The notes below the pieces were generated by a model. It saw only the letters and a program-made list of their open reading frames with translations, searched no databases and was not told the origin of the DNA. Positions 1-64,000 of a stretch of DNA of 64,000 nucleotides are shown one piece after another (within the stretch, counting starts at the first letter, position 1; each line of letters starts with the position of its first letter). Both the position numbers and the translations under genes were made by a program. The stretch comes from Nemertoderma westbladi (taxonomy: Eukaryota; Animalia; Xenacoelomorpha), in NCBI GenBank assembly GCA_032718475.1, contig JAUCBJ010009097.1, positions 1-64,000 of the forward strand, in the 5' to 3' direction.

Positions 1-273
1 CAAAACGGGTTTTGGAACAACCGCTACCATGAAGGGATGTAAGATTTTTAGTAAAAATTTCGATGCAAAAAGATGACATTCTTTACAAACACGCTCTCTA
101 ATTTTACCAATTATGGAAGGGCAGTAGAGGTCGTAAGGTAAGATTTTAATGGTTATCATTGGAAGAGGTAATAGTTTAACAGTAAACACGTTAATAGTAT
201 ACAAGTATACACATTATGTATTTAATATATATACAGTAATTTTATCGGAAACTTATAATGTGACGTCACGATA
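1..273 (+). repeat. Interior of a dispersed MITE-like repeat; serves as the empty-site copy for the element B insertion
   Basis: 1-273 aligns almost base for base with 21119-21346 joined to 35445-35485 (…tttaatatatatacagtaattttatcggaaac…), i.e. the same repeat without the LTR element. Confidence 0.85.
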
Positions 274-825
274 GGCGTTGACCGGGGGGGTCAACCCCTC
301 CTAAATCCTTTAGGGGGGCCCCCCCCCCTAAATCAGATTAAAAAAAAAATTTGTAATAAACTATTATATTATGAAGGTAATTTATTGTAAATCATTCAAT
401 TATTAATTTTAATCAAATTATGAATTATATTGCAATATATGCATATATGAAATTATTAATTAACATTATAATAGTTATTCAATCAGCCAGGGACTGATTC
501 TATCCTCAATAGACAGAATTGGAACTGGTAGCTCGACTTCTTCCAATGGCTCCTCAATTCCATCAAGATCAACTTCTTCTTCGTTCATCCATTCTAACTC
601 TTGTCGAGCAGTTAGAACCATTAACTCTCTTTGCCGTCGTGCGGCTACTCTAAGTGGTCGCTGTCGAACTAGTGGAATATCTAGTGAAAGTGGAACTTCT
701 GCTGGTAGGCACTGTTTTTTATGGAGTTTTGCAGATTTGTTTGATGCATGGTACTTTTTACAATTCTTGCAGCAGCGCATGGTGAGTTCGTCTTCAGAAA
801 AACTGCTTAGGAACCCGTCATAGGG
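274..825 (-). pseudogene. 3' end of a DNA transposase remnant (Zator-like C-terminus), cut off by an LTR at 826
   Basis: ORF 475..780 extended upstream reads PYDGFLSSFSEDELTMRCCKNCKKYHAS..H (PYD..R.C..C..Y.AS..H pattern, recalled from Zator-type transposases). A GG-starting G/C-run end lies at 274. Family assignment is from memory, not a search. Confidence 0.4.
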
Positions 826-1690
826 TGTTCGCGCTTTTAGACCTTTAGCAGTTTAACCTGCCAATTTTACTAGTTGTCCTCTTGTTTATAAATCGACTTT
901 AGCCTATAACAATTATTTATTGTACTGAAATTACATCCGCCGAAGCCAGTCTGTGCGCGATCATTCACCCACAGTTAAGGGAGACTGGATTCGGATGCCT
1001 TGAAAGTTATTGCGGTGCAGACCTACTGTATTATTCGATTGATTGTTACTATATAATCTCTGACAAATATGTTTACTTTCGGGGAAATATTAACAGTTCC
1101 TTTAGGACGTGGCGCTTTAAGTATAAAAACAGAGTTATGACTTATACTAATCACAACGAGATGGCTACTGAGTTTCGTAAATAGCGCATTCTTTAGGAGA
1201 TGCTTTATTATCTGTCACACTACTTCACACTACTTCACACTACTTCACACTGATCTGCCGACCGTCACTGAATTTGATCATATATAAGGAGGATCGCAAC
1301 TGACACATGTAGGGATTATGAAATAGCATTTAATTCACACAAAACCACTATAATGTAAGTCGCAATTGCTACCGGTAACCGATTCCTCTTACCTTCAGTA
1401 ATCAAGAAGATTGGGGGTTTTATGATTATTTATCGGTATTCTCCAAATATATCAGCAATATACATCAATAAAACGACAATTAATAACAGACCGTAAACAG
1501 AAGTAAAATAATGCGGTGAAGTGCAGTACTGCAGGTAATAGATTTACGTTCTTATAATCAAAGCCATCAGATGTTTAGGCCAAAGTCTGAAACTTCTATT
1601 ACAGAAGTACAGAAGAATTCCAAGCCAGTTCTAGAGGCTCAGAAAGGTAAACAAAGACCGTAATGCATTGCGCTGGTTTCCGTAGGCCCT
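826..1690 (-). mobile_element. Partial LTR related to the element A LTR family
   Basis: Starts tgttcgcgcttttagacc and is collinear with 3741-4500 and 36781-37700. Similarity fades near 1690; no clean second end or TSD found. Confidence 0.75.
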
Positions 1691-3047
1691 TGTCAAACAT
1701 AAAATGAAAATCGCAGCACTTCTAGTAGTATGAGCTATTGTTGATCTATTTGGTCGTAATCCATTGGGGTTATGATTGACTGAGTGGTTTCATATTATTA
1801 TAACTTTTATTGGGCACAACTTCGCAAAGTCGGCAATGGCGTCCTGGTGGGATCGAACTGGTGACCTCCGGGGTGGAAGTTTTACTCTTAGAGTTACTGG
1901 TGTCGATTCTCACACATTGTTTGATTACACCATCTCTCTTAAAACCCTTTACTGCATGGCGTTGTCAGGGAACAACATTAGCAAAAATCCTGATCAACTA
2001 TAACCAGTTAGGACAAGACACTTACTGTAATACATCATTTGAAAGCTTATTTAATTGTCTATCTAAAGACATTGTCCAATCAGCATCTTTTCTAATCTGC
2101 TGCCTTTTACATAGCTTATAGTAACAGATCAAAAACAAAGGTGTAACTCATTAAGATTTACCAAATGTTTGAGCGCCTCTCATTGGATAAACCACTAAAG
2201 CTATGCTCCTACGAAAAATCACGCGATTGGCCAATTTCATAAGGAAAGAGTCAATGCAAAAATTATGAGAATATGTCTTATACTTCAGGAGTAATATCAG
2301 TTTTTCCACTTGTTGTCACACAACAACGTCATGAGGAACTGGCTACATTTAATTTAGTTTTGGTACCTGTAAAGGTAATGGTATAGATAAGTACCTCCTC
2401 CGCAATGAAACTTTTAAGAATGTTTTTTTTAAGGTTGATGTGATATATTTAGGAATCTTTCTTGCTTTTCAAATGTTGTTATAGGCAACAACATTATGAG
2501 TACATGGCTAGTAAACAGTTTACAGAAAGGAACTACGCGATCTTAGAGTGCGGACCTGAACATCAGTTAATAAGTAGGTGGTCTATAATGATACATGATA
2601 TTATTATTACATTTACTTTTAAATGTTGTTGAATAGCAACATTATGAGACAATTCAGCTTAACTTTTTTGCATATATTAGAAGATAGATTTATTAGTGTT
2701 TTTCAGAATGTGTCGTTGACACTGAGGACTTCGACTTCGTGCCATCTAATTTTCGAAAAGAAATACAATCTTCAACTCACAATAGGTAAACCCCTCCAAT
2801 GACTACTAACTATTGCGGGAGGCAGGGGGGTGGGGACACAAACCCCATCTTGTCGAATTAATATCCCGCCTCAATGTTAAATTCTCAATTTAGGGAAAGG
2901 AGCAGGTTACAGTGGTACGTTATTCTAACCAAAACAATAAACGAAACTCATTACACACTAGTATGATAGAGTGCACTTATAATGTATAGAAAGGCGAGCA
3001 GAGAAAACTTTTCCACATGAGTGGCAACAAACTGCGCACCCAGGTGA

Positions 3048-3215
3048 ATGCGTCTGGGAGAACGTCCCGCCCCCCCCCCCTCCCCCAACCCCCCTCACTA
3101 TAGGGGCGTCTGGGAGAACGTCCCGCCCCCCCCCCCCTCCCCCAACCCCCCTCACTATAGGGGCGTCTGGGAGAACGTCCCGCCCCCCCCCTCCCCCAAC
3201 CCCCCTCACTACGCC
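3048..3215. repeat. Tandem repeat, 3 units of about 58-60 bp, C-run rich
   Basis: Unit gcgtctgggagaacgtcccg(c)ntccccaacccccctcacta repeated three times. Confidence 0.9.
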
Positions 3216-3740
3216 CCCTGCCTACAAAGGTTTTGATTACCACAGTAAGATGCCAATAATGCCAAATAATAGAATACTTTTTTTTACCAACTTCATAATA
3301 TCATAATGTTGTCAGAGGACAACATATAAATATTTATTTTTAGATAATAATCTCTACAGTACTTGAAATTATTGTAATGCACATGTACACTGTAAATGAT
3401 TTCCTATGGATCCGCAAAGAGGGGTGATTTTGCTATTTTATGAACTTGTCACTCGACAACATTGCAATTCAATTTTTTTTATCATAGTTTTAATATATGA
3501 TCATTATAGAACTGCTAAGAACGTAATTTAACTCATACTCTCTTTATATAGCTATTCCCAGTGTTTAACTGATATTTCAATAAACCCGTCCATGACGTTG
3601 TTGTGGAACAAGTTTATAACTTCTAAACGCATGAATATTTTTTAAAAAATTTTTTGAACGATGATACTGGAGCCAAATGTATGAAAAGTCTTTTTTCAAA
3701 TATTTGTTATCTTCAAAACTAAAATTCCATGAGGTAAAGG

Positions 3741-4895
3741 TGTTCGCGCTTTTAAGACCTTTGGCAGTTTAACCCGCCAAATCTATATGTCTTCTACGTT
3801 ATAAATCGACTTTAGCCTATGACAAGTATTTGACACAAATAAATCCAACATTAGCCGAAGCCAGTCTATGCACGACCATTCACCCGCTGGATATACCCGG
3901 GAGACTGGATTCGGATGCTTTAATTTGATTGCGGTGCAGGCCTACCGTACTATTCGATTGATCGTTAATATAATTCCTGACAAATATCATTCACTTTCGG
4001 GAAATATTAGCAGTTCCTTTAGGACGTGGCGCTCTATCTATATACACAGAGCTATGGCTTACACTAAACACAACGGAATGGATTATAAGTTACACATAAG
4101 GCGCATTCTTTAGGAGATGCTTTGTTACGCGGACAAGCACATACAGACTATTGCACACCGCTGCACACTGAATTGCCGATAGTCACTGATTTTAATCATA
4201 TATAAAGATAATAGCAACCGACATTTGTAGGGCCTATAAAATAGCATTCAATTCACTACAAACCACGATAATATAAGTCGCAATTGTTATATGTAACCGG
4301 TCTCTCTAACCTTAGTGTATCAAGAAGATCGGAGTTTCTGATCGTTTATCGTTATTCTCCAAATAACAATATGTAAACAACTGATACAATTAATAACAAA
4401 CAGTAAATAACAGTAAATAATGTGCAATACGTGCCGTACCGTACCGTACCGTACTGGTAACAGTTATGTGTTCTTATAATTAAAGCCGTTCTAATGTTGG
4501 AATAAAACAGAATAATTCCATAGCCGATGTTCATGGCATCAGGAAAACCAACACACTGAACCCTGTGAGCTGTTGCAGGTAGCTTTCAACACAAAGAGGA
4601 AAAGCTCTCATTGGCAGAGTTCCAGTTTCTATAAGTTCCATGAATGTCTAAATGCCAAACCTCCCTAGCCTTTGCAGCCCATAGCCAACACAAGGCTAAA
4701 TCGCTCTGATTGGTCGATCATTGTTCTGATTGGTTAATCGAACGGAACAAAGAGGCTACACAAGCACAGCAAATCAGCCAACCAGAGGACGGATTGTGCC
4801 ACTAGAAGCAACAGTTTAGAGGATTTGAGCGAATGGGGGAAAACTGGATTATTACGAATGGAAAAGGCCAGTTATATCCCCCAAAAGCTTTTACA
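3741..4895 (-). repeat. 3' LTR of element A (1155 bp)
   Basis: About 10 differences by eye from 17321-18476; ends tgttcgcg… and …ttttaca. Confidence 0.95.
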
Positions 4896-4979
4896 CCGCT
4901 CCCAGAAAATGGGATTTAATTCTATAAAATATAAAAAATCACAGTTTCTAAAATATAAAAATACTCTAAACAGTTAGTC

Positions 4980-6499
4980 TTTCTTACGCGGACGGCGTTT
5001 ACGCAGTTTTTTGAGGCTAGCAAGAGTCCTTTTCTCTTTGGGGCGAGCCACTTTACTAGGAGGGCTATAACTCCTGAGCGAAGGGTGCAATACAATTGCA
5101 TCAGAAGGTTAGGGTTACGGTCGGTGTCTCGTCCATTTCGATATGCTTCTCCTCGAGCTGATTTTCCTCCGCTTGTCGTTGGATGTGTCCGTCCAAAAAT
5201 TCTCGCGGAGAATAGGGTCGTCCAAGTTCGATAACTTCTTAGAGATTCTGGATTTCCCGATCGAACTGAGATAAAGTTACTTTGTTTACCGCTTGGACTT
5301 GCTAGTGCAATTTACGTTTATCCGAACAAGCGTAGGTTCCTTTTCTGATCTTTTGTAGAATAGCGTCTAACTCATTTGGTACAACGCTCTCCGCCACTTT
5401 GGTGACAGGTTATATCGTGTTAAGCCGGGACGATGGTAAGGGTTAAACGGGGATATTAAATGTCCGCATCCCAATCTGGCTACGTAGGATGGGCTAATAT
5501 CTAGGGAGCCCACAACCGGGGTGCCACCGACTAATTGTTCAGGTAACACTAGATCTTTGAACAGTGAGTACAGCTCGGGAGGATCCGTCATACTAATAGG
5601 ATCAAGAGTCTAAGGTCTCACTAGGGAATGAGGAGGTCTGATCGAGTATTCCGGAACTCTGATCATAGGTTTATTTAAGGATTGTTTGAATTGAGCGAGC
5701 GTAGGTGATACATCGAACAAGTTACGCTCAAAACTCCCGCAAGTATAGCGAGTAAAACCGTGTTTAGTGTTTAGCGTCTCCGCGGATGTTTAGGTCTTTC
5801 CGTTTGTTGGTTGGGTCTAGGGCATTCATCGCAATAATACCAAAGACGCACGTCTTGTAGGGGAAACGCGGGTGATATTTATTCGGTCTTACAATATTCC
5901 TCCATCTGTTCGAAGCTATCTGGGATGAAAGGTAGCGGTCGATCGGCGGTAAGATACATCATAGTGAAATAGAGCCATTGAGTTCTACCATGCGGTCATG
6001 ATGTATACCTTGAGGATATCGAGTTTCTAGATTCTGTTGACTGGTAATATTGAGGTATGTTTCTCTCAAGAATTCCAGATATTCGTTGAAGTCGCTGCGT
6101 TTATCCGGCTCTTCAACATCTGTCACTTTCGAGTCGGTTTCGAATAGAATTTTCGTATTCGAGTCTCAGTTTATCGTTCCGCTTCCGCTGGGTATGATAT
6201 TTAAATAAAACCATTTTCCTTTCGGTGTCTATATCGTCCGTATCGTGTAGGTCGATAGGATGACCAGTAGTTAAGAAGTCCATATACATACCATTACGAT
6301 GCGTATAGCGAGCGGTGAATTTTCTATAGTCCAATTCACGCGTAAGTTGCTCCTGGGACATTGGCGGTTCGATATAACGACCATCGTCCTTCATAGTAGT
6401 TGGACCAGCGTCGTCGCGTATCAAGCTATCAACAAACGCTTGTAAAGGTAGAGTATATCGCTCCCTGATACCAAGATCATCTTCTATCAACTCAATCAT
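4980..6499 (-). pseudogene. Disrupted accessory ORF of unknown function at the 3' end of element A
   Basis: Fragments 6113..6499 and 5367..5591 are collinear with 57751..58281 and 57487..57669 of the second copy, with stops and frameshifts at different places in the two copies. No domain recognised. Confidence 0.6.
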
Positions 6500-8466
6500 A
6501 TCTGCTATATAAGTTTATCCATATTATAATGAGTTTATATTTAGGCGAGCGGGCGTCGCTGCCTACCCCTCTCTGCCCCCGGACAGTGCGAGATCCTCAG
6601 TGCTGGTGTACTTTCGCCGATGTGCCTATCGCCAACGTCGTAGCTGCACAACGACTACAACAACCAGCACAAGTCACTCCACCGTCCGTCCCAAAGGCTT
6701 AGATATACTTCAGGTTCTTACTGGAGAGTTAGGGCTACTTTCACAATTGCGACTCGCTACTGTAAACACACCTTAGTAGTAACATTCACCTACAAACGCA
6801 CAAATTCCACGTAACTGTCACAAATTGTACACATTCTATCACACATTCGGGTCATTTGTCCGTTAGTCAAGTGCCTTCCAGAATGTCACGTTGTTATTAT
6901 GTATCCTTGGATACTAGCGGTGTGCTATTTATTCCGTATGCTATTCAATGGGCAAGCCTTTTATTGTTCTTTTAACTCGCTTCTAATTCTAGCGTGGTTG
7001 TTGCTATGGTGACATTATGGAAAGCTAGCGGTAGAATTAGGGTAATTCCCATGCATACAGATCTGGGATGCTATTTAATAGTAATTCTTTAATTGTCAAT
7101 ATCCTCTTTATACATGATTTTATGAATTTTATCGGCTATTGACTCTATATTGGAGATTCTCGCACACTAATACACTTAATAGGTGAATCTCCGCTCCCAT
7201 GATCTATTAATTAATGGAATTTTGGGAATATTATAAATTGTATAAAATAACAATTTATCAAATTCATTAAAAGATGAATTTAAATTTATTCCCGTAATTT
7301 TATTATTCAATATTAAAATAGACACAATTTTATTCCAGAACAAGTCTGGGGACTGGGATCCTTGATTCTAGGAATTTTGTCTTTTTAAGAGTATCGGTAA
7401 GTACTACGATATCTTAATCGACTAGAATGTTAAAGGATCTGAAATTTGACAGATTTTATAAATATTAATAGTTAATATTTAGGATGGGCACCGGTTTATT
7501 CCAGAACATGTCTGGGGACATTAACCACTGATTCTAGAATTTTGTCTCTCAAGTATATCGGTTGGTGCCGCGATATCTTAATCGACTAGAATTGCAGATG
7601 GTCAAAGGGTTTAACAGATTTATTTTGCGTTTTACGCTACTGTTAAAGGGACATCACGCTACTATATGTATTATTTAATATACGGTATGAGAGCAATATC
7701 GCACGAAGCAATGTCAGTGTGAAGAGGCAAGTCGTTTCCAAGGTCTACCCAGAGCTTGGTTTAGCCGAGACACGAGGATCTGAACTTTGCATTCCTAATA
7801 CTCTGCTTACCAATAATACTTAAATATAGTAGGAGCTTTATTGTACTTTAATAAGTACGGATATTTCATCTTACTGTAGTCACGTATTTATAATATGATA
7901 CGGACAGTAAGGAAAGAGAAAAAGAATTATTTCTCGCCGTCGCACTAAATATAATATATAAGTAATTAAGTAATAAACACTAATATATTGCACTAATCTA
8001 CTAAATAATCGCTAAATAACATTTGACTAAATAAAATTAAAGAAAACGATTATAATAAAATTACATAATAATACATACATAATATAAAATAATAAAAATA
8101 AATATAAAATAATATAGTCACACACCCACTCCGTATGTTGTTACGTTATGGAGTCCCTAGATATTTGTTGGATTAGGGAGGTGGTCGTGGGAAGAGTATC
8201 TTGCCTTCCATAGTTTCCGGACAGTTTTCGGTCTCTTTCCAGTAAACATAAACGACCAGCTGGGCGATTGAGTGGTTGTGTTACTTTCTCCGCTCCCTTG
8301 GCCTGTCTAATCTTCGCCGGGGTAAGATGAGGAGGCCATTCATCTTCTTTATTTAGGAAGTCGGGTCCACCTAACCGGTCTGGAGTATCTGTCAGTTCTT
8401 GAGGAGTTGCTCCTCTGGAAGCGATGTCGGCTAGATTAATCGTCTCGGGGCAATGTCTCCATTGAT

Positions 8467-11400
8467 CTACATTGGAGTAATATCGTCATTATCTGAGGAG
8501 TATGGTGTTCCCTCAGTTGGGTCGTCAACTTCACTGCTCTCCACTTCCCATTTACTTAATTGATATACCTGTTCTTTTGGTAATCTTTCCATTAGAGTTC
8601 TACGTGAAGGGCCAGTAAAGTACCAACCTACTCTAGTTCTTCCCGCATAGACTTGTAATGGTTGCGGTTGAGCAGGCCGTTTCTCCAATGTCTCGAGCGC
8701 CTCATGCGCATTTTGACCGATGAGTATTTGCACTCCAGGGTAATCTGTGTTGAATCTAGGTATATCAAACTGCTGGGTGAAATCGTCCTCATCCCAGTTA
8801 TAAGGTTCTACTTGGCTGGTAGCGAAGTTCTTTATCGCCACCATTTTTACTGACCTTATGCTGTGTTCTCCTAGTTCATCCTGGGGGGTGGACAATGCAC
8901 CTACATAATAATCTGCGATTACTGTAGATTTCCAAACCGGCATAATTCCTGACATGTTTAACTTAGTTCGGAACTTGGGTTGTCCAGCAAAGATGTCTTC
9001 GGCTAGTTCTTTGTCGATGAATGTTCCTGTGCTACCGGAATCAAGGGGGGTGTTCACTATATAACTCCTTGTAGGTCCGTGGACCCTTAGTTGTACTACA
9101 GGAAATTCTCGGATTCCTACATTGGAAGTTGGTGCTTTCCAAGATGGTTGTCGGTCAGAAGTAGTTGGGGGGAGCTCGCTGTTGGTGTCCTTTTCATATG
9201 TAAGTGCTCGATACACTGCGGTATTTGTCAGGTAACAGGATTTGTTTTCGTCGGAGAATTCGTCCGTATAGAATCCTTCCATCTCAGAATATTGGTCAGT
9301 GTCGTTCACATCACTGAATTGGACATGTAGTTCGGGCTCACTTACCTGACTCGGGCTGTTTCGTTCGAATTCCGTGTGCAACAAGATATGATGTATTGCG
9401 CCGCACTTTGCACACCTCGCGTCGGAGTAACAGGTTCGCCGTTGGTGTCCTCGTCTGAGGCAATTATAACACAACCGCTTATCCCACATGACTTCCCGTC
9501 TATCCTTTAGTGATTTCCTTAGGAATCCATCACACACATTCAAACGGTGGGGCCCGTCGCATAGCACACATTTCGGTTTGATGTTACTTACCTTATTTTG
9601 AATAACATTGTGCACACTCGTTCTTTCTTCGGGCTTTCTCGCCTGAATTCTCTTGGGAGACGTAGGAGGAGTTTTTCTTATCTGTTCTCTCCTGTCATTG
9701 GTTCGAGACTTGAATTTACTTACCTGTTCTTTAGGCGTTTTATTGACATAATAAGATCTTTCAGTGTCTTTCCCGCTATCCTCTCCTTGAGAAGTCTGGC
9801 TTTCGCCGTCGTCGGTATAACACACTGGTGTTACCTTTCTCCTAGAAACAGGTTTCTCACTTACCTTACTTTCCGATGTCTTCTCTCTGGACTGCTTTAT
9901 GAGCTGTAATTTCACTTCGCCATCCAAGAATGACATGAGATCAGCCATGGTAGGGTCTCGTCGTTGTTGTTCCATCATATATAACACTTTCTTGTCCCAG
10001 CGTGTACCTACTCCACCCTTCGGTAAAGTAGAAGCCACTGCTCTAATAACCATAGCACTCTGATACTCATGAGACTTACCTAGCCAATCTAATTGTCGGC
10101 AGATCTCCTGAATCTCATCGGAAAACTCTATAATCCCGCTGCTAATAAACTTTCGGGGCGCTACCAACTTTGCATACAAATACCCAGCTATGTTATTCCT
10201 ATTACCATACCTGAAGTTTAGGGTATCCCAAACTTGCCTTAATCCGTCTGGATGTCCAATAAACTTTAACGCCATTAACTTGGGATATCCTTCCAAACAC
10301 TCGATGAGGAATCTAAGTTTCTCTCCGTTAGATAGCACAGAGTTCTGTATGTTATCTTTGTAATATTCATTAAAAGGTAACCATTTCATCTCATCTCCAT
10401 TGAACTTGACGATCTCTCCCATCTTTACCGCTTGACGGGCTTCGGTTCTAGCCACTTGACGCGTAAAACTTTCTTGGGCCATCGTATTATTTAATATCGA
10501 GTTATCGGTATATAAATTTCTCGGATTATTATCAAGTCTATATGGAATATCAATGTCAACAGGTTTATAATTACCCTTAATAGGGTATACTTTAGGAGTT
10601 TCTACTTCACTAGCAGTATAGATGCGTGTAGGCTCCACACCTTGCGCATGAAATACTTCAGACCTAACAGGTTGACACATTGTTACAGAGGGTGGTGGTA
10701 TACCCTTTTGTAAATTTACTAACTTATCGGGTTCTGACGCGATACTTTGCTGCACTTCTTGCAACTCTAACCTACTTTCCCTTACTGTGCCCTTGAACTG
10801 CTTAACAGTCTCCTGCATCTACCCGAGCAGGAGATCCATCCCCCGCCGTCTCTCATCCACCCATTCGACCGCCGAAGCAGGAGTCGCCAACGTTGTAGCG
10901 GGCGGACGAGGGACAACGGGCGACAAATCATGAATATTTCGCTCGGAGTCCAGGACATGAACTGTCTCATGGGCTGTTCTGCTGGGCACAGGTAGCTTAG
11001 TGCTGTGCAGAGGGAATTTAGAGGTAGGTTCTGGGAGCACAGGTGTCTCTATCACTGAAGGGGTGATTTCAAGAACAGGCCTAATTATTTCAGGCTCATC
11101 TACTATAGTAGGGAGTCTTTCTATTTTAATTATTTGGTCTGTGGGTTCTGCACTACCTAAGTCTGTGTTAGTTAGTTGCCTTCTAACAGCTGGGGGCAAA
11201 TCAGGCAATTTGTGACGGTGAGATGTTCTTCTACGCCTACTTAGACGAGATCTATTTCCTCCGCCTTCAGGATCGGTGGTATCGCCTTCCTCAGATGATG
11301 TATATCCCTGTCTTTTGGGAGTAGATCGACTCATCATCTGCATATTACTAGCTGTTAATTGTTTATTTATGCAGTCTTGATTCTCCTGAATGTTTTCCAA

Positions 11401-12831
11401 TTCTAATTGGGTGGTTTCTTCAGAAGCTCTCCGTTCTGCTTCTGCTACTGCCTCTGCCGCTGCCGCTGCCACTGCCGCCTTTCTTTCCGCTTCGGCCACT
11501 GCCGCTGCCGCCTTTCTTTCCGCTTCGACCGCTGCCGCTGCCACTTTTCTTTCCGCTTCTGCCTCTGCTGCTGCCGTTGCCGTTGCCGCTGCCGCTTTTC
11601 TTTCCGCTTCTGCCGCTGCCACTGCTGCTGCCACTGCCGCTGTCTTTCTGTCTTCTATACGTTTTTTCTTTACTTGTTCTTCTTGGACTCTAGTGATGCG
11701 GAGTTGTTCATCAAATTTAGCTTGGTTCACAGCTATCATATCCGCATCGATTGCGTCCAACACAAGCTTGGTTCCTTCACTATTAGGGCTAAGTCCCTCC
11801 AGCCTTCTCCTCAACTCTTCATCACCTAAAAAGCGTTGATAGTCTGACAGATAGATGTCAATGGCATCCCTCTTATGCGGTTTCTCTGCTGTCGCTTCAC
11901 TTTCCACTTGGGAAAAAGTAGCGTCTGTGCGCTCATCCAGCTGGGCTTTCCACTGAGCCGTTCCTTGAACCTGGAGACTCACCCGTTGAAACCAAGTCTT
12001 TACGGCAACTTGCAGCGACGTGTCTTGTCTTCTTTTAGAAGCCTCCTCAAAGGCCGATAAGATTAGCCTGATTCGCAGAATTCTTTCTCTAACTTGATAA
12101 AGCAGCTGTCCCTGCTCTTGAAGTCCTTGGGGTTGTTGAAACAGTTGTTCCTTTAATCGCTCCATAGAGCTGAAGAATCCCTGTACGTATCCGGCTGCGG
12201 ACCTCTTCCACACAGCTGGATCGATGGTTTCCTTGGTTACTCCCATCCTGTGTATGTCTTCCCAGGCAGCTTCTGATAAATCAAACGGGAGTCCGGGTCC
12301 GGGGAAGTTCCATTGCGACTCGACAATAGACTTCAGTTCTTCCCTTGTGTATCCCGCATAACTATCTTTAGTCGATCGCTTATTTCTCGCCCAATCGATC
12401 TGGTGTTCTTCCACTGCAATCAATAACCTAGTGAGTACGGCTGCAGGAAGGATGAGAAGGGGATCCGAATAAACCGCATACGTCATCTTTGCTCCGCGCT
12501 CGTGTGTCAGCTCCACAGTATCCTCACTACTGGAGCTGCCGGGCCGCTGAGAAATAAGTTCTAGGCTCGCGGGTAGTTGCTGTTCTGCTGCTTCTTGGTC
12601 CCGCTTGACCTGAGCTCGAGTGCCTATGATAGACCTACGGTGCTTCACTAACTTCGCAAATTGCGAAATTGCTTCTACTAACCTAGGTTCTGATACTACT
12701 ACTGGAGGGATGATCTTTCTTACAGTAGGAGGTGAGCTGAATTTCGATCTCAAACGTTCCACACTCCTATCTGGGTCACAGATGGTTGTATCTAGGAGAC
12801 TGTCTGACAGGTTTTGCTTTGTGTCAGACAT
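8467..12831 (-). pseudogene. BEL/Pao Gag-protease of element A, split by an in-frame stop
   Basis: ORFs 10819..12831 and 8467..10818 are in frame across TAG. Features: DUF1759-like KFNGDEMKWLPF, zinc knuckles CVLCDGPHRLNVC/CYNCLRRGHQRRTC/CAKCGAIHHILLH, protease LDSGSTGT, Ala/Glu coiled-coil repeat. Confidence 0.9.
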
Positions 12832-13116
12832 GTTTGTTTGTACAGTTGAATGCCTACTGCTATGTTACAGTTAAAGCAAGTCTAGTAATTCAGTATCTAC
12901 TGTTAGCCTAGTAATTAATTACCGATACTGCTACTCAGTGTAGCGTGATATATATATAATATATTAGAATACCGGTATGCTTATAGTATATATAAGTATT
13001 ATTACAGACTAGGTTTGTCACAGAATACCGGTAGGTAATTTCAGCACAAATATATATAAATATATAATAGGCCTATCGTGAATACCGGTATGCAGCTTAC
13101 ACTTATAGTATATATA

Positions 13117-15403
13117 CTATAGTATATCTACACTTCGACCCTTCTCCAGTGATCACCGCCTTATTGTGGCCAAGGTAAGACTTAGTCTGCGTGCTAGCAG
13201 AACAACGAAATCTGCCTTGCCACGGCATGACTGGTCCTCTCTGTTGCAACAGCCAAGTGTGAGATCCAGCTTCACACTACAGCTGAGCAACAGGTATGAG
13301 GCTCTTGCCTCTGAGGCGGCAGATCACTGTGAGGGCTATACTGCCTTTACAGAAGCAGTTAAGTTAGCAGCTGCAGAAACAGTTCCTGTATACCCTCGAA
13401 ACAGGAAAAGGGCCCCCTGGACTGACAACAAAATTCAGAAGTGCCGAAATGACCTTCATAAGGCGCAGAAAGAGTCCCGACTCAAACAGACTACAGCGGC
13501 CAAGAATGCAGTTAAAGCTGCATCTAGGTCCCTGAACAGGCAGTACTCTGTTAATCTACAGGAGCTAATAAACCAACAGGTTGATGCCATCAATGATGCT
13601 GACGACAGCAGGCAATCATCCCAGGCATGGAAATCGATCAATCTGCTTACTGGGCGGAAAAGCCAACCAACCACCAAGGTTAAGGCTGAATCACCAGCCG
13701 ATCGCCTCAATGGTTGGAAAGCCCACTTTGAAAAGCTCCTCAATAATGACAGGGTATTGCCTGATAACTTTATAGAAGTAAAAGTGTCTGAGTCTGTACT
13801 CCCAGATATTCCCATTGGCGATATCTCCTTTGCAGAAGTGAAGGCTGCTGCAAAGAGCATTAAGACCAATCGTGCCAGTGGAGTAGATGGTGTTCCCCCT
13901 GAGGTCTTTAAAATACCTGAGTGTTTAAAGCTCATCTATCCCATCATAGTAGACATGTACCGTACAACAAGAGTCCCACAAGAAATGAAAACAAATAAGT
14001 TGGTGCCAGTTCCCAAGAAGGGCAACCTAACACTCTATGGTTCTTTTCGGGGAATCTCATTGATCTCGATTGCTGCAAAACTATACAATAGAATTCTATT
14101 AAATCGCATCAGGGACCCCATTGAGAGACTGCTACGTGGAAATCAGAATGGGTTCCGTAAAGGTCGTGGGACCATGGAGCCCATTTTGGCACTTAGAAGG
14201 ATAATTGAAGAGTTATCAAAAAAGGAAGACAGGCATCTGGCTGTTGTCTTTGTTGACTTCTTCAAGGCCTTTGATTCAGTCTCTCGCTCACGTATGTTCA
14301 GCATACTTTCATTATATGGGATTCCTGATGAAATTATTGCAGCAATCAGATCAGTATACGATGGTTCGACAACATTTGTGTCTACTGTTGATGGTGACAC
14401 AGAACCATTTGAAGTGTTATGGGGCGTCCTCCAAGGAGACACACTTGCACCATTCTTGTTCATTATTGTGGTTGACTATGTTCTACGCATGTCCTTAGAT
14501 CATCATAATGATGATGGGGTGATGATAACTCCACCTACTGGCTCCAGAAGTCGAGGAAATCCTGCCAAGTACCTAACTGATCTAGACTTTGCTGATGACT
14601 TAGGAGTACTCTCAGAATCATTAGAGGGAGCCCAGCGGCTCCTCAGCTCATTAGAACATGCTGCTTCTAGTGTTGGTCTTTTTATTAACTCCAGAAAGAC
14701 CAAAATTCTGACAGTTAACTTTGAAAGTCCTCAGCAAGTCTCTGATCGGATGAGCATAAGCTCAAAGGATGGTATGCTTGAGCATGTGGACGACTTCTGT
14801 TACCTGGGATCATGGATCCGGAAGTCAGGTGAGGACCTTCGAATACGTAAGGGAAAGGCATGGGCAGCCTTGAATAGGCTTTCCAGGATTTGGAAGTCAC
14901 CTAGAATTAATCGGAAACTTAAGGTCCGATTATTTAGAGCAGCAGTAGTTCCAGTACTCCTCTATGGGAGTCCATGCTGGGCTCTAACTGTTGAGGACAC
15001 CAAATCTCTGGATGGCACATTCACAAGAATGCTACGCCGGGTACATTGTGTCAAGTACAATGCACACATCTCCAACCAGACACTATATAACATTGGAGGT
15101 GTCTCATTGGTTCCCCCAAGCTTGACACTAGAACAAAATCGCCTCCGCTTTGCAGGACATTGCTTTCGCCGTGAGGACCAGCCAGTGCATAATCTTGTAC
15201 TTTGGCAGCCTCATGGAGTGAATAAGCATGGTGGACAGCCCATGACTTTCTTGAGACGCATCTTAAAGGACACTGGCCTTAAAGATGCGGATGATCTAGC
15301 AAATGTCATGGGTGATAGGGAGTTGTGGCGGCGCAATTTTGTTGACAAGCCGGCACAGCATTCTTAAAAATGCAGCTGCAATGCAGCATGCCGATCCTAG
15401 TAG
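13117..15403 (+). mobile_element. 5'-truncated RTE-clade LINE inserted in the 5' leader of element A
   Basis: 13-bp TSD tatagtatatata (13104-13116, 15404-15416), (TAG)n tail, starts at the final SDH motif of the AP endonuclease. Confidence 0.92.
13166..15367 (+). CDS. RTE LINE reverse transcriptase (N-terminally truncated ORF)
   Basis: QNGFRKGRGT, FVDFFKAFDSV, GVLQGDTLAPFLF, DLDFADDL, FCYLGS motifs; open for 733 aa. Confidence 0.92.
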   Translation: MAKVRLSLRASRTTKSALPRHDWSSLLQQPSVRSSFTLQLSNRYEALASEAADHCEGYTAFTEAVKLAAAETVPVYPRNRKRAPWTDNKIQKCRNDLHKAQKESRLKQTTAAKNAVKAASRSLNRQYSVNLQELINQQVDAINDADDSRQSSQAWKSINLLTGRKSQPTTKVKAESPADRLNGWKAHFEKLLNNDRVLPDNFIEVKVSESVLPDIPIGDISFAEVKAAAKSIKTNRASGVDGVPPEVFKIPECLKLIYPIIVDMYRTTRVPQEMKTNKLVPVPKKGNLTLYGSFRGISLISIAAKLYNRILLNRIRDPIERLLRGNQNGFRKGRGTMEPILALRRIIEELSKKEDRHLAVVFVDFFKAFDSVSRSRMFSILSLYGIPDEIIAAIRSVYDGSTTFVSTVDGDTEPFEVLWGVLQGDTLAPFLFIIVVDYVLRMSLDHHNDDGVMITPPTGSRSRGNPAKYLTDLDFADDLGVLSESLEGAQRLLSSLEHAASSVGLFINSRKTKILTVNFESPQQVSDRMSISSKDGMLEHVDDFCYLGSWIRKSGEDLRIRKGKAWAALNRLSRIWKSPRINRKLKVRLFRAAVVPVLLYGSPCWALTVEDTKSLDGTFTRMLRRVHCVKYNAHISNQTLYNIGGVSLVPPSLTLEQNRLRFAGHCFRREDQPVHNLVLWQPHGVNKHGGQPMTFLRRILKDTGLKDADDLANVMGDRELWRRNFVDKPAQHS

Positions 15404-16464
15404 TATAGTATATATAAGTATAATTATGAACTAGAATTAATTACAGAGTACCGGTATATTTTCAGCCTAAATTTATAGAAATAAATATAATAAGCTTATG
15501 GTAAATACCGGTATGTCAATTATTTTAGAATAATTGAATTTCTGAAATTTTAGGGGTTACTTGGTTACTTTGCTTACTTTATTACCGTTGTTTAAGCAGT
15601 GGTCCAACTGATTAAGACCTAATTGTTGTATGGCAGGCCTACTATTTATAAATCGTTTGAGTTGATTTATAATATATATATACCGGTTTAATGGGTTTTT
15701 GTCAATATTTGAAATAAATGTTATTATTTCTGGGGGGAGTCACTACACAGAAGCGGTGCGCTCTCAGTGAAGTGCTACTTGTTGGACACTAAAACAAATA
15801 ATTCTAATTTACCTAAGTTACTTAATACTACAAATTACGTACAATTCGGGGTGAGATTACAATCTCTAAATAAACACAAAAATTACAAGTACGAATTTTT
15901 TAGGGTAATTTTACAGGGAATCTACAAACCAGCCTAACAAAGGGTTAGAAAATCTGGTTATAACAACGGACAGGATATTACGGTATTTGAAAATAATAAA
16001 CCAGTAGTAAATATATTGCATTGTCCAGATAGGAAAAATACCACCGTCTGACGACTTATAGCCGTATCGCTATAAGTACTACGTTATGTATCACGGAGTG
16101 TCCCTACCTGGAAGTTAATTACCGCGGCCTACCAGAGCCAACGTGCCTATTAACCACTTTACAACACAAATATACTGCCTACACACTAATTACCTTCGGA
16201 AAGCACTGTACACTAAACCCTAAATTAGGTACAAGTACTTGTACAACAAATAATCAGTAGTTAAAATACTTGAACAGCTAAAAGAACCACGGTATCTGCC
16301 GGAGTGACCAAAGCACAAAATCTCTAGTCTTTACCTACGCCAAGCAGCCCTGATGTAGTACCGGGGTTAGTTTAACTATAACGGTATGTATAACAAGCAC
16401 AATTACTGTAGGAATAAACTTGGGGATATGAATGTTGCGAATAATCGCATAAACTCTGAATAAT

Positions 16465-17040
16465 AAATATTACGCTACTCGTACAGACTACTCAAACAAA
16501 ATGCAGACCAAATACTGACAGACTACTATCAAGCCTAAACAAACTAAGGTATATGCAGACTCCGAAATGGTTAGTTAGTATGCGTTCTAACCGAGTAGTA
16601 CGACTTATTCTTTCAAAGGGGGTTTACCTCACAGCACTGGAAGCCCCTACGTTCCCAACTGGCACTTTATCAGACCTACACTCTACACACACCGAAATCT
16701 CCTCAGACCTAATATCAGCTAGGCAAAATCCAGCCTACAAATTATCTAAGTGAGAAATATTACGCTACCCGTACAAACTACACAAACAAAATACAGACCA
16801 AACGCTGGCAGACTACTATCAAGCCTAAATACACTACAGTATATGCAGACTCCGAAATGGTTAGTTAGTATGCGTTCTAACCGAGTAGTACGACTTATTC
16901 TTTCGAGGGGGTTCACCTCACAGCACTGGCAGCCCCTACTTTCCTAACTAGTACTTTTTCGGACATACGCTCTACACACACTACAGTCTCTTCAGACTTA
17001 ACAACAGTCAGACAACAGTCCAGCCTACAAATTATCTATA
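16465..17040. repeat. 290-bp tandem duplication in the element A leader
   Basis: atgcagactccgaaatggttagttagtatgcg at 16553 and 16843; flanking sequence collinear. Confidence 0.85.
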
Positions 17041-17309
17041 CAATCTGAGCAGGCTTACACGCCTTCTGCTCAATATTAGCCTACAAATAAATAAAACTTG
17101 ACAGAAACAAGTAAAATCTCAATAAAAAACCAGGGCGGCCGTCCCTGATTAATTATTAAGGCCTACTGGTATATAATTATCAAAATCGAATAATACTGCT
17201 GTACTTGTACTGTTGTAAGTACCGGTCCGGATGATCAGGCAGTCAGGCCTACAGGTTACCGGTCGACCGGTACTTTCGACTTGATTGCTTACGCCGCAAT
17301 CTAGAAGCT

Positions 17310-17320
17310 ATAACTGTTAC
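17310..17320 (-). promoter_or_regulatory. Non-tRNA primer-binding-site position of element A (GTAACAGTTAT on -)
   Basis: Abuts the 5' LTR, has no TGG, and is an exact 11-nt complement of LTR positions 18038-18048. Confidence 0.6.
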
Positions 17321-18476
17321 TGTTCGCGCTTTTAAGACCTTTGGCAGTTTAACCCGCCAAATCTATATGTCTTCTACGTTATAAATCAACTTTAGCCTAT
17401 GACAAGTATTTGACACAAATAAATCCAACATTAGCCGAAGCCAGTCTATGCGCGACCATTCACCCGCTGGATATACCCGGGAGACTGGATTCGGATGCTT
17501 TAATTTGATTGCAGTGCAGGCCTACCGTACTATTCGATTGATCGTTAATATAATTCCTGACAAATATCATTCACTTTCGGGAAATATTAGCAGTTCCTTT
17601 AGGACGTGGCGCTCTATCTATATACACAGAGCTATGGCTTACACTAAACACAACGGAATGGATTATAAGTTACACATAAAGGCGCATTCTTTAGGAGATG
17701 CTTTGTTACGCGGACAAGCACATACAGACTATTGCACACCGCTGCACACTGAATTGCCGATAGTCACTGATTTTAATCATATATAAAGAGAATAGCAACC
17801 GACATTTGTAGGGCCTATAAAATAGCATTCAATTCACTACAAACCACGATAATATAAGTAGCAATTGTTATATGTAACCGGTCTCTCTAACCTTAGTGTA
17901 TCAAGAAGATCGGAGTTTCTGATCGTTTATCGTTATTCTCCAAATAACAATATGTAAACAACTGATACAATTAATAACAAACAGTAAATAACAGTAAATA
18001 ATGTGCAATACGTGCCGTACCGTACCGTACCGTACCGGTAACAGTTATGTGTTCTTATAATTAAAGCCGTTCTAATGTTGGAATAAAACAGAATAATTCC
18101 ATAGCCGATGTTCATGGCATCAGGAAAACCAACACACTGAACCCTGTGAGCTGTTGCAGGTAGCTTTCAACACAAAGAGGAAAAGCTCTCATTGGCAGAG
18201 TTCCAGTTTCTATAAGTTCCATGAATGTCTAAATGCCAAACCTCCCTAGCCTTCGCAGCCCATAGCCAACACAAGGCTAAATCGCTCTGATTGATCGATC
18301 ATTGTTCTGATTGGTTAATCGAACGGAACAAAGAGGCTACACAAGCACAGCAAATCAGCCAACCAGAGGGCGGATTGTGCCACTAGAAGCAACAGTTTAG
18401 AGGATTTGAGCGAATGGGGGAAAACTGGATTATTACGAATGGAAAAGGCCAGTTATATCCCCCAAAAGCTTTTACA
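17321..18476 (-). repeat. 5' LTR of element A (1156 bp)
   Basis: Near-identical to 3741-4895; followed by TSD AAAGG. Confidence 0.95.
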
Positions 18477-18864
18477 AAAGGGCTAATTAATACAACAACT
18501 ATTTATAGTAAGTCGGAGCCCCCCCCCCCCCATCCCCCACCCCACCCCCCACCACCCCCCCCCCCATCCCCCCCCCCCCACCCCCGCCCCCATCCCCCCC
18601 CATCCCCCATTTTCTTATAATGTATAATATATAATCTATTTCTCATCTTCTGTTGCCATGCTGCATCGCAGCAGAATTACATTGAAATATCGCAGATAGG
18701 GGGGGGGGTGGGGGGGGGACTGGACGCAATAAAAATGCATTCCTCTCCAGGGGAAATTCGACGCAAATAACAGATGATTACTCTCAAAAATAAAACTGTA
18801 ACCGGTTTTGCGTTTTTTGCTGTAAACTGTAACGGGTTTTGCGTCGAGTTTTCCCCCCCTGTCT

Positions 18865-19020
18865 CAAATATCGAGAGTAAAGATATCGAGAGTTGAAAAA
18901 TATCGAGAGTAAAAATATCGAGTGTTGAAAAATGTAGAGAGTAAAAATATTGAGAGTAAAATATCGAAAGTAAAAATATCAAGAGTAAAAATTCGAGAGT
19001 AATAATATTGCGAGTAAAAA
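18865..19020. repeat. Short tandem array of aaaatatcgagagta-like units
   Basis: About 10 degenerate 15-17-bp units visible. Confidence 0.8.
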
Positions 19021-19659
19021 TTTTGTGTGAAATTAATTTAGAAATATGGCACTCCAGTGCATTAGGCTAAGCGAGATACGTCATGAATTTAGGATTTTGC
19101 CCACAACTTCAGATCTGAACCATTGTTGGTTTTTTATAAGTATTTGGTTGAGTAGTCATTCAGAAAAATTCCCTCAAAAATTTCGTCGTGGGGAAATTTT
19201 TTTACAGACCCTTAAACATAGCAACGGAGACCTTTTGCATAGCTACGCCTATCATGCAATAACTGTCGCTTAGAAATTATAGCTACTGTAGTCGGTGTAT
19301 CCGATGTAACTAATTTATACTGGTGAAACCATTTTTTTTTTCGTCCATAGCAACCAGGTGAAAAATGACTACAAAGTTAGTTACTTTTATAATGTGCATA
19401 GCAAAGGCCCTTTCCCTGGTTCCAGAAAATTCCAATCGACTTCTAGACCGACTATATCGACTATAACGAACAATATACAGATATTTTCATTTTCTATTTT
19501 GCATAGCAACTGGTCAAATGTGCATAGCAACGAGCTCATAATGGACACAGAAACTTCGAAATAATTAATGCCTGTACCCGATATATTGATAATGTTGAAC
19601 AATATGCACTCATTTTTAAAATAATGTTGTGTTTATGTGTGCATTGTACTTGACTTGGC

Positions 19660-19797
19660 TTGGGGAACCAATGAGACACCTCCAATGTTATATAGTGTCT
19701 GGTTGGAGATGTGTGCATTGTACTTGACACAATGAACCCGGCGTAGCATTCTTGTTAATGTGCCATCCAGAGATTTCGTGTCCTCGGCAGTTAGAGC
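19660..19797 (-). mobile_element. Internal RTE fragment
   Basis: Reverse complement of about 14980-15120. Confidence 0.8.
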
Positions 19798-20832
19798 TTC
19801 TTGTGTAAGATTTCGATTACAAATTACAAATATTAATTAAATTAATTATTGAGGTTGAGCTGCTGGTAATACAACTGTTAAACACTTTATGTTCAATTTC
19901 TAAGGCGCTTAAATATAGACGAAGTAAAATGAATTTCATATAAATTAAAAAAAAAAAGAAAAAAAAACTCATAAACACTCTTTTTATCATCGATCGTAGA
20001 AAATCATTTCTGGGAGGGTAATTTATTGAAATGTTTTCCCTATCCGCCTGGGTAAACGGCCCCTGAGAGCAGTTCTTTTACTCTTCTATGGATATAATTT
20101 GATGGATAAATAATTAAGATAAAACAATGGTTCCATATTATTTTCATCAAAGACATGATTTATGAAAACGATAATATTGTTAACAAACAAGAATTTACCA
20201 CAAAACAATATTGTAATGGTAGTTAAATTACGTGGCTCCAAATATAATTATTCGCTAACACTTTTCTTCTGTTATATTTAGTTACTTTAACTACTTAACT
20301 ATTTACTTGGATGGTTATTAATAGCGATTTTTATTGAGCAGTGCACTAACTGCTTATTGTAATTATAGAATGTTTAATTATTAATGATAAATGTTTGGTT
20401 ATATAACTTTTATACAAAATGTAATTTTTATTTCAAGGTGTAATAAATAACTGCTGAAAATAAAGTGGGCCATTCTTTCTCTTATTTAGGACACTTTCTC
20501 ATAAGGGGCCATCCATAAATGACGTCACGTTTTTTAGAGACATTGTTGACCCCCTCACCCCCTTTCGTCACAAATCGTCACTAAATGGCTACCCCCCCCC
20601 CTCCCCAATGTCACGTCACACTATATAAAATTAAGTGATTACTCTTATATTATTAGAACAATAAATCTGGAATAAATTTGTCAACTATAAACTATAGATA
20701 TAAACTAATATTACAAATTACAGTAATACGAGTTTTTCAGACATGCTCCCATGGGCACTGCATAGGTGGTCTGTCATGCTTATAATGGCCATTGGTGGGA
20801 CATCAGCTACTGGGTATGTGTTCGCAGGGGAT

Positions 20833-21100
20833 CGACCTCCGCTTTGCAGGACATTGCTTTCGCCGTGAAAACCAGCCAGTGCATAATCTTGTGCTTTGAC
20901 AGCCTCATGGAGTGAATAAGCATGGTGGTCAGCCCATGACTTTCTTGCGACGCAATTTAAAGGACACTGGACTTGAAGATGCGGATGATCTAGCAAATGT
21001 CGTGGGTGATAGGGAGTTGTGGTGGCGCAATTTTGTCGACAAGCCGGAACAGCATTCTTAAAAATGCAGCTGCAATGCAGCATGCCGATCCTAGTAGTAG
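20833..21100 (+). mobile_element. Short 5'-truncated RTE copy
   Basis: Matches 15140-15403 with small indels, (TAG)3 tail, 11-bp TSD tcgcaggggat (20822-20832, 21101-21111). Confidence 0.9.
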
Positions 21101-21346
21101 TCGCAGGGGATTGATAATCAACACGGGTTTTGGAACTACCGCTACCATGAAGGTATGTAAGATTTTTAGTAAAAATTTCGATGCAAAAAGATGACATTCT
21201 TTAAAAACACGCTCTCTAATTTTACCAATTATGGAAGGGCAGTAGAGGTCGTAAGGTAAGATTTTAATGGTTATCATTGGAAGAGGTAATAGTTTAACAG
21301 TAAACACGTTAATAGTATACAAGTATACACATGTATTTAATATATA

Positions 21347-22956
21347 TGTTCGCGGTATTTCAACTTTCCATAACGCGAGTTGAATATTTTTGTATTTATT
21401 TAAAATTGATTATTCCGATATTACTACTGGGTGCGGGACCATGGGTTTTGGGCACATTCAATAAACTGGGGGCGATTTATGGGCGAACTTTGGGGCAACT
21501 TACAGGGTACGGGAATAATTTCATAGTTATAAGGGCCAGGGGGGGATGGAAAATGCAAGCAGTATTCAGGTTAGCCTGAGTACTATTAGGCCCTGGCCAA
21601 CTTCCTGCTGCCTGTAGGGGTGGATTTGGTAATGCGCCAGGCCTAAAGGACAAGGACTGCCCTTAGCGGTCCCTGGCCAACAGCAGCTATTACGAGACTG
21701 AAAAGAACTCGGACCGCTGACTGCTTGTGTCAGGGATTTGCGACGGGAAACGACGGCCCCTTAGTAGCCAAGCCGTTCTGGTTCTCGATGATCGAACCCT
21801 TCGGGGTTTGTGAGGGGTGGAGCGGACACGCGAACGGGTGGCCAACTAACGACTGCCCCCTGAGCTAAGCCGTACTGGTTCTCGATGACCGATCCCTTCG
21901 GGGTTCGCGAGGGGTGGGACGGACATGCGAAAGGGCTGGCCACAGGACGGGTTTGACGAGGACTGCCCTTAGCGGTCTCTGGTCAACGGCAGCTACTACG
22001 AGACTGAAAAGAACTCGGAACGCTGACTGCTTGTACCGGGATCTGCGACGGGAACCGACGACAGACCCCTTAGCCAAGCCGTACTGGTTCTCGATGATCG
22101 TTCCCTTCGGGGTTCGTGAGGGGTGGAACGGACACGCGATGGGGTCGAAAGACAAAGGACTAGACTCTACTGGCCTACCGACTGTTCGGAGCAGTTTCTC
22201 GGCTGCCGAAGCGACTACGAGCCTGAAAGGGACTCGGAAAGCCTAGGTGGTTGGGTTTCTGCGATGAACCGACGGACCCCTAGCCAAGCCGTTCTGGTTC
22301 TCGATGATCGTTCCCTTCGGGGTTCGTGAGGGGTGGAACGGACACGCGAACGGGTCCACCGACACAACAGACTCCTAGCTAAGCCGTATTGGTTCTCGAT
22401 GACCGATCCCTTCGGGGTTCGAGAGGGGCGGTACGGATACGCGACAGAGTCTACCGACTGGACCGACCCTTAGCCAAGCCGTGCTGGTTCTCGATGATCG
22501 TTCCCTTCGGGGTTCGTGAGGGGTGGAACGGACACGCGACAGGGTCGACCGACACCGACACTACGGCACTAAGACTAGGACCAAGGGAAAATCTGGGGAA
22601 CATTAGGTAGGCTAAAATCTGAGCGAACAGTGGGTAATTAAATAATATACCGTAGGGATTTATATTATCGTGTATAATTATTGTGAATATTTGGTGTATA
22701 TTGATTTGGGGAAGCCCAAAATTATTCTTAATCAGGGTTCAACAGGGTTCAATATTGTTGACCAGGTTCAACAGAGTTCAGTTACATTAAAGAGTATATC
22801 CAACTAATGCAGCTTTTTCTCAACCGCAACCCTGCATCTCAGAAATCATTCCTTCTCCAAAATCAATATCCGGTGACTGGCCGGGGCTCAGTGGTCTGTA
22901 AAGTCACGTCTCCAGCATCGGCGTTTTTCCCCCCTGGTGTTGGGATAACGGCAACA
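21347..22956 (+). repeat. 5' LTR of element B (1610 bp)
   Basis: About 7 substitutions plus one G-run indel versus the 3' LTR, counted by eye. Confidence 0.97.
21666..22547 (+). ncRNA. Array of two putative structured RNA modules in U3 (order B-A-A-B-A-B-A-A-A); duplicated at about 34149-35030
   Basis: Module A (6x): ccgtNNt-ggttctc-GAT-GA-N-cgNNccc-TTCG-gggttcg-N-GA-gggg-N-ggNacgg. Module B (3x): ta-cgag-Nct-GAAA-RgR-a-ctcg-gaa. Compensatory changes occur between copies. Confidence 0.7.
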
Positions 22957-22958
22957 AA

Positions 22959-22971
22959 ATTAAGAATAATT
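22959..22971 (+). promoter_or_regulatory. Non-tRNA primer-binding-site position of element B (ATTAAGAATAATT)
   Basis: 2 nt after the LTR end, has no TGG, and is an exact 13-nt complement of LTR positions 22720-22732. Confidence 0.65.
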
Positions 22972-23206
22972 AATGCGGTTAATTTTGACAGGGTGTCAAA
23001 ATTAAGAATAATTACGGTCAACTTCAACTGGTGGAAGTTGAGAATCCTTCAATACTCTTCAAAACTCTCTACGTGCTTGCCAGCACCCACTACGAGGAAA
23101 CTCTGGTATTTGAGTTGAGACAAAGTCGTGGTTTAATTAATCAACAAACTCGATCTAACCAACTCGTAGTCGGCAGATCACATATTTGGAGAGTTGTTAA
23201 CAGGGA

Positions 23207-23398
23207 ATGGAAGTATCGATCACACCCATTGATATAATCCAAGTTGAGCCAGGAATCTGGCACGTCGAAGTTGAAGTACAAGGAACGAACGTCGGACGAT
23301 TCAGGATTACCGTTCGGGTGGTCCAAGCTGAGTACAATACCTACGAGGAACTGTTTTATGACATCGCGTATCTAGCTATCGACGAGGCGTTACAATGA
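23207..23398 (+). CDS. Small upstream ORF (63 aa) overlapping the ORF1 start via ATGA
   Basis: ATG start, protein-like alternating hydrophobic pattern, stop TGA overlaps the ATG at 23395. Confidence 0.4.
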   Translation: MEVSITPIDIIQVEPGIWHVEVEVQGTNVGRFRITVRVVQAEYNTYEELFYDIAYLAIDEALQ

Positions 23399-24456
23399 CG
23401 ACAAATAACGTATCCGATACCGACGAGATGGATCACCACACAGACTCGGAAGCCGACGAGGTACCAAACGTCAAGAACATGACCCGTCGGCTAGGGGCTC
23501 TCAAAGGCGGAGTAACCCGAGCGTATCAACGGATGGAGAAACAACTCAAGGGAGTCAAAACCCCCCTCAATGAGGTACAAACTCAGCTTCAAAGTATCCG
23601 AAATATCCTACAGCAGTACGAAAGAATGATACAGGCGTACCAAGAGCTCGTTCCCTCCACTGATCAGGAAAACTACCCCAAGTTGGAAGAACACGTTGTA
23701 CATCTAGATGGGTTCCGCAAACAACACCGGAGGACCCTCAGCCTTGTGAGAGGCTATGAAGAACAGTATTACAAGAGGGCTGAAAGAACAGACGCGGAAT
23801 CAGTACGATCCTCCAGCATCAGGACAGCAGTACATCGAAAGAGAACGGGGTCCGCTAGAAATCAGCACTCCAGCGCTAGGAGCGAGATATCCGGATCAGC
23901 GCGCAGTTCTCAAGGGGCGCCGCCACTCCGAGACCAACTACGAGAACGGAAGGCATTAGCCCTCAAAGCTCGGATGGAAGATGAGTATATTCAACTGCAA
24001 GCCGAGCAAGATGTATTAGCCGCCGAAACACAAAAGCGAGAGGCCGAACAAGCGGCCGAACGGCAGGCCGAACAACGCGAACAGGAGGCCGAACAACATA
24101 GACGAGAGGCCGAACGGCAGGCCGAACAACGCGAACAGGAGGCCGAACAACATAGACGAGAGGACGAACGGCAGGCCGAACAACGTAAACGAGAGGACGA
24201 ACGACAGGCCGAACAACGCAAACAGGAGGCCGAACAACGCGGACGAGAGGCCGAACGAGAGATCGAACAACGTAGACGAGAGGCCGAACAACATAGACGA
24301 GAGGACGAGCGAGTGTACCCAAGTACGAGCCTGAAAGGGACTCGGAACGGGACGCCACTCCCCGATCTAACAACCCATTTACATCCACACCACAAACTCG
24401 TAGCCGCGTCATTATTAAAACTCCACCTATTATTGATCCATCAAGTATGGGAGTGA
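23395..24456 (+). CDS. Element B ORF1: N-terminal part of BEL Gag with coiled-coil (EAEQHRREAERQAEQREQ) repeats
   Basis: BEL-like N-terminus (RRLGALKGGVTR), Ser/Arg linker and charged repeats. The -1 frame leading into ORF2 is open from 24297. Confidence 0.8.
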   Translation: MTTNNVSDTDEMDHHTDSEADEVPNVKNMTRRLGALKGGVTRAYQRMEKQLKGVKTPLNEVQTQLQSIRNILQQYERMIQAYQELVPSTDQENYPKLEEHVVHLDGFRKQHRRTLSLVRGYEEQYYKRAERTDAESVRSSSIRTAVHRKRTGSARNQHSSARSEISGSARSSQGAPPLRDQLRERKALALKARMEDEYIQLQAEQDVLAAETQKREAEQAAERQAEQREQEAEQHRREAERQAEQREQEAEQHRREDERQAEQRKREDERQAEQRKQEAEQRGREAEREIEQRRREAEQHRREDERVYPSTSLKGTRNGTPLPDLTTHLHPHHKLVAASLLKLHLLLIHQVWE

Positions 24457-27400
24457 GTGCCAATAACTATAACCCTCCGAGTCACTCTAGTTCAGACGAC
24501 GTCAGCATCATCCGGGCGTTGGAGAACCGCCTTGCCATGCCTAAGATGGAGATTCGCACCTTCGAAGGAGATCCCATCGATTACCTCAGATTCAAGAAAC
24601 GGTTCTTTGCGCAGATCGGATCAACGGACATAGCCGACGCACAGAAATTGGTATATTTATCGCAATACCTGGGTGACAAACCACGCAGAATTATTGCATG
24701 TTTTGAAGGAGGTTCTCATGAGGCATACTATGACGCATGGAAAACTCTAGATAAAAGATACGGAAATACCGGAACTATAATTAATAAAACTCTAGAGAGA
24801 CTGATACAGGACGCGGGATCACTAGGGGACCCACAGAACATACAGGAATTCTCCGACTCTATGAAGGATGCCTACTATACTCTGAAACCCTTAAATAAGG
24901 AGGACCAGGTGAACAACATTCTAAACCTCCGACAGATCGCCCGGAAGTTCCCCGGATGGCTACAAAGTAAGTGGGCTTATAAATGTGTAGATCTCCGGCG
25001 CAGACATCCAGATCGAGATCCTAGCTTCCTTGAAATGTCGGCATTCCTGGACGATATCTCCGAAGCCATGAATGACTCGATGTTTTCAAAACAGAGTCTC
25101 GCAAAGTTGGACGGAATAGAAAGCAACTCCAGGAGTAAGATAACCCCTCCGAAACCGAGATTCCGCCCCCCACCGGTGAGTACGATGGCCATCACCATGG
25201 CCGAGGATTCCGACGACGAAGACTACGAGGAACCGACATCCGCCGAGGAATGGGCATGTTATCTCGCGAGTTGGGCACCCGAAAGGGAAGGCATCACAAA
25301 TTCCCTGCTCTGTCTCTTCTGTGGGGAGAAACATAAAGTGGAATTCTGCAGAAAGTTTCAGTTCGCCGAACTCGTCCCACGCTTCGAGGCGATAATGAAA
25401 CACCGAGGATGCTTCCGGTGTCTTGGAACAGGTCACTATGTTCGGGAGTGCGACCAAAGATCATGCTGTGCTGTCTGTAACGACCAACGCCATCACACGC
25501 TCCTCCACATCCCCGCGAACTTCGATTTTACTACCCTCCCCTTTCGGATCGAAGCCAGGCAAAGAGGAGAAACAAACCACGTCTTCAAAGGAACCCGGAC
25601 AACCCAACGGAGAGAAACCAACCCGTTTAAAATCTTCACCGATACACCACAAGTAACAAATATTTCGGCCACGATTAATCTTATAAATCGCCGCTACATG
25701 GTCTTCGCAAAGGTAATCCCAGTAAGGATCCAAGGAGTCGGCAAATCTTTGACGACACTCGCGTTCCTCGATAACGGGTCCGACGGAACCATCATCAACC
25801 GGGATTTCCTTGAGCAACTCGGCCTAGAATATGAACCTTGTAAACGGCCCATACAAACCATCACCGATAACAGAGAGGTAGAGTCCGGGGAGGTGCAACT
25901 CCAGATGGAAGGAGTGATGAAGGGCTACGAAACGGCTAAGTTAACCATCAAGAATGCCTTGGTACACACAGACCTCCGGGTGCGGTTCCGACAATCAGCC
26001 GAGTACGCCCCCCTCATACAATTGGACCGAGACGATGTAGACCTGAGGTGTCCGCAGTTGGACGTAAACCGCATCACCCTACTGATCGGACTTGATACAC
26101 CGGAACTACACATCCCCACCGGAGATATCGCCCGATCTATAAACCAGGATGACGGATTTTATGCTGAACGAACAATAATGGGATGGACACTCTGCGGCAT
26201 TAAGGAGGAAACTACAGACACCTATACCTACCTTCCCAAATGCCAGATTAAAGAGAATGCAACCTCCGTGGGTTATTGCTCAGCTTCGGATTTTGACGAG
26301 GATTTGTTTCTGGAAACCGAGAAAACCCAACGAGAGATGACGAAATATTTTAATTTGGAAACCCAGGAGTTCGCAGAAAAGGACGAAAACCCATCCGAAG
26401 AGGACCAATATTGTATGGACGTTCTCGACCAGGCCACGTTTAAAGACGGACACTGGTGTTCACCTATGTTATGGAAGGACCCAAACAAACCAATGGCAAA
26501 CAACGCCAGCATGGCACTTAGGCGACTTAAAGGGATTCTACGCCGGCTGAATGACCAACCCGAGATAAAGGAGAAATATAATACCGTAATCCAAGGATAT
26601 CTCGATGATAGATTAGCAGAAATGGTACCACGGAATGAACTGCAAGGTGGTAAAAGAACATATTACCTCCCAACCCACTATGTAGTAGAAGCCCGCAAAG
26701 GTGGGAAAATCCGAGTGGTAAATGATGCTGCCGCTATGTACCAGGGTGAATCCCTAAACAGTCAACTTTACACGGGACCCAACATATATAGCACACTCAT
26801 TGGCGTATTGATCAGGTTCAGGGAAAACCGGGTAGCATTCACCTGTGACATCAAGGCCATGTTTCATCAAGTTCGTACGTTACCAAGAGACTCGGACTGT
26901 CTACGTATCCTATGGACGGATAAAACGCTTACTCAACAGGAGATTAGCCAACTCACGATAAAGGACGTAGACATAATGCGTATGGTCGTCAGGATCTTCG
27001 GCGCTAAGGACTCGCCGGTAGCATGCAGTGACATGCTAAAGAGGACAGCAACTATGTGCGAAAACGAGTTCCCTCCAACCGTCATAGAAACAATTCGACG
27101 ATGCTTCTACGTGGACGACGGATGCGCTGGCGCGGATAATGTGGATGAGGCATATCGGCTAGCAATGGGGATGGTAGAATGTCTAAAGAAAGGAGGGTTT
27201 CCGCTCGTGAAGTTCAGATCCCACGACAAAACACTTATGGAAAAGTTTCCGGAGGACATCCGGCTGGAAAATAACAAAATGTATTCGGAGGATGTGGAAC
27301 ATCGTGTACTCGGGATTGAATGGGACATAGAATCTGATGAATTCATCTTCAAATATAAACCCCTACCCAAGCCTATGACAAAAAGGGGATGTTTGTCGAT

Positions 27401-29813
27401 AAAAAGCGCCATCTTCGACCCACTAAATTTCATATCTCCAGTAACCTTGGCCGGAATGAACCTGATTAAGGAAATGTGGATAGAAGGACTGGGATGGGAC
27501 GAAGAGCTCCCCCCATACCTCAGCGTCAAATGGAGAAAATGGACGGAGCAGCTCGAACACCTACATCTTATGCGGATACCTAGACCGTTCTTCCTCGATA
27601 AACTGCCCACCGATATCTTCCAGCTCCACACCTTTTCGGATGCTTCGAATACCGGAATCGGCGTAGTCACCTTCTTACGGAGACTAAGTAACGATGGAAA
27701 CGGCGATACAAGCTTCTTATTCTCCAAAGCAAAGACAGTATCCGGGGAATTCGTAGCAACGATTCCGAGACTCGAGCTACAAGCTGCAGTTTGGGCAGTA
27801 AGACAGAATCGCATGGTCATGCGGAACCTACGGATCCCCATAGAATCTCAACACTTCTGGGTAGATTCGAGTATAGTTCTCTATTATCTCCACTCTCCAT
27901 CACGGCGTCACACCACGTTTGTTGCAAACCGAGCCACGGAGATTAAACAGTGTACCGGCCGAGAACAGTGGCATCACGTGAACGGGAAGGAAAACCCAGC
28001 GGACTTATCAAGCCGAGGCGCCACCCCAAAACAACTCGGTAAAAGTAAACTCTGGCTTACAGGCCCGGAATTCCTACGGCAGCCACAATTAACATGGAGT
28101 ACCCGATTCGACCCCGAGCTCGATAGCGGAAAATACTCCGAGGATGATAAAGAGATCCGTAAAATCCATCGAAGCAACGCGGTGGAAATTTATAGTTGTC
28201 TGACTGAGCCTGCAAAGGACTCAGGCAGGCACTATAACGTCGCGACGATCACTCAACTAGCGGCGTCTTTACATCGGTTGATCGAGCGAACTTCATCCAT
28301 GAGACGGCTCGTCCATCACGTTATAACCCTTCGCAACTTCCTACGGTGGAAAAACAACAAACCGATAGTTCAACGGAATATACAAGAACTCATTATCGCG
28401 GAGAAGTGTATTGTTAGATATGTCCAGAAAGAAAGTTTCCCCGATGAATGGGAACAACTTAGTGCGGGCAAAACGTTGAAACCGGACAGCCCAGTCTACC
28501 AACTGAGACCAATGATGGGAGAGGACGGACTGATCCGACTGAATACCCGGATGGCAAACGCCCCGGTCGAATATGAGGTTAAATACCCGGCGCTTCTGCC
28601 CGGAACGTCGACACTAGCTAAGCTATTAATTCTACAATGTCACGAGGACAACCACCACGCAGGACAGAATTGGATTATAGCTAATATAAGACAAAGATAT
28701 TGGATCACCCACATCCAGCCATTGATCCGGAAAGTGTTGAAACGTTGCTTCACCTGCAGACGTTACCTAGCGCCACCAATCACCCAAAAGATGGCCGACT
28801 TACCAGCCACCCGTCTACAAGCGGATTCCCCACCATTCTACGTCACCGGAGTGGACTGTTTCGGACCATTCACGGTTATTGAACGACGATCCAACATCAA
28901 ATGCTGGGGAGCCATCTTCACCTGCCTAAGGTCTAGGGCAATTTACCTAGATATCGTGGTAAATCTGACACAACACGCATTCATCAACGCTCTGCGTCGG
29001 TTCGTGGCGAACAACGGGACATGCCGCCACATGTATTCCGATAATGGTACAAACTTTGTGGGAGGAGAAAGAGAACTTAGAGAGGCGATCGAGGGATGGT
29101 TTACCGATAACACCGCATCCCAAGTCTGGAAGGAACACCAGATACAGTGGCACTTCCAGACCCCCTTAGCACCCCATACGAGCGGGGTATGGGAGAAACT
29201 GATCGACCTAGTGAAACGATCCATGCGCGTCGCTCTAGGCGATACCCGGGTAACCCATGACACCCTCCGCACAACATTCTGCGAGATCACGGCTACCCTG
29301 AACAACCGACCCATTGTTCCTATCCGCGACGACCCCACAGACCTGGAGCCCCTCACTCCTAACCACTTACTGGGGAGACCCAAAACCCACGTCCTCCCGG
29401 AAACCATGTTCCCGGATCCCAACGAGATCGCGAAACATACAAACTGGAAAAAGGCCCAAGCGTTGGCAGCGCATTGGTGGAGAATTTGGGCCCAGGAGTA
29501 CCTCATAACCCTCCGGACCAGGAGGAAATGGAACAACACCTACCGGAACGTCGCAGTTGGCGACATGGTATTAGTTAAAGAAGATCTCAAAGACCGCGTT
29601 CACTGGCCTGTGGCGCGGGTCGTGACCATACACCCAAGCAAAGACGGACTTGCGAGGACTGTGACGATACGAACGAAATCGGGCCACTACCAACGCCCCA
29701 TCCAGAAGCTGTGCCTTCTTGAAGGCAATGACAGTGGTGATTCTACAAGAGGTGATAAGTTCCCTACTACGGATCCTGCTGCAGACATTGGTGACAATTA
29801 TAAATGCGTTTAA
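24447..29813 (+). CDS. BEL/Pao Gag-Pol polyprotein (capsid-like DUF1759, Zn knuckles, protease, RT, RNase H, integrase)
   Basis: MPKMEIRTFEGDP; three Cys/His knuckles; FLDNGSDGT; YVDD; FSDAS/TIPRLEL/NPAD; HHCC; GVDCFGP-SDNGTNF-GVWEKL; C-terminal WPVARV…RPIQKL. Uninterrupted 1788 aa. Confidence 0.97.
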   Translation: MGVSANNYNPPSHSSSDDVSIIRALENRLAMPKMEIRTFEGDPIDYLRFKKRFFAQIGSTDIADAQKLVYLSQYLGDKPRRIIACFEGGSHEAYYDAWKTLDKRYGNTGTIINKTLERLIQDAGSLGDPQNIQEFSDSMKDAYYTLKPLNKEDQVNNILNLRQIARKFPGWLQSKWAYKCVDLRRRHPDRDPSFLEMSAFLDDISEAMNDSMFSKQSLAKLDGIESNSRSKITPPKPRFRPPPVSTMAITMAEDSDDEDYEEPTSAEEWACYLASWAPEREGITNSLLCLFCGEKHKVEFCRKFQFAELVPRFEAIMKHRGCFRCLGTGHYVRECDQRSCCAVCNDQRHHTLLHIPANFDFTTLPFRIEARQRGETNHVFKGTRTTQRRETNPFKIFTDTPQVTNISATINLINRRYMVFAKVIPVRIQGVGKSLTTLAFLDNGSDGTIINRDFLEQLGLEYEPCKRPIQTITDNREVESGEVQLQMEGVMKGYETAKLTIKNALVHTDLRVRFRQSAEYAPLIQLDRDDVDLRCPQLDVNRITLLIGLDTPELHIPTGDIARSINQDDGFYAERTIMGWTLCGIKEETTDTYTYLPKCQIKENATSVGYCSASDFDEDLFLETEKTQREMTKYFNLETQEFAEKDENPSEEDQYCMDVLDQATFKDGHWCSPMLWKDPNKPMANNASMALRRLKGILRRLNDQPEIKEKYNTVIQGYLDDRLAEMVPRNELQGGKRTYYLPTHYVVEARKGGKIRVVNDAAAMYQGESLNSQLYTGPNIYSTLIGVLIRFRENRVAFTCDIKAMFHQVRTLPRDSDCLRILWTDKTLTQQEISQLTIKDVDIMRMVVRIFGAKDSPVACSDMLKRTATMCENEFPPTVIETIRRCFYVDDGCAGADNVDEAYRLAMGMVECLKKGGFPLVKFRSHDKTLMEKFPEDIRLENNKMYSEDVEHRVLGIEWDIESDEFIFKYKPLPKPMTKRGCLSIKSAIFDPLNFISPVTLAGMNLIKEMWIEGLGWDEELPPYLSVKWRKWTEQLEHLHLMRIPRPFFLDKLPTDIFQLHTFSDASNTGIGVVTFLRRLSNDGNGDTSFLFSKAKTVSGEFVATIPRLELQAAVWAVRQNRMVMRNLRIPIESQHFWVDSSIVLYYLHSPSRRHTTFVANRATEIKQCTGREQWHHVNGKENPADLSSRGATPKQLGKSKLWLTGPEFLRQPQLTWSTRFDPELDSGKYSEDDKEIRKIHRSNAVEIYSCLTEPAKDSGRHYNVATITQLAASLHRLIERTSSMRRLVHHVITLRNFLRWKNNKPIVQRNIQELIIAEKCIVRYVQKESFPDEWEQLSAGKTLKPDSPVYQLRPMMGEDGLIRLNTRMANAPVEYEVKYPALLPGTSTLAKLLILQCHEDNHHAGQNWIIANIRQRYWITHIQPLIRKVLKRCFTCRRYLAPPITQKMADLPATRLQADSPPFYVTGVDCFGPFTVIERRSNIKCWGAIFTCLRSRAIYLDIVVNLTQHAFINALRRFVANNGTCRHMYSDNGTNFVGGERELREAIEGWFTDNTASQVWKEHQIQWHFQTPLAPHTSGVWEKLIDLVKRSMRVALGDTRVTHDTLRTTFCEITATLNNRPIVPIRDDPTDLEPLTPNHLLGRPKTHVLPETMFPDPNEIAKHTNWKKAQALAAHWWRIWAQEYLITLRTRRKWNNTYRNVAVGDMVLVKEDLKDRVHWPVARVVTIHPSKDGLARTVTIRTKSGHYQRPIQKLCLLEGNDSGDSTRGDKFPTTDPAADIGDNYKCV

Positions 29814-30089
29814 ACCCTTCTCATCATGTTGACAAACTCTTTTAAAACTGTGATTTATCGACAACGAGTTATGGACCCCCCTTAAACCAACTGTAACCAC
29901 GCAATGGTATTTGTGTTTCCTCGTGTGTTATGTGGAGTCCAGCATCACCCTGCAGATGTTTCGACTGACGCAGGGTCGTTTATGTATTGTTTACCCTGAT
30001 TTTGGTCATCGGGACCAATGATATTGGATTATTGGAAATGGAAAAGATTTGAAGTGGAATTCATTGTATTCATTGCAGTATGTTATGTT

Positions 30090-30510
30090 GTCCGTTGCGT
30101 GCGCAGTTCGGGGCGTAGGCGGTGTAACAAGTCCAGCTGTAGATCCCAGATTGCCGCGCAACACCCCCTCTATCCCGTTATCCTGGTGGGTCCATGGTGC
30201 ATCCACATGACTTCGACGATAGAGGGTTTTATGTTTCTCAGTCGCGTTATTCTGGTGGGACCGTTACGTGGATTTTGGGGCGTAGGCGGTGTAACGAGTC
30301 CAGCTGTAGATCCCAGAATGTTGCGTAACCCCATCCCACATGACTTCGTCGACTGAGCTTTATGTTGTTGGGAGTGTTATTCTGGTGGGTCCCTGGTGCA
30401 TCCACGTGACTTCACTCCTAGCGTCTTCATTGTCCGTTACGTGCGCAGTTTGGGGCGTAGGCGGTGTAACGAGTCCAGCTGTAGATCCCAGATTGCCGCG
30501 TAACACCCCT
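30090..30510 (+). repeat. Three copies of a ~58-nt hairpin-forming repeat in the pol-ORF3 spacer
   Basis: ggggcgtaggcggtgtaacRagtccagctgtagatcccaga…cccc at 30110-30168, 30277-30332 and 30452-30509, interleaved with a gttatYctggtggg unit. Confidence 0.85.
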
Positions 30511-31064
30511 TCCACGACAAAGATTAACCAAAGAAAATGATTGAATATAGTTGGAAACGATGAAAAGGATCAGACAACTCTACTATAAACCTGAATGATG
30601 ACGCGTATACTGATGAAAATGTAATGATGCGCACCCTGGTGCTGCGCTTATAACCAATGATGATAGCCGGGGGGCTATAAACCCAATGATGATGTGGAAA
30701 TAAATAAATGTGAAATAAATGGTGGAAATAAATGTGTTGAAATATATGTGGAAATAAATGAAATGAGATGAAATAATAATGAAATGAAAAAAGACAAAAA
30801 AAAAGGTATAAGAAGGTCTAAAGAAAAGAATTAGAAAAAAGAAAAGGACAAAAAAGTCATAAAAAACTGGTTGGATATTAATGTATAGCTATAGTAACTG
30901 TAAATGCTGAATGTATTAGCAATAAGATGATAGATGTCTATATAGCAATATTATTTAATAAACTGAATTAAATAAAAAACTGAATTATTCTGCTATCGCT
31001 ATAGTTTCAGACTTTCTGGACTTATAATTAACTGATCTAATTTGTAACGGATATAATCGTAAAT

Positions 31065-33665
31065 ATGGACCCAAATCGCCAAATTATCGGCGAATTACGT
31101 AACACGATAGATCTACTGGAATATTCGCAACCCAGATCCCCTGACTTCGATACAAATTGGAGCACCCTGCTAAATGAGAACGTGCGAGTCATTAAATTCA
31201 CCGGGCGAGAGGGACCGGATTCTAAGAATCTACGAGCCCTCCGGTTAGCCGATGCTAGTACGAGACTGAAAAGAACTCGGAACGCAAAGGCAACCGGAGG
31301 GGACGGTTCGTCTTTTTGGGAAACGTTCCGGCAGAGCGTCTACAGATCCCGATGTTTGATCTACGACAACGAGGGAAACGCGACGCCCACCTCGAAAGCG
31401 ATTACGTTGGCGAGATGTCAAAGTTTCGTCGACGACAAGAGTACGTACCTCGCCCACTGGGGAAACCTGTCGGAGTGTACGGCGACGCTTCGAGAGGAAC
31501 GCGTATCGATTATCCAGAACCGAGACGACTACCAGGAAAAGTACGGGGCGAAAGAATACGGTCGATCCTTAGTCGTCGTCCTCGGAACCCTGGACGGTTT
31601 GGTACTGGTGTGCCGAATATTCCCGACACCCAGCCAGGAAGTGCAGGCAGCCGGAGCCATCTGGTTGCTGCCTCCGGAAATCCAAAAGATCCTCTTCGAC
31701 TTCGACATCATTAAAATCGGGTCGGATATCAAGGCGGACGTCCGGAACGACTACGCGAACGCTCCTGCAGGAAGAAACCGACGAGACGACCTCAACGCCC
31801 TTAGCCATTGCATCGACACTCAAACACTACTAGCCTGGTTACGATTCGCCGAGTTCATGCGAGGATTCCAAGAGGTGATACCGACGAAATCCGGGATCGG
31901 CTACCTCGCTGTGCTAAACGGCGGTATCGACTTCAAACCCCAGAAATTCCGGGACTATAATAAAATATACGGTGGATACCCGGGATTAGAAATAAAGAGC
32001 GAGCGAGAGGGTCGATGGAAGGACGTTGATCGGAAGTGGACGATACACCAAAGGTGGGAGAATCCCGATCGATGGAACTACGTTTACGTCGTTATGGAGT
32101 GCTACACCGTCGCTAAGTTTATCTGTAAAACTCTCGATAACCTTATTACGGCGGTCCCCCTTTCCTTCGTCGACTACGACTGGAACGTGGTCATACACCA
32201 CGCGTTCAAAGCGGTCGAGAACATCGCACCGGGAGAGACTAAAACGCTCGCCGTTATCGATTCCTGGGACGAGAGCGGACCTTACGACATCCCTACGATT
32301 ACCGAACTTCTCGGTGCGGAGGAGCCTCTGATCTCTTCGGAAGGAGAAGAGATATGGCTAAACGAGGGTGTTCTACTCTCCACCCCGAAGCGACAACTCG
32401 AGCCTGAGGCCGCGTATGGACCGGCCGCCAAGCGGGTTGCCTCGGCCGAACCGATGAAGAGAGCAGGCGTTTACACCCCACGCGGCTCCGGTAGCCCTGC
32501 GAGGGAGGTAGCCACTACAGCTGCATTGAGCGACTTCGGCGACATATGCCAACGGTTATCCCCGTATCCTTTCCCGGGTGGCGAAGATTGGTCGTCGGAG
32601 ATTCCGAGTACCAGCCACCAATGGACCCGCGCAGCGATACTGATCGAGGAGGGCCCCAGCGATGCGCCGACCCCCGACGATCTCCTCGGTATCCCTCCGT
32701 CTAAAACCCCGGCACCTCTTCGCCGACCAGCGGTGGCTACTACACCCGCCGTTCCTCAGGACCCTATGCGACTAACCCGTTGGTACGCCGAGCAAACTGA
32801 ATGGATCCACCGCCAGAAACGGTCATCCGAGTTGAGACCAGCGGGACACAAAGAAGGTTATCGGAGCGAGAACCTACTACGCAACAGCCTAGCATTCCGC
32901 GGGCTACCGACCACCGCGAATATTCCGAAGAGCGACCGACGACTCGAGTATCACGTCGGCGTCCCGATTCCGATATTTCCTGGTCGAGAGATGCAGTTGG
33001 AGGTATGCGGCGACTGTGGTTCGGAGCAGTGCCCACGCGGCAGAAGGAATCGGGTTACCGATTCATGCCTCCAGCTCCTCGGGATACTCTATTGCCCATA
33101 CTGCGCGACATCGGGCCACGACGTTTCCGTCTGTCCGATCCTTTATAACCTCTGCACCACGTGCGGTTTCCGTGGACATTCCTCTAGCCCCTGCTGCTAT
33201 ATCAAATGTCCAATCAAGGACGTAACCGCTATGGGAAATATGGTCATGTTTGAAACATACGCAAACAGCCACTTAATGACCAAGGTTCGGAGAAACGCTC
33301 GGAATATTGCGCAGGAGATGGCGTGCGGGTATTTCTCCTACCCGGAACGCCTCCACACGTCGGCCACGCTACCTTTCCATTACGTGGATCTGCTACTGAG
33401 CGCCGGATTATTCAGTCCATTTGAAGTCATTAGACGATTATACTCGTATAAAGAGGAGTTCGGTGACGGAGAATGGTTCCTAGAGGCACGCAAATCTGAG
33501 TTAGAAAGACGAACCGACATGATCCCTATGCCATCGAAAGGAAGAGCCACCAGGAGACAAGCCGAAGCGTTACTCACAATGGATGTTGACGCTCCTCTAC
33601 CAGCTATAGCGATCGATGAGAGTCGACGGGCGAAGAGACGAAAGGCGTATCAGAGAAAGAAATAG
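31065..33665 (+). CDS. Element B ORF3: putative DEDDy (RNase D/WRN-like) 3'-5' exonuclease plus C-terminal CCHC zinc knuckles
   Basis: LIYDNEG (ExoI), LPPEIQKILFDFDIIKIGSDIKAD (ExoII), IDTQTL, RWENPDRWNYVYVVME (ExoIII-like). CPYCATSGHDVSVC and CTTCGFRGHSSSPC fit C-X2-C-X4-H-X4-C. 866 aa open, inside the LTRs. Confidence 0.8.
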   Translation: MDPNRQIIGELRNTIDLLEYSQPRSPDFDTNWSTLLNENVRVIKFTGREGPDSKNLRALRLADASTRLKRTRNAKATGGDGSSFWETFRQSVYRSRCLIYDNEGNATPTSKAITLARCQSFVDDKSTYLAHWGNLSECTATLREERVSIIQNRDDYQEKYGAKEYGRSLVVVLGTLDGLVLVCRIFPTPSQEVQAAGAIWLLPPEIQKILFDFDIIKIGSDIKADVRNDYANAPAGRNRRDDLNALSHCIDTQTLLAWLRFAEFMRGFQEVIPTKSGIGYLAVLNGGIDFKPQKFRDYNKIYGGYPGLEIKSEREGRWKDVDRKWTIHQRWENPDRWNYVYVVMECYTVAKFICKTLDNLITAVPLSFVDYDWNVVIHHAFKAVENIAPGETKTLAVIDSWDESGPYDIPTITELLGAEEPLISSEGEEIWLNEGVLLSTPKRQLEPEAAYGPAAKRVASAEPMKRAGVYTPRGSGSPAREVATTAALSDFGDICQRLSPYPFPGGEDWSSEIPSTSHQWTRAAILIEEGPSDAPTPDDLLGIPPSKTPAPLRRPAVATTPAVPQDPMRLTRWYAEQTEWIHRQKRSSELRPAGHKEGYRSENLLRNSLAFRGLPTTANIPKSDRRLEYHVGVPIPIFPGREMQLEVCGDCGSEQCPRGRRNRVTDSCLQLLGILYCPYCATSGHDVSVCPILYNLCTTCGFRGHSSSPCCYIKCPIKDVTAMGNMVMFETYANSHLMTKVRRNARNIAQEMACGYFSYPERLHTSATLPFHYVDLLLSAGLFSPFEVIRRLYSYKEEFGDGEWFLEARKSELERRTDMIPMPSKGRATRRQAEALLTMDVDAPLPAIAIDESRRAKRRKAYQRKK

Positions 33666-33830
33666 TGGATCGGGATATTCCAGGAACATTTATCGAACAT
33701 TTATTTTTATACAAACTCTAGGCCAAATTAATTAAAAACTATGCAATATTAAATTTGGGTTTTTTATATTGGGAATGACCTACGCAAACTCAATCGACCG
33801 ACAGACTTCACGAAGGTCATTGGGGGGGAC

Positions 33831-35439
33831 TGTTCGCGGTATTTCAACTTTCCATAACGCGAGTTGAATATTTTTGTATTTATTTAAAATTGATTATTCC
33901 GATATTACTACTGGGTGCGGGACCATGGGTTTTGGGCACATTCAATAAACTGGGGGCGATTTATGGGCGAACTTTGGGGCAACTTACAGGGTACGGGAAT
34001 AATTTCATAGTTATAAGGGCCAGGGGGGATGGAAAATGCAAGCAGTATTCAGGTTAGCCTGAGTACTATTAGGCCCTGGCCAACTTCCTGCTGCCTGTAG
34101 GGGTGGATTTGGTAATGCGCCAGGCCTAAAGGACAAGGACTGCCCTTAGCGGTCCCTGGCCAACAGCAGTTATTACGAGACTGAAAAGAACTCGGAACGC
34201 TGACTGCTTGTGTCAGGGATTTGCGACGGGAAACGACGGCCCCTTAGTAGCCAAGCCGTTCTGGTTCTCGATGATCGAACCCTTCGGGGTTCGTGAGGGG
34301 TGGAGCGGACACGCGAACGGGTGGCCAACTAACGACTGCCCCCTGAGCTAAGCCGTACTGGTTCTCGATGACCGATCCCTTCGGGGTTCGCGAGGGGTGG
34401 GACGGACATGCGAAAGGGCTGGCCACAGGACGGGTTTGACGAGGACTGCCCTTAGCGGTCTCTGGTCAACGGCAGCTACTACGAGACTGAAAAGAACTCG
34501 GAACGCTGACTGCTTGTACCGGGATCTGCGACGGGAACCGACGACAGACCCCTTAGCCAAGCCGTACTGGTTCTCGATGATTGTTCCCTTCGGGGTTCGT
34601 GAGGGGTGGAACGGACACGCGATGGGGTCGAAAGACAAAGGACTAGACTCTACTGCCCTACCGACTGTTCGGAGCAGTTTCTCGGCTGCCGAAGCGACTA
34701 CGAGCCTGAAAGGGACTCGGAAAGCCTAGGTGGTTGGGTTTCTGCGATGAACCGACGGACCCCTAGCCAAGCCGTTCTGGTTCTCGATGATCGTTCCCTT
34801 CGGGGTTCATGAGGGGTGGAACGGACACGCGAACGGGTCCACCGACACAACAGACTCCTAGCTAAGCCGTATTGGTTCTCGATGACCGATCCCTTCGGGG
34901 TTCGAGAGGGGCGGTACGGATACGCGACAGAGTCTACCGACTGGACCGACCCTTAGCCAAGCCATGCTGGTTCTCGATGATCGTTCCCTTCGGGGTTCGT
35001 GAGGGGTGGAACGGACACGCGACAGGGTCGACCGACACCGACACTACGGCACTAAGACTAGGACCAAGGGAAAATCTGGGGAACATTAGGTAGGCTAAAA
35101 TCTGAGCGAACAGTGGGTAATTAAATAATATACCGTAGGGATTTATATTATCGTGTATAATTATTGTGAATATTTGGTGTATATTGATTTGGGGAAGCCC
35201 AAAATTATTCTTAATCAGGGTTCAACAGGGTTCAATATTGTTGACCAGGTTCAACAGAGTTCAGTTACATTAAAGAGTATATCCAACTAATGCAGCTTTT
35301 TCTCAACCGCAACCCTGCATCTCAGAAATCATTCCTTCTCCAAAATCAATATCCGGTGACTGGCCGGGGCTCAGTGGTCTGTAAAGTCACGTCTCCAGCA
35401 TCGGCGTTTTTCCCCCCTGGTGTTGGGATAACGGCAACA
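33831..35439 (+). repeat. 3' LTR of element B (1609 bp)
   Basis: Preceded by the PPT, followed by TSD ATATA. Confidence 0.97.
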
Positions 35440-36780
35440 ATATATACAGTAATTTTATCGGAAACTTATAATGTGACGTCACGATATTGCGGACACCCCT
35501 CCTCCCCCTCGTCACAAATCATCACGAAATACCAAACCCCTCCCCTAGTTGTGTATAGGGAATAAAAGTCGATCAAAGTATTTGATATTTAAATTTGTTC
35601 ACAATCACGTTTCCATGGTGATGGGTATTATGTGCCATTATGACCCCCTGAGGCCCTGAAGCTGGAAATTGGGCTACTATTTACTATTTATATAATTTGC
35701 AACTGACATGCCAAATGTTACATTATACCTATTACCATGGTAACGGGAATGTAAACGAATTCAAATTTTAAATATTTCGATATAATTTTATTGCCACATG
35801 CCAAACCCCAAGAACAGAATTCCTCGTCGTCTTGCATTACAGACTCTCATAGTTTGAACTTTGCACCCGGTTACCTTGGCAAACAACAAGATAAATATTC
35901 CAGCAAACTATTTTGTTACATTTCAATCAACCTTAGTCATATACACCTAACCGAAGTAGCATATAAGAAGTTTCTAAGGAAATATTATGAAAAAAGTGCC
36001 ATAAATTGGAAAACGATCGTCCCACGCTAATTTCAGTATTAGACTCTCTGCATGACCTATTATTTCGTCGTTTACTTCGGGTCGCCTACGGCTTCGGCCG
36101 ACGGATTTCTCAAGAATTTGTTCTTTTTGTTCCCCACGCGATGTTCCTGTTGGTCCACATCCCAATTAATTTTCCAGTAGTATTCACTATTCAGCCCAGT
36201 AGTATCCGAGGATGTTTGATGGCTAGATAAAACAATCATTTTTGAGAGGGGCGAATGACGTGGATGATTGTGGGGATAATTCAATATTAACAATGTAATT
36301 AATTTCATTCCAAACGTAATGGTGACATTTTTCACTAAAAATTTACATCAAAAATTACAAAATGGAAGACAGGAATTGATAGTCAATTGGAGCCAACGTC
36401 ATAAATATTCATCCCAGAACATGGATATTTAATTAACTTGGGGTGTGTTGCAACTGGAAATCGTGAGGATTATCACCAATAACTCATGTCAAACCACACA
36501 CAATATACTATTGTACCTAACCCTCAATTGTTAAGTCGGTTTGTATACTGTAGATTAAGTTTATAAAAAAGTATTCATTGACCGTTGACATAAATGTTTC
36601 GTCTGTGGTTTTACCTTCAACAATCTAAAGTTGATAAAGGAAGCGGTTTTGCGGCATGGTGAGTTCTTATGTTTTCTTATAATGTATAATATATAATCTA
36701 TTTCTCATCTTCTTTCGCCATGCTGCATCGCAGCAGTATTGTGAATGTGCCATCCAGAGATTAGTGTCGTCTACAGTTCG

Positions 36781-37893
36781 TGTTCGAGCTTTTAGACCTT
36801 TTAGCAGTTTACCCTGCCAATTTAAATGTCTTTTTAATTATGAATCGACTTTGCCCGTACCAATTACCTGGTGTACTGAATTTACATCCGCCGAAGCCAG
36901 TCCGTGCGCGGCGTATGACCCACGGTGTGGGAGACTGGATTCGGGTTCCAGAGGAAGTTATTGCGGTGTAGGCTACTTTGTATTATTCGATTGATCGCTA
37001 CTATATAATCTCTGACAACTATATTTACTTTCGGGGAAATATTAACAGTTCCTTTGGGACGTGGCGCTTTAAGTATAAAACAGAGTTATGACTTTACTAA
37101 TCACAACTAGATGGCTATGGAATCTCGTAAATAGCGCATTCTTTAGGAGATGCTTTATTAACCTTCACACGACTTCACACTACTTCACACTAATTCACAC
37201 TAATTTGCCGACCGTCACTGATTTTTATCCTATATAAGGAGGATTGCAACTGACACACGTAGGGATTATGAAATAGCATTTAATTCACACAAAAACCACA
37301 ATAATTTGAGTCACAGTTGCTACCGGTAGACCCTTCCTCCGCTTACCTCATTAATCAAGAAAGTTGAGGGGTTTACGATTATTTATCGGTATTCTCCAAA
37401 TATAACATCCATTAATATAAACAGCAATTAACACAATATAAAACAGCATTAAAACAGTGCGGTGAACAGTCAGTATGTGTTCATGAAGTTCAGTATGATT
37501 AGATTTGTATGCAACAGGTCGTTATGATGCGGTGATTCAGGTATGACAAGGTGTTAAGTTAATAGATTTACGTTCTTATAACTAAGGCCATCAGATGTTC
37601 TTGGGCCAAAGTCTGAAACGTCTGTACTTAGTACAGAATTCTGAGAGGAATCTAATTCTCAGAAAAAACTATGATAACTAATGCGCATGCGCCAGTTTCC
37701 ACAGGTAGGTCTCTACTGGCATAACTGAGAAGATTGCTCTGATTGGCTGAATAGGCTCAAACAAAGAAATCTCCACGTACACAAAGAATCAGCTGACAGA
37801 TTTCGTCATAGTAGTTGAACAATTTTAGGGCTATTTTAGAGTATTCCGCGCATTGCGTAAAAATGACTTGTTCTGTCCGCAAAAGCTTTTACA
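36781..37893 (-). mobile_element. Solo LTR of a subfamily related to element A
   Basis: tgttcgagcttttagacc…caaaagcttttaca, the same two termini as the element A LTR; flanks GTTCG/GTTCA (4/5 TSD). Confidence 0.85.
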
Positions 37894-38634
37894 GTTCAAG
37901 CCCATCATGGATTCCCATATAGGAGTACTGGTACTACTGAGGCTGCCCTAAATAATCGAACCTTGAGATTCTGTTTTATTCTATGGGACTTCCAAATCCT
38001 GGACCCTACTGAAAAAGAACAGTGAGGTGTCTAGATACCAAGTCGGCCAAAAATTTATCCTAGTAGCGGTGAAGATCGACATGTGACGTGGGAAATGACA
38101 TCAAGCCGCGTTTGCAAGAATGTCTTAAATATTTATTACCTGTGTGCATTAATTTATTTTACATAATCTGCTCTTGTAAGAAGCCACCTGTCTCAAAGAT
38201 TGAATACAACTGTATGCATACTGATCACTCATAACACTACAAACTTGAGTAATAAAGGAATGAAGTGGCATTACCTACTGCTTAATCACACCAGGCTACC
38301 CAACCCAGCATTAACCAATGCTACTTAAACCTTCATGTGCACCTGTGATAGATTCACGTATTCCACAGTAGTGGGCAATATATCCCTCCTAGGCACTGTC
38401 TGCCTGCCTGCACTATTACATTATTAACCTACTTTCGGGAAACTTTAAAATTGCTACTTTGTGATGCAGAAACTATCCAGTTTCACCACACACACCATGT
38501 CCTGGAATGCAGTGTCTCTATTAAGTGAATTGTCACCCACCCAACCCCGCCAACACCATTTTTTGATCTGAATTTTGAAACAAAGATGGTTTCACCTCCC
38601 TCCTTAGTGAGTGAGTCATAATTTTGTTCCTATT

Positions 38635-38874
38635 CGCCGTGAGGACCAGCCAGTGCATAATCTTGTACTTTGGCAGCCTCATGGAGTGAATAAGCATGGT
38701 GGACAGCCCATGACTTTCTTGAGACGCATCTTAAAGGACACTGGCCTTAAAGATGCGGATGATCTAGCAAATGTCATGGGTGATAGGGAGTTGTGGCGGT
38801 GCAATTTTGTTGACAAGCCGGCACAGCATTCTTAAAAATGCAGCTGCAATGCAGCATGCCGATCCTAGTAGTAG
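38635..38874 (+). mobile_element. Short 5'-truncated RTE copy
   Basis: Nearly identical to 15167-15403, (TAG)3 tail, 10-bp TSD tgttcctatt (38625-38634, 38875-38884). Confidence 0.92.
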
Positions 38875-41343
38875 TGTTCCTATTGCATGGCATGGTTTTG
38901 CTTGTTGCTTCCACTGCAGGTCATTTATTTAATCCACCATATTCTGGAATACTTTGTCTTTCTCATAAGTATGTAGCTAGGTAAAAATGCAATGCCTAAA
39001 TCATGCCACGTAATTACGATGGTATATTCCAGGACACGGATAAGTTCGAAATTCAATTTGATCTGGAGTCAAAAGTTGGAGAAGTATTTGCCCGTAACTT
39101 TCAAAACTTAACTTTTTAACGTAACGTTTTCTCTAGTATGCCCATATAAAATTTGGTTGAAAATGGTTAAAATCTTCAAAAGTTATTTACAAATGAATTT
39201 TTCAATTCAGACGGACAGACAGATGGACATTAAATTTTGTCCTATTTACTAATTATAATTGTACGCTAAGGCTCGCCCTGACTGCGTGGCTCGCCCCACA
39301 TGATGTAGTATATGCGACGCTCTCTTACTTCGTATCTCACCCTAGAGAATAGTACCGATAGTCGCAGTTTGACTCCGACTGGGTTAAGGATGACGAGTGT
39401 TGCAGGTCTGTGGTTGATGAAGTTTAATACTACCGGTATCATACCAGTTATGAGTTATCTGTAGGCTATGTCGCGATATGGTCAGATGTAGTTGGGGTTT
39501 CCTGTGCTCCAGAGAAATATCAACAGACAATCAATGGTTGATGTTATCCATAACATGAATGGTGCCATTGTCCTTGAAGATGACATCCTTATATACAGTG
39601 CAACACTTGGAGGCCATCATCAAATTTTGACCAAAGTTAAACAATGTTGCATCGATCCCAATATTAAATTTAATATAGATAAATGTGAAATCTGTAAAAC
39701 AGAATTTTTTATTTGGGTCATTATTGTCTTAATCTAGACTGAACCCGGATCCAAAGAAAGTTGAAGCGATTTCAGCACTCCCCCCGCCAGCGCCAACAAC
39801 TACTGCAGAATGTGTAGATTTCTGGGAATGGCTACCTATCTCGCTAAATTTGTACCCAATTTCAGCACCATTTTATCGCCATTTCGACACTTATTACGAG
39901 GGAATGTTTTGTTTTCATGGACATCTACTTGACTCAGTTTTTCAGAAGATATAATCTTTATTATGTGACTCATCAGTATTGAAATATTACAATGTAATCC
40001 TGAAACCATGGTCCAATGTGATGCCTCTCCATATAGCCTTTGTGCAGCTCTTCTCCAATGTGATCCACAAACCAAGCAAATAAGGCCAGTAGCATTTGCT
40101 AGTAGATCACTAACATCTGCTGAGCAGAGGTACTCCCAGATAGAAAGGGAGGCATTAGCTATTTATTGCCTATGGTGTTTTGAAATATAAACAATCTTCT
40201 AGGACTCCATTTCACTAACATCTGCTGAGCAGAGGTAGGCCTACTCCCAGATAGAAAGGGAGGCATTAGCTATTTCCTATGGTGTTTTGAAATATAAACA
40301 ATCTTATAGGACTCCATTTCACTAACATCTGCTGATCAGAGGTACTCCCAGATAGAAAGGGGGAGAGACATTAGCTATTGCCTATGGTGTTTTGAAATAT
40401 AAACAATATCATCTAGGTCTCCATTTCACAGTCCTATCAGACCAGAAACCCCTAAAGTTAACATTCTTAACACCATTAGATGAGTGCCCACTTCGGATTA
40501 CCCGTTTTCTCATTCTTCTGCAGCCACTGTCATTCACTGTTGAATTTATTACTGGAAAGTCAAATCTTCTTGCGGATACATTGTCTCGTGCTCCAATCCC
40601 AGATCCTAATAAGCAGCCAGTAAAACAACAGGTCTTGCACTTTGATCCCTTTGTTAATGTTATTCTTTAATTAATTAATCTGGACACCCCCCAGTCGGGG
40701 TAAATGGTAAAAACGTAAGTGCTGTAATTATATATTAAATTGCACGGAATCTAAAATTTATAAATTATTAAAATATTAATATATGGTCTAAAATAATTAG
40801 TTATTGAGAGGATAAGGTGGATATTGTTGGGCATTTGTCGCAGACTAGGGCGGTATCGGTTCTTTGCGGGTTGCAGACAGAAACGACATATACAGTCAAT
40901 ACATGGATCGTGGTAGGAATTATTTTCACACAGCTTGAAATGAAACCCGTGTGATGTGGTTCTTGTTGCTAGGTGACGGTGTCGTTGGCCGCTGCGTTTC
41001 CAGCTAGATGATTGGAACGCAGGGCCCAGCTGGTATTGTTCTGCATTGAAATTTGCATTGCGATCGTTTCTGAAAGTGTTGTACTGTTCTAGAATTGCTG
41101 AGTTAAATATGCCTGGGAATTTAAGAACAATGTCATTAGTTAAGGTTTCTTCGTTGATTAATTTCAAAGCGAGCGTGGAGGATGAGGAACCGTTTTATAA
41201 ATGTAGATTTTATTTTGTCGATTTCCTTTAGTTGGGGCAGTGTAAGCAGGGGACCAAACTCGGATATTGCGTACGTTGTCATTGGGAAAATCTTCATTTG
41301 AAATATTTTCATTCCGGTTTGTACAGAAACTAGATGCAGGTTT

Positions 41344-43557
41344 CTAAGAGAGCCAATGGCGGAATATGCCTTTTCTTTTTTTTGCTTTAATGTGCTTTGT
41401 GAACGTCAAAGTTGGTTGTAGGGTGAGTCCCAGATACTCGTAATGGTCACAGATTGTTACAGCCTCCCCATTGTAAAAGAATTTGTCATACAGAGCAAGC
41501 CGGCCACCCTTCCTAAACTTAACAATCTTTGTTTTTATTAGGTTAACTTGTAGAGAGTTTTCACAGCACCATTTGTGAAGGTTGTTAAGACCGTCTTGAA
41601 TATCCCTAGGGTTGGTAGAGTAAAAAGCAAGATCATCGGCATAAAATATACATTTCAGAAACTGGATTGCGCGCCGCAGGGCAGATACGAGGTCGGCAAT
41701 GTACAGGATGAAATTCGTCGGAGAAAGGCAATCGCCTTGTAAGAAACCGAGTATTTGTCGGATTGCATTTGATAGACGTAACCCATCATAGATTTGTATG
41801 AAATTTACTTTCAGTATTGATTTGATGATGTTGTATAGTTTCCCTTTGACACCGAAATCGTGGTAGAGTTTATGGAAGAAAATATTTCGGCTGGTGGAGT
41901 CGAAGGCCTTCCGAAAGTCTACGAAAGCCACATAGACTCGTCCCTCAGAGGCAACTAGGGACGAGATCTCGGAAAGGAGGAGCTTAATTGCGTCAGTTGT
42001 AGATTTGCCCGGGGTAAACCCAAATTGTTCTAGTGGTAAACAATGTAAGAGTCTGAGTAGTAAACGCTTGTTTATAATGGAGGTAAATATCTTGAGAATG
42101 ACGCTTAGAAGCGCTATGCCGCAGTGATTATCTGGATTGGTAATTTTACCCTTTCCTTTGTATAGAACCTTGATGAAACTGGACATCCAAACTTCTGGGA
42201 TTGAGCCTAGATTGAGACACGTGTTATAAAGTAGGACTAAGAGGTGAATAATAAACGGTAGGCCTTGTTTAAGGTGTTCGTAGTAAATACGATCGGGTCC
42301 GCTAGCTTTACGGTTAGCTGCGTGGTTAATAGTATTTTCTACTTCAGCGGCTGTGATTGGGGCATTATACCATTCATCACTGTTGGTTTCATCATTTGAT
42401 GTTTCTGGGATGTCGGGAGTATTTAACGGGTCATTTAAGTGACTTAAAAGATTCTCAAAATGAGTTTCAAGTTTATCCATTGGTATAGGTGCTACATTGT
42501 TTGGTTTGCCTTCTCTCAGCAAAGTCCATGGTGTAATTTCAGTTTGAGCTATACGTTCTAGAACGCGATCTTCCTCATAAATTTCACGTTTGTATTTCAG
42601 CAGTTTTTTGTATTCACGGCGTGCTTCCCAGAAAATGTCTTTGTCAGTAGTAGAGAAATTCCTTTTTGAGAACAAATGCAGCATGTGTAGTTTGCGATCA
42701 CGACATTTGTTGTCGAACCATGGTTTTCCGTTTTGAGGTCGTCTTATCGACTTTGGTAGAACTGAGTCTGTTATAGCATCAGTTAAACATCTGTTGGCAA
42801 CATTGATATCAGCGTTAACAGCTAGTTCGAAGGCTGCTACTGAAAGGAGCGGGTGGTCTCGTAGTTTGCTGGTGTTCAAATTCCGCGAAACTAGCGGGGC
42901 ACGCTGGTTGAGTGGAGACATACGACCTGGTAAGGCGACAGATAAAGTAACTCGTTGATGTTTTCGGATAGGGTTGTATGGTATTTCTACTGATGGTGAT
43001 TGATTGAGGGGCAAGGGAGTCTTTATAAAGAGTAGATCTATAGTGCTTTGTCCTTGTGGTGATAAATAAGTGTGTTCGTTGGAATTGTTCAGTAAACTGA
43101 AACCGATAACTCCGAGATTGTCAGCAAGATCGGTTCCGCGGGTCCCTTTGTCCAATCGACAGTTAAAATCCCCACCAATTATGATTACACGGTTTGGATT
43201 TGTTAAGGTGAGAACCTCATTTACCTTTAGAAGGATTTCTTCAATCGTTGTATCAGGAGTAAAGTAGAATTGAATGAAGTAAGAAATATCAGTTTCTATT
43301 ATCACGTGATTTTCATCTGAGGCAATGTAGACCGGGTTTGGTTTCGGTTTGCATAGACTCAAGAGACCTACGATAGGGCGGCCTCGAGGGGGCTTTCGTG
43401 CGGGTTCAGGAAAGAAGTAATAGGAGTTATTGGGGAAATCTGCATCAAATGATAGTGTTTCAGATAGGAGGATAACATCGCAGTCTTTGTAAATGTCGCT
43501 ACTGAAGTCGCCGACATTATCAGTGATATACTTTAACCCTTCCACATTCCATAGCAT
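41344..43557 (-). CDS. LINE ORF2: AP endonuclease + reverse transcriptase, frameshifted near the C-terminus
   Basis: WNVEG, ILLSET, GGDFNC, TIDL; QFGF, VDFRKAFDS, QGDCLSP, YADD, KTKIVKFRKGGRL, YEYLG. The frame breaks at a homopolymer near 41375; a Cys-rich tail continues in 40751..41167. Confidence 0.88.
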   Translation of the reverse strand: MLWNVEGLKYITDNVGDFSSDIYKDCDVILLSETLSFDADFPNNSYYFFPEPARKPPRGRPIVGLLSLCKPKPNPVYIASDENHVIIETDISYFIQFYFTPDTTIEEILLKVNEVLTLTNPNRVIIIGGDFNCRLDKGTRGTDLADNLGVIGFSLLNNSNEHTYLSPQGQSTIDLLFIKTPLPLNQSPSVEIPYNPIRKHQRVTLSVALPGRMSPLNQRAPLVSRNLNTSKLRDHPLLSVAAFELAVNADINVANRCLTDAITDSVLPKSIRRPQNGKPWFDNKCRDRKLHMLHLFSKRNFSTTDKDIFWEARREYKKLLKYKREIYEEDRVLERIAQTEITPWTLLREGKPNNVAPIPMDKLETHFENLLSHLNDPLNTPDIPETSNDETNSDEWYNAPITAAEVENTINHAANRKASGPDRIYYEHLKQGLPFIIHLLVLLYNTCLNLGSIPEVWMSSFIKVLYKGKGKITNPDNHCGIALLSVILKIFTSIINKRLLLRLLHCLPLEQFGFTPGKSTTDAIKLLLSEISSLVASEGRVYVAFVDFRKAFDSTSRNIFFHKLYHDFGVKGKLYNIIKSILKVNFIQIYDGLRLSNAIRQILGFLQGDCLSPTNFILYIADLVSALRRAIQFLKCIFYADDLAFYSTNPRDIQDGLNNLHKWCCENSLQVNLIKTKIVKFRKGGRLALYDKFFYNGEAVTICDHYEYLGLTLQPTLTFTKHIKAKKRKGIFRHWLS

Positions 43558-43572
43558 AATATTTATCGCAAG

Positions 43573-44385
43573 TCAGTCTGTCGGTTGAGAGTTTAAAATC
43601 GGAGTGTCCGCAGGACCATGGGTTGAACGAATGGGTCGACGTTGTAAGCCGAAAAGCTCCCTCTCATCGTTTGTGAGCTTGTAGTTCCTGATGCTAATTC
43701 CGCATTCCCATAGATCTGGGTTCATTATTGAATCGCGTTGGGATTGGTCGCAGATCAAATGAAAGCTTGCGTACTCAGAATCGGGGTGAGTAGACACAGG
43801 TATTACTTCGACACTGGGGAATCCTTCGTTCACGAGATAATCAACAATCCGTTCCTTGGTTTCAGTCTTATCAAGACGTCCAATATGTATGTGGGCCTTT
43901 CTGGAAGCGCGCTGCGCAGGGGAGGGTTGGATAGAATTGGCACTTGGAGCGGCACGGAGGGGCCCGCCGGTTTTACGACCATGCGTGGTTGTTAATCGGC
44001 GGGCTTGTGTGGGTTCTCCGGCCACCGGTGCTTGCGATTGTCGTGTGCTGCGTTCTGTGCTGAATGCGGCTGGTGGAGCAGCTGCTGCAGCAGTGGGGGT
44101 AGTGGGTCGCGAAAGACCCCAGGGGGGCACGGGACGATGCGCGCAGGGGATGGCCCCGGGGACAACCGCGGCCTTTACACGTTGCAGTTCATTCTTAGCG
44201 GAAAGCGATTCCTGAAGGGATTCGGTAAGTTTTCCGATGGTTACGACGAACAGGGAAGTCATCTCGATTAGATTTTCGGTAACAGCCTTTTCGTCATCGT
44301 TGGTTACACTTTTCCCCTTTTTAAATTTCTTGACGTAAGTTATGATGCTGTCTTGTAGTTCTACAAACCTCGTTGCGTCCGTCAT
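43573..44385 (-). CDS. LINE ORF1 (coiled coil + RRM-like nucleic-acid-binding domain)
   Basis: IHIGRL…IVDYL…YASFHL…IMNPDLWECGISIRNY pattern typical of LINE ORF1; lies directly upstream of ORF2. Confidence 0.8.
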   Translation of the reverse strand: MTDATRFVELQDSIITYVKKFKKGKSVTNDDEKAVTENLIEMTSLFVVTIGKLTESLQESLSAKNELQRVKAAVVPGAIPCAHRPVPPWGLSRPTTPTAAAAAPPAAFSTERSTRQSQAPVAGEPTQARRLTTTHGRKTGGPLRAAPSANSIQPSPAQRASRKAHIHIGRLDKTETKERIVDYLVNEGFPSVEVIPVSTHPDSEYASFHLICDQSQRDSIMNPDLWECGISIRNYKLTNDERELFGLQRRPIRSTHGPADTPILNSQPTD

Positions 44386-46460
44386 TGTTGTGTTAATAAA
44401 ATAAATATAATTAAAAAGATAGAGTTAGACAGAATAGTATATTTTAAAAAAAATTGTAAAATCTTTTAATAATACTAGTATGGAAGCAATATAGTAATGT
44501 TATTCTCGAATCACGTTTTGTCAATATTCACCAAGTAGCTCAGGAAACTGGATCATGCCCAGAATTGTCCCCACTTGCACTTGTGGTGAGGCTGTTGGGC
44601 AATTACTATAACTTGCGACAATATACCTTCTCCATAATATGTTGGCAATATTGCTGAATTCTCACTGTTCTTTGTTGATAATCTTCCACTTGTGATGGGC
44701 AGCAACCGCATGTTATACCAGTGTCCCTTCGAACTCAAATTTTATAGTTAGCTCACGAAGGCCATCCATGCATAATGAAAACCACCGAGATATTGAATTC
44801 CACAGTGGCCCGGAATCACTAAGTCTGCCTCGCTATTAGTGAGCAATTGTCACCTGTGTAAACTTTCACAAGATTTACCATCGCAGCAGCCTATGCAACA
44901 ATCACGTTTATTTTTACTATGGGAACGAATTGGGATTGATTGTGCTCAAATAGAGGGCACTAAATGCATCGCTCTTATCGATTATGGCTCCTGTTATGTT
45001 GAAGCTACCCCCTTACCTTCTAATAGTTTAAATCTCCTCTAGATACCCCAAAAAGAATGGGATGATTGAGCGTCCCCATACTGTAGGGTCATTAAGAAGA
45101 TGATGAATGCAACTTCAGGTGCCCCGAAGGATTCATTCAGTTCTCGGTTGTCAACGGTATTGTTCACTCTACGTACAACTATTCACATGGTGACAGAGGA
45201 AGTTCCTTCCCGAGTGATCTACAGGTTCCTTGGATTGAGTCTAGAAACGCGATTGATGCAAATTCCTCTTTCAGCTCAGACTCAATTAAGGAATTATATT
45301 GAAAACCATGAGCGCATCGTATCAGACTACTATCGCCGGCATGTTGGATCCACTTGATGTGGACCAAGCTGTCATGGTGAAGAAGTACAATGGCCCAGGT
45401 TACAGCTATTTGGGACACCGTGTTAAAGAAGTTAAGGGCGTCCAAGTGATAATTAAATCTCCTCATGGTGGCCTGCTGCTGATTTCCCATAATCGCAGAT
45501 GGCTCCAGCCAGTAGACCAAGGCCACTACCATCGGTTCGTACCCCCCGCCCACAAACGTCCTCTTCTAACCCCCCTGGCTCAACCAGAACTGGTTGTTCA
45601 GCAACCATTGCCCATAAATGAGTCTTCAGCTGGCGTTCCAAATGCCGCACCACTCCCAGATGGCCCAGCGGATATCACACAACACCATTATCCCTCCCAT
45701 GTCTGATATGCCCCAAATTACTATGGCTATGAAAACTATATATACTAAAAATATTACTAGGAGTCATTCGTTAGGTTATACATATATTCCTAATTTCATT
45801 GTTTTGTATATGTACATTTAGTTGTAGGAAAGAGAGATATACGTGTTTCTTTCAGTTTGAAGGAAAGTAGTGTAGTATATACTACCGGTTACCGGTATCA
45901 TACCAGTTATGAGTTATCTGTATGTCGTGATATGGTCTGATGTAGTAATGACTATTATGTACCGGTTACCGGCCACACTACAGTTGGTAAATCGTTGTGA
46001 TTGGTACCTGAATTGGCAGGTTAATAGGGAGTGCCGCCGTAGTAAGGGTAGCAGGAATAGGTAAAATTGAGATGAGGTGTGTGTTGTACAGTTAGTATAG
46101 AATTTGATATTAAGATTACAGTTGAAATCCGACTTGTTGAGAATCGTAGATAGTAGGCCTAGAAGGAATTCATGCAGTTGTAGATATAGTGACTTTAATG
46201 GGTAGGATGAATGTTGAATGAAAGTAACTTAATAAGAAATATAATTTAATGTCACAAATGAAATAAAGTTTCATGGAGGAAGGCAAGGGAGGGGTGGAAC
46301 CCCCGTGGTTTTATGACGGATTATTTGGAAGCAACATAAATGGTCAGTCAACCATTATAGGCTCAAGGATACGGTGTTAACCCCATCCCATATTGTATAT
46401 AGCCACAACCATAACCTACGGATGGGAATACCTTCCGCTCACATACAACCTATACACGAA

Positions 46461-46843
46461 GTGGGGACTTCGCGCAGCACGAAGTTGGCAGAGCCTTAGC
46501 GAATTGACACTGTTAGGGGGTAGGTCAATTTATGCAAATAGTCACGTTGGCCCTCTAGCGGCAGACTGGAGAACTGCAGATGGATTCGCCTCCTTTGAAA
46601 GTCACAGCTAATGGTCTAATACATATCTGCCAAGTTTCAGCTTAAACGGATTAAAAGCAAAGAAATGGGAGGGCATTTAATGTTTAAACATGTGGCCCTC
46701 TAGCGGGAGACCATTGCACTGATGGTGTCTGAAAGTCTCTCAAAAATCTCAACTTTTGCTCATATTGATACCTACAAATTTTCAACTTGGCAGCTTTAAA
46801 TCCGACAAAGTTATTAGCATGTCAAAATCGTAACGACGACGAC

Positions 46844-46888
<45 letters not shown>

Positions 46889-46987
46889 AACGACGACGAC
46901 GACGACGACAACTATTTGCATAAATTGACCCACCCCCTAACAGTGTCAATTCGCTAAGGCTCCGCCAACTTCGTGGCTCGCCCCACA
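46461..46987. mobile_element. Non-autonomous element with ~65-bp inverted repeats and an internal (CGA)n microsatellite (HINE/MITE-like)
   Basis: 46478-46542 is the reverse complement of 46911-46975; (ACG)n at 46833-46910. The end motif ctcgccccaca also occurs near 39290 and 48385. Confidence 0.7.
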
Positions 46988-47414
46988 GCTGATGATGAGC
47001 ATAGCTGATTCCCATCATCTCAAACTATAAGAAGCGGTCCATTGTCCCAGCTTCAACAATCATAAATTGATTCTTCCCCTCAAATATGATTTGCCAAGAT
47101 TGAAATCAAGCGTGTAGAGAATCATGGTATCCGTGCCGGAACTACTGTATACCCGTTATGAGGAAAACCCCCATATCGAACATTTTAGCCAGATGGTGTA
47201 CTTGTTATTTTTTACTGGCAGTTTGAAAAATCCCGCTATACAGAGAAAAAATGGCATGAAACTTTGAAAACTTGGCCTGGGGTTTTCCCTGAAGTATCAT
47301 TTTTGTATTTTTTTAGACCCGGTGGTACAATTTTCTAACGAACTCCTGGACGAAATCGCATGCAATTTTCAGGGAATATTTAGAACAATGATCTGGTTAT
47401 GATGGTGAACTGGA

Positions 47415-47592
47415 ACATTGAGGGTTATACTGCCTTCACAGAATCAGGTAAGGCAGCAGCTGCAGAAAACTGTTCATGTATATCCTCGAAACAGGAAAAA
47501 GGCACAAGAATTCGGAAGTGCCGAAAGGATCTCACTAAGGTACAGAAAGAGTCTAGACTCAAGCGGACTACAGAGGCCAAGAATGCAGTTAA
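47415..47592 (+). mobile_element. Degenerate internal RTE fragment
   Basis: Collinear with 13330-13515. Confidence 0.75.
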
Positions 47593-47866
47593 GTAGGAAA
47601 ATACGAATAATAAAATTCTGCATCAAAATCCTTAAAATTCCGGAGAAAAACATATTAAAATAAATACAGAAAAAAATATTAATAAGTGCTTTTAGGATTC
47701 GTACTAGGGACATTTGGGTGCAACAGTGGTGGAGTTCAGCACTGGTAGTAATGTATTCAACAGTGGAAAAGCTTAGAGCTTTGTAATAATGAAATTAGGG
47801 GTACTAATGTGCAATATGCAATTAATCTGTGCATATTCATTGTTTCGGCACTTAAGAAAAGGGAAC

Positions 47867-48140
47867 TACGGTGGCCGATAGCCGCCAATTATTTCCATTT
47901 TTTAATTATTTTTCACCCGGGTGAAAACATTTATCACCCGGGTGAAAAATATTTAAATGTTTAACTATTGACTTTCAAGAGTGAATCTGGATCAAAATGA
48001 TCTTTCGATATTATTTATAAGTAAACTAACCACATTTGTTCAGAGTTCTGAGACATGGTTTTCACCCGGGTGATAAATGTTTTTCACCCGGGTTAAAAAC
48101 ATTAAAAAATGGAAATAATTGGCCGCAATCAGCCACCGTA
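47867..48140. mobile_element. MITE with long TIRs and 6-bp TSD (IS3EU-type termini)
   Basis: tacggtggc…gccaccgta, about 85-bp imperfect TIRs containing ttcacccgggtgaa palindromes; TSD gggaac (47861-47866, 48141-48146). Confidence 0.8.
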
Positions 48141-51100
48141 GGGAACAGCTGTTAACTAATTAACTGCTATTATCTGAGCTTCTCGAAGGCCACACGGAAA
48201 TCAACTTGGAAAATGTCTAAACATTTGCCAAACAACATGTGTACCAAGTTTGGATAGATTTCATCGATTTTTGGCTGAGTTATTAACGTTTAAAATTGAA
48301 CACAACAGAACAACAGAACAACAGACACACCGATTGAGTTAGTGGTACAGTACCTGTATGCTAAGCTCGCTTACTTTCGTCACTCGCCCCACAATCTATA
48401 CTACACATTAAAATCAAACAATTTATTAATTTTACAATAAAATGTAACAATTAATTCTGACAGTATCAATAGAGCTGCGTAGGAGAACCACCAGATTTGC
48501 ACAAACTGTTGTAGGCCTGAGCATACTCGTTCTTTTACGTCCTCAATGACCTTTTTACCCTTACACAGCATGGCTTGGAGGTACCAAACCCAACACATGC
48601 TGATAGATGTAAGTTTAAGGGTATCCCTTGAGATTCCAAATTTCTGAGTTACTGATAAATACTGTATATCTGACTGACATCTGCATGTATCATTATCATG
48701 TACCTGTTTAACCAATCGATTAATATGAAGTTGTAATCAATTATCAGGAAAACCTACGTATACTACAACGCATTACGCACGATAATAATAAGGGATATTA
48801 CATTTATGAAGTTAACGTGTTAGTATTTCGAACGGGGGGGGGGGGGGGTGTTCTTTCGACGCAATTGAAATTCCTCCCTCTGAGGGAATATCGCGCATAT
48901 AATAGCTGGTTACTCCAACAAATTATATAATGACCTACTATAGTATGTCATGCCATAGTTTCAAACATTACATTAACATTTGATGATTTCGAAACAAATC
49001 ACTGTTTGGCTGTCAGACTGTCGGTTATAGTTTGACAGACAGACAGGCATACATAAATAACCGACAAGGCCAAATTTGATTAAAGACATCAGAAATGAAG
49101 TCACCGATCACGAAAACCCTTACAGGTAATTTTTTAGAAAGATAGTATGCTTTTTATTGACGGATAGACATACTGACGGACAAACCGACAGTAAAACGGC
49201 CAGACAGCCATATCTCGAGAAGTAAGACAGATCTTGCTAAACGGTTTTCAAATTTGGAATCTTGATAAAAATCTGTTCTAGATGAAATAAAAAAAAATCT
49301 TTGCAAAAAATTATTGAAGTAGCGCTACCCCCCCTTAATAGACCACATGTTTGAGCGTGAAGGTGCAAAGTTTAAAGCAAATTATCTCAGAATTATATTT
49401 TTAATTATTTTAAAATACTGCACCTCCGCCATTTTTCACTTAAATTCGATAATCTACGGCACGGTTGAAAGGTTTTATAAAGATCTTGAAAAACTCTCCA
49501 GCATATTTTTGTTCAAATAATATTTTAATAATTTAATTACAGTAATTTTATTAATTAAAATTTAATGACTATTTCATTTAATTAAAAATTGATAATTTAA
49601 AACATCTGCTCTTTAGATTTTGTAGATTAGAAGGTGCTGGGTCCAAAAATGTTGGTTTCAAAAAATTTGCATAAATATTAAGAAACTTTGTAGTGAACTG
49701 AAACTGAAACTTTCAAAGTTGTAGTGTTTTTAGTGAAATATTTAATTCCGCCGCTCGCTGTTAGATGGAGACAAAAAATATAAAATTTCCATTTTTGTTG
49801 CTTTTTGGCCTCCCACACGTTCGCTGAACACAATATAACAGTGGGGCTGTTGACCTACAACACGGTTTTAAAGCTGTTTTAAAAAACTCTCCAGAGGGGG
49901 TACTATGCTAGTGTGCTGTAAATGCTACTACTGGATGAATAGCTACAAAAATAGAGCAACCAAAGCAACACAAAGTAAATATACCTTACAATAGGTTGAT
50001 ATAAATGGAAGGTTGCCCTCTCAGCATGCATCATAAATCAATTAACATTAGGCTGAAAAGTAATAATAATAACATCGACAGCAGGATACTTTTTGATAAT
50101 AAGCTGTTTTAGTAAAATATATTGTTCACACAGAGGCAGCTGGCTTAGAAGTTCATATACAAAATAAACTTTAATGCAAAAACACAACTGCAAACAAATC
50201 GACAGTATTATTGTATGTTTGCGTCATTCCCTCTTTATCTTTTAATGTTTTCTTCCATACCGCATACATTATTGTATAATATGTTTACAAACTAAGTTCA
50301 GTGTAAGTTGTTATTCAAAAGTCCACTTACTCATAGTAATATATAATATATAATAATACGTAATACGTAATAATACCATAATTACCTGAAGAAGTCCTGT
50401 TGGGAGAAAGCTTGTAATAACTTTTGTCATTAATTTAATCAGTCACCTGAGGTCAACCCGTACAACCTTAACTGTTTAATATGATAACTACGGTGACGAG
50501 AGCGCGAGAATTCGTCATCAAAATAATTAAGGACGTAATTATTAGTAAATATGCAGCTAAGCAACTAGGGCGTGTTTGGTTATGTTACTCGTAAGATATA
50601 ATTCATGGTAACGCAACTATCATTTTTGGTGCTTGTCTGGCGGGTCGGAAAAAAGTAGCATAAAATTTCAAACGGCAAAAATCGAATTTTGTTGGATTTT
50701 TAGTGTCATATTCGTGAAACCCAGAAAACCCATAATGTCATAAGATGAGGCTGACTTGGTCCTGATTTTAGATTATCAAATTTGTGCTACTTGTATTTTT
50801 CGTGCCGCACCTTGACACGTATCCAAAAATGCCGTAATAAACAAGATGCGTTATTTTTCAGTGTTACATTTGGGATCAGCATTCAGCATACCAAAAACCC
50901 ATATGGTCATCATAAAATCAATTTGATTCTGTGATGATTTTTCATTATCATATTTTCACTATTAATTTTTCGTGCCGCAAGGGGCGCATTCAAAATTACC
51001 AAAAATGTTCTCGAAGATTGTATTTGATTTCTATAATCGTGATCAGCACAAAAAAAAGGTTTATACCGCAAATAAATACGTTTTAGTGAACTATAAAAAC

Positions 51101-51349
51101 TTGTGAAAATTTTAGCATGAAAAAAGCTGGAGATGGGTGCCAGAAAGGGACCACACTAAATGGCATTTACTCTGCTGGATAGCCCATTAAATTTTAGAAA
51201 AAGTCGCGAAATCTCTGTTTTCCAAACAAATCTGACTTAAAGATACAGATGAATTGCAAAACAATTTCTAAAATGACCACCCCCCCCCCCCCCACCGCCA
51301 AATAGGGTTTATAATGTTATGCAAGCTTTTCAAAAAAAATTTGCGCGGG

Positions 51350-52440
51350 CTACAACGCCACTATCTATGACTTTCGCGAGATCATCCGCATCATCAAGGC
51401 CATTGTCCGTTAAGGGGATGCTCACGAAAATGTGGCTGCTGGTTCTCCCGGCTAAAATCAATGTTCTGCCTAGCAGAGGCGGCTCCATTCAATATTGGGT
51501 TGGGTGTCTAATGAGTTTGAATTGAACTTATTGAATGTATTGAACTTGACACAATAAATCTGGCGTAGCTTTCTTTTATGAGTCCTATGCGATGATTTGG
51601 TTTCCTCTGTTAGAGCCCATCATTGTCACCCATATGGGTGTTCTGGTTTACTGCTGCTTCAAATAATCAATCCTTAACCAAAATGACTTCCAAATACCAC
51701 GCTTACGTATCCTGACCTCCTGATCCACGATCCCAAGAAGCAGAAGTAATCCTCATGCTCAGGTCAAACAGTCACCATCCTTGGAACTTATCCTTATATG
51801 ATCAGGCATTTCCTGACGGCTGTCGAAGTTAAATGTTACATTTTTGATCTTTCCGTAGTTAACCAAAAGACCAACACAAAAGGAACCCGATCCAATGAGC
51901 CGAGGAGCCGTTGGGCTCCCACCATTATTGACTCCTAGATCATCAGCACAATCAATAAAGTTCTTGGCTGGATTTCCTGGTACTTTCAAGGTTTCTAACT
52001 AGGCCTACTGTACCTACCTAGAATATAATCGACCACAATTATCAATAAGAATGTTGCGGAGGAATCCCCATAATATATGAAATGGATCTGTGACACCAGC
52101 AGAAGTTACAAATTTTCCCACGAAAACCATAAGATGCAACAATGCGTGATAGAAGGCCTTGGAGAACAAAGATAATATCCAGATGTCTCTGCCTTTCTTT
52201 GTTGACACCATGGCTGGCTCTTGTTGGCTCCTTGTTTGTTGGCTCCATGGTCACATTACCTTTATGGAACCCTTTCTGGTTGCCTCGTAGCAATCTAATA
52301 ATGGGATCCCTAATGATATTCAATAGAATCCTATTGTATAGCTTTGCAGCAAACGAGATCAAGGAGATTCCACAAAAAGATCCATAGAGAGTAAGGTTGC
52401 CCTTCTTGGGAATTGGCTCCAACATATTCATTATTACTTT
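51350..52440 (-). pseudogene. Old degenerate RTE RT fragment
   Basis: PIPKKGNLTLYGSFCGISLISFAAKLYNRILLN and DCADDLGV match the RTE ORF at 13166..15367. Confidence 0.85.
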
Positions 52441-52612
52441 TGGAAGGTCTTATTTCTCTCTTTTGTCTGTAAATTTATTTCTACAAGGAGGGGAAGAATG
52501 AGCCCCATACGTCCGGGTATTCCTGTATGACTTAAATATTGTAAATGTCACCAATAATGGGCATATCTGTGAATATTAACTCAGATAGGATTTATCACAA
52601 TGTTATCAATAC

Positions 52613-53840
52613 GGTACATACTAAAATATAAAACGACCTGAAACGATCTGAGACGAGCTGAAACTACCTGAAACGGGCTGAAATGAAACGACCACGAAAC
52701 GAGCTGAATCGACCTGAAACGACCACATAAAAACAACCTAGACTGTGCTAAACCATGGTAAACTTTGTTCACGACCATGCAACGACCTGAAACGAGCTGA
52801 AACTACCACGGAAAATGGCCTTTACTGTGCTAAACCCTCATGATAAGCTTATATTACAACCTGAAACGACCATGAAATATCCTGAAACAGCATAATTGTC
52901 TAGTATGCTCCTAGCCCTAGGCAGGCAGTACCGGTGCAGTACTCATACCGTCACGGCAGCACTGTCATTCTGCTGTACTGGTGTTTGGTGTTTTGTAGGT
53001 CCACTTCCCACTGCTGTACGGCTTCCTTCCTACACAAGCGGGTTCATGGAGTACAGAGATTTAATTGCAGAATGGACTTACAGGATTCCTATACTGTTAG
53101 TATAAGAGTCACTAAAACTAACTCGGCAACTCCAAACCATAGACAAAAAATGTCTCAAACCCTAATCCCAAAGCGAAAGTAAACTAAACTTCAGGGAAAC
53201 CTCAGGAACTTTCTATAAAAAAATATAATAAATTAATTTTGTTGTGGATAATATTAAATAAATGAATTGTTGTGGGGGGGGGGGGGGGGGGGGGGGTGAC
53301 TGCGAATTAAATATATAATAATGTATTAGAACAGCAGTGATAATGATCTCCATAGAGAAAAATTTCCCAATAGGGTAGGTTGAAATAACTATGCGTAGGT
53401 GCTACCCATAAACATGCAGTAAGACTGGCCCTACCGGTAAGTGACAGTAGTGGTAGTGGACGTTACAAACTACGCGTAGCTACGCGTAGGTCGAAAATAT
53501 TTACCCCATCACATCGTCGACTGGCTGTCCTACCTGTCAGGCTGTGCGTGGCATATGAAGATATCAAGTATCTAAGTTCATGGTTTTAGCACAGTTTATG
53601 TCGTTTTTTTATGGTCGTTTCAGCTCGTTTTAGGTCGTTTCTTGGTCGCTTCAGGTATCGTGATATAAGTTTACCATGATCGTTTCTAGCACATTCTAGT
53701 TTGTTTTTGTGGTAGTTTCATGTCGTTTCCTGGTCGTTTAGCCCATTTCGTTTAGCCCATTTCGTTTAGCCCTTTTCGGGTCGTTTCAGGTCGATTCAGG
53801 TCGTTTAAAGGTCGTTTTCTATTTTAGTATGTCCAGTATC
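52613..53840. mobile_element. Foldback/Mutator-like element with ~270-bp TIRs built of (AAACGACCTG)n subrepeats
   Basis: acatactaaaata…aaacgacctg array on the left and its reverse complement on the right; candidate 9-bp TSD tatcaatac (52604-52612, 53841-53849). Confidence 0.7.
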
Positions 53841-54417
53841 TATCAATACCCTGTCATTGTTATGGAGTTTCTCTTCCGAGGATTTAGGTTTATTCATTGC
53901 CATGCCGTGGCTGTCGGCATTCCCGCATTGGCTGTGTTGATATGAATAATTATTTAGTTATTTACACTTATTTGTATATTTATACTGTAAATAAATTATT
54001 GTTGAGTTTAATTTTTTAGAACTTTTAGGACAGATTATATGTAATTTTCCCCATGTCTTAATCTTCTATTACATTGACAAATTGACCAATTTAATTAAAT
54101 TTTACAAGTTGAATAATCTGCCTCACTATTTTGATTTGACAATTATGTTTAACTATTTTAATTTATTAACACTCTGCACATTATGTTTGCACGTTATCTT
54201 ATTAATATTTCTATAATTAAATAGCTAATATGTTATTTGCTAATATAGGTTGGTCGGGCCGCTTAACCGTGCCACTACTACTACTACTATGTATATTAGG
54301 TATTATTATACATAATATTCGGTCTAAGTCCTGCATTATATAATGATAATGATTGTCTTTAATATAATAATAATAATAATAATAATGAATGGGAGAATCT
54401 GTTATGCTCGTTAGGCC

Positions 54418-54539
54418 AAGGAATGCCTGTTCACCACCATGGGTGATCTTCCACAGTAAAACCTTCCACTCTGTTTAGTAAAGGAATGCCTGTTCACAAC
54501 CATGGCTGATCTTCCACAGTAAACCCTTCTACTCTGTTT
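54418..54539. repeat. ~62-bp tandem duplication
   Basis: aaggaatgcctgttcacNaccatggNtgatcttccacagtaaa…actctgttt occurs twice. Confidence 0.85.
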
Positions 54540-54689
54540 CCAAATTTGCCTTGGTTCTCATTTATCGACCAGACAAGTATGAAAGCCAGGGTTAAGTAAG
54601 CTGCAGTATAAAGAAAAGTTGTAATAATAATGGTGGTTACGTGATGAGGACCTCTCGGCACTTACAGATTCTGTGACCTGTCCAGTGTA

Positions 54690-54930
54690 CACGTCCAGGG
54701 TGCATTTCTTCATTATCGAGTGTGCGTATAGATAAACTCTTTCTGTAGCGGCTGCATTTGTGGAAGCAGTATAGCGTTCACAGTGATCTGTTGCCTCAGA
54801 TGCAAGAGCCTTATTAACCTGTTGCTCAGCTGCAATGTCAAGCTGGATCTCACACTGGGTTGTTGCATCAGAGCGGATCAATCATATCATGACAAGGAAG
54901 AATTCTTAGTCCTGTTAGCACGGAGACTAA
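54690..54930 (-). mobile_element. Degenerate RTE fragment interrupted by a TIR element
   Basis: ALASEATDHCERYTA matches the RTE ORF; the sequence resumes as aagtct at 56397. Confidence 0.7.
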
Positions 54931-56396
54931 CCCTGTTGAAAATTCATAGTACATTTCCTAAGATTTGCAAGTTCCTTGCTATCAGTTTATTACACTTGTC
55001 AAAATATGTTTAGTAACAAAAATTTGGTAAACTTAATAGAGCATGTAAGTTATTTCTTTAGTTTTAATAAATATTGCAAGTGTTACTTTGCTCACTTATA
55101 TTTTGCAGGTACTTGCCATGTCCCTGCAAAGTATTGCATATATGCAGATATAGGCTTACTGCAGTACTGTTAGTTGTTGGGCGAGCTTGTACTTGCCTGA
55201 GTATAGGCATAACAATGTCACCACTGTATTACATACAACAGTTCAGTAGTTTCAGTGGGGCCTGCCAGTTGTCAGGTCTGAATGCAGCTATCCCAGGTAG
55301 CACATGACATCCACGAAAGAAATTAAACGTTCATATTGGTACTTTTTTCCTGCGATTCTGAACATCTATGAAATATTGTTTAATATAGGTAAAAAATGCT
55401 GACGTTGTTAGTAATATATCAAATTGGGACATTGACATTAGGTAATTTAACGTCCTAATGGATCGAAATTGAATATGAACCAAAACAAACTAATATTTAG
55501 CATTCCTATTACATTATTCAGTTTTGCGTTCTTTTTTGGTGATTTAATGAGTGATTCCTCTGATTACCAAAGCTGCTATGTTAGAAAGCAATAAGAAAAG
55601 AAAATAATGAAGAAAGAAAGCCGAAAAATGTTGTTTTGTTTATACCAAATACTATTAAATTTTGTTGAGATAAAGCATATATATGGGCGTTGGAATGTTC
55701 AAGCTATTAATATCGCAAGATAAATATTTTTAATCGCAAACCATTATTTTTTAATTGTGCAGTTTTCTTATGCTTCAATTGCTTTTGTGTATTATTTACA
55801 TTTTTGAATAAATATAAAATGACAAATGACCTATTACAAGGTCTTAAAGTTAATACATTGTCGTAGATTTATCAATATGAATATTCTATTTTGTCTGAAA
55901 ATAAGATAAATTATATTAATCTAACTAATCGAATACGAATATATGGGTCATCACCAAAATATATCAAGGATACTCTCATATCACTATGGATTAAATATTT
56001 TCATATATACTCTGCTGTTTCTTGTTCTAAATGTATAGGGTATTGTAGGTGTAGGCCTGTAGATTGTAGGGTGTAGGGATTGGATAAGGTACCCCCCCCC
56101 CCCCCCCCCACCCCCCTCCCATCTACACAGAACATGCACACACCTGCACAGTGCAGTGATTGGTCAGTCTCACGTTTGAGTTTTATATTATAATTTGCAT
56201 TGATAAATTTATAATTACTTTCTATTTACATGACATACTGTTTAAAATTACCAAGTGCCTAATTAAAACTTTACATTCATAGAAAGATTTGGCTTATTAA
56301 GTGATATACTTTACATATCTTGGCAAGTACTTGTTAAGAAGATAGCAAGTAGACTTTACAAGTACTTAGTATGTGTAACAGGGATTTTCAACAGGG
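54931..56396. mobile_element. Non-autonomous TIR DNA transposon (EnSpm/CACTA-like CCC ends, 2-bp TSD)
   Basis: ccctgttgaaaat…attttcaacaggg; TSD AA inferred from the interrupted RTE sequence gactaa|aagtct. Confidence 0.75.
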
Positions 56397-56937
56397 AAGT
56401 CTTCTAATTTTTTCGTCGACAGGAGCCTGAGTTGCTTTTAATTGGACTTTGTAAAAGCCTTTGCTGAATTGCCCCGTTATTTTTATTATCTTTTACATTA
56501 AAATACTCTGTAGTTGATTTAATAAGTGTAAGAGACCGTATTATTGCTGTATCGGTGTTTTTAGAGGATCTAAGACCTATTTCCTCCGTATGTGTACTGT
56601 GAAAGGCATATTTTATGATTCTATGGCAATTCGTGACGCAAAGGGGTGATAGCTACTCTTGAACAGTAGTTACTATGACTACGGTTAACAGCTGACATTC
56701 ATACGTGTTGATTTCCTTTGTTCTACGGCGTCTCTCAGTTCAGTCAGCCAATTAGAGCGTTTTGTGGCTCCTTGTACAGAAAATTTCCGAGAAATGACGC
56801 AATGCCTATGTGCAGTGTTTACATTCAGTCCTGAGCCACAGAAAGAACGGCTTGGAAGTATTTTGTGCTTTACTGTTTTTAGTCTTACACTAGTAGGTTT
56901 AATTATAAAGGGCATATATCCTTTAACTTGAATATCT

Positions 56938-59900
56938 CTGCGGCGTTCACGCAGTTTCCCGAGGCCAGCAAGAGTCCTTTTCTCTTTGGGGCGAGCCACT
57001 TTACTAGAAAGGCTATAACTCCTGGGTAAAGGATGCAATACAATTGCATTAGAAGGTTTGGGTTTATGGTCGGTGTCTCGTCCATTTCGATATGCTTCTC
57101 CTCGAGCTGATTTTCCTCCGCTTGTCATGGGATACGTTCGTTTCGTCCAAAACTCTCGCAGAGAATAGGGTTTTCTAAGCTTGATATCTTCTTAGAGATT
57201 CGAGATTTCCCAATCGAACTGAGATAAGGCCAATTCGTTTATCGATTGGACTTACTGTTATAACTTACGTTTATCTGAACAAACGCAGGTTTCTTTTTTG
57301 ATCTTTATAGAATAGCGTTTAACTCGTTTCGTACAACGCTCTCCTTCACCTTGATGAAGGGTTGTATCGCGTTAAACGGGGACGACCATACGGTTGGATA
57401 GTGATATTAGGTGTCCGCGTCACAATCCGGCTAGGTAAGATGGGCGGCTAGCTAGAAATCACTGTCGGAGTGTTACCGATTAATTGTTAGGGTAGCACTA
57501 GATCTTTGAACAGTGAATACAGTCCGCGAGGATCCGCGACACCACCAGGATCGCAGGTCTGAGGTCCAACTAAGGAATGAGGAGGTTTGACCGAGTATTC
57601 CGGGACTCTGATCGTAGGTTTACTCCAGGATCGTTCGAGCCGAGTGAGCATAGGTGATACGTCAAACAAGTTTCGCTCGAAACTCCAGTAAATATAACGA
57701 GCACAACTGTGTTTAACACAACGTTTCCGTGGATGTTTATGTCTTTCCGTTTATTGGCTGGGTCTAGGGCATTTATCGTAATAATACCAAAGACGCACGT
57801 CTTGAAGGGGAAACGCGGGTGATCGCTCTCCAGTTTTACAATATTCCTCCATCTGTTCGAAGCTATCTGGAACGACAGGTAGCGGTCGATCGGCGGTAAG
57901 ATACATCATCGTAAAATAGAGCCGTTTGAGTTCCATCATAGGGTCTGGATGTATACCTTGAGGATATCGAGTTTCGAGGTTTTGTTGACTGGCAATATTG
58001 AGATAGGTCTCTCTTAGGAATTCTAGATAGTCGTTGAAGTCGCGACGTTTATCAGGTTCTTCAACGTCTTCCCTCTCGAGTCTGTTTCGAATAGAGTTCT
58101 CGTGTTCTATTCTCGATTTATCGTTTCGACTCCGCTGGGTATGATATTTAAATAAAACCATTTCCCTTTCGGTGTCTATATCGTCGGTGTCGTGTAAATC
58201 AATAGGATGACCAGTAGTCAAGAAGTCCATATACGTACCATTACGATGCGTATAGCGAGCGGTGAATTTTCCATAGTCCAATTCACGCGTAAGTTACTTC
58301 CAGGAAATCGTAGGTTCGATATAACGACCATCATCCTCCGTAGTAGTTGGACTAGTATCACCGCGTATCAAGCTATCAACAAACGCTTGAAAGTAGAGTA
58401 TATCGCTCCCTGATACCAAGACCATCTTCTATCAACTCCGTCATATCTGCTATATATGAGTTTATTAATATTATAATGAGTTTATATTTAGGCTAGCGAG
58501 CGTCGCTGCCTACCCCAATCAGCCCCCGGACAGTGCGAGATCCTCAGCGCCGATGTGTCGTCGCCGCTGTACTTTCGCCAACGACGTAGCCGCACAACGA
58601 CAACGACAACCGGCACAAGTCACTCGACTGTCCGTCCCAAAGGCTTAGATACACCTCAGGTTCTTACTGGAGAGTTAGGGTTACTTTCACAATTGCGACT
58701 CGCTACTGTAAACACACCTTAGTAGTAACATTCGCCTATAAACTCACAAATACCACACACACAACTTGTCACAAATTACACACACTCGGGTCACTTGTCC
58801 GTTAGTCAGTGCCTTCCAGAATGTCACGTTATTATCATGTATCCTTGGATACTAGCAGTGCGCTATTTATTCCCTATGCTATTCAATGGGACAAGCTTTC
58901 TATTGTTCTTTTAACTCAATTCTAATTCTAGCGTGGTTGTTGCTATGGTGACATTATGCAAAGCTAGCGGTAGAATTAGGGTAATTCCAATGCATACAGA
59001 TCTGGGATGTTATTTAATAGTAATTCTTTAATGGTCAATGTCCTGTTTTATACATGGCTTTATGAATTTTATCGGCTATTGACTATGTTTGGGAGACTTT
59101 CGCACACTCATACGCATAAGAAGATAAATCTCCGCTCCCTTGATCTATTAATTAATGGAATTTTGGGAATGTTATAAATTGCGTAAAAATGGCAATTTAT
59201 TAAATTCATTAAAAGGCATGAATTTAAATTTATTCCCTGAAATTTTATTATTTGATAATTAAATTGACATGTTTTGATTCTAGAACATGTCTGGGGACAC
59301 AAGATCCTTAATTCTATGAAAATTGTCTTTTTAAGAATATCGGTAAATGCTACGATGTCTTAATTGACTAGAATTGTTAAAGGATCTGAATTTTACAGAT
59401 TTTGATTTATTAGATTTGCAAATATTAAATAATTAATATTTGAGATGGGCACCGATTTATTCCAGAACTTGTCTGGGGACGTTAACCACTGATTCTAGAA
59501 TTTTGTCTTTCAAGTATATCGGTGGGTGCCGCGATATCTTAATCGACTAGAATTACAGATGGTCAAAGGGTTTAACAGATTTATTTTGCGTTTCACGCTA
59601 CTGTTAGAGGGACATCACGCTACTATATGTATTATTTAATATACGGTATGAGAGCAATATCGCACGAAGCAATGTCAGTGTGAAGAGGCAAGTCGTTTCC
59701 AAGGTCTACCCAGAGCTTGGTTTAGCCGAGACACGAGGATCTGAACTTTGCATTCCTAATACTCTGCCTACCAATAATACTTGAATATAGTAGTGGCTTT
59801 ATTGTACTTTAATAAGTACGGACATTTCATCTTACTGTAGTTACGTATTTATAATATAACACGGACAGTAAGGAAAGAGAAAAATACTTGTTTCTCACCG

Positions 59901-62900
59901 TCACACTAAATATATATATAAGTAATTACGTACGCAATAAACACGAATATATTGCACTATTCTACTAAATAATCGCTAAATAATATTCTACTAAATTAAA
60001 TAAAACGATTATAATAAAATTACATAGTAATACATACAGAAATATAAAAATAATAAAATAATATAAAATAATAGAGTCACACACCCACTCCATATGTTGT
60101 TACGTTATGGAGTCCCTAGATGTTTGAAGGATTAGGGAGGTGGTCGTGGGAAGAGAATCTTGCCTTCCACAGTTTCCGGAGAGTCCTCCATTCCCTTCCG
60201 GTAAACACAAACGACCGACTGGGTGATTGAGTCGCTGCATCCCGAATACAATTCCAGGTTTCCTCTTCGTCCTGGAATAGTGACGATAGAAACATCGCTC
60301 TAGGTACACGACGGCCTTACAAAGCCGATTCCAGGAGCTATAGTGGTCCGTCGCTCCCTGCAGGAGAGGTGAGAGTCCCTGCGAGACGTCTGATGTTCCA
60401 GAGCTCCAATCGCTCTCTCTGATCTTCATGAAGGATCCACTCGCGGTGGGGAGGTCCAGATCCACGGCGTCGTCCCTGGCAATATGTAATACCGACAGAT
60501 CTATCCCGGGTTCAAATAACTCCGATCCACCCGTCCGGGTTTTAGGTTTGACTTTCTCCGCTCCCTTGGCTGGTCTAATCTCAGTCGGAGTAAGATGGGG
60601 AGGCCATTCATCCTCCTTACTCAGGAAGTCGGGTTCACCTAACCGGTCTGTAGTATCTGTCAGTTCTTGAGGAGTTGCTCCTCTGGAAGCGATGTCAGTT
60701 GGATTAAACTTCTTGGGGCAATATCTCCATTGATCTACATTGGAGCTAATATCGTCATTATCTGAGGAGTATGGTGTTCCCTCAGTTGGGTCGTCTCCCT
60801 CACTAGTATCATCTCCCCATTCACTCACCTGGCAGACGCGATCTTGAAGCAGTCTTTCTCTGAGCGTTCTTCGGGAAGGTCCAGTAAGGTACCAACCTAC
60901 TCTAGTTCTTACCGCATAGGTCTGAAGTGATTGCGGTTGAGCAGGTTGTTTCTCCAATGTCTCCAGCGCCTCATGCGCGTTTTGACCGATTAATATTTGT
61001 ACTCCAGGATAATCGGTGTCGAATCTAGGAATGTTAAGTTGTTGGGCATGATCATCTTCGTCCCAATTATAAGGTTCCACTTGGGTGGTAGCGAAGTTCT
61101 TTATTGCCACCATTTTGACTGACCTTATACTGTGTTCTCCTAGTTTATCCTGTGGAGTGGACAACTCACCTATATAATAGTCGGCAGCCACAGCAGATTT
61201 CCAAACCTGCATGATCCCTGACATGTTTAGCTTGGTTCGGAACTTGGGTTGTCCAGCAAAGATGTCTTCGGCTAGTTCTTTATCGATGAATGTTCCTGTG
61301 CTGCCGGAGTCCAGGAGGGCGTTCACTATATAGCTCTTCTGAGGTCCGTGGACCCGTAACTGGACTACAGGAAATTCTCGGATTCCTACATTTGAAGTTG
61401 GCGCTTTCCAAAATTGTTGTTGATCTGAAGTAGTTAGGGTGAGGTCGCTGTCTGTGTCTTTCTCATACATGAGTGCTTGATACACTGCGGTGGTGTTTAT
61501 TAAGTAACAGGATTCGTTTTCGTCGGAGAACTCGTCCGTATAGAATCCTTCCATCTCAGATTGATCAGTGTCGTTCACATCACTGAATTAGACATGTAGT
61601 TCGGAATCACTCATCTGACTCGGACTATTTCGCTCGAATTCAGTGTGCAACAAGATATGATGTTTCGCACCGCACTTTGCATACCTTGCGTCGGAGTAAC
61701 AGGTTCGCCGTTGGTGTCCTCGTCTGAGGCAATTATAACACAACCGCTTATCCCACATTACTTCACGTCTGTCCTTTAGTGATTTCCTCAGGAATTCATC
61801 ACACGCACTTAAACGGTGGGGCCCATCGCACAGCACACATTTGGGCTTGATGTTACTTACTTTAACATGTGCTGTGTGGTGCACGTTCGTTCTTTCCTCG
61901 GGCTTTCTCACCTGAATTCTCTTGGGAGACGTAGGAGGAGTTTTTCTTACCTGTTCTCTCCTGTCATTGGTTCGAGACTTGAATTTACTTACCTGGTCTT
62001 TAGGCGCTGTGTTGTCATAGTAAGATCTTGCAGTGTCTTTCCCGCTGTCTTCCTCTTGAGAAGCCTGGCTTTCGCCATCGTCTGTATAACACACTGGTAT
62101 TACCTTTCTCCTAGAAACGGGTTTCTCACTTACCTTATTTTCCGGTGTCTTCTCTCTGAACTGTTTTAGGAGCTGTAATTTCACCTCGCCATCCAAGAAT
62201 GACATGAGATCAGCCATGGTAGGGTCTCTTCGTTGTTGTTCCATCATATATAACACTGTCTTGTCCCAGCGTGTACCTACTCCGCCCTTGGGCAAATTAG
62301 ATGCTAAGGCTCCTACAACCATAGAATTCTGGTATTCATGAGACTTATCTAACCAATCTAGTTGTCTACAGATCTCCTGAATCTCGTCGGAAAACTCTAT
62401 AATCCCGCTGCTAAGAAACTTTCGGGGCGCCATTAATTTAGCATATAAATACCTAGCTATGTTAGTCCTATTACCATACCTGATGTTCAGTGTATCCCAA
62501 ACTTGTCTTAATCCGTCTGGATGTCCAATAAACTTTAACGCCATTGACTTGGGAGGTCCTTCCAAGCATTCGATGAGGTATCTGAGTTTCTCTCCGTTAG
62601 ATAGCACAGAATTCTGTATGTTATCTTTGTAATATTCATTAAAAGGTAACCATTTCATCTCATCTCCATTGAACTTGACGATCTCTCCCACCTTTACCGC
62701 TTGCCGGGCTTCGGTTCTAGCCATTTGACGCGTAAAACTTTCTTGGGCCATCGTGTTGTTTAATATCGAGTTATCGGTATATAAATTTCTCGGATTATGA
62801 TCCGGTCTATAGGGAATATCATTATCAACAGGTCTATAATTACCCTTAATAGGGTTCACTATAGGAGTTTCTACTTCGCTAGCAGTATAGATGCGTGTAG

Positions 62901-64000
62901 GCTCCACACCTTGCGCATGAGATACTTCAGACCTAACAGGTTGACACATTGTTACAGGGGGTGGTGGTATACCCTTTTGTAAATTTACTAACTTATCGCG
63001 TTCTAGCGCGATACTTTGCTGCACTTCTTGCAACTCTAGCCTACTTTCCCTTACGGTTCCCTTTAACTGTTGAACAGTCCCTTCTAACTCTCGGACCTGT
63101 TGGGAGGAGCGTATTCGATTCTCCTCCATCTTTCCAAGGAGAATGTCCATCCCCCGCCGTCTCTCGTCCACCCAATCAACCGCCGAAATGGGATCCGCCA
63201 ACGTTATAGCGGGCGGACGAGGGACAACGGGCGACAAATCATGAATATTTCGCTCGGAGTCCAGGGCATGAACTGTCTCATGGGCTGTTCTGCTGGGCAC
63301 AGGTAGCTTAGTGCTGTGCAACGGGAATTGAGAGGTAGGTTCAGGGAGTACAGGTGTCTCTACGACCGAAAGGGTGGCTTCGGGAACAGGCCTAACTATT
63401 TCCGGCTCATCTACTATAGTAGGGAGTCTCTCTATTGTAATTATTTGGTCCGTGGGTTCTGTACTACCTAAGTTGTTATTTAGTTGCCTTCTAACAGCTG
63501 GAGGCAAATCAGGCAATTTCTGACGGTGGGATGTTCTTTTACGTCTGCTTAGGCGAGATCGATTTCCTCCGCCTTCAGTGTCGGTGGTATCGCCTTCCTC
63601 AGATGATGTATAACCCTGTCTTTTGGGAGTAGATCGATTCATCATCTGCATATTACTAGCTGTTAACTGTTTATTAAAGTTGTCTTGTTTCTCTTGAAGA
63701 TTTTCCAACTCTAGTTGGGTTGTCTCTTCAGATGCCTTTCGTTCTGCTTCTGCCACTGCTATTTTTCTTTCCGCTTCGGCCGCCTTTCTTTCGGCTTCTA
63801 CTGCTGCAGCTGCCACCTTTCTTTCCGCTTCAGCCGCCTTTCTTTCGGCTTCTACCGCCTTTCTTTCGGCTTCTACTGCTGCAGCTGCCGCTTTTGCCTC
63901 TGCCGCTGCCGCTTTTGCCTCTGCCGCTGCCGCTTTTGCCTCTGCCGCTGCCTCGGCCGCTTTCTTTCTATCTTCTATACGTTTTTTCCTTACTTGTTCT
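56938..64000 (-). mobile_element. Second, diverged copy of the element A family (copy C); runs off the window end, 3' LTR absent
   Basis: Collinear with about 4995-11680, including Gag, protease, RNase H stub, spacer and accessory ORF. Confidence 0.92.
60100..64000 (-). pseudogene. BEL/Pao Gag-protease of copy C fused to the C-terminal stub of RNase H
   Basis: ORFs 61588..63816 and 60100..61578 are in frame across TAA; LLDSGSTGT, then directly QWRYCPKKFNPTDIASRG and YSSWNRL. Confidence 0.88.

Follow-up and report, generated by a model that had tools for sequence, protein, structure and literature searches.

Own-LTR complementarity at the primer-site position suggests self-primed reverse transcription in a BEL/Pao element of Nemertoderma westbladi

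[quoted passage not shown] In Tf1 the primer site pairs with the first 11 bases, and the RNase H cleavage point lies between bases 11 and 12 (excerpt of PMC7175516). BEL/Pao elements, classified by the ICTV as Belpaoviridae, are described as primed by host tRNA, at an 18-nt stretch that pairs with the tRNA-Arg or tRNA-Gly 3′ end, their LTRs measuring 0.2-1.2 kb and their genomes 4.2-10 kb (PMC8742986), and the insect member Achilles is given a tRNA-Tyr site in the excerpted text of PMC4580426. A term search found no mention of a PBS or tRNA in the Sinbad paper (PMC554778), a BEL/Pao survey (PMC3118150) or a mollusc survey (PMC6238403), and the excerpted portions of PMC8220671, PMC3286476, PMC12451622 and PMC9094657 say nothing on priming. 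None of the literature matches listed describes self-priming in BEL/Pao, and subscription papers, GyDB, Repbase and supplements may hold a remark; this known mechanism is likely to be undescribed in the superfamily in which our sequences point to it. The C. elegans element Cer7 has reportedly been proposed to encode its own tRNA-like primer, which is a different mechanism.

Elements A and B lie in the 64,000-nucleotide stretch of N. westbladi contig JAUCBJ010009097.1 analysed here (the window), and their features are collected in Table 1. Element B is flanked by a 5-bp target-site duplication (TSD), the length typical of BEL/Pao, and it has TG...CA LTRs and a polypurine tract (PPT) before the 3′ LTR; comparison of the window with itself gives eight differences between its 5′ and 3′ LTRs (99.5% alike). 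Its Gag-Pol frame runs in the order DUF1759, CCHC knuckle, protease, RT (YVDD), Peptidase_A17, integrase and DUF5641, with Pfam matches to DUF1759, Asp_protease_2, RVT_1 (E 0.045), Peptidase_A17 (6e-38), Integrase_H2C2, rve and DUF5641, that is, Pao-type Gag-Pol domains in the order PR-RT-RH-IN. The closest protein relatives, from corals, fish, molluscs and echinoderms, are 36-43% identical and have the same domain families. The domain order of Gag, protease, RT, RNase H and integrase, with LTRs, a PPT and an optional third ORF, is shared with the Belpaoviridae/Semotivirus elements BEL, Pao, Roo, Ninja, Tas, Cer13, Suzu and Sinbad (PMC8742986). By these features element B is a young BEL/Pao element, filed there by its proteins, and its primer site departs from the family description: unlike the ICTV Belpaoviridae it has no 18-nt tRNA-Arg or tRNA-Gly site and no TGG after the LTR, its LTRs measure 1.6 kb and it is 14.1 kb long. 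A Pfam domain search found no chromodomain match in element B, and its BEL/Pao domains indicate that it is not a member of the Tf1/sushi group.

Table 1. Positions of the features of elements A and B within the window
Feature	Position	Strand	Remark
Element B, BEL/Pao LTR retrotransposon	21347..35439	+	14,093 bp
Target-site duplication ATATA, both flanks of element B	21342-21346, 35440-35444		
Element B 5′ LTR	21347..22956	+	1610 bp, TG...CA, ends GGCAACA
Six copies of a ~90-nt unit	21761..22556	+	element B 5′ LTR, presumed U3
Three TATA-like sites	22661..22704	+	22661, 22673, 22697; putative role
Exact complement AATTATTCTTAAT	22720..22732	+	5′ LTR; candidate self-primer, 3′ end at 22732
29-nt stretch absent from one X4 contig	22735..22763	+	summed contig depth falls in X1, X3
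ATTAAA, candidate poly(A) signal	22786..22791	+	53 nt past the 13-mer; putative role
2-nt spacer AA	22957..22958	+	mirrors AC at 33829-33830 on the PPT side
Primer-site position, copy 1: ATTAAGAATAATT	22959..22971	+	no TGG
12-bp hairpin	22979..23005	+	22979-22990 pairs with 22994-23005
Primer site, second perfect copy	23001..23013	+	within 18-nt duplication 22997-23014
Gag-like N-terminal reading frame, charged repeat	23362..24456	+	frame differs from that of the next ORF in this copy
Gag-Pol frame, 1838 aa	24297..29813	+	element B
Extra ORF after pol, 874 aa	31041..33665	+	element B
Polypurine tract + 2-nt spacer	33812..33830	+	PPT is a run of 7 G, then AC (33829-33830)
Element B 3′ LTR	33831..35439	+	ends GGCAACA
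Element A 5′ LTR	17321-18476	-	other LTR 3741-4895, TSD AAAGG
Element A primer-site position, 11 nt	17310..17320	-	adjoins 5′ LTR, no TGG
Element A, exact complement of its own site	18038..18048	-	LTR positions 429-439

The 13 nt at the primer-site position are exactly complementary to a stretch of the element's own LTR, present also in the 3′ LTR (at 35203). The initial annotation had placed the LTR end at 22956, the site at 22959-22971 and the complement at 22720-22732, and all of these coordinates hold; we also confirm from the sequence its reading of AA and then ATTAAGAATAATT with no TGG, the mirroring of AA by the AC between PPT and 3′ LTR, and the ATTAAA at 22786, downstream of the complement. 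The TATA-like box it had reported is present, as TATATTGA starting at 22697 (23 nt upstream of the 13-mer), and is one of three such sites, the others lying 47 and 59 nt upstream. A complement of at least 13 nt at offsets 0-4 arose once when the whole LTR was dinucleotide-shuffled 5000 times, and likewise once in 5000 shuffles of its AT-rich last 400 nt. The 13-bp duplex is perfect but weak (-9.8 kcal/mol), 12 of its 13 letters being A or U. We consider it probable that element B primes reverse transcription with this 13-mer of its own RNA instead of a tRNA; the missing TGG, the perfect duplex, the 2-nt offset matching that on the PPT side and the shuffle result all favour this.

Element B resembles Tf1 and Tf2 of Schizosaccharomyces pombe and the Tf1/sushi group in that a site complementary to the element's own LTR stands in place of a tRNA site, with 11-13 nt of own-LTR RNA pairing there. 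It differs from these Ty3/gypsy chromoviruses in having BEL/Pao domains by Pfam and a duplicated site; moreover, the primer cut has been demonstrated in Tf1, whereas in element B we infer it. The prediction comes from complementarity alone, as it does for TAR elements (Houba, Osr-1) and Tcn1 (excerpt of PMC6317226); those are plant elements of other superfamilies, and the excerpted text on them mentions neither an intron-built primer nor a doubled site.

Element A (3741-18476, minus strand) is a BEL/Pao derivative that encodes Gag and protease and has LTRs 99.1% alike; no RT was found in it with the polyproteins of four relatives as queries. Its LTR has no BLAST match to that of element B, and it holds an 11-nt version of the same arrangement, which again favours self-priming. 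The complement lies 717 nt from the LTR end, and an 11-nt self-complement was reached in 15 of 5000 shuffles. We also note a LINE-like RT frame inside element A (13109-15367, plus strand), a second A-like internal region, 86% identical, that runs past the window edge (56941-64000, minus strand), and two partial A-like LTRs (824-1565 and 36780-37466, 73-84% alike, no TSD found) that share the U5 side of element A and differ at the pairing stretch.

More distant relatives were sought in a metagenome contig scan, which gave 79 loci; the 15 with a repeat boundary resembling an LTR end were taken, and three of these were dropped (L015 because it duplicates L017, L050 and L058 because neither has a clean end). 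The remaining 12, several of which are kin rather than independent, are 35-39% identical to element B over RT-RNase H. Under strict splice filters, eight of the 12 have a perfect own-LTR complement of at least 10 nt. The filters were relaxed after this first result to any GT donor with a YAG acceptor, and the end of L007 was moved to the shared repeat end; 11 of the 12 then have such a complement, of 10-15 nt at offsets 0-4. Two of the 11 are contiguous, and nine (L003, L007, L012, L017, L021, L028, L030, L059 and L068) pair only across a GT-AG junction inside the LTR, with GTAAGT as donor seven times and GTACGT and GTTCGT in the others. Splicing in these nine is predicted purely from consensus signals, and the need for a splice junction to form the pairing stretch sets these many relatives apart from Tf1. 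The twelfth relative, L046, has, by eye, a 12-nt pairing with one G-U. A splice-built primer was rejected for elements B and A, whose best junction matches are 6 and 7 nt.

With elements B and A included, an exact own-LTR match is present in 13 of 14 elements. Cross-element controls under the relaxed rules reach at least 10 nt in 12 of 182 pairings of a site with another element's LTR, and 10 of these 12 involve the LTR of L007, L021, L028 or L046, four elements with similar sites. The 11 self-complementary relatives, set against these controls, favour self-priming, and since the letters differ between families, it is the pairing that is kept. TGG is absent after the LTR in 11 of the 12 relatives; the exception, L012, carries one at +2, and its site is likewise self-complementary. 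Across the 13 tabulated elements the duplex always begins within 0-4 nt of the LTR end, and downstream of the pairing stretch 11 of them have an AWTAAA, so that R would reach beyond the primer, a requirement of strand transfer; this too argues for self-priming. A TATA-like box was found in four of 11 relatives, 31, 133, 165 and 184 nt upstream of the pairing stretch, and since three of these are far upstream (133-184 nt) the RNA may begin some way ahead of the primer. Together with the junction-spanning pairing of the nine relatives, this means that a distant RNA start would speak against only the exact Tf1 geometry, and that self-priming does not depend on the narrower proposal of a Tf1-like transcript beginning at 22720.

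On these comparisons, self-pairing at the primer-site position is part of a clade-wide pattern. The earlier proposal that element B self-primes is strengthened to the extent that own-LTR pairing recurs in element A and 11 of 12 relatives, self-priming itself being what we infer from DNA. Counting against it, element B stands on a long branch in the tree, among relatives that are not close kin, and L012 has its TGG. When 13 additional loci lacking a known LTR end were scanned under looser rules, 10 gave a match at a plausible end (none in L001, L011 and L035; two are apparent copies of families already counted), but the controls also match (25 true against 6 and 12 control) and the result is not counted as support. 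Contiguous pairing at offset 4, with sites that are almost identical, is shared by three relatives (L014, L049 and L054); L049 falls among fish proteins in the tree, and fish BEL/Pao elements may be worth checking.

The leader of element B carries two features that the initial annotation had missed. The 18-mer CAAAATTAAGAATAATTA is present twice, at 22955-22972 and 22997-23014, giving a second perfect copy of the primer site, and a 12-bp hairpin overlaps this copy; the 5′ arm of the hairpin could pair, in addition, with 22955-22963, where the LTR ends and copy 1 begins. When RNAs that end before the hairpin are folded (starts 22710-22724), the copy-1 duplex has a pair probability of 0.99-1.00, whereas in RNAs from 22710-22720 to 23060 copy 1 falls to 0.02-0.28 against 0.55-0.85 for copy 2; in RNAs starting at 22690-22700 the copy-1 pairing is weak for the most part. 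With the second site and the hairpin, the leader is predicted to have two nearly equal folds, 0.1-1.5 kcal/mol apart in ensemble energy, which may make it a switch; alternatively, the duplicate could be a leftover that does no harm. That folding with both sites often prefers copy 2, and that the duplex is weak, counts against self-priming. In LTR elements the right end of the DNA copy is set by the point where priming starts, which must therefore adjoin the LTR end. Because the 3′ LTR and four LTR-flank contigs in X4, one of three DNA runs, all end at CA before copy 1, that copy rather than copy 2 is the likely priming site of element B, and these ends also favour self-priming itself. The one partner found for copy 1 is the 13-mer of the element's own LTR, which precedes the ATTAAA.

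Contigs of the three DNA runs (X1, X3 and X4) were aligned to 22690-23030, divergent contigs being clipped in the alignment, and variants at 1% or more were listed; none is phased. The element B family has many LTR copies, judging from high summed contig depth. Both 13-mers are free of listed substitutions, while 19 of 195 flanking positions vary, a weak difference (Fisher p = 0.14) that lends weak support to self-priming. In clipped contig ends of all three runs there is a T>C at 22729, and the change that exactly matches it when copy 2 is the paired site, A>G at 23004, reaches about 20% in X1 and X3; this match favours self-priming. However, the variants are unphased and a T>C at 22980 (6% and 12%) equally compensates the 23004 change inside the local hairpin, which weakens the argument. 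The changes at 22729, 22980 and 23004 lie in one register and would fit a single subfamily. The same A>G occurs in first-copy context in one contig each of X1 and X3, which adds to the match, but with an apparent 3-nt gap that would cut the duplex to 9 bp; this gap, and a further LTR variant in X4 with no partner seen, disfavour self-priming. Some contigs, at low depth, join the LTR end to a single site, and the 29-nt stretch in Table 1 may be a minority feature of the family.

If element B self-primes, the process could run as follows. RNA derived from the 5′ LTR would fold so that 22720-22732 pairs with 22959-22971, and a nuclease, by analogy with Tf1 the element's own RNase H, would cut after 22732. 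From the end so formed, reverse transcriptase would copy the AA spacer, U5 and R; transfer to the 3′ copy of R would follow, and integrase would trim the 2-nt spacer. The primer would be contiguous in elements B and A, and most relatives would splice out an LTR intron to build theirs. Of the two predicted folds of the leader, only the copy-1 pairing would yield the LTR end seen. Copying of the primer during plus-strand synthesis would keep site and LTR matched.

Several other readings of the complementarity have to be weighed. Given 12 A or T letters among 13 and a local duplication in the region, one might suspect chance pairing in an AT-rich sequence, or a primer site damaged in this one instance, but the shuffle tests, the 99.5% likeness of the LTRs, the lack of listed site substitutions in three runs and the recurrence of the pattern in element A and 11 of 12 relatives leave this reading with next to no probability; the shuffles and the recurrence already largely refute it. 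The pairing could instead be a conserved structural switch, in packaging, dimerisation, translation or strand transfer, with another primer that bears no TGG mark. Two sites with a competing hairpin, folds so close in energy, the matching variant pair within the hairpin (22980/23004) and a cut at 22732 that is only postulated would suit such a switch, yet it is unlikely, given that the duplex starts within 0-4 nt of the LTR end, where priming must start, in all 13 elements, and that element B, element A and 11 of 12 relatives have no alternative primer site at the boundary.

The primer might also be derived from the element and act in trans, a short or processed RNA being supplied by a different transcript or by the second packaged genome, with no Tf1-like cut. 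DNA cannot separate cis from trans, a short capped RNA, a small RNA or a splicing product would serve, the family has many LTR copies, and the CAG after the 13-mer resembles, by eye, a 3′ splice site. We find this decidedly improbable, as the last 400 nt of the B LTR contain no GTRAG, GTAAGT or GTACGT donor, the cis duplex forms readily in RNAs ending before the hairpin, and the extra ORF, in which the first acidic exonuclease motif is missing, is not a promising trimming enzyme. A tRNA cut at nt 39 would carry the marks of the anticodon arm, namely Y32, U33, R37 and a 31:39 pair. The complement of the B site fits these marks, with anticodon CUU, which disfavours self-priming and would suit a host tRNA fragment, for example the 5′ half of tRNA-Lys(CUU), as primer, the LTR match being secondary; half-molecule tRNA primers are described in Ty1/copia lineages (excerpt of PMC6317226). 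Such a fragment is nevertheless very improbable: all four marks fit in just two of 13 elements, B included, with differing anticodons, and it leaves unexplained both the own-LTR match in 13 of 14 elements, nine of them across a splice junction, and the LTR variant that mirrors a site variant.

Priming by the element's own 13-mer, if true, would mean that a third LTR superfamily, after Ty3/gypsy and Ty1/copia, self-primes too, across very divergent animal elements. It would have a bearing on the number of gains and losses of tRNA priming, make these elements independent of host control exerted via tRNA, and account for the way filters based on tRNA sites may miss or down-rank them. The candidate primer is predicted exactly, as 13 nt ending at 22732. 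More tentatively, and with considerable doubt, a large animal branch of BEL/Pao might have dropped tRNA priming in favour of splice-built and contiguous self-primers, the doubled site and hairpin of element B forming a two-state switch between a primed leader and one held back.

The extra ORF of element B shows weak likeness to 3′-5′ exonuclease-type proteins and has two distant relatives (E 8e-6 and 5e-4), one of which matches PF01612 faintly (E 0.2). It has Cys/His knuckles near its C-terminus and lacks D-x-E, the first acidic motif, which both relatives possess; it is possibly an inactive DEDDy-like protein, and the idea that it trims the primer was set aside because this motif is missing. 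The bdelloid elements Juno and Vesta likewise have a DEDDy-like ORF3 after pol (excerpt of PMC5408684), a weak link, as they are not BEL/Pao and the element B ORF is without D-x-E. The 1.2-kb spacer between pol and the extra ORF holds three ~55-nt repeats and a long A-rich tract (30092-30515).

The ~90-nt units of the presumed U3 contain a UUCG-capped stem and occur as six copies per LTR (at 34244-35039 in the 3′ LTR), and two copies of a ~80-nt unit lie in the presumed U3 as well. A search of 21000-36000 against Rfam gave only three chance-level matches, none for the ~90-nt unit, and a ribozyme reading of these repeats is not supported, with little covariation and changes on both sides in two of 24 pairs. 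ARAGORN found no tRNA within the window, which also contains a LINE-type element with endonuclease and RT domains (41344-44424, minus strand). Element B is inserted into an AT-rich spot of a repeat (21119-21347), an empty copy of which lies at 1-232.
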